Below are positions 1 to 64,000 of a stretch of 64,000 nucleotides of DNA, piece by piece. The notes under the pieces are model-generated. The model was not told the DNA's origin, did not search any database, and worked only from the letters and a program-made list of their open reading frames with translations. The position numbers were made by a program, and so were the translations under genes. Positions within the stretch are counted from its first letter, which is position 1. The number at the start of each line of letters is the position of its first letter. Source of the DNA: Eledone cirrhosa (taxonomy: Eukaryota); the NCBI GenBank assembly GCA_964016885.1, contig OZ024743.1, positions 1,612,001-1,676,000 on the forward strand, written 5' to 3'.

Positions 1-476
1 GAGAGTTATGAGGCCTTAGATAGAGAGCGGGTAAAAAAGGACGACCGTACATCTACCAACAGGACTGCCTCGCCTCATACGACCAAACTTACCTACGAAT
101 TAATGAGTTACAATCTCCACGATCCTGTCACTCCAAACATATGGCTTCCTAGCTCTTCTGACCAAAATCAGTTGGATTACTGCGTATTGGGTGTAATTGA
201 GAGGCAAGTCAATCAACGCCCTGTAACACTATAGTCAGCCATAAATAGGACAATGTCCAGAATGGATAAAGATCATTTGATTCTGGCATGTCAACGTTTC
301 AGACCTCGTATTGAAGCAGTCATCGACGCAAACGGCAGATTCCTTGAGTACATGCGTCAAGAAAAGTGTCAAGATTATTCATATCAAATTTGTTTCTCAT
401 ATAAAACACTTCTTTCATAACGTATGCGTCTTTTACTAAATTCGTGTAAATGTCCTCAAACAAGTGGATAAACCTA
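1..476 (+). mobile_element. Tc1/mariner-superfamily transposase relic (C-terminal catalytic region) with probable right end
   Basis: Manual translation: YIYQQD (~49-67), IWLPSSSDQNQLDYCVLGVIERQVNQRP (139-222; resembles the WPPxSPDLNPLDY motif), and ACQRFRPRIEAVIDANGRFLE (~286-348). Frameshifted; ends at TA near 476. Confidence 0.75.
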
Positions 477-879
477 TATATGTATTAAAGTGCATATGTA
501 CGCATAAATACATTTAAGTTAATCTACAAATAAACGCAATAATTTAAGAAAACATTGTTAATCCATAACAAAATTATAATCATTTAATCCATACCGCCTG
601 TCTTTGTCTATGATAAAATATTGATTATTCTAATAACATATTTTCAACGCAGAGGAAAGGAATATGAATAAATACAAGTCATAGCCAGATTGTATTTTAT
701 ATCAGTTGCCTCTGAGACCACTGGTGCCGCTATCTTCTACAAAATTGCGATGAGGTTATTAGCGTCGAGGAAGAGCTGTAGGAATGGCTGATTACGAAGT
801 ACTATTCTTTTATAAATGTTATAGAATTATATTGTGCTTGCCTTATTCGAAAACATTCGAAATCTCTAACAAAGATTAC

Positions 880-970
<91 letters not shown>

Positions 971-1366
971 TGTGTGTGTGTGTGTGTGTGTGTGTAAAGA
1001 ACGAAGCTAGTTAGATGTAATTGACATAGCCTCGGTCGTTTTCTCAGTCACTCAATAATTTAATTAAGTTTGTATTATTAAAATACAGAACCAACATCTA
1101 GGGTAGAAACACATATATATATATATATGTTTGTGTGTGTGCGCACCTGAGTGTGCGCGCACGTGTGTGTGTGCGCACATGTGTGTGTGTGCGCAGGCGT
1201 GTGTGTGGGTCTGTGTGTGTGAATTCGATTCCCACACCGGGCGGCGCATTGAGCAAGATATATATATCACACACACACAGACACACACACACGTGCGCAC
1301 ACGTATATATATATATATATATATATACGCACACGTATATATATATATATATATATATACGCACAC

Positions 1367-1412
<46 letters not shown>
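880..1412. repeat. (TA)n/(TG)n microsatellite cluster
   Basis: Dinucleotide runs seen directly; the overlapping ORFs are artefacts. Confidence 0.95.
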
Positions 1413-1416
<4 letters not shown>

Positions 1417-1623
1417 ACAAGTGGAAGCTTAGTAAAATCGAAGCTTTGGCTGTGGCCAAGCAAAGTCGACTTACAATAAGGAATGAGTAGCAAAGCACTC
1501 AATAAGGGTAGGTCCTTAGAGTAATAACATACGTTTAAATAGCCTGACAAATTGAAAATTGCGGTTGGCAAAACCCAACGATTCAATACCAAAACAACGA
1601 AAGAACTAATCAGGTTAGAACAG

Positions 1624-1759
1624 ACCTGGACAGATCGAACGATATTCTACTATAGGTCCGATATGTTTCTATGAAATCCGAAATTATTTATCCAACTTAC
1701 GTAACACGTAAGCTTGTCGTATTCCATGACCGAACAGAGGATTCATTTCATCAACAGGC
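1624..1759 (-). ncRNA. Type I hammerhead ribozyme, UUGAUGA core variant, long helices II and III
   Basis: Minus strand: gcctg-TTGATGA-a atgaatcc...ggatttcat a-GAAA-ca t atcgga...ttcgat c tg-TC-caggt. Helix I gcctg/caggt, GUC site. Lies in a TA-flanked element at ~1413-1933. Confidence 0.7.
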
Positions 1760-2251
1760 ATTCCGTTCTATGGCCTCAAACTCGTGTGAAGAAACTAAAT
1801 GCGACCGCCACAATAGACAGCATTCAAACATTTCGTTGTCACGTGTTATTTCCAACAAGGGAAGCAACCCCCGGTTTTTGTCGGATAAGTTCAAAGTGTT
1901 AACAAAGGAAACAATATTTCCGTTAACCATTCCATATATATATATATATATTTATACTCGGATTTCTTTCCTAGAGTGCTTAAATTATTTGTGACTAATT
2001 CCGGTATTTTTTATGAAAGAAAACCGCGATAATATTGCTTTTTGCTGAACTCCTTATTGTAGAGTTTTGTTTTGGAATGTTTTTTTACTGTTGTTTCTTG
2101 TAAACAAACAGTCGTCTCATTCTGACGTCACCAGCCCTGTCTTTCCACATGTGCGTTTTATTTTTCATAATCACGCATGATGGTGAACTACCCTGTTTTT
2201 AAATCCCTTTTTGGCATAATAACCAGTGAGAAATTTTGGTTATCGAGTTGA

Positions 2252-2331
2252 GCTCTGCTGAGGATCGAATTCCAACCGTGACCATCTCCACTGAAAGTTT
2301 TCGTAAAATAGTCTTCAAGACTATACAGAGC
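2252..2331 (+). ncRNA. Type I hammerhead ribozyme with G12A substitution (probably inactive copy)
   Basis: gctctg-CTGAGGA-t cgaa...ttcg t-AAAA-tagtc ttcaa gacta-TA-cagagc. All three helices pair, but GAAA reads AAAA at 2305. Confidence 0.65.
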
Positions 2332-2584
2332 ATTTGTAGTTGTCCCAAATTGAAGGATGAGTATTTTAAACTTTATTTTATCATGAGTTAAGGCTCTATT
2401 GATTCTTCCCTGGATTTCACTAAATTCTGTTGGATGAATCTATATCCTGATTCTTTTTGAGTTGAGTTTGAATTATTTTTCCCACATCTTACGTTAACTA
2501 TTTCTCCCATTTTGACGCTATAGTCACTTATATATTATGGAATACTGTTGGCTTTTTGCTACAATATTTTCTATACCTTTCATT

Positions 2585-2615
<31 letters not shown>

Positions 2616-2769
2616 GTATATATATATACATATATATATAGTCCTGTAGAATCTCATATATATTAAAACTTTTATACTCTGCAATGTATTGAGTACCTTA
2701 TTTACTGTGGTTACCTCCGATTCAACCCGGAATAACGTACCGTATATATATATATATATATATATATAT

Positions 2770-2940
2770 CTATCTATCTATCTAAGGCGGGTAAAATTCC
2801 CGAGATCCATGGACGAGTTCTCTCCAGCGGTCTCTGTCCCTCATTATCGCTGCCATATCCTGCATCTCCAACAGACCAGTGTCTGTCCTTAGGGCATCAA
2901 CATATGTTAACCTTGGTCTTCCTCTTCTAGTGTGTCCATG

Positions 2941-2942
<2 letters not shown>
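2770..2942 (-). mobile_element. RTE-clade LINE 3' fragment with (TAGA)n tail
   Basis: Minus translation HGHTRRGRPRLTYVDALRTDTGLLEMQDMAAIMRDRDRWRELVHGSREFYPP* is an RTE-type C-terminus (RxRGRP...DRxxWR), followed by TAGA repeats. Confidence 0.75.
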
Positions 2943-4413
<1,471 letters not shown>

Positions 4414-4428
4414 ATTTGTGTATATATA

Positions 4429-4558
4429 TAACGAAGGAATTGTGGTAAGGAACCAGATGTCCCATAACGCACCAGAGTACTCAATACTTAGGGTAGTAGA
4501 GTGGGTAATAGAAAAAAGTCGAAACGGCTTGAGCTCTGCCATCGGGGTCATACTTTTT

Positions 4559-4561
<3 letters not shown>
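4429..4561. mobile_element. Short TA-embedded fold-back fragment of a family with an HHR 3' half (other copies 13878-14010, 23895-24118, 38778-38971)
   Basis: Shared sequence ...cataacgcacca.agtactc.ata.tt.gggtagtagagtgggtaa... plus GAAA-cggct-tgagctc-agccg-TC-ggggtc (HHR helix III with GUC). The 5' CUGANGA core is missing in all copies. Confidence 0.7.
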
Positions 4562-4617
<56 letters not shown>

Positions 4618-5235
4618 GTGAGGTTTTTTTTACAAAATGAAAAATAACCGAGGTGTCCTACACGAGTGAAAGTATAAAGAAAAAGAGATGAAATCGAAAA
4701 TGCAACTGAAGTCTTATTTTTTTTTAAAATATATATATTTATTTGGTTCCTTTACCGGTTTCGCAGTTCTTCTGCTTTTCAAAAGGTGAGTTGAGATGGA
4801 GGGTCTGTGGTTTTTCTCACATCTGGTTGGTCTCTGAATGTTACTTGTTTTATATGGAAAAAGTGGCTCGAAATTCCAGGTTTTTCGAGAAGTAATTTGA
4901 TTGGTTTGTCAATAATTATAATAAATTTCGCGCCAGTTCGCGTTACAATAGTTCTTCAAATAAGAGAGGGGGGTTGTCACAGGTTGTTTTTTCATATATG
5001 AGTGTTTGAATTTCTTTTTACTTGAAAAAAGGAGGCTCACGAAGGCTTTTTTTTGGTTGGTTATAAATGAAATTTGGCTGTCACGTGAACAAGTTTTTAT
5101 TACATTTTTGCGCCCTTATTTGGAAAACTATTCTGTAGTCTTTATAGTGAATGTTATGACAATGGAGAGATAGTGGTCAAGAGAAAATGGATTGGGAGAA
5201 ATGTTCTGGTTCAGTGAATATGGCCAGCTCTTTTT

Positions 5236-6396
5236 TATGCCAACTTAGTCATGGCATACTTAGAAGTCCAGATATATGAACAGTCCAAATCAAAATACGG
5301 ATTGAACTTCCACAAATATTTATCAGAGAATTGGAAACGCTACTTGGATGATTGCCTCATTCTTTGGTCCCACACGCTCGACCAACTGAAGGATTTCAAA
5401 AACTTAATAAACGGCATCAATAACCACATCCAATTCACAATGGAATACAGCCAAGATCAACTCCCATTTCTGGACATCTTAATCACAAAAAAAGACACAA
5501 ATATCGAAACTGACATACACTACAAACCAACAGATTCCAAACAATATCTGCTATTCACCTCCAACCATCCAAAGCACACGAAGACGAACATTCCTTTTAA
5601 CCTAGCAAGAAGAATTTGCACAATTGTCTCCAATTATGAAACGCGAAATAAAAGACTTCAAGAATTAAAGGAAATTCTACTTGAGAGAGAGTACCCACTA
5701 TTACTAATAAATAATGGAATCGAAAGGGCTACAGCAATAGGCATTGATGAATTACGGAAACAGAAACAAATTCAAGGTACGTCCAATATTCTATCATATA
5801 TCTCAACATACAACCCAAGAAATGCGGAAGCTTAAAACACTATTCACAATAACATCCCACTACTAAAACAAAACCCAAGAATGAAAAAAGCCCTTGAAAC
5901 ACACAAAATAATCAAAAGCAAAAGACAACCAAAATCACTGAAAACATTACTCACCAATGCCAAATTACCTACCACAAACCCACAACCAAGTATCAAAAAA
6001 TGTGGTCGCTCTAATTGTGGAACCTGCACTCACCTCATTGAAGGCAACACGTATACATTTAAATCAGGACAAAATATTACTGTAAAAAATCACTTCACTT
6101 GCTCATCAAAAAATCTACTTTATGCCATTAAATGTAAAGGATGCAATGAAGATTATATAGGACAAACTAAACTCACACTCAGAAACAGAATGACAGTTCA
6201 TCGCCAACAATTACGAGATCCAACCACGAGACAGATACCACTAAGTGCATATCTAGACATTTGCGCAAGTAATAAGACACCCAAATCCCAAGTCTTCCCA
6301 TTTTACCTTTGCGCTAACAATACAACAGAACAAATGCGAATAAATAAGGAAAATATGTTTATTCAAAAATATAGACCAACATTAAATAAGGTTTAA
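5236..6396 (+). pseudogene. Penelope-like RT (C-terminal half) + GIY-YIG endonuclease, one in-frame stop at 5833
   Basis: YANLVMAYLE, WKRYLDDC, LPFLDILI, YKPTDSKQYL (PLE RT and thumb); CGRSNCGTC linker; LLYAIKCKGCNEDYIGQT (GIY-YIG). ORFs 5251-5835 and 5881-6396 are in the same frame. Confidence 0.92.
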
Positions 6397-6887
6397 TATA
6401 CATTATGTCAACACCACAATATGACATACACACACACACATAACACCTTCTACTTTAGAAAATAAAAACCCGAACTAAATAAACCTTAACATACGTTTGC
6501 ACTGGCAATACAACAGCAAACACGAAAAAGTAAGGAAAATATGTTCATTCAAAAATATTCCTACTAAAGGAATCACTTTCCTACACACACACACAATATA
6601 TATATATATATATATTCTCTTCATCTTAACATGCTAACCATACTCCCACACACATAACACCCATACACACACATAACAACCCCCACACCTACAACTCCCT
6701 CCCCATTTCTACTAATAGAACCACTTTCCTACACACATATATATATACACACACACAACATATATATTCTCTCCATCTTAACATACTCGCACACACACAC
6801 ATAACACCCATATACACACACACACAACTCCCTCCCCCATCTCTACTAATAGAATCATCTTCCAATACACACATACACACACACACA

Positions 6888-6946
<59 letters not shown>

Positions 6947-7470
6947 ACACACAAGCACACAAATAAACATACATATCTTCAGTCTCAATAGAAAATCTGA
7001 ACTTTGACACCCCGGCGAGCTAGCCATATTCACTGAACCAGAACATTTCTCTCAATCCATTTTCTCTTGACCACTATCTCTCCGTTGTCATAACATTCAC
7101 TATAAAGACTACAGAATAGTTTTCCAAATAAGGGCGCAAAAATGTAATAAAAACTTGTTCACGTGACAGCCAAATTTCATTTATAACCAACCAAAAAAAA
7201 GCCTTCGTGAGCCTCCTTTTTTCAAGTAAAAAGAAATTCAAACACTCATATATGAAAAAACAACCTGTGACAACCCCCCCCCCTCTCTCTCTTATTTGAA
7301 GAACTATTGTAACGCGAACTGGCGCGCGAAATTTATTATAATTATTGACAAACCAATCAAATTACTTCTCGAAAAACCTGGAATTTCGAGCCACTTTTTC
7401 CATATAAAACAAGTAACATTCAGAGACCAACCAGATGTGAGAAAAACCACAGACCCTCCATCTCAACTCA

Positions 7471-7508
7471 CCTTTTGAAAAGCAGAAGAACTGCGAAACC
7501 GGTAAAGG
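7471..7508 (+). ncRNA. Minimal type I hammerhead in the Penelope pLTR, U3-A8 variant (inverted copy 4749-4786)
   Basis: cctt-TTGAAAA-gcag aagaa ctgc-GAAA-ccgg-TA-aagg. Palindromic helix III ACCGGU. Confidence 0.8.
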
Positions 7509-7577
7509 AACCAAATAAATATATATATTTTTTTTAAAAATAAGACTGCAGTTGCATTTTCGATTTCATCTCTTTTT

Positions 7578-7653
<76 letters not shown>

Positions 7654-7864
7654 GTAGGTCCCGGGTTGAGTCGGGGATAACCACAGTAAGTAAGGTACTC
7701 AATACATGGCAGAGTAAAGAATTTTTTTATGATAAAAAATTTTTTTGTGATATAAAAAAATTTTTATGATAAAAAAAATTTTTATGATAAAAAAAAATTT
7801 TTTTATGATAAAAAAAAATATATATATATATACATTATATATATACATATATCTATCTATATCT

Positions 7865-7910
<46 letters not shown>

Positions 7911-8050
7911 GAGTAAAATGACAGGGGGCCGTGGACTGGTGAAATTCCTTCTAAGTTTTATTTTTGCGCAAACACTATATAAATTTCAGCTGACCAGCTC
8001 TATTCTGTGGTGAACCAATATATATATATATATGCATGTATGTGTGTATG

Positions 8051-8081
<31 letters not shown>

Positions 8082-8083
8082 AA

Positions 8084-11000
8084 TTGACGGGACTAGAAGT
8101 AGCAGACAGGACCGAACAGCATGTACCTAGAAAACCGCGGGTTTCTATCAAAGATCATAAATTAGACTTTAAGACTAACCTACCGGGTAGAGTAATAGCA
8201 CCTTCCAAGTCGGACCTAGCTAGGAATATAATAGATAGGATCCTGCCAACGCTTATGAATAGAAATAGACTTAGCTTATGGACTTCCACCAAAGAGGTAA
8301 TCGACTGGTTCACAGCGCTGCCTTCCAAACAGCAAGTGGACTTCGTTCAGCTGGACATAGTAATTGTGAACAAGGCCCTCGTGAGTGCTATGGCCAGGTT
8401 CAACCTAACTAGAGGAGAAGTGGACATCATTATAGCTGCTAGAAAGACTCTAATTAGGTTTGACGGTAGATTATGGAAAAGGAGAGACAGACCCGACAGT
8501 TTCGACATCACTATGGGGTCGAGCGACTCCGCACAGGTGACGGACCTGGTGGGAATTTATCCAACCGCCTATCCACATTGTCCGCCAACACGGATGTGTT
8601 CAATCAGCACGCCGACTACTGCAACGGGGCATTGGTCAGAGCCGGTTACATAGAAGCCATAGTGTACACCCCGGACAAGGGCAAGCCGCATAACGAGGAA
8701 CGCAAACACCCGGAAACCATTAGTACTATCATAGGCAGACAAACCACCCGGGAGCACACACATAAGGATATGGATAGGAGTATTACGCACGGCAAGGAAG
8801 GCACCACGACGCATAGACAGAAGTGGGCGCATGGGAATCCTAGGGACCCCAGCACATGCAGAATGAACCGTAATAACAGCACAAACCACGAAGGGGAAAC
8901 CAAAGATAGTGAAGTAGCTAACGCAGCACAGGACATAGAACACGCTAGAGATAACACCAGGATAAAGAACACCAACAACGATACGGCGGGACACTCGGGT
9001 AGCAGGACGGAGATCAAAACTAGGGCTAGTAAACGTGTACAGAACAGCATAGTAAGTGAATGCCTTTCTCCCGACTTAAATGGTAGTTCTAAGTTAGGGA
9101 TAGAATAGGGGATGAAATAGGAGTCGGGTGTAACCAGAGAAAACAATATGACACTGCACACATTACTAGTAGCAGACGACGAAATAAGAATAGGTCTAGA
9201 AATATAACATGGTTCAATGCACCATACTGGAAGCATGTATGTATGCACTAACGTGCCAGGACTCTTCTTCAGAGCATTAGACGAGTGTTTCCCGGCATCC
9301 CACAGGTACCACAAAATATTCAACCGCCACACCGTGAAGTTCTCATTTTCCACGGCACCCAACATGGCAGAGTACATGGCCAAGGCCAACGCAATGAAAT
9401 TGAGGACACCCCACCGACAAACTTTACAGGCCTCAGGCACGTCGGGAGGGCTGAGTAGAGCGCATGGTGAAGTGGTTAGTGGTTCTGAAGATGTGCCTCG
9501 GTGTGGAGCTGTGGCCGTGGAGGACGCAACACCTGACAACAGAGACCAACAGGTGGTGAACAATGAGTCCACTACTCTGCCGGAACACCACATGAGGACC
9601 GGGGAGAACCCAAATAAGACGTCAGGCCCACATAAAGAGAATGACAAAAATGATGCACGGACATGTAACTACCGTGTAGGAGAGGAGTGCCCTCTGCAGG
9701 GAATGTGCCAGACAAGGCTCGTTGTCTACAGATGTGTGGTTACCACGCACAATGATAGGCACACCTACATGGGGGCAACATCCACGACTTTTCAATCGAG
9801 GATGTACAACCACAAGAACTCGTTCAAGGACAGGAACAAGAGACACTCCACCAGACTGGCGGACCTAATTTGGGATCTCAAAGACAGTGGCACAGAGTTT
9901 GACCTCAGCTGGAGTATTGTCCAGCTCGCAAATGCGTACTCAGCTGGCGAGATGAGGTGCAAGTTGTGCCTATCCGAGGCTATGGAGATAGTAAAACTAA
10001 AGGACGACGCAGTCAACCTCAAATCTGAAGTCATCATGGCCTGCCGACACCAACGTAAATGCACGCTCTCCGCTTTGGTGATACCAGGTGGGTCTATCTA
10101 AGGCACTACCGGTATGACAATGCCAAGTGGGGTGCATGCGGCGGAACACGATATGCCGCAGCATGAATACACGGCTGGACAAGCTGATATCAGCGACAGA
10201 TCCAACGATACCTACCTCGTAACGTACCTTGGATAACACCATCCCACCAACTCGGGGACACCGACTCATTATAAGTCTGATTTTGTCTACAACCTTATGT
10301 GTGGTTTTGAATTTTTTATTTTTAACTTTTAATTTTCGATTCGTGATATTTAATTTGCAACTTTGATGTTGGACTTGATGCGTATCTTAAGATTAGTGTT
10401 GCAGTTAATTCTAACTTTGCCTGCCGTTGCTATCTACACGCCTAAAACACAAGCCGCTGCTATATTCCACTTATGCATCCATTCCACATACATTTCATAT
10501 ATACTGTTATGAAACACATATTCTATACATTCACGATATATTCCATGTATGCATCCATTCCATGTACATTTCATATATACTATTGTGGAAAGGATATTCT
10601 ACACATTCACAATATATATTACTTGTTTGCGTATGCACACACGGTCCCCTGTGTCCACCTGTCTCATGTGCATGGTTGATGTGCACGCTCTTACCCAGTC
10701 CCTTGGATCGTCAGCCCCTCTATATTTTATATAACCCTATGCACCACGGCCCTCAAGTATTTTTATGCAACTTTATGCACATCCCAATAATGTCCGGGTG
10801 ACGTGAACAGACACTCCTCTGCATCTTTGTCATGTATACATTCCTTTTTCCAGTATTTCATTTTATCTTATTTTATTTTATTTTATTTTATTTTATTTTA
10901 TATACATACACGCATTTATATATAGGTGCCACCCATGTTATCTGTGATTAGGGTATGACTACTACGTAGCTATTACATTTATGAATATTGTGCATGCACT

Positions 11001-11787
11001 TTCAGGCTTATATCGCCACATGAATGGGTTGGGTACAAGCCTCAAGAATGTTATCTCATTTAATATTGTATCCGCCATGTGTACAGTTGCGTGTGTGTGT
11101 GGATGTGTAGGTATTCAAGTATGTGCTTTTTTGGAGATGTGTAAGCATGCCCATGTGCGGGTACATGTATGTACGCATATATGCGTACATGCATATGTAT
11201 GCATGTCTGGGTGGATGTATTTATATGTCTGTGTAAGTCTATTTTTATTCATATGTTCATATTCGCAACAACGCAGCACGCCATATTTCATGCACATATA
11301 TTTTTTCCCTTCGCTGTGGTTCGTATTTTTTCTGTCACCTTACTGCTATCCCCTTTTTCTCTCTTCCCCTTCTCTCTCCTTCACCTCTTGCTTTCCTCCA
11401 CTCCCGCTGCTGGTCATTCACTCTCGGCTGGCCCCTTCCTCACACTTTCACTCACTCACTCTCTGCTACCCCTCCTCTCTCACTTCCTCCCGTCTGACCT
11501 GCTTGAATTTCTTTCCTCTCTCAATCTTCTCGTGGCTTGGACGTGTCTATTTCTTCTCGTCATTTGATTTGTCGGACTTAAACCCACAAGATTCATTGAC
11601 TTGTCTCTCTTTTCCTCTCTTTACGTTGCATTACTACCATGCTGTTTGTTTCCTTTCCTCTGTTTTCCTCTGTCCTGATAACTTTATTTAGTTATCACTC
11701 GCACTGATTTTAGGTATCTAGTCTTTAATGCGAAGAAATACCAACGATAATCAGCAGACTACTGATGAAGAACATTCTTGTTTCTTG

Positions 11788-11791
<4 letters not shown>
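8084..11791 (+). mobile_element. Degenerate Penelope-like element (Nematis-like by endonuclease motif) with long 3' UTR, in (TA)n
   Basis: RT remnants PRVSIKDHKLDF, DFVQLDI and FDITMGSSDSAQVTDLVGIY; GIY-YIG region in 9217-10101; TA tracts on both sides. Confidence 0.8.
9217..10101 (+). pseudogene. Penelope-like linker + GIY-YIG endonuclease
   Basis: CPLQGMCQTRLVVYRCVV...TYMGATSTTFQSRMYNHKNSF...IWDLK...WSIV...RCKLCLSE...LKSEVIMACRH. Confidence 0.8.
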
Positions 11792-11837
<46 letters not shown>

Positions 11838-12202
11838 GTATGTCGTGTTTTCAATATAACATCTTTTCTTTTTAAAGATAAGCTGTTCTTATATTTGTAT
11901 ACACATATATATTCACGTAGATATACATATATACCAATTTATCCATATTTAGGCACGTAACTGCTTGTGCGAGTTGTGCTCTTATAAATGTAAATTACTA
12001 CACATATTAACAATCCCCAAAAATGGTTGTTTAGTCTCACGAACCACATTGTGGAAAAATAGAAAAATAAACATTATTGCATTGATCGATGGTGGTTTTA
12101 GTTTTCATATTGTTTCAATATTTGTATTTTGAGCCAATAGTTTCTCACTAACACCTGTTCAAATGAGTCAATGAATATACAATATATATATATGCAGTAT
12201 AA

Positions 12203-12301
<99 letters not shown>

Positions 12302-13276
12302 CAGTGGCGGACTGGCCAGGTTGCCCAATCGTAAGTGGGACAAGTACCATTGGGCAAGTGTGCCCATAGTAGGATTGCCGAGCCCACTGTAGTATTTTAG
12401 GAGCCAATGCATCGCTTTCAAAAAATAACTGAAATCTAAAAGAAAGAATGAATTTTTGTTTTAAATAAATGAAACAATTACGCAAAGTATTTGGTCAACC
12501 AAGGAGGGGGAGAAATGAGGTGGAACAGAAATGAAACATGAATTGCGGGTTAAAATGTAGTCTAGATAGATCAGAAACAAAACAAGGATGTTGTTTATGG
12601 AACACCTAAATGATTTAGAAGTCGACCTTAAGCAGGAGCAATAACATTAAGAAAGACATGAACGCTACCACATCATTTTGTTTTGAAAATTTTGAAAGTA
12701 TGTTTATAAGTATGAATTTTCATAAGATTTCCGTAGCTGTCTCAGTGGCCTAGCGGTAGGTACTAGAGATGGTGGAGATCCTGGCCTTGGGTTCAATCCT
12801 GGTCAAGAGGTACATGTAACCTTTTTTCAGTTTTTATTTTATAATCCATAGAAAAAACTGAAAAGGTTTATTGGGAACCCTACTCCCGACCAGGATCACC
12901 ACCCTCTATGATTCCTCCAACCTGGCCACCGAGACAGCTACAAAAGTATAATGAAAATTGATAATTATAAACCTACTTTCAAAATCAAAGTTAAAAAGAT
13001 GTGGTGTTGTTCATGTCTTTCTTGAGCTATTAGTAATATTTAGGGTCGACTTCTGATCATTATTGAAAGTCTCTGGATTTCGCAAAATACATAATATTTT
13101 TATTGGAGAAGGTAAGATTTTTTCCGCAAAATTTAATTGCACTGTTTTGTTTCCACTTATGTTATTTTTCGAAAATGTTATTTATTCATTATAAAAATTA
13201 AATGGTAGCATTCTATATGTAGGTGGGTCCCATTCGTCTCTTGGCAACCAATATTTTTAGACCCAGTCCGCCACTG
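12302..13276. mobile_element. Non-autonomous DNA transposon (hAT-like MITE)
   Basis: Perfect 14-bp TIR cagtggcggactgg/ccagtccgccactg; TA-rich flanks; internal inverted repeat ~12618-13053. Confidence 0.75.
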
Positions 13277-13827
13277 TATATATGAATATAAATATATATG
13301 TGTGTGTATGTGTGTGTGAACGTACTAGCATGTGGCTAGGTGTATTTGTACATGTGTTTGTGTCTACAACCATGTGGATATGTGTGTGTGCGCGAGCGCG
13401 TGTGTGTGTGTGTGTGTGTGTGTGCATATGTAGTAAAGAATCCTTGATAAGTAAAACATTCTTTTTTTTCTATTTTCTTCGGCACAAGTGGTTCTATTGA
13501 CGTTATGTATGATGTACACTAGTCGGTACTAAAGAAACATCTTTATGGCTACGTCTGTATACATTTTATTTATGCTGATTTGTTACATAGGTACCACACT
13601 CGTGTATAACAATAAGAGAAACAAGCACATAGACAATATATTATTGGTAGACGCGAAGTAGCTGCATTGATAGGATTTTCCGGCAGTTGCTCGTAATTTT
13701 TAGATGGATACCACAAGAGTCCTTTTGATATGGTTCTGAAACTTTGTTCTATATTGTTTAGTTCACCAAGTAGTCCTTAAGAACAATGCCGTGATATGTA
13801 AATATGTTCATTAGAAAAAAACGATGA

Positions 13828-13880
<53 letters not shown>

Positions 13881-14025
13881 AAAAGAGTCAGGATCCCGAC
13901 GGCTGAGACCCGGCCGTTAGCTGTTTTCATGTTACCCACTCTACTACCCTAAGTATCGAGTACTCTGGTGCGTTATGGTCCACCTGGTATCTTACCACGC
14001 TTCTTTGTTATATATATATATATTT

Positions 14026-17000
14026 ATAAATTGAAACATAAATGAAAACGAAATTTCATTTCTCACTCTTAGTATGGCACTTACTTAAATGTAAGTATGC
14101 ATGTATACGTACATACATATATGTATACAGACGTACAGTAGCATGCACATATATATATATATATACATATATATATACATATGCATACAGGTACACATAC
14201 ATATATGCACGTATCAGTTTAGCGGCGCTAACGTCGCTTTGTTCGTTTGTAAACAAACTGAACAGCCTGAATTTATGCCATACGGTGTTAAGGCAACCAC
14301 GTCACCTTTTTGTTCAACACTGACACAGGAACGATGTACTAGTTTCAAGCTTGTTAGCTATCATCAGCACCGTTTACCCATCTGCCAGATAGTTGAACGT
14401 TCGAAAGTATATACTTTCCTTATGAAAATTAACGGCTGAGCAGCCTAATTTGCATATTGAGTGAGTTAAATCGGTCAGGCATACCGAAAACGATAAATTG
14501 AAACATAAATGAAAACGAAATTTCATTTCTCACTCTTAGTATGGCACTTACTTAAATGTAAGTATGCATGTATACGTACATACATATATGTATACAGACG
14601 TACAGTAGCATGCACATATATATATATATATACATATATATATACATATGCATACAGGTACACATACATATATGCACGTATCAGTTTAGCGGCGCTAACG
14701 TCGCTTTGTTCGTTTGTAAACAAACTGAACAGCCTGAATTTATGCCATACGGTGTTAAGGCAACCACGTCACCTTTTTGTTCAACACTGACACAGGAACG
14801 ATGTACTAGTTTCAAGCTTGTTAGCTATCATCAGCACCGTTTACCCATCTGCCAGATAGTTGAACGTTCGAAAGTATATACTTTCCTTATGAAAATTAAC
14901 GGCTGAGCAGCCTAATTTGCATATTGAGTGAGTTAAATCGGTCAGGCATACCGAAAACGATAAATTGAAACATAAATGAAAACGAAATTTCATTTCTCAC
15001 TCTTAGTATGGCACTTACTTAAATGTAAGTATGCATGTATACGTACATACATATATGTATACAGACGTACAGTAGCATGCACATATATATATATATATAC
15101 ATATATATATACATATGCATACAGGTACACATACATATATGCACGTATCAGTTTAGCGGCGCTAACGTCGCTTTGTTCGTTTGTAAACAAACTGAACAGC
15201 CTGAATTTATGCCATACGGTGTTAAGGCAACCACGTCACCTTTTTGTTCAACACTGACACAGGAACGATGTACTAGTTTCAAGCTTGTTAGCTATCATCA
15301 GCACCGTTTACCCATCTGCCAGATAGTTGAACGTTCGAAAGTATATACTTTCCTTATGAAAATTAACGGCTGAGCAGCCTAATTTGCATATTGAGTGAGT
15401 TAAATCGGTCAGGCATACCGAAAACGATAAATTGAAACATAAATGAAAACGAAATTTCATTTCTCACTCTTAGTATGGCACTTACTTAAATGTAAGTATG
15501 CATGTATACGTACATACATATATGTATACAGACGTACAGTAGCATGCACATATATATATATATATACATATATATATACATATGCATACAGGTACACATA
15601 CATATATGCACGTATCAGTTTAGCGGCGCTAACGTCGCTTTGTTCGTTTGTAAACAAACTGAACAGCCTGAATTTATGCCATACGGTGTTAAGGCAACCA
15701 CGTCACCTTTTTGTTCAACACTGACACAGGAACGATGTACTAGTTTCAAGCTTGTTAGCTATCATCAGCACCGTTTACCCATCTGCCAGATAGTTGAACG
15801 TTCGAAAGTATATACTTTCCTTATGAAAATTAACGGCTGAGCAGCCTAATTTGCATATTGAGTGAGTTAAATCGGTCAGGCATACCGAAAACGATAAATT
15901 GAAACATAAATGAAAACGAAATTTCATTTCTCACTCTTAGTATGGCACTTACTTAAATGTAAGTATGCATGTATACGTACATACATATATGTATACAGAC
16001 GTACAGTAGCATGCACATATATATATATATATACATATATATATACATATGCATACAGGTACACATACATATATGCACGTATCAGTTTAGCGGCGCTAAC
16101 GTCGCTTTGTTCGTTTGTAAACAAACTGAACAGCCTGAATTTATGCCATACGGTGTTAAGGCAACCACGTCACCTTTTTGTTCAACACTGACACAGGAAC
16201 GATGTACTAGTTTCAAGCTTGTTAGCTATCATCAGCACCGTTTACCCATCTGCCAGATAGTTGAACGTTCGAAAGTATATACTTTCCTTATGAAAATTAA
16301 CGGCTGAGCAGCCTAATTTGCATATTGAGTGAGTTAAATCGGTCAGGCATACCGAAAACGATAAATTGAAACATAAATGAAAACGAAATTTCATTTCTCA
16401 CTCTTAGTATGGCACTTACTTAAATGTAAGTATGCATGTATACGTACATACATATATGTATACAGACGTACAGTAGCATGCACATATATATATATATATA
16501 CATATATATATACATATGCATACAGGTACACATACATATATGCACGTATCAGTTTAGCGGCGCTAACGTCGCTTTGTTCGTTTGTAAACAAACTGAACAG
16601 CCTGAATTTATGCCATACGGTGTTAAGGCAACCACGTCACCTTTTTGTTCAACACTGACACAGGAACGATGTACTAGTTTCAAGCTTGTTAGCTATCATC
16701 AGCACCGTTTACCCATCTGCCAGATAGTTGAACGTTCGAAAGTATATACTTTCCTTATGAAAATTAACGGCTGAGCAGCCTAATTTGCATATTGAGTGAG
16801 TTAAATCGGTCAGGCATACCGAAAACGATAAATTGAAACATAAATGAAAACGAAATTTCATTTCTCACTCTTAGTATGGCACTTACTTAAATGTAAGTAT
16901 GCATGTATACGTACATACATATATGTATACAGACGTACAGTAGCATGCACATATATATATATATACATATATATATACATATGCATACAGGTACACATAC

Positions 17001-17204
17001 ATATATGCACGTATCAGTTTAGCGGCGCTAACGTCGCTTTGTTCGTTTGTAAACAAACTGAACAGCCTGAATTTATGCCATACGGTGTTAAGGCAACCAC
17101 GTCACCTTTTTGTTCAACACTGACACATATATATATATATATATATGTGCATGCTACTGTACGTCTGTATACATATATGTATGTACGTATACATGCATAC
17201 TTAC
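14026..17204 (-). mobile_element. Retrozyme-like tandem array A: 467-bp unit, ~6.6 near-identical copies plus short inverted tail
   Basis: Units start at 14026, 14493, 14960, 15427, 15894, 16361 and 16828 (ORF track repeats every 467 bp); array ends 17127; ~17128-17204 is an inverted piece of the unit; in (TA)n. Confidence 0.92.
14330..14374 (-). ncRNA. Minimal type I hammerhead ribozyme, array A (copies also at 14797, 15264, 15731, 16198, 16665; 45 nt each)
   Basis: aacggtg-CTGATGA-t agct aaca agct t-GAAA-ctag-TA-catcgtt. Helix I 7 bp, palindromic helix III ACUAGU, GUA site. Confidence 0.9.
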
Positions 17205-17209
17205 ATATA

Positions 17210-17327
<118 letters not shown>

Positions 17328-17822
17328 ATTTTCGTGCCCCATATCGGTATGTAGATATTTCGTCTCGTTTTCTTGTCCAATTAGGGTTTTCATCGTGAAT
17401 AGCTATCTTCCTTTAGATATTTAGTATTGATGCACAGGGAGGAATATTACTGTCTTTTAAAGCAACCGAAGCTGTAATAATCCCCAAAAGACAGTCGATG
17501 AGCAGCCAATGTCCATGTGCTTGTATTTCCCAAATAGTCTATTTCCTTTGTAAGCCCTACATATTTTTTTGTGATATTTTCCTTGTAAGCGACACAGCCT
17601 AATTTCAAAATCAAAACTGTTGATTAGTACTTCTGAGGTTCTTTCTCTTTCACTCACCCTCCCTCCGTCTATTTATCTATCTAGCTAGCTGTCTACCTAC
17701 CTATCAATCTGTTTATCTATCTATCTACCTGTTTATCTATGTATATATCTATCCATGTACCTATCTATCTATTTATCCATCTATCTATCCTTCTCTCTCT
17801 CTCTCTCTCTCTCTCTTTTTCT

Positions 17823-18022
17823 NNNNNNNNNNNNNNNNNNNNNNNNNNNNNNNNNNNNNNNNNNNNNNNNNNNNNNNNNNNNNNNNNNNNNNNNNNNNNN
17901 NNNNNNNNNNNNNNNNNNNNNNNNNNNNNNNNNNNNNNNNNNNNNNNNNNNNNNNNNNNNNNNNNNNNNNNNNNNNNNNNNNNNNNNNNNNNNNNNNNNN
18001 NNNNNNNNNNNNNNNNNNNNNN
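17823..18022. other. Assembly gap (200 N)
   Basis: Run of N. Confidence 1.
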
Positions 18023-18643
<621 letters not shown>

Positions 18644-21336
18644 AGACGGTAATATGTGTCACATATCGGCCGCCCGATGCCCCCAGTCATGAGGGTAAAT
18701 TTGAGGATAGCCTAAGTAGGATAGAAGAGGTCCTTGACAAACTGGACCAGGGTCTCAACATCCTACTGCTGGGAGACTTCAACCTACCAAAGGTCAAATG
18801 GCCTGAGAGCCACCTCCTCCCTGGAATGACGTCAATAGAACAGAGACAGACGGAATCCCTGCTGGCCCTCACACACAGGCTGTTCATTGAGCAAGCAATA
18901 CTCCTCCCAACAAGAGGCGAAAATGTCCTGGACCTCTGTTTACAAACAACGAAGTGCTCATCCACAATGTAAAGGTGACACCAACAATTCTCTCGGATCA
19001 TAACTTGGTAGAGCTAATGATATGTGGTCCAAGAGAACCAACAGAGACAAAACCACCAAGAAGCTCCGGGACGCTATCCAGCCTTAACTTCTACGGGGCT
19101 GACTGGAAGAAGATTAAGAGTGAAATCCGGAAGCAAACGTGGAGTGCAAACATCGCCACACAAGACACTAACACACAATTTCAACACTTCATGACAACGA
19201 TACACACCATATGCAAAAAGTGTGTCCCGGAGAAAGAGGCAAACAGACACAAAAATCTTATTCCCAGAGATAGGAAAATCCTTATGAGACGTAGAACTAA
19301 ACTCTCAAACCAATTGAATAGTCAACAAAACCAAAACAAGAAGGAATCCTATTTGAAACGTGCACTACTTGACACCGAGATTGCACTCAAGCTTTCACAT
19401 GAGAATGAGAGGGCAAGGAAAGAGAACAGGGCCATAGAAAACATTAAAACAAACCCTAAGGCCTTCTTTAAATTTGCAAAAGAAACTGCCTCAGTACACT
19501 GCAAGATTGGACCACTCTTCCACACGGACGGTTCATTAACCGAAAATCCCCAAGAGATATGTGAAATACTGAACGAACAGTACAAAAGTGTCTTCACATG
19601 TCCACTGAGGCACATGCAAATAACGAAGCCAGAGGAGTTCTTTGATGCCACAACACTACATCAAGAAATGGCAACCATCAACCACATAGACATAACGGAG
19701 GAGGATGTGGTGTACGCCATTGATGAAATTAGAACAGACTCGGCTGCTGGACCTGATGGATTCCCAGCAGTTCTCCTAAAAATATGTAAGCGGGCCTTAG
19801 CAACTCCACTGAAGATGCTCTTCAGAAGCTCCTTGGCTAGCGGTGTACTACCCAGGGAGCTGAAAGAAGGCACAATATGCCCTATCCATAAAGGAGGTAG
19901 TAGAGCGGAGGCCAAGAACTATAGGCCAGTCTCCCTGACGTCGCATATCAGTAAGGTCATGGAGCGAGTCGTCAGAAAGAAACTAATCACTTTCCTCGAA
20001 GAAAATGACCGCCTGACTAGCACGCAACATGGCTTCCGCCCAGGAAGAAGCTGCCTTACACAGCTGATACATCACTACGACTGGGTACTGAGACAGCTAC
20101 TAGACAGCTCACATGTAGACGTGATATATCTTGACTTTGCGAAGGCCTTTGACAAGGTCGACCACGGAATGATATGTCACAAACTACACGGACTCGGCAA
20201 GTCGCAGCAAATGGGGCCCTCTCGAGGGAAACACCGATAACAAGTGGGGTGCCTCAGGGGACAGTCCTGGGACCACTACTGTTTTTGGTGGCTCTCTCGG
20301 ACATGCCCTCTGTGGTGCATGCAACAACATCCCTCACTAGCTATGCTGATGACACTAAGGTAGCACAGGCAATCAAAAACCCGGCTGACGCTGCCCTCTT
20401 ACAGCAGGATCTGGATGCCATATACAGATGGGCGGAAGAAAACAACATGCAGTTTAATGCTGGCAAATTCCAAGCCCTATAATACAAACCTGCAAACACA
20501 AACACAAATATAGCGGAACACAGCTACACAGGACCAGGAGGGACCGATATCTCCGTGTCAAAATCGATACGAGACCTGGGCATAGACATGAGCGATGATG
20601 CATCTTTTTCTTCACACATCATGAAGGTGGCGACAGCATGTAGACGATTCGCTGGCTGGATCTTGAGGACTTTCCTTACAAGAGATCGAGACACCATGTT
20701 GACACTGTGGAGGACTTTTGTCCTAAGCCGCCTGGACTACTGCTCCCAGCTGTGGTCACCCCATAGTGTCAAACTAACCACAGAGCTTGAGGCAATCCAG
20801 CGAAGCTACACCAAGAGGATTGCCAAGATGAGGGAGACAAGCTATTGGGAGAGGCTGAAGGAACTGACACCTCTACTCCTTGGAGCGAAGACGGGGAGAG
20901 ATACGCAGTGATCTACATGTGGAAAATCCTGGAGGGACTAGCACCAAACTTTGGCATTGGGAGCTGGACCAACCGTCGAACAGGACGTCACTGTGTGGTG
21001 CCAAAGGTCCCGTCTTCCACATCTAGAATAAGGAGCAGGTATTGCAATAGCCTGGGATTCAAGGGCCCTCAACTCTTCAACAGGCTGCCGAGGCATCTGC
21101 GAGACTTGCATGACGTGGAGGTGGATGTCTTTAAGAAACATCTCGACACCTTGTTATCCAGGATCCCGGATGAGCCCACAGCAAGACACGAGGGAAACCT
21201 AAGGGCAGCAGCAACAAACTCCCTCCTACACCAGTGGCCAACCTATACAGGCTGGAGATAAAATGTGTAGCAACAAGGGCGGTGCCCCAGCATGGCCTCA
21301 GCCGGATGGCTGAAACAGGTAAAAGAGTAAAAGAGA
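18644..21336 (+). mobile_element. CR1-group LINE, 5'-truncated ORF2 (APE + RT) pseudogene with 3' stem-loop, in (TA)n
   Basis: [23 protein letters not shown] (APE); [43 protein letters not shown] (RT). Frameshifts near 18945, 20197 (deletion) and 20870; stop at 20480; tail ggtaaaagagtaaaagag. A 3'-end copy is also at 45724-45772. Confidence 0.92.
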
Positions 21337-27482
<6,146 letters not shown>

Positions 27483-27779
27483 ATAAAAACAAATAACGAA
27501 ACGAAATTAAATTTCGTTTCGTTTGTAACTCACTTTTGTATGACTGACGCTTAAACAATTAAGTTAAAGATGTACATCCATATATGTATACTGAAATACT
27601 AGTATGTATATGAATACACACACGTATACATATGTAGATGTACCAAGTTTTTTCACTGGTCACTTTTACTGTGAGTGGCCAGCTATTCTGTATGTAAACA
27701 CACAGACAAACCGGTTTTTAGAGTCATACTGGTTTTTGAGGAAACACCTTTCCTCTATTCTCCAGAAAGCCAGACAAGG

Positions 27780-27824
27780 AATATTGAACTAGTTTCGTTG
27801 TTGTTACAACTCATCAGCAATATT
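27780..27824 (-). ncRNA. Minimal type I hammerhead, array B left arm (copies at 28246, 28712, 29179, 29646, 30113, 30580, 31047, 31514, 31981)
   Basis: aatattg-CTGATGA-gttg taacaa caac-GAAA-ctag-TT-caatatt. Palindromic helix III AACUAGUU, GUU site. Confidence 0.9.
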
Positions 27825-30800
27825 TACTATCTTCCGGCCTCTCTAGAGAATCGTAAAAGCACATATCGTTATTGCTTATTTCTATGAAAATTAGTAGTGG
27901 GCAGACTAATTTGCATAGAGTGTGAGTAAGTACCGGTTCAACGGAGACGATAAAAACAAATAACGAAACGAAATTAAATTTCGTTTCGTTTGTAACTCAC
28001 TTTTGTATGACTGACGCTTAAACAATTAAGTTAAAGATGTACATCCATATATGTATACTGAAATACTAGTATGTATATGAATACACACACGTATACATAT
28101 GTAGATGTACCAAGTTTTTTCACTGGTCACTTTACTGTGAGTGGCCAGCTATTCTGTATGTAAACACACAGACAAACCGGTTTTTAGAGTCATACTGGTT
28201 TTTGAGGAAACACCTTTCCTCTATTCTCCAGAAAGCCAGACAAGGAATATTGAACTAGTTTCGTTGTTGTTACAACTCATCAGCAATATTTACCTATCTT
28301 CCGGCCTCTCTAGAGAATCGTAAAAGCACATATCGTTATATGCTTTTTCTATGAAAATTAGTAGTGGGCAGACCAATTTGCATAGAGTGTGAGTAAGTAC
28401 CGGTTCAACGGAGACGATAAAACAAATAACGAAACGAAATTAAATTTCGTTTCGTTTGTAACTCACTTTTGTATGACTGACGCTTAAACAATTAAGTTAA
28501 AGATGTACATCCATATATGTATACTGAAATACTAGTATGTATATGAATACACACACGTATACATATGTAGATGTACCAAGTTTTTTCACTGGTCACTTTA
28601 CTGTGAGTGGCCAGCTATTCTGTATGTAAACACACAGACAAACCGGTTTTTAGAGTCATACTGGTTTTTGAGGAAACACCTTTCCTCTATTCTCCAGAAA
28701 GCCAGACAAGGAATATTGAACTAGTTTCGTTGTTGTTACAACTCATCAGCAATATTTACCTATCTTCCGGCCTCTCTAGAGAATCGTAAAAGCACATATC
28801 GTTATATGCTTTTTCTATGAAAATTAGTAGTGGGCAGACTAATTTGCATAGAGTGTGAGTAAGTACCGGTTCAACGGAGACGATAAAAACAAATAACGAA
28901 ACGAAATTAAATTTCGTTTCGTTTGTAACTCACTTTTGTATGACTGACGCTTAAACAATTAAGTTAAAGATGTACATCCATATATGTATACTGAAATACT
29001 AGTATGTATATGAATACACACACGTATACATATGTAGATGTACCAAGTTTTTTCACTGGTCACTTTACTGTGAGTGGCCAGCTATTCTGTATGTAAACAC
29101 ACAGACAAACCGGTTTTTAGAGTCATACTGGTTTTTGAGGAAACACCTTTCCTCTATTCTCCAGAAAGCCAGACAAGGAATATTGAACTAGTTTCGTTGT
29201 TGTTACAACTCATCAGCAATATTTACCTATCTTCCGGCCTCTCTAGAGAATCGTAAAAGCACATATCGTTATATGCTTTTTCTATGAAAATTAGTAGTGG
29301 GCAGACCAATTTGCATAGAGTGTGAGTAAGTACCGGTTCAACGGAGACGATAAAAACAAATAACGAAACGAAATTAAATTTCGTTTCGTTTGTAACTCAC
29401 TTTTGTATGACTGACGCTTAAACAATTAAGTTAAAGATGTACATCCATATATGTATACTGAAATACTAGTATGTATATGAATACACACACGTATACATAT
29501 GTAGATGTACCAAGTTTTTTCACTGGTCACTTTACTGTGAGTGGCCAGCTATTCTGTATGTAAACACACAGACAAACCGGTTTTTAGAGTCATACTGGTT
29601 TTTGAGGAAACACCTTTCCTCTATTCTCCAGAAAGCCAGACAAGGAATATTGAACTAGTTTCGTTGTTGTTACAACTCATCAGCAATATTTACCTATCTT
29701 CCGGCCTCTCTAGAGAATCGTAAAAGCACATATCGTTATATGCTTTTTCTATGAAAATTAGTAGTGGGCAGACTAATTTGCATAGAGTGTGAGTAAGTAC
29801 CGGTTCAACGGAGACGATAAAAACAAATAACGAAACGAAATTAAATTTCGTTTCGTTTGTAACTTACTTTTGTATGACTGACGCTTAAACAATTAAGTTA
29901 AAGATGTACATCCATATATGTATACTGAAATACTAGTATGTATATGAATACACACACGTATACATATGTAGATGTACCAAGTTTTTTCACTGGTCACTTT
30001 ACTGTGAGTGGCCAGCTATTCTGTATGTAAACACACAGACAAACCGGTTTTTAGAGTCATACTGGTTTTTGAGGAAACACCTTTCCTCTATTCTCCAGAA
30101 AGCCAGACAAGGAATATTGAACTAGTTTCGTTGTTGTTACAACTCATCAGCAATATTTACCTATCTTCCGGCCTCTCTAGAGAATCGTAAAAGCACATAT
30201 CGTTATATGCTTTTTCTATGAAAATTAGTAGTGGGCAGACCAATTTGCATAGAGTGTGAGTAAGTACCGGTTCAACGGAGACGATAAAAACAAATAACGA
30301 AACGAAATTAAATTTCGTTTCGTTTGTAACTCACTTTTGTATGACTGACGCTTAAACAATTAAGTTAAAGATGTACATCCATATATGTATACTGAAATAC
30401 TAGTATGTATATGAATACACACACGTATACATATGTAGATGTACCAAGTTTTTTCACTGGTCACTTTACTGTGAGTGGCCAGCTATTCTGTATGTAAACA
30501 CACAGACAAACCGGTTTTTAGAGTCATACTGGTTTTTGAGGAAACACCTTTCCTCTATTCTCCAGAAAGCCAGACAAGGAATATTGAACTAGTTTCGTTG
30601 TTGTTACAACTCATCAGCAATATTTACCTATCTTCCGGCCTCTCTAGAGAATCGTAAAAGCACATATCGTTATATGCTTTTTCTATGAAAATTAGTAGTG
30701 GGCAGACCAATTTGCATAGAGTGTGAGTAAGTACCGGTTCAACGGAGACGATAAAAACAAATAACGAAACGAAATTAAATTTCGTTTCGTTTGTAACTCA

Positions 30801-32448
30801 CTTTTGTATGACTGACGCTTAAACAATTAAGTTAAAGATGTACATCCATATATGTATACTGAAATACTAGTATGTATATGAATACACACACGTATACATA
30901 TGTAGATGTACCAAGTTTTTTCACTGGTCACTTTACTGTGAGTGGCCAGCTATTCTGTATGTAAACACACAGACAAACCGGTTTTTAGAGTCATACTGGT
31001 TTTTGAGGAAACACCTTTCCTCTATTCTCCAGAAAGCCAGACAAGGAATATTGAACTAGTTTCGTTGTTGTTACAACTCATCAGCAATATTTACCTATCT
31101 TCCGGCCTCTCTAGAGAATCGTAAAAGCACATATCGTTATATGCTTTTTCTATGAAAATTAGTAGTGGGCAGACTAATTTGCATAGAGTGTGAGTAAGTA
31201 CCGGTTCAACGGAGACGATAAAAACAAATAACGAAACGAAATTAAATTTCGTTTCGTTTGTAACTCACTTTTGTATGACTGACGCTTAAACAATTAAGTT
31301 AAAGATGTACATCCATATATGTATACTGAAATACTAGTATGTATATGAATACACACACGTATACATATGTAGATGTACCAAGTTTTTTCACTGGTCACTT
31401 TACTGTGAGTGGCCAGCTATTCTGTATGTAAACACACAGACAAACCGGTTTTTAGAGTCATACTGGTTTTTGAGGAAACACCTTTCCTCTATTCTCCAGA
31501 AAGCCAGACAAGGAATATTGAACTAGTTTCGTTGTTGTTACAACTCATCAGCAATATTTACCTATCTTCCGGCCTCTCTAGAGAATCGTAAAAGCACATA
31601 TCGTTATATGCTTTTTCTATGAAAATTAGTAGTGGGCAGACCAATTTGCATAGAGTGTGAGTAAGTACCGGTTCAACGGAGACGATAAAAACAAATAACG
31701 AAACGAAATTAAATTTCGTTTCGTTTGTAACTCACTTTTGTATGACTGACGCTTAAACAATTAAGTTAAAGATGTACATCCATATATGTATACTGAAATA
31801 CTAGTATGTATATGAATACACACACGTATACATATGTAGATGTACCAAGTTTTTTCACTGGTCACTTTACTGTGAGTGGCCAGCTATTCTGTATGTAAAC
31901 ACACAGACAAACCGGTTTTTAGAGTCATACTGGTTTTTGAGGAAACACCTTTCCTCTATTCTCCAGAAAGCCAGACAAGGAATATTGAACTAGTTTCGTT
32001 GTTGTTACAACTCATCAGCAATATTTACCTATCTTCCGGCCTCTCTAGAGAATCGTAAAAGCACATATCGTTATATGCTTTTTCTATGAAAATTAGTAGT
32101 GGGCAGACTAATTTGCATAGAGTGTGAGTAAGTACCGGTTCAACGGAGACGATAAAAACAAATAACGAAACGAAATTAAATTTCGTTTCGTTTGTAACTC
32201 ACTTTTGTATGACTGACGCTTAAACAATTAAGTTAATTTAACTTAATTGTTTAAGCGTCAGTCATACAAAAGTGAGTTACAAACGAAACGAAATTTAATT
32301 TCGTTTCGTTATTTGTTTTTATCGTCTCCGTTGAACCGGTACTTACTCACACTCTATGCAAATTGGTCTGCCCACTACTAATTTTCATAGAAAAAGCATA
32401 TAACGATATGTGCTTTTACGATTCTCTAGAGAGGCCGGAAGATAGGTA

Positions 32449-32493
32449 AATATTGCTGATGAGTTGTAACAACAACGAAACTAGTTCAATATT
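32449..32493 (+). ncRNA. Minimal type I hammerhead, array B right arm (copies at 32916, 33383)
   Basis: Same motif read directly on the + strand: aatattgctgatgagttgtaacaacaacgaaactagttcaatatt. Confidence 0.9.
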
Positions 32494-33643
32494 CCTTGTC
32501 TGGCTTTCTGGAGAATAGAGGAAAGGTGTTTCCTCAAAAACCAGTATGACTCTAAAAACCGGTTTGTCTGTGTGTTTACATACAGAATAGCTGGCCACTC
32601 ACAGTAAAGTGACCAGTGAAAAAACTTGGTACATCTACATATGTATACGTGTGTGTATTCATATACATACTAGTATTTCAGTATACATATATGGATGTAC
32701 ATCTTTAACTTAATTGTTTAAGCGTCAGTCATACAAAAGTGAGTTACAAACGAAACGAAATTTAATTTCGTTTCGTTATTTGTTTTTATCGTCTCCGTTG
32801 AACCGGTACTTACTCACACTCTATGCAAATTAGTCTGCCCACTACTAATTTTCATAGAAAAAGCATATAACGATATGTGCTTTTACGATTCTCTAGAGAG
32901 GCCGGAAGATAGGTAAATATTGCTGATGAGTTGTAACAACAACGAAACTAGTTCAATATTCCTTGTCTGGCTTTCTGGAGAATAGAGGAAAGGTGTTTCC
33001 TCAAAAACCAGTATGACTCTAAAAACCGGTTTGTCTGTGTGTTTACATACAGAATAGCTGGCCACTCACAGTAAAGTGACCAGTGAAAAAACTTGGTACA
33101 TCTACATATGTATACGTGTGTGTATTCATATACATACTAGTATTTCAGTATACATATATGGATGTACATCTTTAACTTAATTGTTTAAGCGTCAGTCATA
33201 CAAAAGTGAGTTACAAACGAAACGAAATTTAATTTCGTTTCGTTATTTGTTTTTATCGTCTCCGTTGAACCGGTACTTACTCACACTCTATGCAAATTGG
33301 TCTGCCCACTACTAATTTTCATAGAAAAAGCATATAACGATATGTGCTTTTACGATTCTCTAGAGAGGCCGGAAGATAGGTAAATATTGCTGATGAGTTG
33401 TAACAACAACGAAACTAGTTCAATATTCCTTGTCTGGCTTTCTGGAGAATAGAGGAAAGGTGTTTCCTCAAAAACCAGTATGACTCTAAAAACCGGTTTG
33501 TCTGTGTGTTTACATACAGAATAGCTGGCCACTCACAGTAAAGTGACCAGTGAAAAAACTTGGTACATCTACATATGTATACGTGTGTGTATTCATATAC
33601 ATACTAGTATTTCAGTATACATATATGGATGTACATCTTTAAC

Positions 33644-33676
<33 letters not shown>

Positions 33677-33688
33677 CATATACATATA

Positions 33689-35969
33689 TGACGCTATGGA
33701 TTTCCACAATGCAAACTGGGAAGCGATCAGTCATGATCTTGCACATGTCGACTGGTCCTTCACGCACACTCATACACCCACTAACATCAAAAAGTCCTGG
33801 CAGACATTTGTGGACACTGTTACAAACATATGTGCTAAACACACCCCATTAAGAACTATAAACAAATCTAAGAGCAGAATCCCTAGAAATAGAAAAACGC
33901 TCATCAGAAAAATTAAGAGAACGAACAAAAAAATCAACAATCTGAAATACTGTCAGCAGCAACACATCAACTTGACTGCCATTTCATCACTAGAGATTAA
34001 AAAACATAACCTCCAAAACAACATAATGTCCCTCATCAACAATCAGAGAAGAGCTGAAGAGGCCTGGGCCATTGAGAAGATCAAACTCAATCCCAAAGTG
34101 TTCTTTTCATTTGCAAAAAAACACAAAATCACTGGCTCTACTGTTGGCCCTCTAATTGATGAAAATGGCACTCTTCAAGACAATGCTAAAACCATGGGTG
34201 AGATACTGCAGAAACAATACTGCTCTGTTTTCAGCAATCCTGATATGGCCGATCTGGGCTGTATCGGCGATGTTACTCCCCATTACACCTTATCGGACAT
34301 AACGTTTGGCACCCCTGATGTCTTGGCGGCAATAAAGGAAATCAAGCATAACTCAGCAGTAGGTCCCGATAGGTTCCCTGCTTGTGTCTTGAAGGCGTGT
34401 CAACACCAACTTGCTTCTCCTCTTGCCAATCTGTGGCGGAACTCACTGGATGCTGGATATGTGCCAGAAAACCTTCTATCCCAGTCTGTTGTCCCAGTTT
34501 TCAAAAAGGGAAACAAATCCCTTGCCGTGAATTACCGTCCAATCTCACTCACCTCTCATATCATTAAGGTATTTGAGCGAGTGGTGAGATCGCGAATGAC
34601 CCACTTCCTTGAGAGTAACAATATGCTGAACTCCAACCAGCATGGATTCCGTAATGGAAGGGATTGCCTGACGCAACTACTGCATCACTTTGATGACATT
34701 TTGAGAGCCTTGGGAGAGGGTTCCAACACTGATGTTATCTACCTTGATTTCAGCAAGGCCTTTGACAGGGTTGATCATAACATTCTACTGAGAAAGCTGT
34801 CCAATATTGGTGTCACTGGAAAGCTGCTGCAGTGGATCAAGAGCTTCCTGTCAAACAGAACCCAACATGTTGTAGTTGAGGGAGTCAAATCAAGCCCAGC
34901 CAAAGTCAGTAGTGGAGTCCCACAAGGCACTGTGTTGGGCCCACTTCTCTTCATCATCTATATTAATGACATCACTGACATCATCAAACACAGCAACATT
35001 AAAATTTTCGCTGATGATTCCAAGCTCCAAAAGGTCATCAATGGCGTGGATGACCGGATAAGCCTTCAGTCAGACCTACTGGCTGTTACCCAATGGGCAG
35101 AAAAGAACAACATGTTACTGAACGAAGACAAATTCGAACTGATCCACTTTGGAAAAGAGGATGCTCTGAAACTCCCGTACTCCCTTCCCTCCGGGGAAAC
35201 TCTCGTGGCATCTAACAACATCAGAGACTTGGGAGTAACCGTGGACAGCAACATAAGCTGGACCACGCATATAAGCAGCAAAGTTGACATGGCCCGCAGA
35301 ATGTGTTCCTGGATCCTCAGAACCTTCCAGTCGAGAGATTCCCGCACCATTATCCTTCTCTTCTCTACTTTCGCCCGACCACACCTTGAATACTGTTGTC
35401 CACTGTGGTCTCCCCACACGAAACAAAGTATCATGAAACTTGAAGCTCCTCAAAGGGCAATCACGAAAAAGATAGATGGCATGTCAGACCTTGACTACTG
35501 GGGTCGATTGGAAAACCTGAAACTTTACTCACTCCAACGTCGCCGTGAGCGTTATATTATCTGCATGATGTGGAAAATGTTCCATCATCACTGCCCAAAT
35601 GATGTTGGCATCGCCTTCAAGATACACCCAAGGCTTGGGCCCCGTGCTATCCGTCCCATTCAAAAATCTAAATCGCAACTCATAACAACAATACGGCACA
35701 ATTATTTCACCTCAATCGGCCCTGCTCTCTTCAACATCACACCAGGACACGTCAAAACAGAAACTGACCACACAAAATTCAAGAAGTCTTTGGACAAATT
35801 CCTCCAAGTAATCCCGGACAAACCACCCACACCCGGATATGTCTCCGCAAACAGTAATTCTCTTCTCGAATGGGCCATGGTGCCCAAATCCTGAATTGAA
35901 AGACTTCGCCAGGTGGTGCTATTAAGTTAGACATGGCCTGGGCCAATACTGGCCAAAACATTTCAAAGT

Positions 35970-35970
<1 letters not shown>
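33689..35970 (+). mobile_element. CR1-group LINE, 5'-truncated, uninterrupted RT frame, in (TA)n
   Basis: Open frame to 35894; 3' UTR hairpin tggcc...ggcca; (TA)n on both sides. Confidence 0.92.
33696..35894 (+). CDS. LINE ORF2 reverse transcriptase (partial, no APE domain)
   Basis: [68 protein letters not shown]. The N-terminal ~50 aa of the tracked ORF come from repeat sequence. Confidence 0.88.
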
Positions 35971-38361
<2,391 letters not shown>

Positions 38362-38731
38362 TGTTATAAAGGCCATACAAACTGAGACGGCGGTTAAGAA
38401 GCTATCAACCACCTAAGCCAAAAAGACGAGGCAAGCTAAACGGGTCAAACAAAATAAATGAAATATTTACCCGGACCTTTGGAAATGATGGTATAATCCA
38501 GTACAGGGTTTCTGCGACACCTAAATCAATAATGCTGTCTGTTTAAAATAATAATCTTTTGGTATAATGATCGAACAAGGCTGTTAGTTTGTCCGTTTCA
38601 GTTTGTATGGCCTTTATAACCTAGGTTTATTGCTCTGGTCTCTATTGGTCCATGGAGCGCTTGCCAGCATAACTCGGATATTGCGTTTCGCTTATTTTCG
38701 ACCTGCCGAAATACGATTCACGCTGAATTTA

Positions 38732-38735
<4 letters not shown>
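38362..38735. mobile_element. Fold-back fragment of the HHR family seen at 51280-52058
   Basis: 38362-38389 is inverted at 38593-38620; the minus strand 38469-38580 carries GAAAccc...ggUC cgggt (HHR 3' half). Confidence 0.65.
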
Positions 38736-38780
<45 letters not shown>

Positions 38781-38967
38781 CGAAGGAAATGTGGTAAGGA
38801 ACCAGGTGGACCATAACGCACCAAAGTACTCAATAATTAGGGTAGTAGAGTGGGTAATAGGAACAAGTAAGACCCCGACGGCTGAGCTCAAGCCGTTTCG
38901 ACGGCTAATTCTGTACTGAATTAGCCGTCGAAACGGCTTGAGCTCAGCCGTCGGGGTCTTACTTGTT

Positions 38968-39008
<41 letters not shown>

Positions 39009-39042
39009 TGAGTGTATATATATATATATATATATATATACA

Positions 39043-39084
<42 letters not shown>

Positions 39085-39338
39085 CCTTGACCGATCAGTC
39101 TGTCGGGCGTTTATTCGGCGCCGCTGGTCACAGCACGTCGTGCTGTTTTAGCCATAAGATAACGCAATCACACTGGCTGGGCGGGCAGGCCGGTACTTCT
39201 TCATCTCATTTCTGAGCAAACTGGAGCAACGTGAAATAAAGTGTCTTGATCAAGGAAACAACACATCACCCGATCCGAGAATTGAACTCACAACCTTTCG
39301 ATAGCAAGCCCAATGCTCTAACCACTAAGCCATGCGCC

Positions 39339-39340
<2 letters not shown>
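39085..39340 (-). mobile_element. tRNA-derived SINE (CORE-like; related copies 47320-47440 on -, 63667-63945 on +)
   Basis: A box tggcttagtggt and B-box-like gagttcaattc, followed by gttgtttccttgatcaagacactttatttcacgttgctcc. Confidence 0.7.
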
Positions 39341-39415
<75 letters not shown>

Positions 39416-39424
39416 ACACGCACT

Positions 39425-39463
<39 letters not shown>

Positions 39464-39920
39464 ACATATATATATATAAAACGATATAAATATTGTATAT
39501 ATCTTATTACCACCACCGACTTTGTTTTCTTGCGCACACAAACACACATACATTCACAAACACATACACACAGACGAACGTTGACAATGCACACTAACCT
39601 TAATCATGTGATAGGGGAGGGGACTCGAGATGTCGTAAACAACTCTCATGAACACGTGCGTACATTTTCAGACAGTCACACACAAACATACAGACAAATT
39701 TCTGTTTATTTGCCACTAGGGCACAAAAGAAAGGGACATGTACATCGGTGGGGGGAGTTTACATAAAAATCGAGTAAGAAAAATATAACAAACAAAATAA
39801 TAACAAGAAGGTCCTCAATAGGGAGGGATCGTTTTGGGGTCACACACACCCCCGAAAAAAAGTGTGCGACCCTTCTCCACGGGAGCACAAAGAGAGAGTG
39901 CTCCCTTCTTTCTGTTCCAC

Positions 39921-42900
39921 CTACAGGCTGAGGTAGAGAGAAGGCCCATTCACACGGGCCATTCTCGCAACTTTCACCCACCTTTCATAAAACTGGCTGG
40001 AGTGGAGCACCTCTCTCTCCATCCTGATCCTTCTTCCGAAATGGTATCGGAAAAAAAGGACCAGTTGTTGGCCGGAGAGAAAGGTGTCCGACCTCAGCCC
40101 TTTCAGACGCGTCCACCATATAGCCTCTTTTACCATGGCTATTACACAGAGGAAGACCGCCTCTCCTTCATTTTTGAAGTGGGGAGGCGGCTTGATCGTT
40201 ACAATGGACTCGGTGGTCAACCTAATTGGTCCCACCCGTGACAGCAGTTGTTCGACATAGCCCCACAGATCGGCAACGCCCGGGCAGTGCACCAATGCGT
40301 GCGCGACGGTTTCCTCGTCGCGCACGCATCTGGGACAGATCTTTTTCGAGGGGTCCCTACCCGGGCGCCCGTGTCTGTAGAGCTTATCCCGAACGGGCAG
40401 AGCCCCTCGGTAGCACTGCCAGGCCAAGGACTTCTGGAAGTTGTCCATAGGTCCCGGGCCGAAAGTCCTACCGAATAGACTGGCCAGTTCGTCCTCCTCC
40501 ATGCCTAGGGCTTCTCCGAGGGCGTCGTCGCACCCGTTAACCACCAGCCCTCTATAGAATGACGAGGTGGAGTCTCCGTCGATAGCCGGGTCCGCCTGCC
40601 AGAGAGCCGTGAGCGCCTGGGCACACTCGGTGTGCCAGTCGCCCAGTTTTCTCGGTCTTTGCTTCACCCAGGACTGCAGCTCGGTGAGCGAGACGAGCCT
40701 CGGGAAGGCTCGCCTCACAAACGGGGCCCACACCGGTTGACCGGTGAGGAATACGTGGAGGTGCCTTAGCCTCAATGCGTGTTTACGCATTTTTAGCCAC
40801 GGCATCCCCAGCCCTCCTTTCAAAGGGTGTTGACAGCAGATGGATCTCCTCACTAGAGGAGACCTCTTCTTCCAAAGGAAATAAAAGAGGGCGCGCTCCA
40901 TTTTGGCGAGGATCTCACCCGGGCAAGGCACGACAGTCAAGCGGTAATAGATGACGGACGCTATGTAAGCGTTCGCCACCTCCGCCCGACCTTTTAGGGA
41001 TAGTTTGCACTCGGCCCACTTCTGGGTCAGTGCAAACACCCTATTCGTCACCTCACCCCAGTTTTTCTCCACCTGGAGGTCCGGTCCGAACCAGACCCCA
41101 AGCAACTTCACCGGGCCCTCCGTCCACCGTCCGACGATACCGTCGCACGACATCGCTTTGCCCCTCCACTCGCCGAGTTGCAAAGCGACTGACTTGTCCC
41201 GGTTCAGCTTAGCCCCTGTCAACCTTTCGTACTCCTCTAGTAAGGTGCCGATCGCCTCGATTTCCGAGGCGGTCGACACCATTACTGTTACGTCATCGGC
41301 GTAGGCCGACACCGCTTTGCGCAATCCCGGTTCCAAAGGGATGCCCTGCAACAACTCCAACTTCCGCAGTAATGGCTCGAGAGTCAATACATACAGAAGG
41401 GAGGAGAGAGGGCACCCCTGTCGGATGGAGCGGGTGATTTCGAACGGCTCCGAAAGGTAGCCGTTCACCTTGACTCTAGAGCAGATGCGGCTGCTGTGCA
41501 TGGCAGTGATCCAGCCCCTGAAAACGGGTCCGAACCCAGCCGCCGCTAGCACCGCATCCAGGTAACCATGGTCCACCCTATCGAACGCTTTAGACTGATC
41601 TAAATTTATCAGGGCCCCACCAAAGCCGGGTTCGTTCCCAACCCTCTCTATGATGTATCGCATGAGGTGGAGGTTGTCGTGGATGGACCTGGACGGGATA
41701 GCGCATGTCTGCGCATCTCCCACCAGGCCCCCCACGACAAGCGCCAACCTCTTCGCTAACACCTTCGCCAAAATTTTTAACTCTGCATTTAGCAGAGTTA
41801 TGGGCCTAAAATTACTAATGTCATCCCCCTTGTTCTCGTACTTCCTCACTAGCGAGACTACGCCCTTGGTCACAGAACAGGGAATTCTCCCGTTCTGTTG
41901 CCAGTTGCAGTAGACCGCCTCGAGGAGATCGGGGAACAAGTCCGGCATATTAATATATAGTTCGTAGGGCAGACCATCGAGTCCTGGAGATTTGCGTTTG
42001 CCGCATAGGCTCAGCACGTCCCCTATTTCAGCAGCTGAGATCGGCCCGTCGCAGGACCTCGCCTCCCTGTCCGAAAGACGCGGCAGACCGTCGAGGTATG
42101 GACCGAAATCCACATCTCCAACCGGCTCCCCGCCCCTCCCGAACAATTGGGCAAAGTGCCTTTGAAAGGCCTCGCACATTTGCTTAGGTTCAAGGATCAG
42201 CCGTCCATCCTGGTCTCGCAAAGACCGGATAGTGGATTTAATCCCACTTTTCGCTTCTGTCACGCGGGCCCAGCTAACAGCTTTGGTCCCCTCGTTTCCC
42301 AGAGCACGTATTTTGCTTCGGACAACGCAGCCTTCGTGTTTCGCGTCGAAGAACTGGTTCAAGACCGTTCTCGACGCTTGCACTCTGGCCACGTTGCCGC
42401 TTCTCATTGCCTCTTCAACATTAACTACCAACTCCCTTTCCTTCCTATTTCTATCTGAGGCTAACTCCTTACTAACTCCTATTGAAACTACTCTAATCTC
42501 TCTTTTTAGAGAGCCCCACCACCTGTTGTTGACGATGGCGCCCGTCAACTGCTCCTTAACTAAGGTTCTAATCCGGTCCCTGTAAGCTCTACTTGCCGGT
42601 AAGGACAAGTTGAGCTTCCAGTAACCGGGCCCCTGCCTATGCATTCTATCAAGGTGGACTACGCAGGTCACTAACTTGTGGTCTGAATAGCCCACCATGA
42701 GCATTTCTGGACAACTTAAAAAGTCCCTATCCTTAATTCTAACTAAGAACCTATCTAGGTACGATCTAGATTGACCACTGTTATTTGACCAGGTCCAGGT
42801 TGGTACAGTCGGAAAATCTAGTCGGTATCTATCGGCCAGGTCGAATCGGCCGATTAACCCCTTAAGGCTGTTACACCCCCCTCTATCGGGACATGCCCCT

Positions 42901-43362
42901 ACATAGTCCCAACGTGCATCTAGGATACCATTCCAGTCCCCCACTAAAAGCAAGGAGCGGGACGTCCCTAGAAAAGTCTCCAGACGATGGAAGAAGTCCG
43001 ACCGCATTGCCCCAAAAGGGGCGTATACGGCGACAAGCCTAAAAGCTTCGCCTTCGCCATTGCCAAGGTCCAGAACCACGAGTCGACCCTCCGGGTCCAA
43101 GTGTACCGTCTGTGTAGCGAGACCCAGATGTTTTTGCAGCAGAACGACAACCCCACCCCCACCTCCAGGCTGACAGAGAGATGCGTGCATCTCAAAGTCA
43201 TCAAAGGTGGGGGTTAGCTGTCGCATGCTGCTGATCCGGGCCTCCCTCGCAAATAACCATCACATTTACACATTGTGACCTGAGGTCACTTAGAAGTTTA
43301 GCTTGCTTCCAAGGTGAGCCCAGGCCACGCGCATTTAGACATCCTACTCTTAAGACAGCCAT
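39921..43362 (-). CDS. ORF2: APE endonuclease + RT + C-terminal CCHC zinc motif; one frameshift near 43245
   Basis: Likely start MAVLRVGCLNARGL at 43362; VGDWN, SYLDRFLV, SDHKLV; [45 protein letters not shown]; CPRC...HALVHC. Confidence 0.92.
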
Positions 43363-43385
43363 GTTGGTGGCAAAGAAAGAGGCAC

Positions 43386-45146
43386 TTACCTCTCTGCGTC
43401 CCGGGGTTCGGGTCGCTCAGTTTCCATGGGGCTGGTGGAGGGGTTGATGGGTGGGGTGGTGGTTTGTGGTGGTGTGGGGGTATTAGTGTGTGGAGGGGTT
43501 GGGATCTTTGGAGTTGTGTGGGTGTTTGAGGAGGGGAGGGGAAAACCTTTCAGGAGGACGCGGTTGAGTGGCCTGGTGCAGGGTGGGCCCACGTCCTCAG
43601 GGTACATGTCTTTTAAAGTTTTGAAAATGTCAAGTGGGATTTTCACCATTTTCAGGTTAGGGAGCCCCATTGCCGTTACGAAATTCGGCCCTTCGGTTTG
43701 TATCGAAGGGTTGGTTTCTATTTTTAAAGTTAGGTTTTCATTGTTTTTGTTTATGTAGAGTTTTTGTGTTGTTGTGTTTGTTTTTGCTTGTTGTTGTTGA
43801 GTGAGTTTGCGTTTTATTGTCTGTGTTGTGTTGTCAGGTGGGGTTATTTTTGTTGTTGTGGTGTGTGTACGTTTTTTTCTTTTCACTTTTTGGAAGGGAG
43901 CCCCCTCGTCTTCCGACGATATGAGCTCCTCTTCCGTATTGGAGGGGAGGGGTATATCTCCGGGTTGTGTATGAACTGTTTTTGTATTTGTGTTCTGTGG
44001 GGTGGGGCTGGGTGGGACCGTGTTTTGGGTTGTTTTCTTGAGCTGTTGTTGATGTTGTTGTTGTTGTTGTTGTTGTTGTGGTGGTGGTGGTGGTGTTGTT
44101 GGTTTTTGTTGTTCTGGTGGTGATGGTAGTGTATTTTGTTGTTTTTGTGATGGTGGTGCTGGTTGTTTTTGTTGTTGTTGTGGTGTTTGTAGCAGTGGTT
44201 TTTTAGTTGTTAGTAGAGGGCAGGCCGTCCTCAGGTGACCTCTGCCAGCGCAGTGGTAACATGAGGGTCTCCTGCCTTCCACTGTGATATTTATGTAGGT
44301 TCGCCCATCCAGTAGCACTCGGTCGGGTATTCCGGAGATTCTCTCAGGTGTCATCTGTAAGAGAACCTCCAGACTTTTCCCCCCGAACAGTCCACTGGTG
44401 GACTCCCCTGCTGAAATTAGTATGTCCTTATCTAGGTCGGTAAATCCTGTTAGGACGGACCAGATGTTAATTTCTGGCGTAGGGCTCCACATTCTTATCC
44501 TTTGTGTTCTTCTTCCTTTATATGTGGGGAAGAAGGTGTATTGTGGTGACACTATAGGTGCCACCGAATATTTCTGAGCCAGCATTTCGTCCTTCATTCG
44601 GACCATAATGCTGGCATACAGCTTTCCTCTTTGAATAAAGAGTATGTCATTTTTAATTTCTTTCAGAACCAGCTCGATTTGACTTTCGGTCAATTGCGCT
44701 GGCTTTCTCGTTTCGTTGGTTATGGTTCTGTAGCTTACGGTATTCTTGTAAATCTGTTCACGCACTTCTTCTGGGGAGTTGATCGTAAAAGAACCATCCT
44801 CCCCAAAAGATACGTATTTTCTAGCCTCTAGCAAATTTTCCTTGGCGTTCGTGATGTCAATGGCTTTGTATTCCGTGGCTCTCCTGAGTGTTTGGGCAAA
44901 AGAAATTTTGTCTTTGTTTGTTGTTGTAATGTTGTTGGTTTCCTTATTTGTGGTGTTATTTTTCTCTTGAAAATTAATTTTTTCATTTGAATTGAAATTC
45001 TTTTTTTCATTGGAGAGGAGGGGTTGTTCAACAGTTTGAACTGTTGTTCCCTCTTTCCCGCTTGTTTTTTTGGTCGGCGTGGCGTTCGCTTCCAATATGG
45101 CGATATCGTTTTCGACGATATCGTTATCAACGATATCGATAAACAT
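43386..45146 (-). CDS. ORF1 gag-like nucleic-acid-binding protein with CCHC zinc knuckle
   Basis: 586 aa; CYHCAGRGHLRTAC; Q/P/T-rich tail; directly upstream of ORF2. Confidence 0.85.
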   Translation of the reverse strand: MFIDIVDNDIVENDIAILEANATPTKKTSGKEGTTVQTVEQPLLSNEKKNFNSNEKINFQEKNNTTNKETNNITTTNKDKISFAQTLRRATEYKAIDITNAKENLLEARKYVSFGEDGSFTINSPEEVREQIYKNTVSYRTITNETRKPAQLTESQIELVLKEIKNDILFIQRGKLYASIMVRMKDEMLAQKYSVAPIVSPQYTFFPTYKGRRTQRIRMWSPTPEINIWSVLTGFTDLDKDILISAGESTSGLFGGKSLEVLLQMTPERISGIPDRVLLDGRTYINITVEGRRPSCYHCAGRGHLRTACPLLTTKKPLLQTPQQQQKQPAPPSQKQQNTLPSPPEQQKPTTPPPPPQQQQQQQQHQQQLKKTTQNTVPPSPTPQNTNTKTVHTQPGDIPLPSNTEEELISSEDEGAPFQKVKRKKRTHTTTTKITPPDNTTQTIKRKLTQQQQAKTNTTTQKLYINKNNENLTLKIETNPSIQTEGPNFVTAMGLPNLKMVKIPLDIFKTLKDMYPEDVGPPCTRPLNRVLLKGFPLPSSNTHTTPKIPTPPHTNTPTPPQTTTPPINPSTSPMETERPEPRDAER

Positions 45147-45390
45147 TTCTGAAATATTTATTTTTCACCCCAAAAGGGGTGAAAATATATTTACTCGACG
45201 TCTAGAGTCCCAGACTAGGGGTTAGCGTTAATTATACAAAAGAATTCAAAAAATTCCACTCACAAAAATAGCAGGTAAAAATCCAAATCACAGAGCGATA
45301 TGACACACGTCTACTATCCTCAGACAGACAGACAGACAGACAGACAAGCAGACAGACAAGCAGACAAGCAGACAGACAAGCAGACAAGCA

Positions 45391-45482
<92 letters not shown>

Positions 45483-45769
45483 CACGCACACACAGACAAG
45501 CACACACACACACACTTAGAATATTAATTTGTATATCTCCATCTTTAGATTATAATCGTGTAATCAAACAATTACACGTGCGCGCCCACACAAGCTTGCA
45601 CCCCCCCATATATATATATATATATATTTATAAAACCATATTTATTTTATTATATATATTTCAAGGGCACCAAAACACTTTGGTACGCTTTCTTCAGATA
45701 AAATACAAAGTTTGTTTTATAAATGTGCCCCAGCATGGCCTCAGCCGGATGGCTGAAACAGGTAAAAGA

Positions 45770-45806
<37 letters not shown>

Positions 45807-46077
45807 GGTAAACATTGATGCAATTCAATTCAAGCACTCAACGTACTTTTTCCACATAGGAGTGACGGAGTAAATATCGAATAAGGAAAAGCGAAGTAGT
45901 TTCAGATGTTCAAGTATATATCACAGCATTATTATTAAAAATAATAATGCTGTGATATATATTTCAGTGACGACACTGGCCACACTGTTCTGTATGCGAG
46001 TGTCGTGTCATATCTGAAATATATATCACAGCATTATTATTAAAGGACTTGAACATCTGAAACTACTTCGCTTTTCC

Positions 46078-46116
<39 letters not shown>

Positions 46117-46602
46117 GACAGATGGTGCAGTGCACCTTACTGCTGCATTAAGTGCGACCGAAACTCGAGTCCGGGAACTATTATAGGCATCCGTTTTACG
46201 TGTCTTGTATTGAAGCGAATAACTATGTGTATACTCTGGGAATGTATCTTACATTGCCCATGGAGTGCGCTGAGATACAACCGGTCCTGGCATTGATAAA
46301 TATGCTGGGTCCGTCAACTCCTTATATATATATATATATATATATACCTTACATATTTCTATAGGTACCTAGTGCCTGTTGGAATATCCATACCCTTTTA
46401 AGATTTTTCTCCTTATGTAGAGAACAAAACGTTGTATCATGCTGCTATTTCTAGTGGCATGATCAACAAGTTTATAATAACCAGCTTTTACTTGTGGCCT
46501 AATTTTGCGCGTGTGTCACTTTAACGGCCTGACCGCATGCGTTGGGTAGGAAGCGAAATATTGATTTACTATGAGATTTGCACCCTTATGGTATGGAAAT
46601 AA

Positions 46603-46682
46603 GCTGTCTGAAGATCTAATTCTTTCCATTGGAAATTCTCTGGATTTCCAATCTTTGGATTGGTGAAACCGTCGGTAACAGC
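46603..46682 (+). ncRNA. Type I hammerhead ribozyme with extended helix II
   Basis: gctgt-CTGAAGA-t ctaattc...ttggaaat/atttccaa...ggattgg t-GAAA-ccgtcgg-TA-acagc, in a TA-flanked element at ~46346-46760. Confidence 0.85.
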
Positions 46683-46755
46683 AATAGAACAGGTGAATAT
46701 TTAAATCGTTTTTTAATTTATTTAAAAGATTGTTTGATAATTGCTTGCTCCGCTC

Positions 46756-46835
<80 letters not shown>

Positions 46836-47439
46836 GTGTGTGTGTGTGTGTGCACACACACACACATACCCGGTGTTACCCAGGCTCTAAAGTTGTTATA
46901 GTTCACAACGCGATAAGTTTTCTCGCAAAAGTTAGTTTTTATAAAGAAATGCAATGCTTTCTCCTATATCAAGTGCCGTGTTTATTGCACTGCATTATAG
47001 ATACATTTTCATTAAGTGAAATTTAAACTATTATTGAACAAAGTATTTTATATTTTGTTCATCAAATTCTCGAATATTTAGACAAACTTTTTAAAATGAG
47101 TGGAAACTATAGTGCCGAGAGGCAAACGACGAGTTGAAAGGGGGAAGAGAGATAAAAGGGGACGCTACAAAAGTTAACAGGATCAAAGTAGAAAATGAGA
47201 TGAACGGTATATATATATATATAGGAACGATCGACTTTCGTCAAATCGGACCGAGGGAACAATGTTTCCGTTGGTATTTCCAATTGCTAATACTATCTAT
47301 CGGTCGCAACTCCAGGTAGAAGGAGCAACGTGAAATAAAGTGTCTTGCTCAAGGACATAACGCATCGCCTGGTTCAGGAATCGAACTCACAACCTTACGA
47401 TTGCGAATCCAATTCTCTAACCACTCAGCCACACGCCTT

Positions 47440-48963
<1,524 letters not shown>

Positions 48964-49031
48964 AGGAAGCTCCAACCGTTAAGGTTGTCTTTTTTCCGGG
49001 TATGTCAATATTTATTTATAAAATAAATCTG

Positions 49032-49097
49032 TATTTTATCTGATGAAAGCGCACCATAATTTGCCTTGGTTGCCCTTGAAATATGTATAATAAAATA
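49032..49097 (+). ncRNA. Type I hammerhead ribozyme (3'-half relic of the same family at ~45628-45672, -)
   Basis: tattttat-CTGATGA-aagcgcacc...ggttgccctt-GAAA-tatgta-TA-ataaaata, AUA site. Confidence 0.8.
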
Positions 49098-49135
49098 AAT
49101 ATGGTTTTATAAATATAGTTTCCATTTATTAAAAT

Positions 49136-49277
<142 letters not shown>

Positions 49278-49382
49278 CAGGAGCTGATTAAACAGAGCGA
49301 TTGCCGGTCCAGCAAAAATTAGGCATTAGTATTGGTGCTCTGATAAGTGAAGTAGTGACTATCGGCAAAGGCAGCGGAGTGT

Positions 49383-49432
49383 GTGGTCTTGATAAACGCT
49401 AACAAGCGAGAAACAGACTGTCTGTCGGCCAC
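49383..49432 (+). ncRNA. Type I hammerhead ribozyme, U3-A8 variant
   Basis: gtggtc-TTGATAA-a cgct aaca agcg a-GAAA-cagactgtctg-TC-ggccac, in a TA-flanked element at ~49275-49587. Confidence 0.8.
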
Positions 49433-49599
49433 TCTCTGTTACTTTTGCTGAGATTAAGTAAGTGACATAGTCACTTCTTTAAAACTCATGGTCTTCTAAT
49501 TGTTTTTAATTAAACATACAGTATATTGCCAAATATACTATACATACATTCATGTATACATCGTTATTTCAGAGCACCAATACTAATATATATATATAT

Positions 49600-50455
<856 letters not shown>

Positions 50456-50613
50456 AATCAGTATATAGAGAGAAGTACACATAGAGGTATGTGTTTAATT
50501 ATAGGTGATAGAAAACCACCATTGTTGAACATATGTTCTACGAAAGGAAAGGTGAATTCAGATCAATTAAATGAATAAATTAAAGTGTACTAACTATCCA
50601 ATATTAACTATTA

Positions 50614-50693
50614 CACATAGACATGCCCCAATTAGGTTATGTTTCGCCATAAAAGGTGAAGATTCCATATTGCAGAGGGCTTTTCAACAAGTA
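50614..50693 (-). ncRNA. Type I hammerhead ribozyme, U3-A8 variant, decayed helix I
   Basis: tacttg-TTGAAAA-gcc...ggc-GAAA-cat aacctaattggggc atg-TC-tatgtg. Confidence 0.6.
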
Positions 50694-50826
50694 GACCACT
50701 ATATGGTCCACACTTCTAAAAATATATCAGATAACTAAAATAACGCACATGGTGTTTAGAGAAGAAAACACGCGTGTTATACAGCCCATGGAAGTCAAAA
50801 GACCGCTCAAATAGCAGCCCAGAACC

Positions 50827-50857
<31 letters not shown>

Positions 50858-51191
50858 TATTACATTTAAAATTATATGTCATGTATCATGCGCCTTATCA
50901 CCTAAGAATAAGCTCAAAGAATAAATCTGAGCATTTAATCATTACAAAATAGTGATGACATATATACATACATATATATCTAATGATATATAACTACAAT
51001 AGAACATATCAGATATTCTGTATTGAATGTAAAAACACATGGTTCATTACGGTATCATATTAAAATTTAACAAAAATTTAAAATATAGATACCTGATAAA
51101 AATAATATATGTTCTCCTTTCTACGTATCCTTCAGAAATCATGAATACGTTCCACCAAAATTTCAGTGCAGTTAGATTGGGCTCGATAAGG

Positions 51192-51270
<79 letters not shown>

Positions 51271-51517
51271 GTGTGTGTTAATCTCCCGAGTCTTACAATT
51301 AACCTGTTAATAATTCTATTGACAGATTAATTGTATAAGTTTATTTTAAAAATTACCCGGTTGAGTGCTTATTCGATTTGTGCTATTTATGCAATTTTTT
51401 GCATGATATAGATACATACTGAATTCATTTGCCAAAATCTGGGGTTTTTCCCCTTGTGAGTTACACATGTGCTTTTACAAAGCTCTACATCATTCACAAA
51501 TTGGTACAGAGCAAAAT

Positions 51518-51846
51518 ACCTGTTGATAACGTGATATTCCTTGTTCGATCATTATACCAAAAGCTTATAGTGTTAAGCAGACAGTATTATTGATTTGGTG
51601 GATTGGCAGTATCGGTAGAGGGTCGGACGCCATGCTTTGACGCATAGAGTTACGGCCCTTGCCATACTGAGTTCAAATCCCGCCGAGGTTAACTTTGCCT
51701 TTCATCCTTAAGGGGTCGATAAAATAAAGTACCAGTAATGTACTGGGTAATTGCTGGCCTTGTGCCAAAAGTAGAAACAATTATTGATTTAGGTGTCATA
51801 GAAACCCTGCATTTGGATTTTACCATCAATTCCAATGGGTCCAGGT
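51518..51846 (+). ncRNA. Type I hammerhead ribozyme (U3-A8) interrupted by a SINE in loop II
   Basis: acctg-TTGATAA-c gtgatatt...[SINE]...ggtgtcat a-GAAA-ccc...ggg-TC-caggt. Confidence 0.75.
51597..51779 (+). mobile_element. tRNA-derived SINE with 11-bp TSD attattgattt
   Basis: tggcagtatcggtaga (A box), gagttcaaatccc (B box), central gcctttcatcctt..ggggtcgataaaataaagtaccag; TSD at 51586-51596 and 51780-51790. Confidence 0.85.
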
Positions 51847-52053
51847 CTGTTTTTATCATTTTGTTTGACTTGTTTAGCTAGATTTGTTTTTTGGGTTAGG
51901 GGTTTAATGCCTTCTTTACCACTTTTTCAGTTTGTATGGCGTTTTAACATATTGTTTAGCTCTGGTGTTTTAACTGTGGAGCGTTTGCCAGCATAATTCT
52001 GATTTTGCGGTTCGTTTCGCTTTTTCTACCCGCCGAAATGCGATTCTCGCTGA

Positions 52054-52107
<54 letters not shown>

Positions 52108-52335
52108 CCGTAGAGTAAATATTTATTATTAGTAAAGATTAATAATTTCTGCTTTCACGAATGTCTTCACAAACCACCATTATATCTTCTTGTTTTCTTT
52201 TGGTTGTAACATTTTTTGAAATATTTACTTCTGCGTCTACAGATTGATTTTTCTCAGTTTCAGAACATCCCGTGTAGGGTGAAAGCAGAAATTCTTTGTC
52301 TCAACTTTAGTCTGTACTAATAATGAATATATATA

Positions 52336-53066
52336 TCTTAGTCTTAGTCTTAGTTCCTCCAGTCCCTTGTGGAACATTGGGCGACGAGCTTCCTCCACTT
52401 GATCCTGTCACTGGCGGCCCTTCTAGCACCTCTCCAGGTAATTCCCATCTCCCGCAGGTCCTCCCAGAATGTGCTCCGCCATGTTTTTCGTGGTCTTCCC
52501 CGTTCTCTCCTGCCACCTTCTGGTACCCAATCCATGGCAATATGAGCAGGTCGATCTGCCGGCAAACGAAGGATGTAGCCCGCGAACCGCTGTCTCCTTT
52601 TCCGGACAATGTCCCTTAACCTCTCCAATCCTGACCTCCTCATCACTTCCTCGTTGCTAACTTGGTCTCTCCATGAAATTTTCAATATGGACCGAATGCA
52701 ACGACGGTGGAATACATCAAGCTTGTTACATACACTTTCCGTACTCTTCCATGTCTCACAGGCATATATCGCTGTTGGTACTACAATGGACATGTAAACA
52801 CGGAATTTGACGGCGTTGCCGATGGAATACCTGGACCATACCGGACGTAGTCGCTGGAAAACCGCCGCTGCTTTTCCCAGCCTTGTGCGCATATTCACCT
52901 CAGCATCCCCATCGTCAGAGATGTTGCTGCCAAGGTATTGGAAGTGGTTTACACATTCAATGTTACGCTGACCAACCATGATGGGAGGATTTGAGAAGAC
53001 CTGCAAGAGATGACAAACGTTCTAAATGACAATGCAGAGAAAGTTGGCCTGCGCATCAGTTGTGAA
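52336..53066 (-). mobile_element. RTE-clade LINE 3' fragment with 5' inversion and (TAAGAC)n tail
   Basis: FQYLGSNIS, IYACETW, RERGRPRKTW, DRIKWR in ORF 52350-53006; the upstream RT piece QEMTNVLNDNAEKVGLRISCE lies on the + strand at ~53004-53066. Confidence 0.88.
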
Positions 53067-53086
53067 TATATATATATAGAATTTGA

Positions 53087-53168
<82 letters not shown>

Positions 53169-53360
53169 CAGAAGAAAAGTAATGGCAGAGTGGAAAATGA
53201 TAAGAAAAAGTCATAAAAAAGAAAGAGCGTATGTTAAGCGAGACTAAACAAATTTAATATTTTACGGAGAGAAACAGAGGGTGGAGGGAAAAGACAGAAT
53301 AGACGAGAGAGAGGGAAAGACAGGTTAGGAGAACTAAGAGTTGTTAATAGTATGAGAGAG

Positions 53361-53436
53361 AGAAGAAGAAGAAGAAGAAGAAGAAGAAGAAGAAGAAGAA
53401 GAAGAAGAAGAAGAAGAAGAAGAAGAAGAAGAAGAA
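53361..53436. repeat. (GAA)n microsatellite
   Basis: Seen directly. Confidence 0.95.
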
Positions 53437-54307
53437 ATGAGAAAGAGACATAGAGAAAATAAATCGATCCTAGTATTAAACTGGTACTTTTTTATCGACC
53501 TCGAAAAGATGAAGGGCAAACTTGACCTCGTTGGGATTTGAACGCAGAGGGCAGAGAACCGGAACGAATACTGCAACGCATTCTATCTAACAACTCTGCC
53601 AATTCGACGCCTTTGGATAAACTGAATCTGTAATTGAAAGAGCTGGCCTTCTCTCACACACACTGTGTCAGACCGAATCTCCCTGAGAATTAGGTTAATT
53701 GTACATATGTCCGTTAATTCCATGAGCAAGTTGTTCCGGTGATTGAACAATTAGAACACTCATAGTCGAAACCGGCGGAGATCCATCGAGTCGGTCTTTT
53801 TCCGCTCTTTAGATTAACCCTTTAGCATTTAAATTACTCTATATTTACTCTTATATTTTCATGGTAAAGGCTTTATCTCACATAATTATCTAACATAATA
53901 TCGAATCACGAGATTTTGATATTATTCATTTTGAGAACCATAATGTCAGTATGAGCGGCCGGTTACAGCCAGTTTGAAGAGAAAGAGGTGAGAGAATTCT
54001 GACTGGATAAGGCTAGTTTAAATGCCAAATAGCATTTCTAATTACTTTTTTTAAAGAGGTTAACTCTAACAAGCAAACAGCTTTATATAACAAGCGGAAT
54101 GTGTGCTGAACATATCTGAGATAACAACTCCTCCAGCTTTTTTGAGATATTGGATGAAGTCCAGGCGAGTCAACATGTGGTTCCACATATTTGTCATCAA
54201 CACATTTAGCCCTTGCTTCCATTTACTTAGTACAATTCTTTGAAGCTAGCCGAAATCAATATGGCGTCCGTTCCATATGTCTACCATCAACACAGTTTTA
54301 GTATAAG

Positions 54308-54389
<82 letters not shown>

Positions 54390-55469
54390 GCGTGCGCGCG
54401 CGCGCGCGTGCGTGTGTGTGTGTGCGTGCGTGTGTGTGTGTGTGTGTGTTTATTTGTATGTTCTTGAACTGATTTATTACAAAGAAACAAGTCTCTTTTA
54501 TTGGAATTTAGACACATCAACTAGGTAAATACGTTTGTATTTCTGCATGTGTGTGTGTGTGTGCAGGTATGGATCTGTATGATTTGAATTATATGTACAC
54601 GTGCATGTTTTTCTCTCTCTCTATGTATGTATGTATGTATGTATGTATGTATGTATGTATGTATGTATGTATGTATGTATGTATGTATGTATGTTATGCC
54701 GGGTCACTCTTGAGTGCTACTGGTAACATGTAACCCAGTACAACCTGTCGCATGGTCGCGTCGTCGGCGACTAAACCGGCAACTCCACCAAGTTTACTTG
54801 GTGAGGAGGGTGATTTTGGACACTCTGCAGGACAAAAAACAAAACCTGACAAAGGGCGGAAGAACTCATAAGAGTCAACGGCCATCCGAAAGTGTGTAAA
54901 TATGTATATATACACATGTACATATGTATGTATATGCACGGGGACATAGAAATAGTCGGGCTGGATACCCGATCGTGTGGTTAAACCACTGGGAGTGAAG
55001 GACCCCTAGCCTTTGTCAGGGCATTCTTCTAGGAGAAGGCAACTCAGGAAACTGGGATAACTCTGATATAAAACCTGCGGCTCAGTAGTTACCGATGATG
55101 TTGATCTTTTCTTCTTCTCGGGTTATAGCTACTGTCGCTCAGAGAATGGGATTGGCCCAGTGCACAGTCTTTCCTCACTTTAAAAAATATCTTCACGCAC
55201 AGGCATTGCACGATAGAATTCATTAATAATTATTAATAATGGTATATCGTGCAATGGTCATACTCAATAACGAGGGGGCAACCATCATGTATGTATGTAT
55301 GTATTGATGTATTGATGGACACGTAACTCCAGGTGTGAACAGAGCTGATTTCTATCAGAGAGAGAGAGAGAGACAGAGAGAGGGAGGGAGGGTGAGAAAG
55401 AGATATAGAGGAAGAATCGACCCCAGTACTAGACTGGTACTTTTTAATCGACATTGAAAGGATGAAAGG

Positions 55470-55657
55470 CAGTGCCCGATTAACCATTGAACTTAGGCGT
55501 GCTTAAGCACGTACAGGGCCTCGTTTGGTTAGGGGATCATCTTCCTGTCCACCGCCCACCTAAAAAAAGACAAAAAAATTTGCCTCTTACAGTGCCCAAG
55601 TAAGGAGCCTCATAACTTAACTAGCACAGAGCCTCATTTGTTTTATATCCGGCACTG
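55470..55657. mobile_element. Short hAT-like MITE
   Basis: Imperfect TIR cagtgcccgat/atccggcactg. Confidence 0.55.
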
Positions 55658-56029
55658 GTTCTAATGACTCTATCAATTCACTACTCGGTAGAGGGTCGGA
55701 CGCCATACTTTGCAGCATAGAGTTACGGCCCTTTACGTTCTGAGTTGAAATCCCGCCGAGGTTAACTTTGCCTTTCATCGTTACAGGGTCGATAAAATAA
55801 AGTACCAGTAATGCACTGAGATAATTGCTGGCCTTGTGCCAAAAGTAGAAACAATTATTTGTGTTTAACTAAGTTATCAACTTTCAATATTCTGGTGGTG
55901 TTTGTCGGCCTACAATTGTAACTTTCCTCGGCGACGCATTGTGCCCTTGTACTAGACATTTTATTTCATGCTGTTCTAGTCTAGAATTTAGATTCCCTGC
56001 CAAACCTTTTTCGCTATCGAATGTTATAT

Positions 56030-56275
56030 TGCTGTAATAACTGGCGTATTATTATTGTAACAATACATGCGTTAATAAATGTAATAACGCACGAATTATC
56101 CCAGTAATAAGGCACCTGTTCTTACTGTAATAACACGCCAGTTATTACAGCTATAACTCGTGTGTTATTACTGTAACAACATGCGAGTTATTCCAGTAAT
56201 AACTCGCATGTTACAGTAATAAGTGGCGTATTGTTACTGTAAGAACACTCGAGTTATTACTGTAATAACCCATTT
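56030..56275. repeat. Degenerate quasi-palindromic minisatellite (gttattactgtaataac-like, ~21-bp period)
   Basis: Motif repeated about 10 times; echoes near 57148 and 59190. Confidence 0.65.
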
Positions 56276-56579
56276 ATGGTAACAATAATGATTTCTAATA
56301 TAGGCACAAGGTCAGCAATTTTGGGAGAGGGTATTAAATCGACCCCAGTGCATGACTGGTGCTTTATTTTATCTTCCCTTTAAAGATGAGAAGCAAAGCT
56401 AACCTCGATGGGATTTGAACTCAGAACGTAAAAGGGCCATTACTCTATGTTGCAAAGCATGGTGTCTGACGCTCTACCGATGAAGCGTATAGTTTTCGTT
56501 AGACAAAGTAGAAAACCAGTTTTAGTAGTCAATTATTATAGTGGTAGTATATTACTGGTATATATTTTGTCGACTTCAG

Positions 56580-56617
<38 letters not shown>

Positions 56618-57077
56618 TTCGTTTTTTAATTTGTTTTGCAAGATTTCTTATCTGAAAACGTGTGTTGAAACAGATAGTGATATACTTTGAGAGGGTCATG
56701 TTGTCAATAAAAACACACACACACACCTGTTGGTTTTTACTTCAATTTATTATAAACTAGCTGAGGTACCCGGTTTCGCCCGGGAGAATAGTTAAGAGAT
56801 GACGGATAAAAGACAAAACGACTGTATTGGATGTGTTGTCTGGTATGAGGTGAGACCCTAATATATATAGTTTACATATGTAAACTATATATATGTGTTT
56901 GTGTCAATATTGTATCTGTATTATTTTTGACCGTCGGTCAGTCAATGGCAACATTGAGGACCGAGTAAGCTAGATTACAGATATAAAAGACAGCGAGAAG
57001 CGAAAACCAACCAAACAGTGAGTGTGTTCTGTTATTAATTCTGGCAATATTACACAAATATAACCCTCCCCAAGTAT

Positions 57078-57141
<64 letters not shown>

Positions 57142-57799
57142 TCGCGTGTTATTACTGTAATATCATGCGAATTATCATTGTCATAATTACTAAGTTGAAG
57201 TTGTTCAACGAGCGACCTGCTCTGATTGGAACTAAAATACATTATAAGATTCGTAATACCCATTAAAAACTTTACCTTTTATACTTTCAAGGTCGATAAA
57301 TATAGTTGTAGCCAAGTACTGGGATCGATATAATCCACTTTCTTCGATTAGATCGATCTAATAGCTGGCTTTGTACCAAAAATAGACACCATTATTTAAT
57401 AATAGGGTGGTGGATTGGCAGTATGTGTAGAGCGTCAGACATGATTTGCACCATGGAGTTATGGCCCTTTACGATCTGAGTTCAAATCCCGCCGAGATTA
57501 ACTTTGCCTTTCATCTTTACGAGGTCGTTAAAACAAAGCACCAGTAATGCACTGGGATAATTGCTGGCCTTGTGCAAAAAGTAGAAACAATTATTTAATA
57601 GTAGAAGGGCGGTGGATTGGCAGAATCGGTAGAGCATCGGACAAAATATTTTTTTAGTTACAACTTGCTACGAGTTCAAAATCCACCGTGGTCTACTTTG
57701 TCTTTTATCCTTCCGGCGCCGATGAAATAAAGAAGCAATCAAGTACTGTGGTCGATATAATCGACTTTCCTCTTGTCCCGAATTTCTGGTCTTGTACTT

Positions 57800-57845
57800 C
57801 AGCAGCAGCAGCAGCAGCAGCAGCATTAGTAGTAGTAGTAGCAGC

Positions 57846-57877
<32 letters not shown>

Positions 57878-57967
57878 AAGTAGTAGTAGTAGTAGTAGCA
57901 GCAGCAGCAGTAGCAATAGTAGTAGTTGTAGTAGTAGTAGAAGCGCAGCAGCAGCAGTAGTAGTAGT
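57800..57967. repeat. (CAG)n/(TAG)n trinucleotide tract
   Basis: Seen directly. Confidence 0.95.
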
Positions 57968-60079
57968 CGATATTGCTTGCCCGGTTTCTACAAGAACGGA
58001 AAAACGCGAGAAAGAAAATTGCCAATACTTAAAAGAGAATGTGGAATTGCCGTCAAGTTGTTATGTTAATTGTTGTTGAGACAATGGCAATAAGTTTAAA
58101 TGATTGGTTTGAAGATGTTGGACAGAGAGGTGAAATTTCTGACTCTATTGCAGATTGTTTGTTTGGCACTACAAGAACCATAAGAAAGGTGCCAGCTAGC
58201 TAAGGCCGTGGGATGTAGCTTGATTATTTAGCAATCCAATACTGGCAGAAGAAGAACAATAAAATGTTGAGTAAATAAAAGAAATGATAATAATAACAAG
58301 AATATGAAAACAGAAACTATCCCTATAATAATAATATGTGCTCTAGGAATGATAAAAACACACAGAGAGACAGATACATAACTAAACCCCCAGGTCTTAT
58401 AAATATATACAACATACAGAAAATATCCCTACTAGGCACTGAATACATGTTACCAAGAGTACTTTCAATACAATAGAAATAACAATACACACACAAAACA
58501 TTGCACGTACCCATGGCACACAGAGCTGTGCTCGGTTATGTGGTAACAATACGCTATAAAAATAACACGCCTACTACGACTACTACTAATAATAATTGTT
58601 TCTATTTTTGGCACAAGGCCAGCAATTACCCAGTACATTACTGGTACTTTATTTTATCGACCCCGTAAGGATGAAAGGCAAAGTTAACCTCGGCGGGATT
58701 TGAACTCAGTCCGTAAAGGGACGTAACTGTGCTGAAAAGCATGCGATATACCCTCTATCGATACTGCCAATCCACCGCCCTCGAACTTTAATAATAATAA
58801 TAATTGTTTCTACTTTAGGCACAAGGCCAGCAATTTGAAGGGGGGGGGGGTAGATTAAATCGACCTCAGTGCATTACTGGTACTTTCTGAAATCAGAACG
58901 TTAACAATATTAATAACGGTTTCTTTATTTGATTTAGGCACAAAGCCAACAATTTAGGGGGAGGAGTAAGTCGATTAAATCGACCCTGGTGCGTTATTGG
59001 TACTTTATTTTATCGACCCTGTATGGATGAAAGGCGAAGCTAACGTTGGCGGGAGTTCTTCTAATCGTGTCCAAAACATAAAGAGCAGGAATAAAAACCA
59101 CAAGGTATCTTTGTCAGACGCTGTAACCATTCTGTTAAATATGTTATTGTTCCGTAAGAAAGGTCTTTCCTTATACACCCACGACTCGTGTATTGTTACA
59201 ATAATAACCCACGTGTTATTACAGTAATAACAATCTAGTTATTACAACATAACATGGGATGGCAGAAAAGGATTAGCAGGAATCTATACTTTGCGTCTCC
59301 ACACGTGTCTGGAGTGAATCTCCCTGCGCAGATGTTCACCTGTTTTACACCCAGCCAAAGAATATAGCAAGCCTCACACATTCATTCATAGCAGTCATGG
59401 GCATGCACGTCCACCTGGTACAGATTCCTGAAGAAAGAAAGGCCAAAAGACGGCGTTTATTTCCGATGTGACGTCCTGGCCCCTTGCTTCCGGCAAGACC
59501 TCCCCTACACTCCGGCACCCTAGCTCCACATATACAACATTCAAATGTTTTTATTACGTTATTGTTTTCGTAAATGTCCTGTGCTGCCCATAATGTACAA
59601 GTAGAACATTGGGGCAATTTAATCGACTTTCCACTCCCCCTCAACCTGTTGGCCTTGTGTCAGAAATAGAAACAATTATTATTGAATGATAATGGTTTCT
59701 TTATTACCTACACATAGCTTACATCTAATGATGGACAATGTAGGTTGGTAAAAGTGAATACAAGAGTGTGTGTATATGTTTGTAATTACAACAATAACTC
59801 AATTTAACACGATGTATGTTGTTATTGTAATAATATTATTGCAGTAACGCGTTGAGAACAGTTGATCATTTAGGGAACATTGTTTTTTGACCGATCATTG
59901 AACCCGGAGAGTAGGTAAAAATAGGTGATCGCGTTGTTTCAACTTACTTAGAACAAGGAGGACAATGACCTTCCACATGGACTTCGTGACTGGTTGGAAT
60001 GTGAGTGATGGATGGAAGAAAAAACTATGACCTAGGGTTTATTGAATTAAAAAGCGGACCAGGTCTTAAAATCAGCCCG

Positions 60080-60314
60080 GGTGTGTTTTCACTGTTCTCT
60101 TAAGTCGACACTGACTAACAGACTGGTGAGGGCTAGAGGTGTGTTTTTACTGCTCAGCTAAGACGACACTGACAAACTGACTGATGAGGGCCAGAAGTGT
60201 GTTTTCACTGCTCAGCTAAGATGACACTAACTAACTGACTGATGAGGGCCAGAAGTGTGTTTTCACTGCTCAGCTAAGGTGAAAGTCAGAGGTGTGTTTT
60301 CACTGCTCAGCTAA
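60080..60314. repeat. 58-bp minisatellite, ~3.6 copies
   Basis: gtgtgttttcactgctcagctaag...ctgatgagggccagaa recurs at ~60081, 60139, 60197 and 60255. Confidence 0.8.
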
Positions 60315-61348
60315 TGCGCGTTCCGTTTGCGTTTCAATCTTTGTGAAATAGCTATGACATCGGTTTTTCGTAGCATATTTTCCAGCTAATTTAAAAAAAC
60401 CCAGTCCTGTGGCCCACCGGACATTTTCCAAATGTTGGTATGATTATTTTACCTCGAGGTACACATACTAGAGAACATTACTGAATTAATTTTGGGGTTT
60501 CACGAAAGGTGTGTTAGATTGGAGAAAATGGAAAAAGCGGAAGACGATGGGTTGGAGAGGCCAGATAGCAGGTGGAGATGAGGAAGAAAGAAACCCAGAG
60601 GGGGTTAGTGGGGGTAGAGCAGAAGTGTGGGGAATAGCTGTAGGTCGGCGACAGGGTCACATCGAGGGCAATGAGGGACGGGAAGTAGAACTGCATAAAT
60701 GGTTCATGCCATGATCCACTGTTTGATATTCTTCGTAATGTAGTCCGTGAAGCATTTTAAACATTTTATGAATGTTTTAAGACTTTTAACCACGATTTAC
60801 CAAATAAGTACATGTAGTATTTGACACAAAATGCAAATTTATTGCACAAAATTAGATTTATAATTGTACAAGCAGGGGCCAACTGCACAAAATATGATTT
60901 AGAACTATACAAGTAGACGTTAACTACACATGCAGGGGTCAGCTGTATAGTCAGAGGTCACGTGTATAAGCAGGGTTTAACTGTATAAGCAGCGGCTGAC
61001 TGTACAAGCAGATGTAGAGAGATTGCCGAATCCAAGCAGGAGTTAAAATAATGACTGAATCCATAATAACTAAAAGTCCCACCATCTTATTTTCTTGTAT
61101 CTAAGGTCTCGAGAAACCAACATTTACTATTATTTGGTGGATTGGCAGTTTCGGTAGAGGGTCGGACGCTATGCTTTGCAGAATAGAGTAGCGGCCCTTT
61201 ACGGTCTGAGTACAAATCCCGCCAAGGTTAATTTTGCTTTTCATCCTTACGGGGTCGATAAAATAAAGCACCAGTAATGTACTGGGGTAATTGCTGGCCT
61301 TGTGCCAAAAGTAGAAACTATTATTTTAATTTTAAAAAAAATGTTCAC

Positions 61349-61938
61349 TCTACATGGCTGAATACAATAAATGTAATCTGAGTTTTTCGAATATTAATAA
61401 TTGTTTCTACTTTCGGCACGAGGCCAGCAATTATCCCAGTGTATTAGTGGTACTTTATTTTATCGACCCCGTAAGGATGAAAGGCAAAATTAACATCGGC
61501 GGGATTTGAACTCAGATCATAAAGGGCGGCAACTCAATGCTGCAAAGCATGGCGTCCGACCCTCTGCTTTGCTTTTTCGAATATTAATAATAACATTCGA
61601 TTCGTTTGCAATTATGCAAACAAGCCTCATTTTTAAAGCCATGTCAGTAGAATGAACCCTTCATCCTTGCTCTTGTGTTGGCATGTAAACAGAACTGCAG
61701 ACACTAATATTTCTGGGTATCACCCTTCATCAGTACAGCTCACTGTTCACCTGCCAACTGTCAGAGCTAGTGAAAATATATGCTATTTTCTAAAATATTA
61801 CACAAGAGCAAGAATGAAGGGTTCATTCTACTGACATGGCTTTAAAAATGAGGCTTGTTTGCATAATTGCAAACGAATCGAATGTTATTATTAATATTCG
61901 AAGAACTCAGATTACATTTATTGTATTCAGCCATGTAG
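61349..61938. mobile_element. Fold-back HHR element with left arm interrupted by a SINE
   Basis: 61349-61400 plus 61573-61678 is the reverse complement of 61800-61938; SINE flanked by duplicated tttttcgaatattaataat. Confidence 0.75.
61693..61740 (-). ncRNA. Type I hammerhead ribozyme
   Basis: agctgta-CTGATGA-a gggt gat accc a-GAAA-tattagtg-TC-tgcagtt, GUC site. Confidence 0.82.
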
Positions 61939-63268
61939 GACATTTTTTTTTTTTTATTTGAATGTGGCGTGCGTGTCCATGACTGCTATGAATGAGTGTG
62001 TGAGGCTTGCTATATTCTTTGTCTGGGTGTAAAATAAAGATTCACGCTGAATCTTTCCGAGTATTACTTTAAAGGTACACGTGTCTATGGAATGCTCAGT
62101 GATTTACACCATAATGGTTTCTAATTTAGACACAAGGCTAACAATTTGGGGGAAGGGAAAGTCAATTAAATCGACACCAGTGCGTTACTGGTACTTTATT
62201 TTATCGACCTTGTAAGGATGAAAGGCAAAGTTAACCTCGGCAGGATTTGAACTCAGAACGTAAAGGGCCGTAACTTTATGTCGCGCGACCCTGTAAGGAT
62301 GAAAGGCAAAGCTAACCTCGGCGGGATTTGAACTCAGAACATAAAGGACCGTAACTCTGTGCCGCGAAGCAAGGTGTCCGGCACTCTACCGATATTGCCA
62401 ATCAAACATAATGGTTTCTTATATAGGCACAAGGCCAGCAATTATCTCAGTGTATTGCTGGTACTTTATTTTATCGACCCCGTAAGTATGAAAGGCAAAT
62501 TTAACCTCGGCGGGATTTGAACTCAGACCATAAAGGGTGGTCACTCTATGCTGCAAAGCATGGTGTCCGACTCTCTACCGATACTGCCAATCCATTGCCA
62601 ATCAAACATAATTGTTTCTATTTTAGGCACAAGGCCAACAATTATGTACTGGTACATCACTGGTACTTTATTTTATCGACCCCGTAAGTATGAAAGGCAA
62701 AGTTAACCTCGGCGGGATTTGAACTCAGATCATAAAGGGACGTAACTATGCTAGAAAGCATGGCGTCCGACCCTCAAACATAATGCAAGGTAGAATGTAC
62801 CTGTAATTTCGAGGGCCAGTTATGTCACACACATTACGTCACGCTGAATCTCCTTGAGATTTACAATAAGAGTACACGTGTCTATGAAAAGCTCAGCTAT
62901 TTACACGTTGATTCTATGAGAAGGCTGTTACGTTGACCCCCCCCCCCCAAAAAAAAAAAAAACTTACCCAGCCATCGTCGAAACCGATGGAGGTCGATTC
63001 GTCAGCGTATAACAACTGAAATTAAAAACGCAACTATTAGCTGAGAACACACGACGCTGTACAAAGTCTAAGGTAAATAAACTGATCTCTTGTATTGTTT
63101 TTATAGCTTTCGTTTATCATGAAATGCTGTCCCGCTACACGTGATTATACACGTGGAAACACACCGTAGAACATATACAGATATATAGGCATACATATAC
63201 ACATACGTATACAGATATATAGGCATACACACACATATACATATACAGATATATACAGATATATAGGC

Positions 63269-63311
<43 letters not shown>

Positions 63312-63666
63312 CGTGTGTGAGCATATTCCACAGGTGGTATGGCGCATGATTCTGATATTCTCAGACATGACATCCTTAATATAATTTTGGTACTATACAT
63401 ATATACATACACAGTTATATACATATACAGATATATATACACATACATATACAGAGCTATAAGCATACATATACATACACACATACACACATACATAAAA
63501 CCATTCATTCACACATACACACATCCATAGATACTTGCATAAATCGTACGTACGTGAATGCGCACACACATATACTGTGTACATCTATACACACACACAC
63601 ATATGCACATTCGTACACGCATACGTACAAACACACACACAAATACTTATATATACATATAAGTGT

Positions 63667-63945
63667 GGAGGTGTGGTGTGGCCTAGCGGTAAGGGTGTTG
63701 AACTTACGATCATAATGTCGTGGGTTCGATTCCTGGGTTGCGTGTTGTGTTCTTGAGCAAAACACTTCATTTCACGTTGCTCCAGTATACTCAGCTGAAA
63801 ATGAGTACCAGCAATAGCTGGAGGTTTAACCCTGCGATGGACTGGCGTCCTGTCCAAGGGGAAGTCTTGTACTCTCAGTCGCTTCATACCATGAAACTGG
63901 AATAAGCATCGGCCAAATTAGCCTTCTGGCTAAAGACGGAATTAT
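63667..63945 (+). mobile_element. tRNA-derived SINE (CORE-like centre, V-SINE-like 3' motif)
   Basis: tggcctagcggtaa (A box), ggttcgattcc (B box), gttgtgttcttgagcaaaacacttcatttcacgttgctcc, cctgcgatggactggcgtcctgtcca. Confidence 0.75.
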
Positions 63946-64000
63946 TATACATGGAAGTACATATACACGTCCACTCATATTGTATCTCGCCTCAGGATTA

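Follow-up and report, generated by a model that had tools for sequence, protein, structure and literature searches.

The DNA analysed here, called the window, is a stretch of 64,000 nucleotides from Eledone cirrhosa (assembly GCA_964016885.1, contig OZ024743.1, positions 1,612,001 to 1,676,000). It contains a tandem array of a 467-bp unit, array A, that carries a hammerhead ribozyme motif and ends in an inverted piece of its own sequence. The question raised by this locus is from which RNA, and by means of which enzyme, such an array was written into the genome. A previous sequence-only reading had proposed a very recent retro-insertion of a multimeric or rolling-circle copy of a ribozyme-processed 467-nt RNA, and had given weight to the 9 nt that separate its 5′ end from the self-cleavage site. 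We conclude that array A is almost certainly a non-LTR retrozyme. We further regard it as a good working interpretation that it represents a young two-armed retrozyme insertion, likely generated by the RT/GIY-YIG enzyme of a Penelope-like element (PLE) and probably from one circular or multimeric RNA. Recent retro-insertion is thus retained from the earlier proposal, while the multimeric or rolling-circle origin is kept as a live reading.

Array A and its hammerhead motif

Tandem Repeats Finder identified array A at 14026-17127, with a period of 467 and 6.6 copies. The units had been described as near-identical, and the six full ones (starting at 14026, 14493, 14960, 15427, 15894 and 16361) show 0 differing positions; the seventh (16828-17127) is partial and 2 bp short in its TA tract. 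Units are numbered here in the minus-strand sense, with position 467 at 14026 and the predicted cut after position 156. The features of the insertion are the following:

14009-14025, no strand: left target, a TA microsatellite
14026-17127, minus strand: left arm, six identical 467-bp units and a partial unit (sense 166-467)
14026-14088, minus strand: "tail", the 63 nt that separate the two 3′ ends, short and long (sense 405-467), and include a hairpin
14039, minus strand: one-base insertion at sense 454, in all seven units of array A
14331-14373, minus strand: type I hammerhead motif, copy 1, predicted cut between 14337 and 14336
14798-14840, 15265-15307, 15732-15774, 16199-16241 and 16666-16708, minus strand: type I hammerhead motif, copies 2-6
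14422-14457, minus strand: conserved hairpin of families A and B, containing ATGCAAAT and an inverted near-copy
17128-17206, plus strand: right arm, unit sense about 328-404, up to the "short" 3′ end of the family
17205-17325, no strand: right target, a TA microsatellite

The left arm runs from its "long" 3′ end at 14026 to a 5′ truncation at 17127 (sense 166). A17127 is the last matching base and, as had been claimed, only the 9 nt CAUCGUUCC after GUA are lacking at this sense 5′ end. The inverted piece reported there is indeed plus-strand unit sequence (the right arm), which meets the left arm head-to-head with 0-2 nt between them. The 63-nt tail is found in every unit, and of the outer ends on one only. 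As TA runs flank the array on both sides, a target-site duplication of more than 4 bp, such as non-LTR retrozymes may have, is indistinguishable. Array A is non-coding: the sole frame of at least 150 aa across it is a microsatellite read-through, and it contains no ORF combining RT and GIY-YIG, hence lacking what defines an autonomous PLE.

The ATGCAAAT hairpin is followed, just upstream of the ribozyme motif, by a TATATA palindrome (14403-14418, minus strand). The hairpin motif is one that we take to be octamer-like. It could be an RNA element or a candidate octamer-like promoter motif; by analogy, hairpin and palindrome together could be an internal promoter such as that of newt satellite 2, or an RNA element.

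The hammerhead motif consists of helix I ACGGUG/CAUCGU, CUGAUGA, GAAA and CUAG-UA, with the predicted cut after GUA. Predicted cuts start at 14337/14336 and recur every 467 bp up to 16672/16671. Helix II is made of a U.U mismatch and AGCU/AACA/AGCU; helix III is the palindrome ACUAGU (AC-UA-GU), which has a 2-nt loop and does not close in the monomer. The sequence-only reading had recognised the palindrome and had called the ribozyme minimal. The first description stands; the second does not, in the terms of PMC4209133, where a 6-bp helix I, a 4-bp helix II and a short palindromic helix III are given as the ordinary metazoan type I form. The min-HHR of the same paper has no or a minimal helix III/loop 3 and a G10.1-C11.1 pair, whereas the motif of array A has helix III AC-UA-GU and U.U at 10.1/11.1.

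When the pattern CTGATGA-N10-22-GAAACTAGT was searched in the genome, 23,712 matches were obtained versus 4 for the reversed control; as judged by this search, the motif of array A is far beyond chance. Rfam, at its gathering thresholds, gave 0 hits over the whole window. The computed energy of the local hammerhead fold is -19.7 kcal/mol and that of the palindrome duplex between motif copies -4.8 kcal/mol. The helix-III-swapped dimer reaches a computed -20.4 kcal/mol versus -14.4 kcal/mol for two monomers without helix III, values consistent with the previous argument that helix III needs a partner. That such ribozymes cleave efficiently as dimers was an overstatement: axolotl dimers do so (PMC7229834), but those of minimal PLE hammerheads are reported to cleave poorly (PMC4209133), and of 9 Xenopus dimers only 1 was cleaved (bioRxiv 10.64898/2026.07.22.740005). 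Self-cutting of array A RNA is a prediction. The monomer of family A folds with z = -8.8, a value that includes its TA-rich stem; in the circular fold, helix I forms incompletely, with pair probabilities of 0.18-0.80.

Families A and B and the two-armed layout

Dispersed copies, on whose existence the previous reading depended, were found genome-wide. By pattern search, 10,672 exact 31-nt ribozyme cores of family A are present in the 3.0-Gb genome and 5,196 exact cores of a sister family, B; controls gave 0 in both cases. The unit of family B is also 467 bp long. An array of this family lies at 27483-33643 of the window (array B), with two arms of 10.2 and 3.0 units, the long end at 27483, the short end at 33643, and an A/G alternation between units at one site in both arms. 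Aligned, A and B are identical at 262 of 485 columns and start in the same register; they share the same series of hairpins in the same order, and their helices I and II differ yet still pair, by compensatory changes.

The family A loci studied are the first matches listed: 54 regions selected by the ribozyme core, 22 by the tail and 22 by the unit junction, 98 aligned loci in all. For family B and B-like sequences 39 loci were fetched, and 34 B loci, array B included, entered the counts. Per-position conservation is biased by this choice of loci and was set aside as evidence of selection. Chimeric A/B arms, suspected in L264, were ruled out on alignment, the three loci with both families being separate insertions.

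At the sampled loci, all called junctions between opposite arms are head-to-head. The outer ends lie at position 467 or about 404 in family A, and the short end of family B at 393-398. One long and one short outer end are combined at 38 of 55 A junctions and at 19 of 22 B junctions, and two long ends at none in either family. The 17 A junctions not scored as long plus short partly reflect fragmented alignments; the remaining junctions have two short ends (4) or an unclassified end. Opposite arms mostly join through an overlap of 0-5 nt. Array A follows the end rule, its long end being at 14026 and its short end at 17206. The fixed 3′ ends of family A are 248 and 311 nt downstream of the predicted cut. 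TA runs flank array A and make up most of the locus flanks inspected, with exceptions that include L254 and L216.

An inverted, 5′-truncated copy at the 5′ end is thus present in array A as well as at 54 further A and 22 B junctions. The inverted piece of array A, which had been left without explanation, is the second arm of the same insertion, of Penelope type: it is a regular component of these elements, and the ends that are fixed are the 3′ ends. Both arms can be long, as in L141 (6+12 full units), L250 (16+8) and L155 (10+11).

Two further loci were noticed in this survey. A B-like insertion (L262-L263, G000:C1:5738094-5752747) comprises about 31 units (14 kb) in its left arm and less than one unit in the right. 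The other locus, L128:5473-7501, adjoins a PLE copy and belongs to a different two-armed hammerhead family, whose unit is 310 bp long and whose palindrome is ACGCGU.

The copying enzyme and the template

A two-armed PLE is inserted in (TA)n at about 4612-7580 of the window, with RT/GIY-YIG remnants at 5218-6396. Near each 3′ end it has a U3-A8 hammerhead, a core variant already known (PMC4209133), with the palindrome ACCGGU; its ends are about 62-64 nt apart, nearly the same spacing as the 63 nt of family A, and a tail is found on the left arm only. Full copies of its family encode a 775-aa ORF with RVT_1 and GIY-YIG, preceded by a 409-aa frame without Pfam match. The family is young, the best 150 of 20,228 candidates being 97-100% identical. 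Among 25 of its hammerhead-bearing 3′ regions, taken from 14 loci, 12 stop at the short end and 13 run into the tail. The 22 tail-only loci of family A, considered as PLE candidates, proved to be short truncated copies. Broken ORF pieces at 8084-10101 of the window look by eye like a second, different PLE (RT-like and endonuclease-like), with no Pfam match at E 0.001.

EN+ PLEs resemble family A in several traits. They show 5′ truncation, partial tandems and an inverted 5′-truncated copy at the 5′ end (PMC8557442), as well as a tail at one end, microsatellite or AT-rich targets and a hammerhead in the repeat (PMC8557442, PMC4209133). In the in vitro work of Frangieh et al. (2024; PMC11167929), a PLE protein cuts AT-rich DNA on both strands, extends both, and starts reverse transcription at two internal RNA sites, which bound the "tail". 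The ends of family A match this both-strand, two-start-site behaviour. Family A differs from the EN+ PLEs described in these sources in having no ORF, a tail of about 63 nt versus 30-40 and arms of up to tens of units, and its sequence matches the pLTR of none of the PLEs sampled. The PLE of the window shares no clear sequence with family A. A helper with an A- or B-like 3′ region was found neither among 14 copies of this PLE nor among 30 GIY-YIG loci, apart from separate neighbouring retrozyme insertions, these 14 and 30 loci being few in comparison with the more than 10,000 candidates; those A and B loci that were inspected for one contain no helper PLE either. As neither shared sequence nor a helper with A-like ends is at hand, the link to PLEs rests on footprint, not on homology. 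On that footprint, we consider it very probable that family A is copied by a PLE enzyme.

According to the mechanism that we propose, tandem transcripts would self-cleave through helix-III-swapped dimers and would then be closed into circles by ligation, as happens in coral, mussel and axolotl. The PLE enzyme would nick both strands of (TA)n, and each DNA 3′ end would prime a cDNA at one internal RNA site, sense 467 or about 404. The cDNAs would extend inward, across the ribozyme site again and again, until they stopped at random, and would then be joined to each other, usually across an overlap of 0-5 nt. In array A, the left cDNA would have run 6.6 units and the right one about 80 nt.

The one-base insertion of array A bears on the nature of the template. 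A unit junction with this extra base occurs 6 times in the assembly, always within array A; the extra base before a TA run, as expected for a terminal copy, gave 0 matches in the assembly, and junctions without it gave 3,546 matches with a longer pattern. As the base is private to array A and present in all seven units, it points to a single-unit bottleneck. As far as these counts go, it fits the copying of one RNA circle; a source in an unassembled haplotype or a duplication after insertion is also possible. As all full units are in one arm, such a duplication could also have spread the private base. As to whether the template of array A was a monomer circle, rather than an uncleaved or multimeric RNA or the product of later local duplication, we consider the evidence evenly balanced.

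Other arrays are also homogeneous, such as L141 with 18 identical full units and L153 with 7. When the sampled arms are ranked by closeness, the partner arm comes first, alone or in a tie, at 19 of 21 B loci and 21 of 37 A loci; on this comparison, both arms are copied from one haplotype. Distances within an array are smaller than that to the closest other locus in only 6 of 11 A arrays, which counts against our interpretation, and in 12 of 13 B arrays. Mosaic arrays also exist, as L084 (bcd, then aabcab...) and the left arm of L155 (bbabbabbaa). Ordered mosaics have a period of 2 or 3, sometimes in both arms. L233 switches variant after six units, and in the 31-unit arm variants recur in blocks, with a 5-bp deletion in two adjacent units. 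Periodic mosaics point to multimeric templates or later local duplication, not to a monomer circle in general.

The same element and the same enzyme may instead have used uncleaved read-through RNA, or a dimer or trimer circle, of a master array, with the hammerhead idle in the insertion. The higher-order mosaics, some of them common to both arms, agree with this, and so do the multimeric RNAs of axolotl (PMC7229834) and the findings of PMC11167929, where the enzyme mainly used uncleaved RNA, hammerhead cleavage was dispensable and reads ending at the hammerhead site were absent. Uniformly spread 5′ ends would fit equally well. A further argument comes from a haplotype of family B that has three A-to-G changes within 6 nt of the conserved hairpin; 69 copies of it are spread over 7 loci (L141, L248-L254), from which it follows that arrays can seed daughter arrays. 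In those long arrays that were scored (L141, L248, L249, L250), this haplotype has acquired no further substitution common to a whole array, as would also be expected from read-through transcripts of a master array. Against such templates, the assembly contains no array from which the variant of array A could have come, and an error newly made in a multimeric RNA would be seen in a single unit and not in all seven. Array-wide variants restricted to a single sampled locus were also found in the two-armed L143, L155 and L245, the genome-wide check having been made for array A only. All in all, we regard copying from read-through or multimeric RNA as a possible but rather unlikely origin. RNA editing was considered for the three A-to-G changes and is a possible origin of them; it is unsupported overall, the counts of A>G and T>C among rare array-wide variants being 24 and 6 in a loose set that includes inherited lineage variants, and 3 and 2 in a strict set of young single-locus changes.

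Returning to the ribozyme-made circle, the most far-reaching form of our interpretation is that each insertion is the fossil of rolling-circle reverse transcription by a dimeric PLE enzyme, with both TA ends primed on one circle. We put this forward tentatively and with some doubt. If true, arrays would preserve, in their successive units, a record of whether the template had been a monomer, dimer or trimer circle, and of the processivity of the enzyme, up to about 14 kb in one arm. They would also provide direct genomic evidence, with the enzyme named, for the proposed and unproven circular-RNA-to-DNA step of animal retrozymes.

A second alternative is a short Penelope-type insertion of 1-2 units that later grew as a minisatellite, by slippage or unequal exchange, following the local-amplification model of Li et al. 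(2026). Such growth would account for the adjacent units with a common deletion, the block-wise variants of long arrays, the switch in L233 and the confinement of the full units of array A to one arm, but it is difficult to reconcile with several loci in which both arms are long and identical (L141, L250, L155) and with outer ends that remain fixed. Moreover, with 0 substitutions, array A would have had little time to grow after insertion. We therefore regard it as improbable.

The 9-nt distance could also mean that the 5′ end of the insertion is the 5′ end of the ribozyme-processed RNA, trimmed by 9 nt. The distribution of 5′ ends does not bear out the meaning that had been attributed to this distance. 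Among 108 family A ends, array A itself being excluded, 3 are within 10 nt of the cut site versus 4.86 expected if uniform; none is within 2 nt, and the KS p value is 0.43. Three ends besides that of array A, at 160, 166 and 168, do not exceed expectation. In family B, 1 of 36 ends is near the cut site. For this analysis, 7 of 47 first-pass A rows were removed, as one side was merely a TA-run match of less than 50 nt. Loci selected by the core under-sample short arms that stop inside it, and the sets selected by tail or junction likewise show no peak. As every insertion has two inner ends, an end so near the cut is to be expected in about 9% of all insertions. Given that inner 5′ ends are evenly spread, the 9-nt distance is due to chance; given that they do not pile up at the cut site, linear monomers left by cleavage do not usually serve as template. 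The junction of array A, in addition, sits on an AT overlap with the second arm, and a trimmed ribozyme end is very unlikely.

Less credible still is that array A is an error of the assembly, or a satellite formed at the DNA level whose likeness to a ribozyme is due to chance: a 200-N gap (17823-18022) lies 600 bp from array A and the unit count comes from the assembly alone, but the same layout recurs over the sampled loci, the motif greatly exceeds its control and has compensatory helices, and the family is present in public data. Six public runs from 4 studies match family A; none is recorded as RNA, and they have no bearing on expression. Contigs from three of these runs match it as family variants only. 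None bridges the arm junction of array A, in a comparison that skips repeats and has no bearing on the presence of the insertion.

Relation to known retrozymes and neighbouring elements

Li et al. (2026; bioRxiv 10.64898/2026.07.22.740005), in a survey of vertebrates, define a retrozyme by at least two consecutive units, each with a complete type I hammerhead; array A has the motif in six consecutive units. Its type I motif and multi-copy tandem differ from the layout of LTR retrozymes, which have a type III hammerhead in two terminal repeats. Metazoan non-LTR retrozymes, as described from coral, mussel and axolotl (PMC7229834), are like array A in being non-coding tandems with one type I hammerhead per unit, and like family A in their low GC, thousands of dispersed copies and a monomer with strong self-pairing. 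Axolotl HHR_Amex2 likewise has a U.U mismatch at the base of helix II, and HHR_Amex1 a weak palindromic helix III (PMC7229834). The 467-bp unit compares with 150-450 bp in Cervera (PMC7229834) and 51-972 bp in Li et al. For the coral, mussel and axolotl elements, expression, cleavage and circles have been demonstrated (PMC7229834), whereas for family A they are putative.

Newt satellite 2 and the schistosome satellite repeats resemble family A as tandem repeats of the transcribed type with a dimer-dependent hammerhead (PMC2220036, PMC7229834). Newt satellite 2 has an internal snRNA-type promoter (PMC2220036), and family A a conserved octamer-like motif that is a putative promoter. Unlike these satellites as described there, family A forms dispersed short arrays with retrotransposon ends.

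Family A would appear to be a new addition to the non-LTR retrozymes already known from animals. Two head-to-head arms, two fixed 3′ ends and (TA)n targeting are undescribed for retrozymes in the portions of PMC7229834 and of Li et al. that were covered, and in the literature surveyed, mostly open-access articles without their supplements, we found no description of family A or of a two-armed, two-start footprint in retrozymes. Mobilisation by PLEs and a circular template have already been proposed for animal retrozymes, and are presented as hypotheses (PMC7229834, bioRxiv 10.64898/2026.07.22.740005). As the class is known and the 9-nt coincidence fails, array A is ordinary by itself. Its value is that of a test case for which enzyme copies animal retrozymes and whether a circle is the template. 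As an intact young PLE is present in the same genome and the starts are mapped to a few bases (467 and about 404), the question of circle versus linear template is readily assayable. Related ribozyme motifs number about 24,000, and these elements are moreover an active source of multi-kilobase inverted repeats in the genome.

Other features were observed in the window. Directly left of array A, a short element (13878-14008) lies between two TA runs. Related sequence recurs beside TA runs at L221, L225 and L232 and near 23945-24090 of the window, and it is probably another TA-targeting element. Very long degenerate TA tracts extend over 21337-27485 (6.1 kb) and 35970-38362 (2.4 kb), adjoining array B and a LINE. 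Further CTGA-N-GA motifs at 45697, 48000, 48575, 49040 and 60081-60278 fail the helix I filter; they include an inverted pair (48000/48575) and a 58-bp tandem at 60081, and are possibly hammerhead remnants of other PLE-related families. LINE-like reverse transcriptase frames were recognised by eye at 18891-21261, 33689-35894, 39921-45164 and 52350-53021; among them is an apparently intact two-ORF element on the minus strand, with frames of 1112 and 592 aa.

Follow-up and report, generated by a model that had tools for sequence, protein, structure and literature searches.

Recurrent clustered A-to-G changes suggest that edited RNA circles of a hammerhead retrozyme are copied into the chromosome of Eledone cirrhosa by a Penelope-type enzyme

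Layout of the array and its ribozyme units

A tandem array of 467-nt units (array B) lies in a TA microsatellite of E. cirrhosa, within the 64,000-nt stretch of DNA that was analysed as a whole (the window; contig OZ024743.1, positions 1,612,001 to 1,676,000). Its features are the following, in window coordinates:

21337 to 27482: (TA)n target, left
27483 to 32236, minus strand: arm 1, 10.18 tandem 467-nt units with RNA sense on the minus strand; the outer end is unit position 1 (priming site 1) and abuts (TA)n, the inner end is unit position 85
30831 to 33643: near-perfect inverted repeat, 2,813 bp, 3 mismatches, all at the polymorphism of unit position 425
32109: unit position 425 in unit 10, polymorphic, A or G in a UAG of the RNA, inside a predicted stem
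32152 to 32236, minus strand: priming-site region with both sites, unit positions 1 to 85, of which 1 to 70 are the 'tail', found at the outer end of arm 1 only
32237 to 33643, plus strand: arm 2, 3.01 units (1,407 nt) with RNA sense on the plus strand; the outer end is unit position 78-81 (the family's site 2 is mostly 70-76), the inner end is unit position 86
32449 to 32493, plus strand: example of the minimal type I hammerhead (stem I, CUGAUGA, stem II, GAAA, palindromic stem III)
33644 to 33689: (TA)n target, right

TRF found 10.2 copies of period 467 at 27483-32236 and 3.0 copies in the reverse orientation at 32237-33643, and BLAST segmentation gave 10.18 and 3.0 units, in agreement with the 10.2 and 3.0 opposed units of the original prediction. 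The 13 ribozymes that it had counted are present as 13 identical hammerhead cores, one per unit: 10 on the minus strand at the left (27817 to 32018) and three on the plus strand at the right (32456, 32923 and 33390), so that the RNA 3' ends point outward, as had been claimed. The motif was recognised through its core sequence and folding; an Rfam scan at gathering thresholds returned no match within the 64-kb window. The predicted ribozyme folds as expected in a folding prediction, with the cut of the example at 32449-32493 predicted after 32486 (GUU), and its core is nearly invariant among about 430 sampled units of the family. The array has a GC content of about 0.35 and a fold z-score of -9.5, and contains no stop-to-stop frame of at least 150 amino acids. 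No target-site duplication is discernible, with (TA)n on both flanks of the array. Unit 1 contains several small errors, thus the assembly is not flawless.

Array B is a non-LTR retrozyme, with self-cleavage predicted from the sequence. The characters by which metazoan retrozymes are recognised were found as 467-nt units, intact cores in 13/13 units, a GC content below 50%, the lack of a coding frame and an occurrence at many loci. The array thus resembles the metazoan non-LTR retrozymes of Cervera and de la Pena (2020; PMC7229834), which are short low-GC tandem repeats at many loci with one type I hammerhead per unit and no protein. It differs in that its unit slightly exceeds the range of 150-450 given there, and the main text of that paper never uses the word 'inverted', whereas array B carries an inverted arm.

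The inverted arm and the family footprint

The near-perfect 2.8-kb inverted repeat described previously holds: 1,406 bp on either side of 32237 mirror each other with 3 mismatches. The 1-nt spacer placed at 32237 does not, because the central T is copied from the template as the right arm's first base, and unit positions 85 and 86 meet at the centre in a blunt join. This exact junction occurs once in the genome. Read-through transcription of the array into long dsRNA, as judged from its geometry, would be possible.

The family comprises 1,908 exact (TA)n|site-1 junctions in the genome. Loci were sampled through the (TA)n at site 1, which is therefore a selection criterion; (TA)n also borders the free (site-2) end in nearly all sampled insertions. 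An inverted second arm or stub is present in 66 of the 76 assessable sampled insertions, and 45/50 second arms end at unit position 70-76. Inversion is the normal footprint of the family, with the priming sites of the two arms about 70 nt apart. The analysis excluded L088 (a duplicate of L087), L209 (region mis-set), unit positions 160-173 and 5 nt around alignment gaps, and the architecture count was adjusted by hand: the stubs of L086 and L092 were taken as TA noise, and L104 and L076 were scored as having an inverted piece.

The truncated cDNA ends of the two arms are joined at unrelated positions, which coincide in array B (85|86). The exact symmetry of array B is likely to be the chance coincidence of two truncation points in an ordinary two-armed insertion. 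Centres symmetric within 15 nt are found at 5 of 54 loci, versus 3.9 after shuffling. Inner ends at unit position 70-101 were counted in 11/45 first arms longer than one unit (3.8 expected), a hint only since the interval was picked post hoc, and in 3/31 second arms (2.7 expected; same post hoc interval). No accumulation of cDNA ends was seen at the predicted cleavage site, the two apparent cases being alignment ends at a subfamily mismatch.

The original prediction also considered fold-back (snap-back) of a cDNA upon itself, which would account for a centre symmetric to within 1 nt. Arm 2 moreover equals arm 1 offset by exactly one unit, with 0 differences, as might follow if synthesis switched to the displaced strand. 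Fold-back is disfavoured because all three polymorphic mirror positions mismatch between the right arm and the left-arm sequence next to it (3/3), so that the adjacent DNA was not mirrored, and on a dimer circle (see below) a displaced-strand switch would have kept the arms in phase, whereas they are out of phase. Arm 2 also terminates at the second priming site of the family, and centres symmetric within 2 nt are no commoner in the family than by chance (2/54 versus 0.7 expected, P 0.15). Fold-back is thus quite improbable as the origin of the palindrome. Even less credit is given to an assembly artefact, either a fold-back chimeric read or polishing noise behind the base that alternates at position 425: the flanks of the two arm ends differ, neither arm is a mirror copy of the other, the same architecture occurs at most loci of the family, and position 425 does not vary within other young arrays, which indicates that polishing does not generally scramble it. 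An artefact would agree with the small errors in unit 1 and with the lack of a contig spanning the centre junction among four public runs, a result that is uninformative in either direction. A chance coincidence in a two-armed insertion remains the preferred reading of the centre.

Penelope-like elements as the candidate partner

Array B has no RT/GIY-YIG ORF; the retrozyme is a passenger and not a Penelope-like element (PLE). The two Penelope-type priming events of the original prediction are supported by the family-wide architecture and by two chimeric insertions, which link the retrozyme family to a GIY-YIG PLE. In L076, a retrozyme site-1 arm is combined with a PLE RT/GIY-YIG arm with its short end; in L101, about 230 nt of the 3' end of the same PLE family are followed by three retrozyme units. 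Both chimeras belong to older subfamilies (88% and 94% identical to the array B unit), and their PLE family includes copies with 784-codon open frames. PLEs of this genome show the same pairing of a long end with a short end, at 7/7 and 3/3 loci with both ends in view.

The array resembles Neptune/Nematis-type PLEs, for which an inverted copy, a tail and a (TA)n bias are described (Craig et al. 2021, PMC8557442), in its inverted 5'-truncated copy and (TA)n targeting. It further shares two internal RT start sites with PLEs, in which both strands were extended from two such sites in vitro (Frangieh et al. 2024, PMC11167929), and a minimal hammerhead with palindromic stem III (PMC6765202). It differs from PLEs in lacking an ORF, in that both arms are multi-unit concatemers, and in the absence of detectable homology to the pLTRs tested (two families). 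The retrozyme tail looks similar to PLE tails by eye, but this likeness is not significant: the retrozyme 3' region shows no significant similarity to two PLE families, pLTRs included (P 0.15-0.76). The retrozyme has a one-sided tail as well, but one of about 70 nt between its start sites, versus 30-40 nt for PLE tails in the published descriptions (PMC8557442, PMC11167929) and about 38 and 63 nt in two PLE families of this genome.

Vertebrate retrozymes have likewise been tied to PLEs, as their derivatives (Li, Clavereau and Pollet 2026, bioRxiv 10.64898/2026.07.22.740005). There, the link consists of co-occurrence and pLTR phylogeny, whereas here it consists of insertion footprints and chimeras; and that study leans to local satellite-type amplification, whereas the present data favour arrays formed at insertion.

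A LINE next to the array (33690-35960) has its RT frame 46 nt off and likewise ends in (TA)n, which would suit a SINE-like mobilisation of the array by this element. However, no common 3' end was found by inspection, PLE copies of this genome share the pair of fixed internal start sites and the inverted arms, and the chimeras found join the retrozyme to a PLE. Mobilisation by the LINE is the least credible of the alternatives considered and can practically be dismissed in favour of a PLE.

Repeated copying and A-to-G changes of the template

The circular template proposed in the original prediction receives indirect support from the re-reading of units and from variants fixed across units. The predicted cleavage site was crossed at least twice in 52 of 137 segments, and only 16 of the 2,579 neighbouring unit pairs in the genome differ at position 425. 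The arrays L074 (13.5 units) and L032+33 (21.6 units) contain no single-unit substitutions, and array length is uncorrelated with age (rho 0.005, n 64). A route from circRNA to tandem cDNA with a PLE partner has been proposed previously, in a paper that also describes minor dimer circles in vitro (PMC7229834).

The strongest new result came from following the earlier suggestion on A-to-I editing, and was read in the DNA copies themselves. Among variants fixed over several rounds (RNA sense), 46 are A>G and 8 are U>C, at 21 and 5 loci, respectively. Without the most edited locus, 25 distinct A>G sites remain versus 8 U>C sites (P 0.003), and held-out loci gave 15 versus 4 (P 0.011), whereas single-unit mutations are symmetric (27 versus 30; 11 versus 7 in held-out loci). 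In L096, 11 of 12 changes are A>G, clustered (11 in about 120 nt) and recurring in each round; without this locus, 13 of the 22 A>G changes have a second one no more than 10 nt away, versus 1.6 expected. L074 carries three clustered A>G changes (3 in 6 nt) in 12 + 1 units, in both arms. Fixed, clustered A>G changes in both arms fit a putative ADAR-type editing of a circular monomer, followed by repeated copying.

ADAR prefers a 5' neighbour that is U and not G, and a 3' G. The 28 sites show trends in the expected direction for this preference and for location in stems, none of them significant, which leaves some room for a DNA mutation asymmetry associated with transcription of the source copies, or for an RT error bias, fixed over later generations. 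An A>G asymmetry of transcribed DNA is known in other animals. Such an origin is nonetheless unlikely, given a ratio of about 4-6 to 1 and the clusters on individual templates, as in L096 and L074 above, that are unlike point mutation; editing is the preferred reading.

A second alternative retains two-ended priming by a PLE but places it on linear uncleaved multimers, with later tandem duplication and gene conversion yielding both length and fixed variants. PAc accepts uncleaved RNA in vitro (PMC11167929), and satellite-type growth is favoured in vertebrates (bioRxiv 10.64898/2026.07.22.740005). In L037, one variant occupies the fourth unit of both arms, a pattern compatible with a larger circle or with a linear multimer, and the older long arrays L063, L102 and L128 show higher-order patterns typical of later duplication. 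However, edits of a linear multimer should be unit-specific, yet the A>G excess lies in fixed changes and is absent from single-unit ones; the lack of relation between length and age and the uniformity of the 13.5- and 21.6-unit arrays also argue against it. Linear templates are therefore a minority possibility, about as improbable as mutation asymmetry. The fixed edits themselves could stem from an earlier generation or from fast duplication after insertion.

Repeated copying of a circle also bears on the alternating base of array B. Position 425 reads T C T C T C C T C T in arm 1 and C T C in arm 2, that is, 10/11 neighbour switches (P 0.006 if random), with one phase slip (C,C in units 6-7) in a pattern that rests on one nucleotide. 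Ten of the 16 mixed neighbour pairs of the genome sit in this array. The likeliest template is a dimer circle in which one unit had A and its partner G or inosine, a reading given roughly even chances. A modified base read at random in each round on a monomer circle is disfavoured by the regularity of the switches and by edits elsewhere being fixed in all rounds.

Array B is thus probably a young hammerhead retrozyme insertion in a TA microsatellite, for which the RT/GIY-YIG protein of a PLE would have used both cut ends as primers and copied a circular RNA repeatedly. Arrays would be transcribed, self-cleaved and ligated to 467-nt circles, occasionally dimers, some of which would be marked by ADAR-type A-to-I editing. 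The footprint indicates that priming on one target strand starts at unit position 1, and on the other strand about 70 nt farther upstream along the RNA, presumably with the PLE enzyme; priming of the two strands at separate sites results in two arms with RNA 3' ends outward. Each RT would pass the ligation site repeatedly, so that an edit would appear as G in every unit of both arms.

Hepatitis delta-type circular RNAs are structured, ribozyme-bearing and ADAR-edited, with edits that are heritable on copying, and replicate from RNA to RNA. The retrozyme would be similar as a structured ribozyme circle with heritable A-to-I editing, both circle and editing being predicted here, but its copy would be reverse-transcribed into the host chromosome. 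RNA editing is named in the metazoan retrozyme paper only as one possible cause of circRNA heterogeneity (PMC7229834), whereas here edits appear fixed in genomic copies. Among the titles and abstract openings covered, with few subscription papers, there was no report of retrozyme edits written back into the genome or of inverted retrozymes.

The mobility of animal retrozymes is debated between a PLE-copied circle (PMC7229834) and satellite-type growth (bioRxiv 10.64898/2026.07.22.740005). Clusters of fixed A>G changes serve as barcodes of individual molecules, which favour repeated copying of one RNA unit and one template for both arms. Recurrent clusters of this kind suggest that edited RNA circles are likely copied into the chromosome by a Penelope-type enzyme, along the route previously proposed. 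It is an evenly balanced proposition that heritable change in this animal retrozyme comes mainly from host ADAR, that each array preserves in DNA a single edited RNA circle copied in rolling-circle fashion from both ends of a PLE-made break, and that array B records a heterodimeric or half-edited dimer circle. For PLE two-ended priming in vitro, the family offers a defined substrate of 467 nt and two start sites already mapped, with the open-frame PLE as candidate enzyme. The A>G changes point to RNA editing written back into the germline genome as the leading mutational force on a mobile element.

Array B and its surroundings

Array B (27483-33643) consists of two back-to-back arms of hammerhead retrozyme units.

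27483-32236, RNA sense minus: arm 1, 10.18 units of 467 nt
32237-33643, RNA sense plus: arm 2, reversed relative to arm 1, 3.01 units

The original prediction of about 10.2 and 3.0 units in opposite orientations with RNA 3' ends outward is borne out, as is the near-perfect inverted repeat, whose two sides of 1,406 bp each differ by three mismatches. The 1-nt spacer proposed at the centre is not: base 32237 is part of arm 2, and the arms are thus joined bluntly, unit position 85 to unit position 86. Every unit contains a minimal hammerhead motif of type I whose stem III is palindromic. Ten of these motifs are on the minus strand and the other three on the plus strand, so that the RNA 3' ends point outward into (TA)n. 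Folding of the monomer is much stronger than that of shuffled sequences (z = -9.5). A fold-back chimeric read would be expected to mirror the adjacent DNA and flank, and array B mirrors neither. The centre junction is known from one assembly, no contig among four public runs spanning it.

The surroundings are crowded with TA-associated retroelements. Array A (14026-17205) is built from 6.6 units of 467 nt from a related hammerhead family, with identity at 303 of 499 aligned columns. It starts at the homologous site 1, lies in (TA)n and carries an inverted stub of 78 nt that ends near unit position 64. Two 5'-truncated LINEs (18643-21336 and 33690-35970) each run into (TA)n that extends for kilobases. 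On the minus strand, 39921-45164 has by inspection the appearance of an intact two-ORF LINE (frames of 592 and 1,112 aa), and a 58-bp tandem repeat at 60081-60278 contains the partial hammerhead-like core CTGATGA. Among public runs X1-X20, the retrozyme unit is also matched in runs of 16 coded organisms, for which relatives, contamination or transfer are alike possible; run X4 holds one low-depth 497-nt contig (467+30), as expected from assembly of a closed monomer.

Two-armed insertions and Penelope-like elements

Genome-wide there are 1,908 exact matches to the join between (TA)n and unit position 1, and a looser hammerhead pattern that includes sister families gives 23,109 matches. The 81 junctions listed first for the largest contig were taken as 80 stretches, of which 79 were analysed; three insertions extended past the stretch end, leaving 76 assessable. 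By our script, 54 of these were two-armed, 12 had a short inverted stub and 10 were single; with four corrections made by hand, an inverted piece is present in 66 of the 76. Complete second arms end at unit 70-76 in 45 of 50 cases, and a further sample was two-armed at 14 of 19 junctions. Inner ends of paired arms lie within 15 nt of each other in 5 of 54 insertions (3.9 in shuffled pairs) and within 2 nt in 2 of 54 (0.7 in shuffled pairs, P 0.15). The inner ends of the two arms are unrelated across the family; therefore, the array B palindrome is a normal two-armed insertion whose truncations coincide. Two sampled insertions 17.7 kb apart on one contig (L087 and L088) are identical in structure, through local duplication or an assembly repeat.

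Penelope-like elements (PLEs) are described as having a (TA)n bias, a tail on one side and 5'-truncated copies in inverted orientation (PMC8557442), and a purified PLE is reported to extend each of the two target strands, starting at two internal sites that flank the tail (PMC11167929). PLE copies in the E. cirrhosa genome show the same long-end/short-end pairing as retrozyme insertions, including one in the window.

4612-7580: PLE copy with GIY-YIG domain, CxxxxCxxC linker and long-end/short-end pairing

This 5'-truncated copy retains the RT end and GIY-YIG with one in-frame stop, and carries an inverted copy of its own 3' end, a degenerate hammerhead and a tail some 63 nt long; its family includes copies with 775-codon open frames. 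By its linker, the clade is putatively of the Neptune/Nematis type. A second PLE-like remnant (8084-10101) has tblastn matches to many sampled loci and no Pfam family.

Two of the 79 insertions are chimeras with one PLE family, copies of which have 784-codon open frames. L076 joins a retrozyme site-1 arm to a PLE arm bearing the short end, and in L101 a PLE 3' end (long form) continues into three retrozyme units. Penelope-type integration with two priming events, as first proposed, is thus supported by the family architecture, the matching end pairing of PLE copies and these chimeras. Counting against the link, both chimeras derive from older retrozyme subfamilies, and pLTR homology of the retrozyme was not detected in comparisons with two PLE families.

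Putative editing signature and copying template

The 76 loci contain 58 haplotypes, with units near-uniform within an insertion and differing between insertions. In the RNA sense, rare variants fixed over several rounds (unit-length copies) are 28 A>G versus 6 U>C, or 18 versus 3 when required in both arms. Relative to the local consensus, fixed variants number 46 A>G versus 8 U>C (21 loci versus 5); distinct fixed sites without the most edited locus number 25 versus 8, and held-out loci (24 usable haplotypes, 39 stretches) give 15 versus 4. Single-unit changes, taken as a marker of post-insertion mutation, are symmetric (27 A>G versus 30 U>C; 11 versus 7 in held-out loci). The A>G changes are also clustered. 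In L096 (306-1679), a probably hyper-edited template, A>G accounts for 11 of 12 changes, each seen in two or three rounds and recurring in every round of arm 2, and in L074 three A>G changes fall inside 6 nt and recur in each of the 13 units across both arms. This combination of bias and clustering is as predicted by ADAR-type editing of one RNA unit, which would then be copied repeatedly; the ADAR neighbour preference at A>G sites is not significant. We infer all RNA-level steps.

Array length shows no increase with age, and the predicted cleavage site is crossed at least twice in 52 of 137 segments. L037 carries one variant in the fourth unit of each arm, and the older long arrays L063, L102 and L128 have variant patterns of period 4-6 that suggest later satellite-like growth. 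These observations show a contribution from linear multimers, larger circles or later duplication as well.

The sole segregating site of array B is unit position 425, an RNA A or G within UAG in a predicted stem. Along arm 1 its states are T C T C T C C T C T, and along arm 2 they are C T C. Arrays that otherwise match the array B unit exist in both uniform forms, all C and all T. Mixed neighbouring pairs number 16 of 2,579 genome-wide, and 10 of these 16 are in array B; the other mixed loci have one switch each (L200, L201, L202 and L052) or one odd unit (L050). A dimer circle with one A unit and one G or inosine unit would, as template, give a period of two, and the C,C slip would need a single later event, either loss of a unit or a template jump. 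An axolotl retrozyme is reported to form minor dimer circles in vitro (PMC7229834). The arms begin in different units, and arm 2, when reversed, extends arm 1 in the same phase, the two overlapping by 5 nt, as if arm 1 had halted at the arm 2 priming point. The alternation is supported by one nucleotide in one assembly.

Array B belongs to a known class, the non-LTR retrozymes, with a known PLE-type footprint. The analysis adds an editing signature that was replicated in held-out loci, and an array with alternating units, both of which bear on how animal retrozymes move.

Follow-up and report, generated by a model that had tools for sequence, protein, structure and literature searches.

Metazoan non-LTR retrozymes are non-coding, low-GC tandem repeats whose units each carry a type I hammerhead ribozyme and fold strongly, and they have been proposed to move via circular RNA with Penelope enzymes, according to the accessible portions of the two main reports (Cervera and de la Pena 2020, PMC7229834; Li, Clavereau and Pollet 2026, 10.64898/2026.07.22.740005). 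Copying of circular RNA, for animal retrozymes as for Penelope tandems, is a standing hypothesis given as a model in the available text (PMC7229834, PMC4209133, 10.64898/2026.07.22.740005), and in the one in vitro study consulted a Penelope enzyme mainly used linear RNA that was uncut (PMC11167929). Penelope-like insertions themselves typically place an inverted, 5'-truncated copy by the main copy, with a tail at one end only, two internal reverse transcriptase (RT) start sites and AT-rich or (TA)n targets (Craig et al. 2021, PMC8557442; Frangieh et al. 2024, PMC11167929; both as available in part); the inverted truncated copy, one-sided tail and (TA)n target count as hallmarks in the former, and the element with two start sites nicks and extends both strands in the latter. 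Double hammerheads of amphibian satellite transcripts and Penelope pLTRs have a stem III of 2 bp whose palindromic loop can pair with the ribozyme of the next unit (accessible parts of PMC4209133 and PMC7229834).

The window analysed here, 64,000 nucleotides of the Eledone cirrhosa genome, contains a tandem array (array B; Table 1) of 467-bp units that each carry a type I hammerhead. It is a non-LTR retrozyme and young, probably the product of a single recent insertion. Its head-to-tail copies (10.2 + 3.0 units, GC around 35%) hold no LTR and no open reading frame of at least 150 amino acids lying wholly inside the array, and they fold strongly (computed z = -10.15). The unit length is just over the 150-450 bp stated in the accessible text of PMC7229834 and within the 51-972 bp of 10.64898/2026.07.22.740005. 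In contrast to the published retrozymes, this one is known from DNA, its expression and cleavage being predictions. It belongs to a known class; a single array leaves its mechanism unsettled.

Table 1. Features of array B and its neighbours in the window
Feature	Positions	Strand	Details
Left arm, array B	27483..32236	-	10.2 units x 467 bp; hammerhead-bearing (RNA) strand is minus
Inverted right arm, array B	32237..33643	+	3 units + 6 bp; RNA strand is plus
Head-to-head (5'-5') arm junction	32230..32244		Palindrome centred on T32237; microhomology absent
Left (TA)n flank	21337..27482		About 6 kb, interrupted
Right (TA)n flank	33644..33689		Followed by truncated LINE-type RT frame (RVT_1)
Ten variable sites, left arm	27907..32109		Register 423; A/G on RNA strand
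Three variable sites, right arm	32365..33299		Left arm not mirrored
One of 13 type I hammerheads	32449..32493	+	7-bp stem I, CUGAUGA core, 5-bp stem II, GAAA
Hairpin with variable base	32354..32390	+	A-U or G-U pair, U-A-G context
Array A	14026..17207	-	Related 467-bp hammerhead unit; 320/424 aligned bases identical to array B unit
Penelope-like element (GIY-YIG) in (TA)n	4612..7584	+	Inverted terminal copy; tail of about 62 nt, one end only

A motif scan recovered the hammerhead in 13 copies across array B, with predicted cuts in the right arm before 32487, 32954 and 33421. This call is based on motif and covariation, not on an Rfam family match (0 matches at gathering score): pairing in stem I is preserved despite the changes in array A, and stem II is likewise preserved in sequencing run X4 (31065 with 31076). 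A broad hammerhead scan of the window outside the arrays gave no matches. Stem III is a 2-bp palindrome with a 2-nt loop, short and presumably unstable by itself as in double-hammerhead ribozymes, and the loop is likewise predicted to pair with the next unit; there is also an 8-bp self-complementary site at register 302 (registers are counted from position 31220 as 1). The modelled double-hammerhead dimer reaches -15.2 versus -10.6 kcal/mol. The GUU triplet of array B sets the lineage apart from the double hammerheads described in the accessible parts of PMC4209133 and PMC7229834; within the family, GUC occurs in the X4 contig and in 7.6% of the depth of run X1, and GUA in array A.

The insertion has Penelope-type geometry: its target is a microsatellite, a tail is present on one side, and a copy truncated at the 5' end lies inverted. 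With (TA)n on both sides, no target-site duplication can be read. The outer end of the left arm lies at register 466, the main insertion end of the family, and the right arm runs from its 5' end at register 84 to a 3' end at register 79 that abuts the 5' end of the left arm (register 83). The two arms are colinear and overlap by 5 nt. Their junction sits at the foot of a long stem, adjoining a 10-bp self-complementary site (register 85-94). The family is dispersed: 1050 contigs of run X1 match the monomer, and those entering (TA)n do so at two registers, 12 at 466 (31218) and 4 at 68. We liken these two ends to the pair of sites at which RT starts on a Penelope element (PMC11167929), although their spacing of about 62-69 nt differs from the 30-40 bp found for Penelope in the available text (PMC8557442, PMC11167929), and array B, unlike Penelope-like insertions, has 13 tandem units and no open reading frame. 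The coding Penelope-like element of the same window has an insertion geometry like that of array B, its arms sharing 550 identities with 8 mismatches. A blastn search of both monomers against the 64-kb window, looking for kinship between retrozyme and pLTR, returned only TA-rich matches outside the arrays.

The 5'-5' junction and short overlap also resemble twin priming of L1, reportedly modelled by Ostertag and Kazazian in 2001, in which the primed end of the inverted segment is said to abut the other 5' end with an overlap of a few bases. Array B differs in that poly(A) priming is absent, a target-site duplication cannot be read and its two 5' ends share one register.

Along this array, one base alternates between two states. 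On the plus strand, the left arm reads T,C,T,C,T,C,C,T,C,T (27907, 28374, 28840, 29307, 29774, 30241, 30708, 31175, 31642 and 32109), and the inverted arm reads C,T,C at 32365, 32832 and 33299 in the convention of the first-pass annotation (G,A,G on the RNA strand); all 13 of 13 letters agree with the list given there. It is the only variant common to more than one unit, the private differences being four one-base indels in unit 1, adjoining (TA)n, one A absent at 28419 and C>T at 29865. The left arm alone has 9 runs (P = 10/252 = 0.040); in template order, that is the inverted and then the forward arm, the array reads CTC followed by TCTCCTCTCT with the phase unbroken across the inversion and shows 12 of 13 possible runs (P = 13/1716 = 0.0076, for an arm order taken from our model and a pattern type chosen after being seen). 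The 934-bp dimer phase proposed in the first-pass annotation holds as an alternation and fails as a strict phase across the array: period 2 without a slip leaves 6/13 mismatches, strict periods 2-6 and 8 leave 3-6/13 and period 7 leaves none. A higher-order repeat of period 2 would likewise require one phase slip, and a single site speaks to it. In satellite DNA, higher-order repeats also superimpose a two-monomer period on a monomer array, with diverged monomers in large centromeric blocks; array B has one diagnostic base and is a dispersed 6-kb insertion with retroelement ends.

The variable base is a neutral marker, not a working part. Its pairing probability is 1.0 with either allele, the two being 0.3 kcal/mol apart. 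A role in ribozyme or dimer folding was ruled out by its distance of 122 nt from the hammerhead cut site and by the energies of modelled AA, AG and GG circles (-315.0, -314.7 and -314.4 kcal/mol), in which the heterodimer gains no folding advantage. C is the derived and T the ancestral allele, and array A (6.6 units, zero substitutions) carries the ancestral T at the site that corresponds to it. Between T and C units 1/467 bases differs, whereas two random family members from X1 differ at about 3.8 of 17 listed variable sites, which argues that both units came from one parent lineage. Part of the monomer occurs in 20 of the 24 listed sequencing runs, from 17 studies; none of the runs listed as containing it is an RNA run, and monomer scans of metagenome and viral contigs each gave 0. 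In run X21, raw Hi-C reads sampled at about 1 in 100, 0 of 12.8 million reads aligned, a result that carries no weight as a test. Family variation was drawn from contig sets of X1, X4 and X5, which lose rare forms, and none of the three has the C allele (position 31175) at 3% or more. A family-wide heterodimer was ruled out on this ground, and the proposal that the pattern is shared across dispersed loci finds no support, in a comparison that has little power to detect a small number of loci when the family is very large.

Where the rhythm arose is constrained by the inversion. Since the phase continues across an inversion that is not a mirror image, the RNA template most likely bore the rhythm already before insertion. 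The variable sites give 0/3 mirror matches, which rules out that the left arm was copied by fold-back or as a hairpin. Tandem arrays and long palindromes are unstable, and the C,C break means that at least one phase shift occurred, as if duplication or gene conversion within or between the arms had created the rhythm after insertion; yet both arms alternate in continuing, non-mirror phase, and conversion across the palindrome would tend toward mirror arms, which makes this origin improbable. An assembly or consensus artefact, through mis-phased units or a chimeric inverted join, seems about equally improbable. The five private one-base indels near long (TA)n do suggest local consensus errors, and X1 listed neither the strand-change joint nor the C allele, in contigs that lose rare forms. 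However, just one other substitution is found in 6.1 kb, a fold-back read would predict mirror arms with an identical flank where we see non-mirror arms and unlike flanks, and both array A and the Penelope copy share the geometry of array B.

UAG is the context that ADAR prefers. The RNA-strand change is A>G in this context inside a stem, so that independent A-to-I editing of each unit of a long template might mimic the pattern, as might chance, in either case without a periodic template. We consider this highly improbable: independent sites reach at least 12 runs in 0.3% of simulations, no second edited site appears in 6.1 kb, and among the X1 family variants this type of change is not clearly in excess (4 T>C and 2 A>G out of 12 places).

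As the best single explanation of the rhythm we tentatively propose, at somewhat under an even chance, a 934-nt RNA circle copied here or one generation back; direct copying during the insertion of array B is possible if unlikely, and copying one generation earlier is doubtful. One unit of a parent array would first have acquired a single change from A to G on the RNA strand, with C as the derived allele. The GUU hammerhead, which is weak and depends on a partner, would then leave the tandem transcript partly uncut, and a piece of one A and one G unit could be ligated into the circle. An RT circling it would write an alternating concatemer, or, had this happened a generation earlier, a long uncut or 7-unit RNA would subsequently have been copied. 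Array B would have been written into (TA)n as a non-autonomous hammerhead retrozyme by a Penelope-like RT/endonuclease priming on both DNA strands; two cDNAs meet 5' to 5', one starting at the main start site of the family and the other near the second, and presumably were joined in this way. A phase shift by one unit would account for the single C,C, as would the joint in a template of 7 units.

Axolotl retrozyme RNA offers precedent for multimers, with minor circular dimers made by RtcB in vitro and dimer and trimer RNAs in tissues, although these multimers ran at linear sizes (PMC7229834), which counts against a circle. The same is true of the in vitro preference of the Penelope enzyme for uncut RNA (PMC11167929). 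If the left cDNA was halted by the second primer after 10 units, the template would have been long rather than a two-unit circle, and a dimer circle, being able to form the double hammerhead modelled above, may cut itself. According to the accessible text of PMC4209133, dimeric folding enables cleavage in multimers and prevents it in monomer circles, and so predicts multimer cleavage, not dimer products. The dimer circle would therefore be the form able to self-cut, and the suggestion that the pattern is consistent with dimer-dependent processing is not borne out, because double hammerheads protect monomer circles, not dimers. In array A, only 9 nt separate the 5' end of the left arm from the ribozyme cut, a closeness with a chance probability of about 2%. 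This hints at templates that were linear and uncut, and it fits a linear RNA with six uncut ribozymes. Further points against the circle are that the evidence comes from one marker site in one array and that none of X1, X4 and X5 shows C at a level of 3% or above.

An alternative is an origin in the DNA of the parent array, where a T-C pair was duplicated as a block or a DNA circle of 934 bp was formed, with transfer by twin-primed reverse transcription of an uncut read-through RNA of at least 13 units (at least 6.1 kb). This account, which needs no RNA circle, we regard as unlikely overall and as a serious competitor. In toy models, exactly 12 runs appeared in 19-38% of dimer-circle arrays, in 12% of arrays grown by block tandem duplication from a T-C seed, in 1.6-3.3% under unequal crossing over and in 0.3% with independent sites; because of the 12%, the models favour a dimer circle over block duplication by 1.5-3 fold only. 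The two-unit template of the first-pass annotation is probable as regards a rhythm on the template, and one array cannot separate an RNA circle from DNA duplication in the parent. The colinear arms with their 5-nt overlap, the array A end close to a ribozyme cut and the enzyme's use of uncut RNA all suit the parental origin, as do reports that 8/9 Xenopus retrozyme dimers stayed uncleaved in vitro and that unequal crossover is the accepted model of satellite growth (available portion of 10.64898/2026.07.22.740005). Against it, the parent must start as a T-C pair, since a four-unit seed with one variant gives the pattern in 1.5-2.9%, and 13 successive ribozymes must remain uncut.

A two-unit molecule may also be dispensed with if a dimeric Penelope RT held an A and a G RNA and jumped between them, or re-used a linear dimer end to end. 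The Penelope protein is a predicted dimer that extends both strands (PMC11167929), and successive units join without a seam at the ribozyme cut, which every route of this kind requires. Two RNAs from the family pool would nevertheless usually differ at several sites, and eleven exact scarless jumps are unsupported in the literature examined, so we give this route hardly any credence. Returning to the 934-nt circle, its boldest version, in which array B records rolling-circle reverse transcription of a circle with one A-to-I edited (A>G) unit, is very doubtful. If true, an RNA edit became a DNA mark that alternates along each of the two arms of a Penelope-type insertion made by twin priming, and array phase would report the size and editing state of germ-line circles copied by Penelope enzymes.

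The value of the pattern is that it would allow the rolling-circle model, which is unproven, to be tested cheaply across a whole genome. In a young array, a private variant acts like a clock hand: an n-unit circle would give strict period n, a linear template would repeat the order of its parent, and DNA duplication would leave nested blocks. Array B demonstrates that such phase marks exist and persist across an inversion, and the family is large enough that a survey of one good assembly could settle the rolling-circle question with no bench work. Variant order along arrays and phase across inversions are not analysed in the accessible parts of the retrozyme papers (PMC7229834, 10.64898/2026.07.22.740005), and a literature search, mostly without subscription papers and supplements, found no report of alternating or dimer-circle signatures in retro-inserted arrays. 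Array A, too, has a short inverted piece, at about 17130-17206, and it shares with array B an octamer-like ATGCAAAT that lies at 32356-32363 in the same hairpin as the variable base.

Array B, a 467-bp hammerhead repeat array with two head-to-head arms (table), is bordered on both sides by (TA)n tracts according to Tandem Repeats Finder and carries a type I hammerhead motif in 13/13 units. Since an Rfam search gave no match for this hammerhead at gathering score, the call rests on motif and covariation: three stem I pairs differ between array B and array A, the related array at 14026-17207 (-), with pairing kept in all (alignment read by eye), and a contig of sequencing run X4 shows a joint change at 31065 and 31076 that converts a stem II U-A pair into A-U. 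Stem II of array A is without the usual G-C closing pair. The array B monomer (GC around 35%) folds much more strongly than its shuffles (z = -10.15), and no long ORF was found in it. The element matches the metazoan non-LTR retrozymes as portrayed in parts of PMC7229834 and 10.64898/2026.07.22.740005 and is a new member of an already known class. Within the family the cleavage triplet varies at 31054 (register 302, with 31220 as register 1 of the unit), being GUU in array B and about 92% of the depth in run X1, GUC in X4 and GUA in array A.

Arms of array B
Feature	Position	Hammerhead strand	Units (Tandem Repeats Finder)
Left arm	27483-32236	minus	10.2
Inverted right arm	32237-33643	plus	3.0

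When both arms are aligned to a monomer, one T/C base at register 423 (A/G on the RNA strand) is the sole variant common to several units; private differences comprise four one-base indels in unit 1, a lost A at 28419 and C>T at 29865. The first-pass annotation had listed this base along the forward arm as T,C,T,C,T,C,C,T,C,T and along the inverted arm as C,T,C, which we confirmed at 13/13 sites. It had also proposed a 934-bp dimer phase, of which the alternation is present but the strict phase fails unless one slip is allowed: with slips disallowed, period 2 leaves 6 mismatches over the 13 sites and period 7 leaves 0. The forward arm by itself has 9 runs (runs test, P=10/252=0.040).

The arms meet at their 5' ends. 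Each outer end is an RNA 3' end inside (TA)n; in the left arm it lies at register 466. Among the loose ends listed for X1 (37 further exist), at least 12 contigs run into (TA)n at register 466 and at least 4 at register 68. This geometry resembles Penelope insertions in start sites, inverted copy and AT-rich target: sections of PMC11167929 describe two internal start sites for the purified protein, with both strands nicked and extended at AT-rich targets, and sections of PMC8557442 list as hallmarks a tail at one end only and an adjoining copy that is both inverted and 5'-truncated. The same layout is seen in array A and in a GIY-YIG-coding element at 4612-7584, for which blastn within the window found no kinship with the array monomers. 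In the long (TA)n flank at 21337-27482, interruptions change from G-type to C-type at around 26650, which points to two oppositely oriented tracts.

Had the right arm been made as a fold-back copy, its order outward from the junction would be T,C,T; the observed C,T,C matches at 0/3 sites. Twin priming on one template predicts abutting arm ends, and the 3' end of the right arm (register 79) abuts the 5' end of the left arm (register 83). In the resulting template order, CTC|TCTCCTCTCT, there are 12 runs (P=13/1716=0.0076) and the phase is unbroken at the join. The abutting ends could instead reflect a shared pause site without a single template, as the right arm 5' end also lies at register 84, the foot of a long stem; two sister RNAs as templates would keep the phase half the time. 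Whichever template reading holds, both arms alternate with both alleles, so the rhythm was most likely already present before insertion. An 88-nt X1 contig covers registers 466 to 84 (31218-31303), both end boundaries of the arms, and hints at register 83-84 as a recurrent stop.

The C allele is derived and rare, because the homologous base in array A is T and no C at 31175 reached the 3% threshold in X1, X4 and X5, the three runs with coverage; a check for C at dispersed loci, proposed in the first pass, thus found it below 3% in each. With X1 depth at this site summing to about 250,000, and with rare forms lost from contigs, a few further C loci would still be compatible. The family is diverse, with 555/1050 X1 contigs at least 99% alike and, as a rough estimate from depth shares, about 3.8 differences expected between two random members over 17 listed sites; since T and C units are one base apart, they stem from one parent lineage rather than chance pairing. 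The base looks like a neutral mark, 122 nt from the ribozyme cut and in a stem where A-U becomes G-U (0.3 kcal/mol). ADAR prefers a U-A-G context, and the RNA-strand A>G change in that context fits editing, with transitions common anyway; no clear bias toward edit-type changes was seen among X1 variants.

How period two arose was explored in toy simulations (200,000 arrays per model, polymorphic arrays counted, scored for exactly 12 runs). A dimer circle gave 12 runs in 19% (slip 0.02) or 38% (slip 0.1), block duplication in 12% from a T-C seed and 1.5% from TTCT, unequal crossing over in 1.6-3.3% and independent sites in 0.3%; these shares disfavour chance and simple unequal exchange, and leave block duplication in a parent array standing. 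Quite possibly, though we stop short of calling it probable, a two-unit 934-nt RNA circle was copied into the alternating array, in this generation or the previous one; its RNA-involving steps we infer throughout. Circles stay plausible because PMC7229834 reports circular dimers as a minor RtcB product in vitro, along with dimer and trimer RNAs in axolotl, although these migrated at linear sizes. We regard as rather unlikely a DNA duplication in the parent array followed by RNA read-through to the array B site, and smaller rivals together take the remaining probability. Long linear templates are favoured by uncut RNA being the main Penelope substrate in vitro (PMC11167929, in part) and by the long arm of array A, where 9 nt separate the 5' end from a predicted hammerhead cut upstream of it (17127-17136), as if RT had run off a cleaved linear RNA in which six ribozymes stayed uncut. 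A literature search covering the main texts of mostly open-access papers found no published dimer-phase signature in such arrays; the alternation suggests an inexpensive genome-wide test for the rolling-circle model.

Stem III of the array B hammerhead is 2 bp long with a palindromic loop of 2 nt, and a modelled double hammerhead reaches -15.2 versus -10.6 kcal/mol for two open monomers, so cleavage likely depends on a partner. The proposed two-unit template had been called consistent with dimer-dependent processing, but as PMC4209133 describes it, in part, the double hammerhead permits multimer cleavage while avoiding that of monomer circles, which predicts that a dimer circle could cut itself. 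Computed folds gave no advantage to heterodimers. GUU cleaves slower than GUC, and weak cleavage may let dimers persist in the GUU-bearing array B lineage, versus GUC in the X4 contig. GUU is an accepted hammerhead site according to parts of PMC3138052.

X4 and X5, runs listed under two further organism codes, contain the monomer (30902-31368) at low depth and with little change: a single wrap-round contig of 497 nt that differs at 3 places (depth 11) in X4, and 227 identical bases (depth 17) with three loose ends bearing non-TA flanks in X5. This fits traces of contamination from a family of very high copy number as well as genuine sharing across species.

Newt satellite 2 has an snRNA-type promoter with an octamer; each array B unit and its array A homolog hold an octamer-like ATGCAAAT (32356-32363), accompanied at a distance of about 20 nt by an inverted near-copy, both conserved between the arrays. 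A 58-bp tandem repeat at 60081-60315 (at least 3.4 copies) holds CTGATGAG, and motif scans found no complete hammerhead in it. At 7470-7510, the terminal repeat of the Penelope-like, GIY-YIG-coding element (4612-7584) shows by eye a hammerhead-like fold whose stem III is palindromic and whose core is altered, with U and A replacing C3 and G8. A second, decayed element at 8084-10101 has frames that look Penelope-like by eye, neither of which matched Pfam. A stop-free frame at 33525-35894 begins within the inverted arm, crosses the short (TA)n and continues into an RT of LINE type (RVT_1), probably by coincidence.
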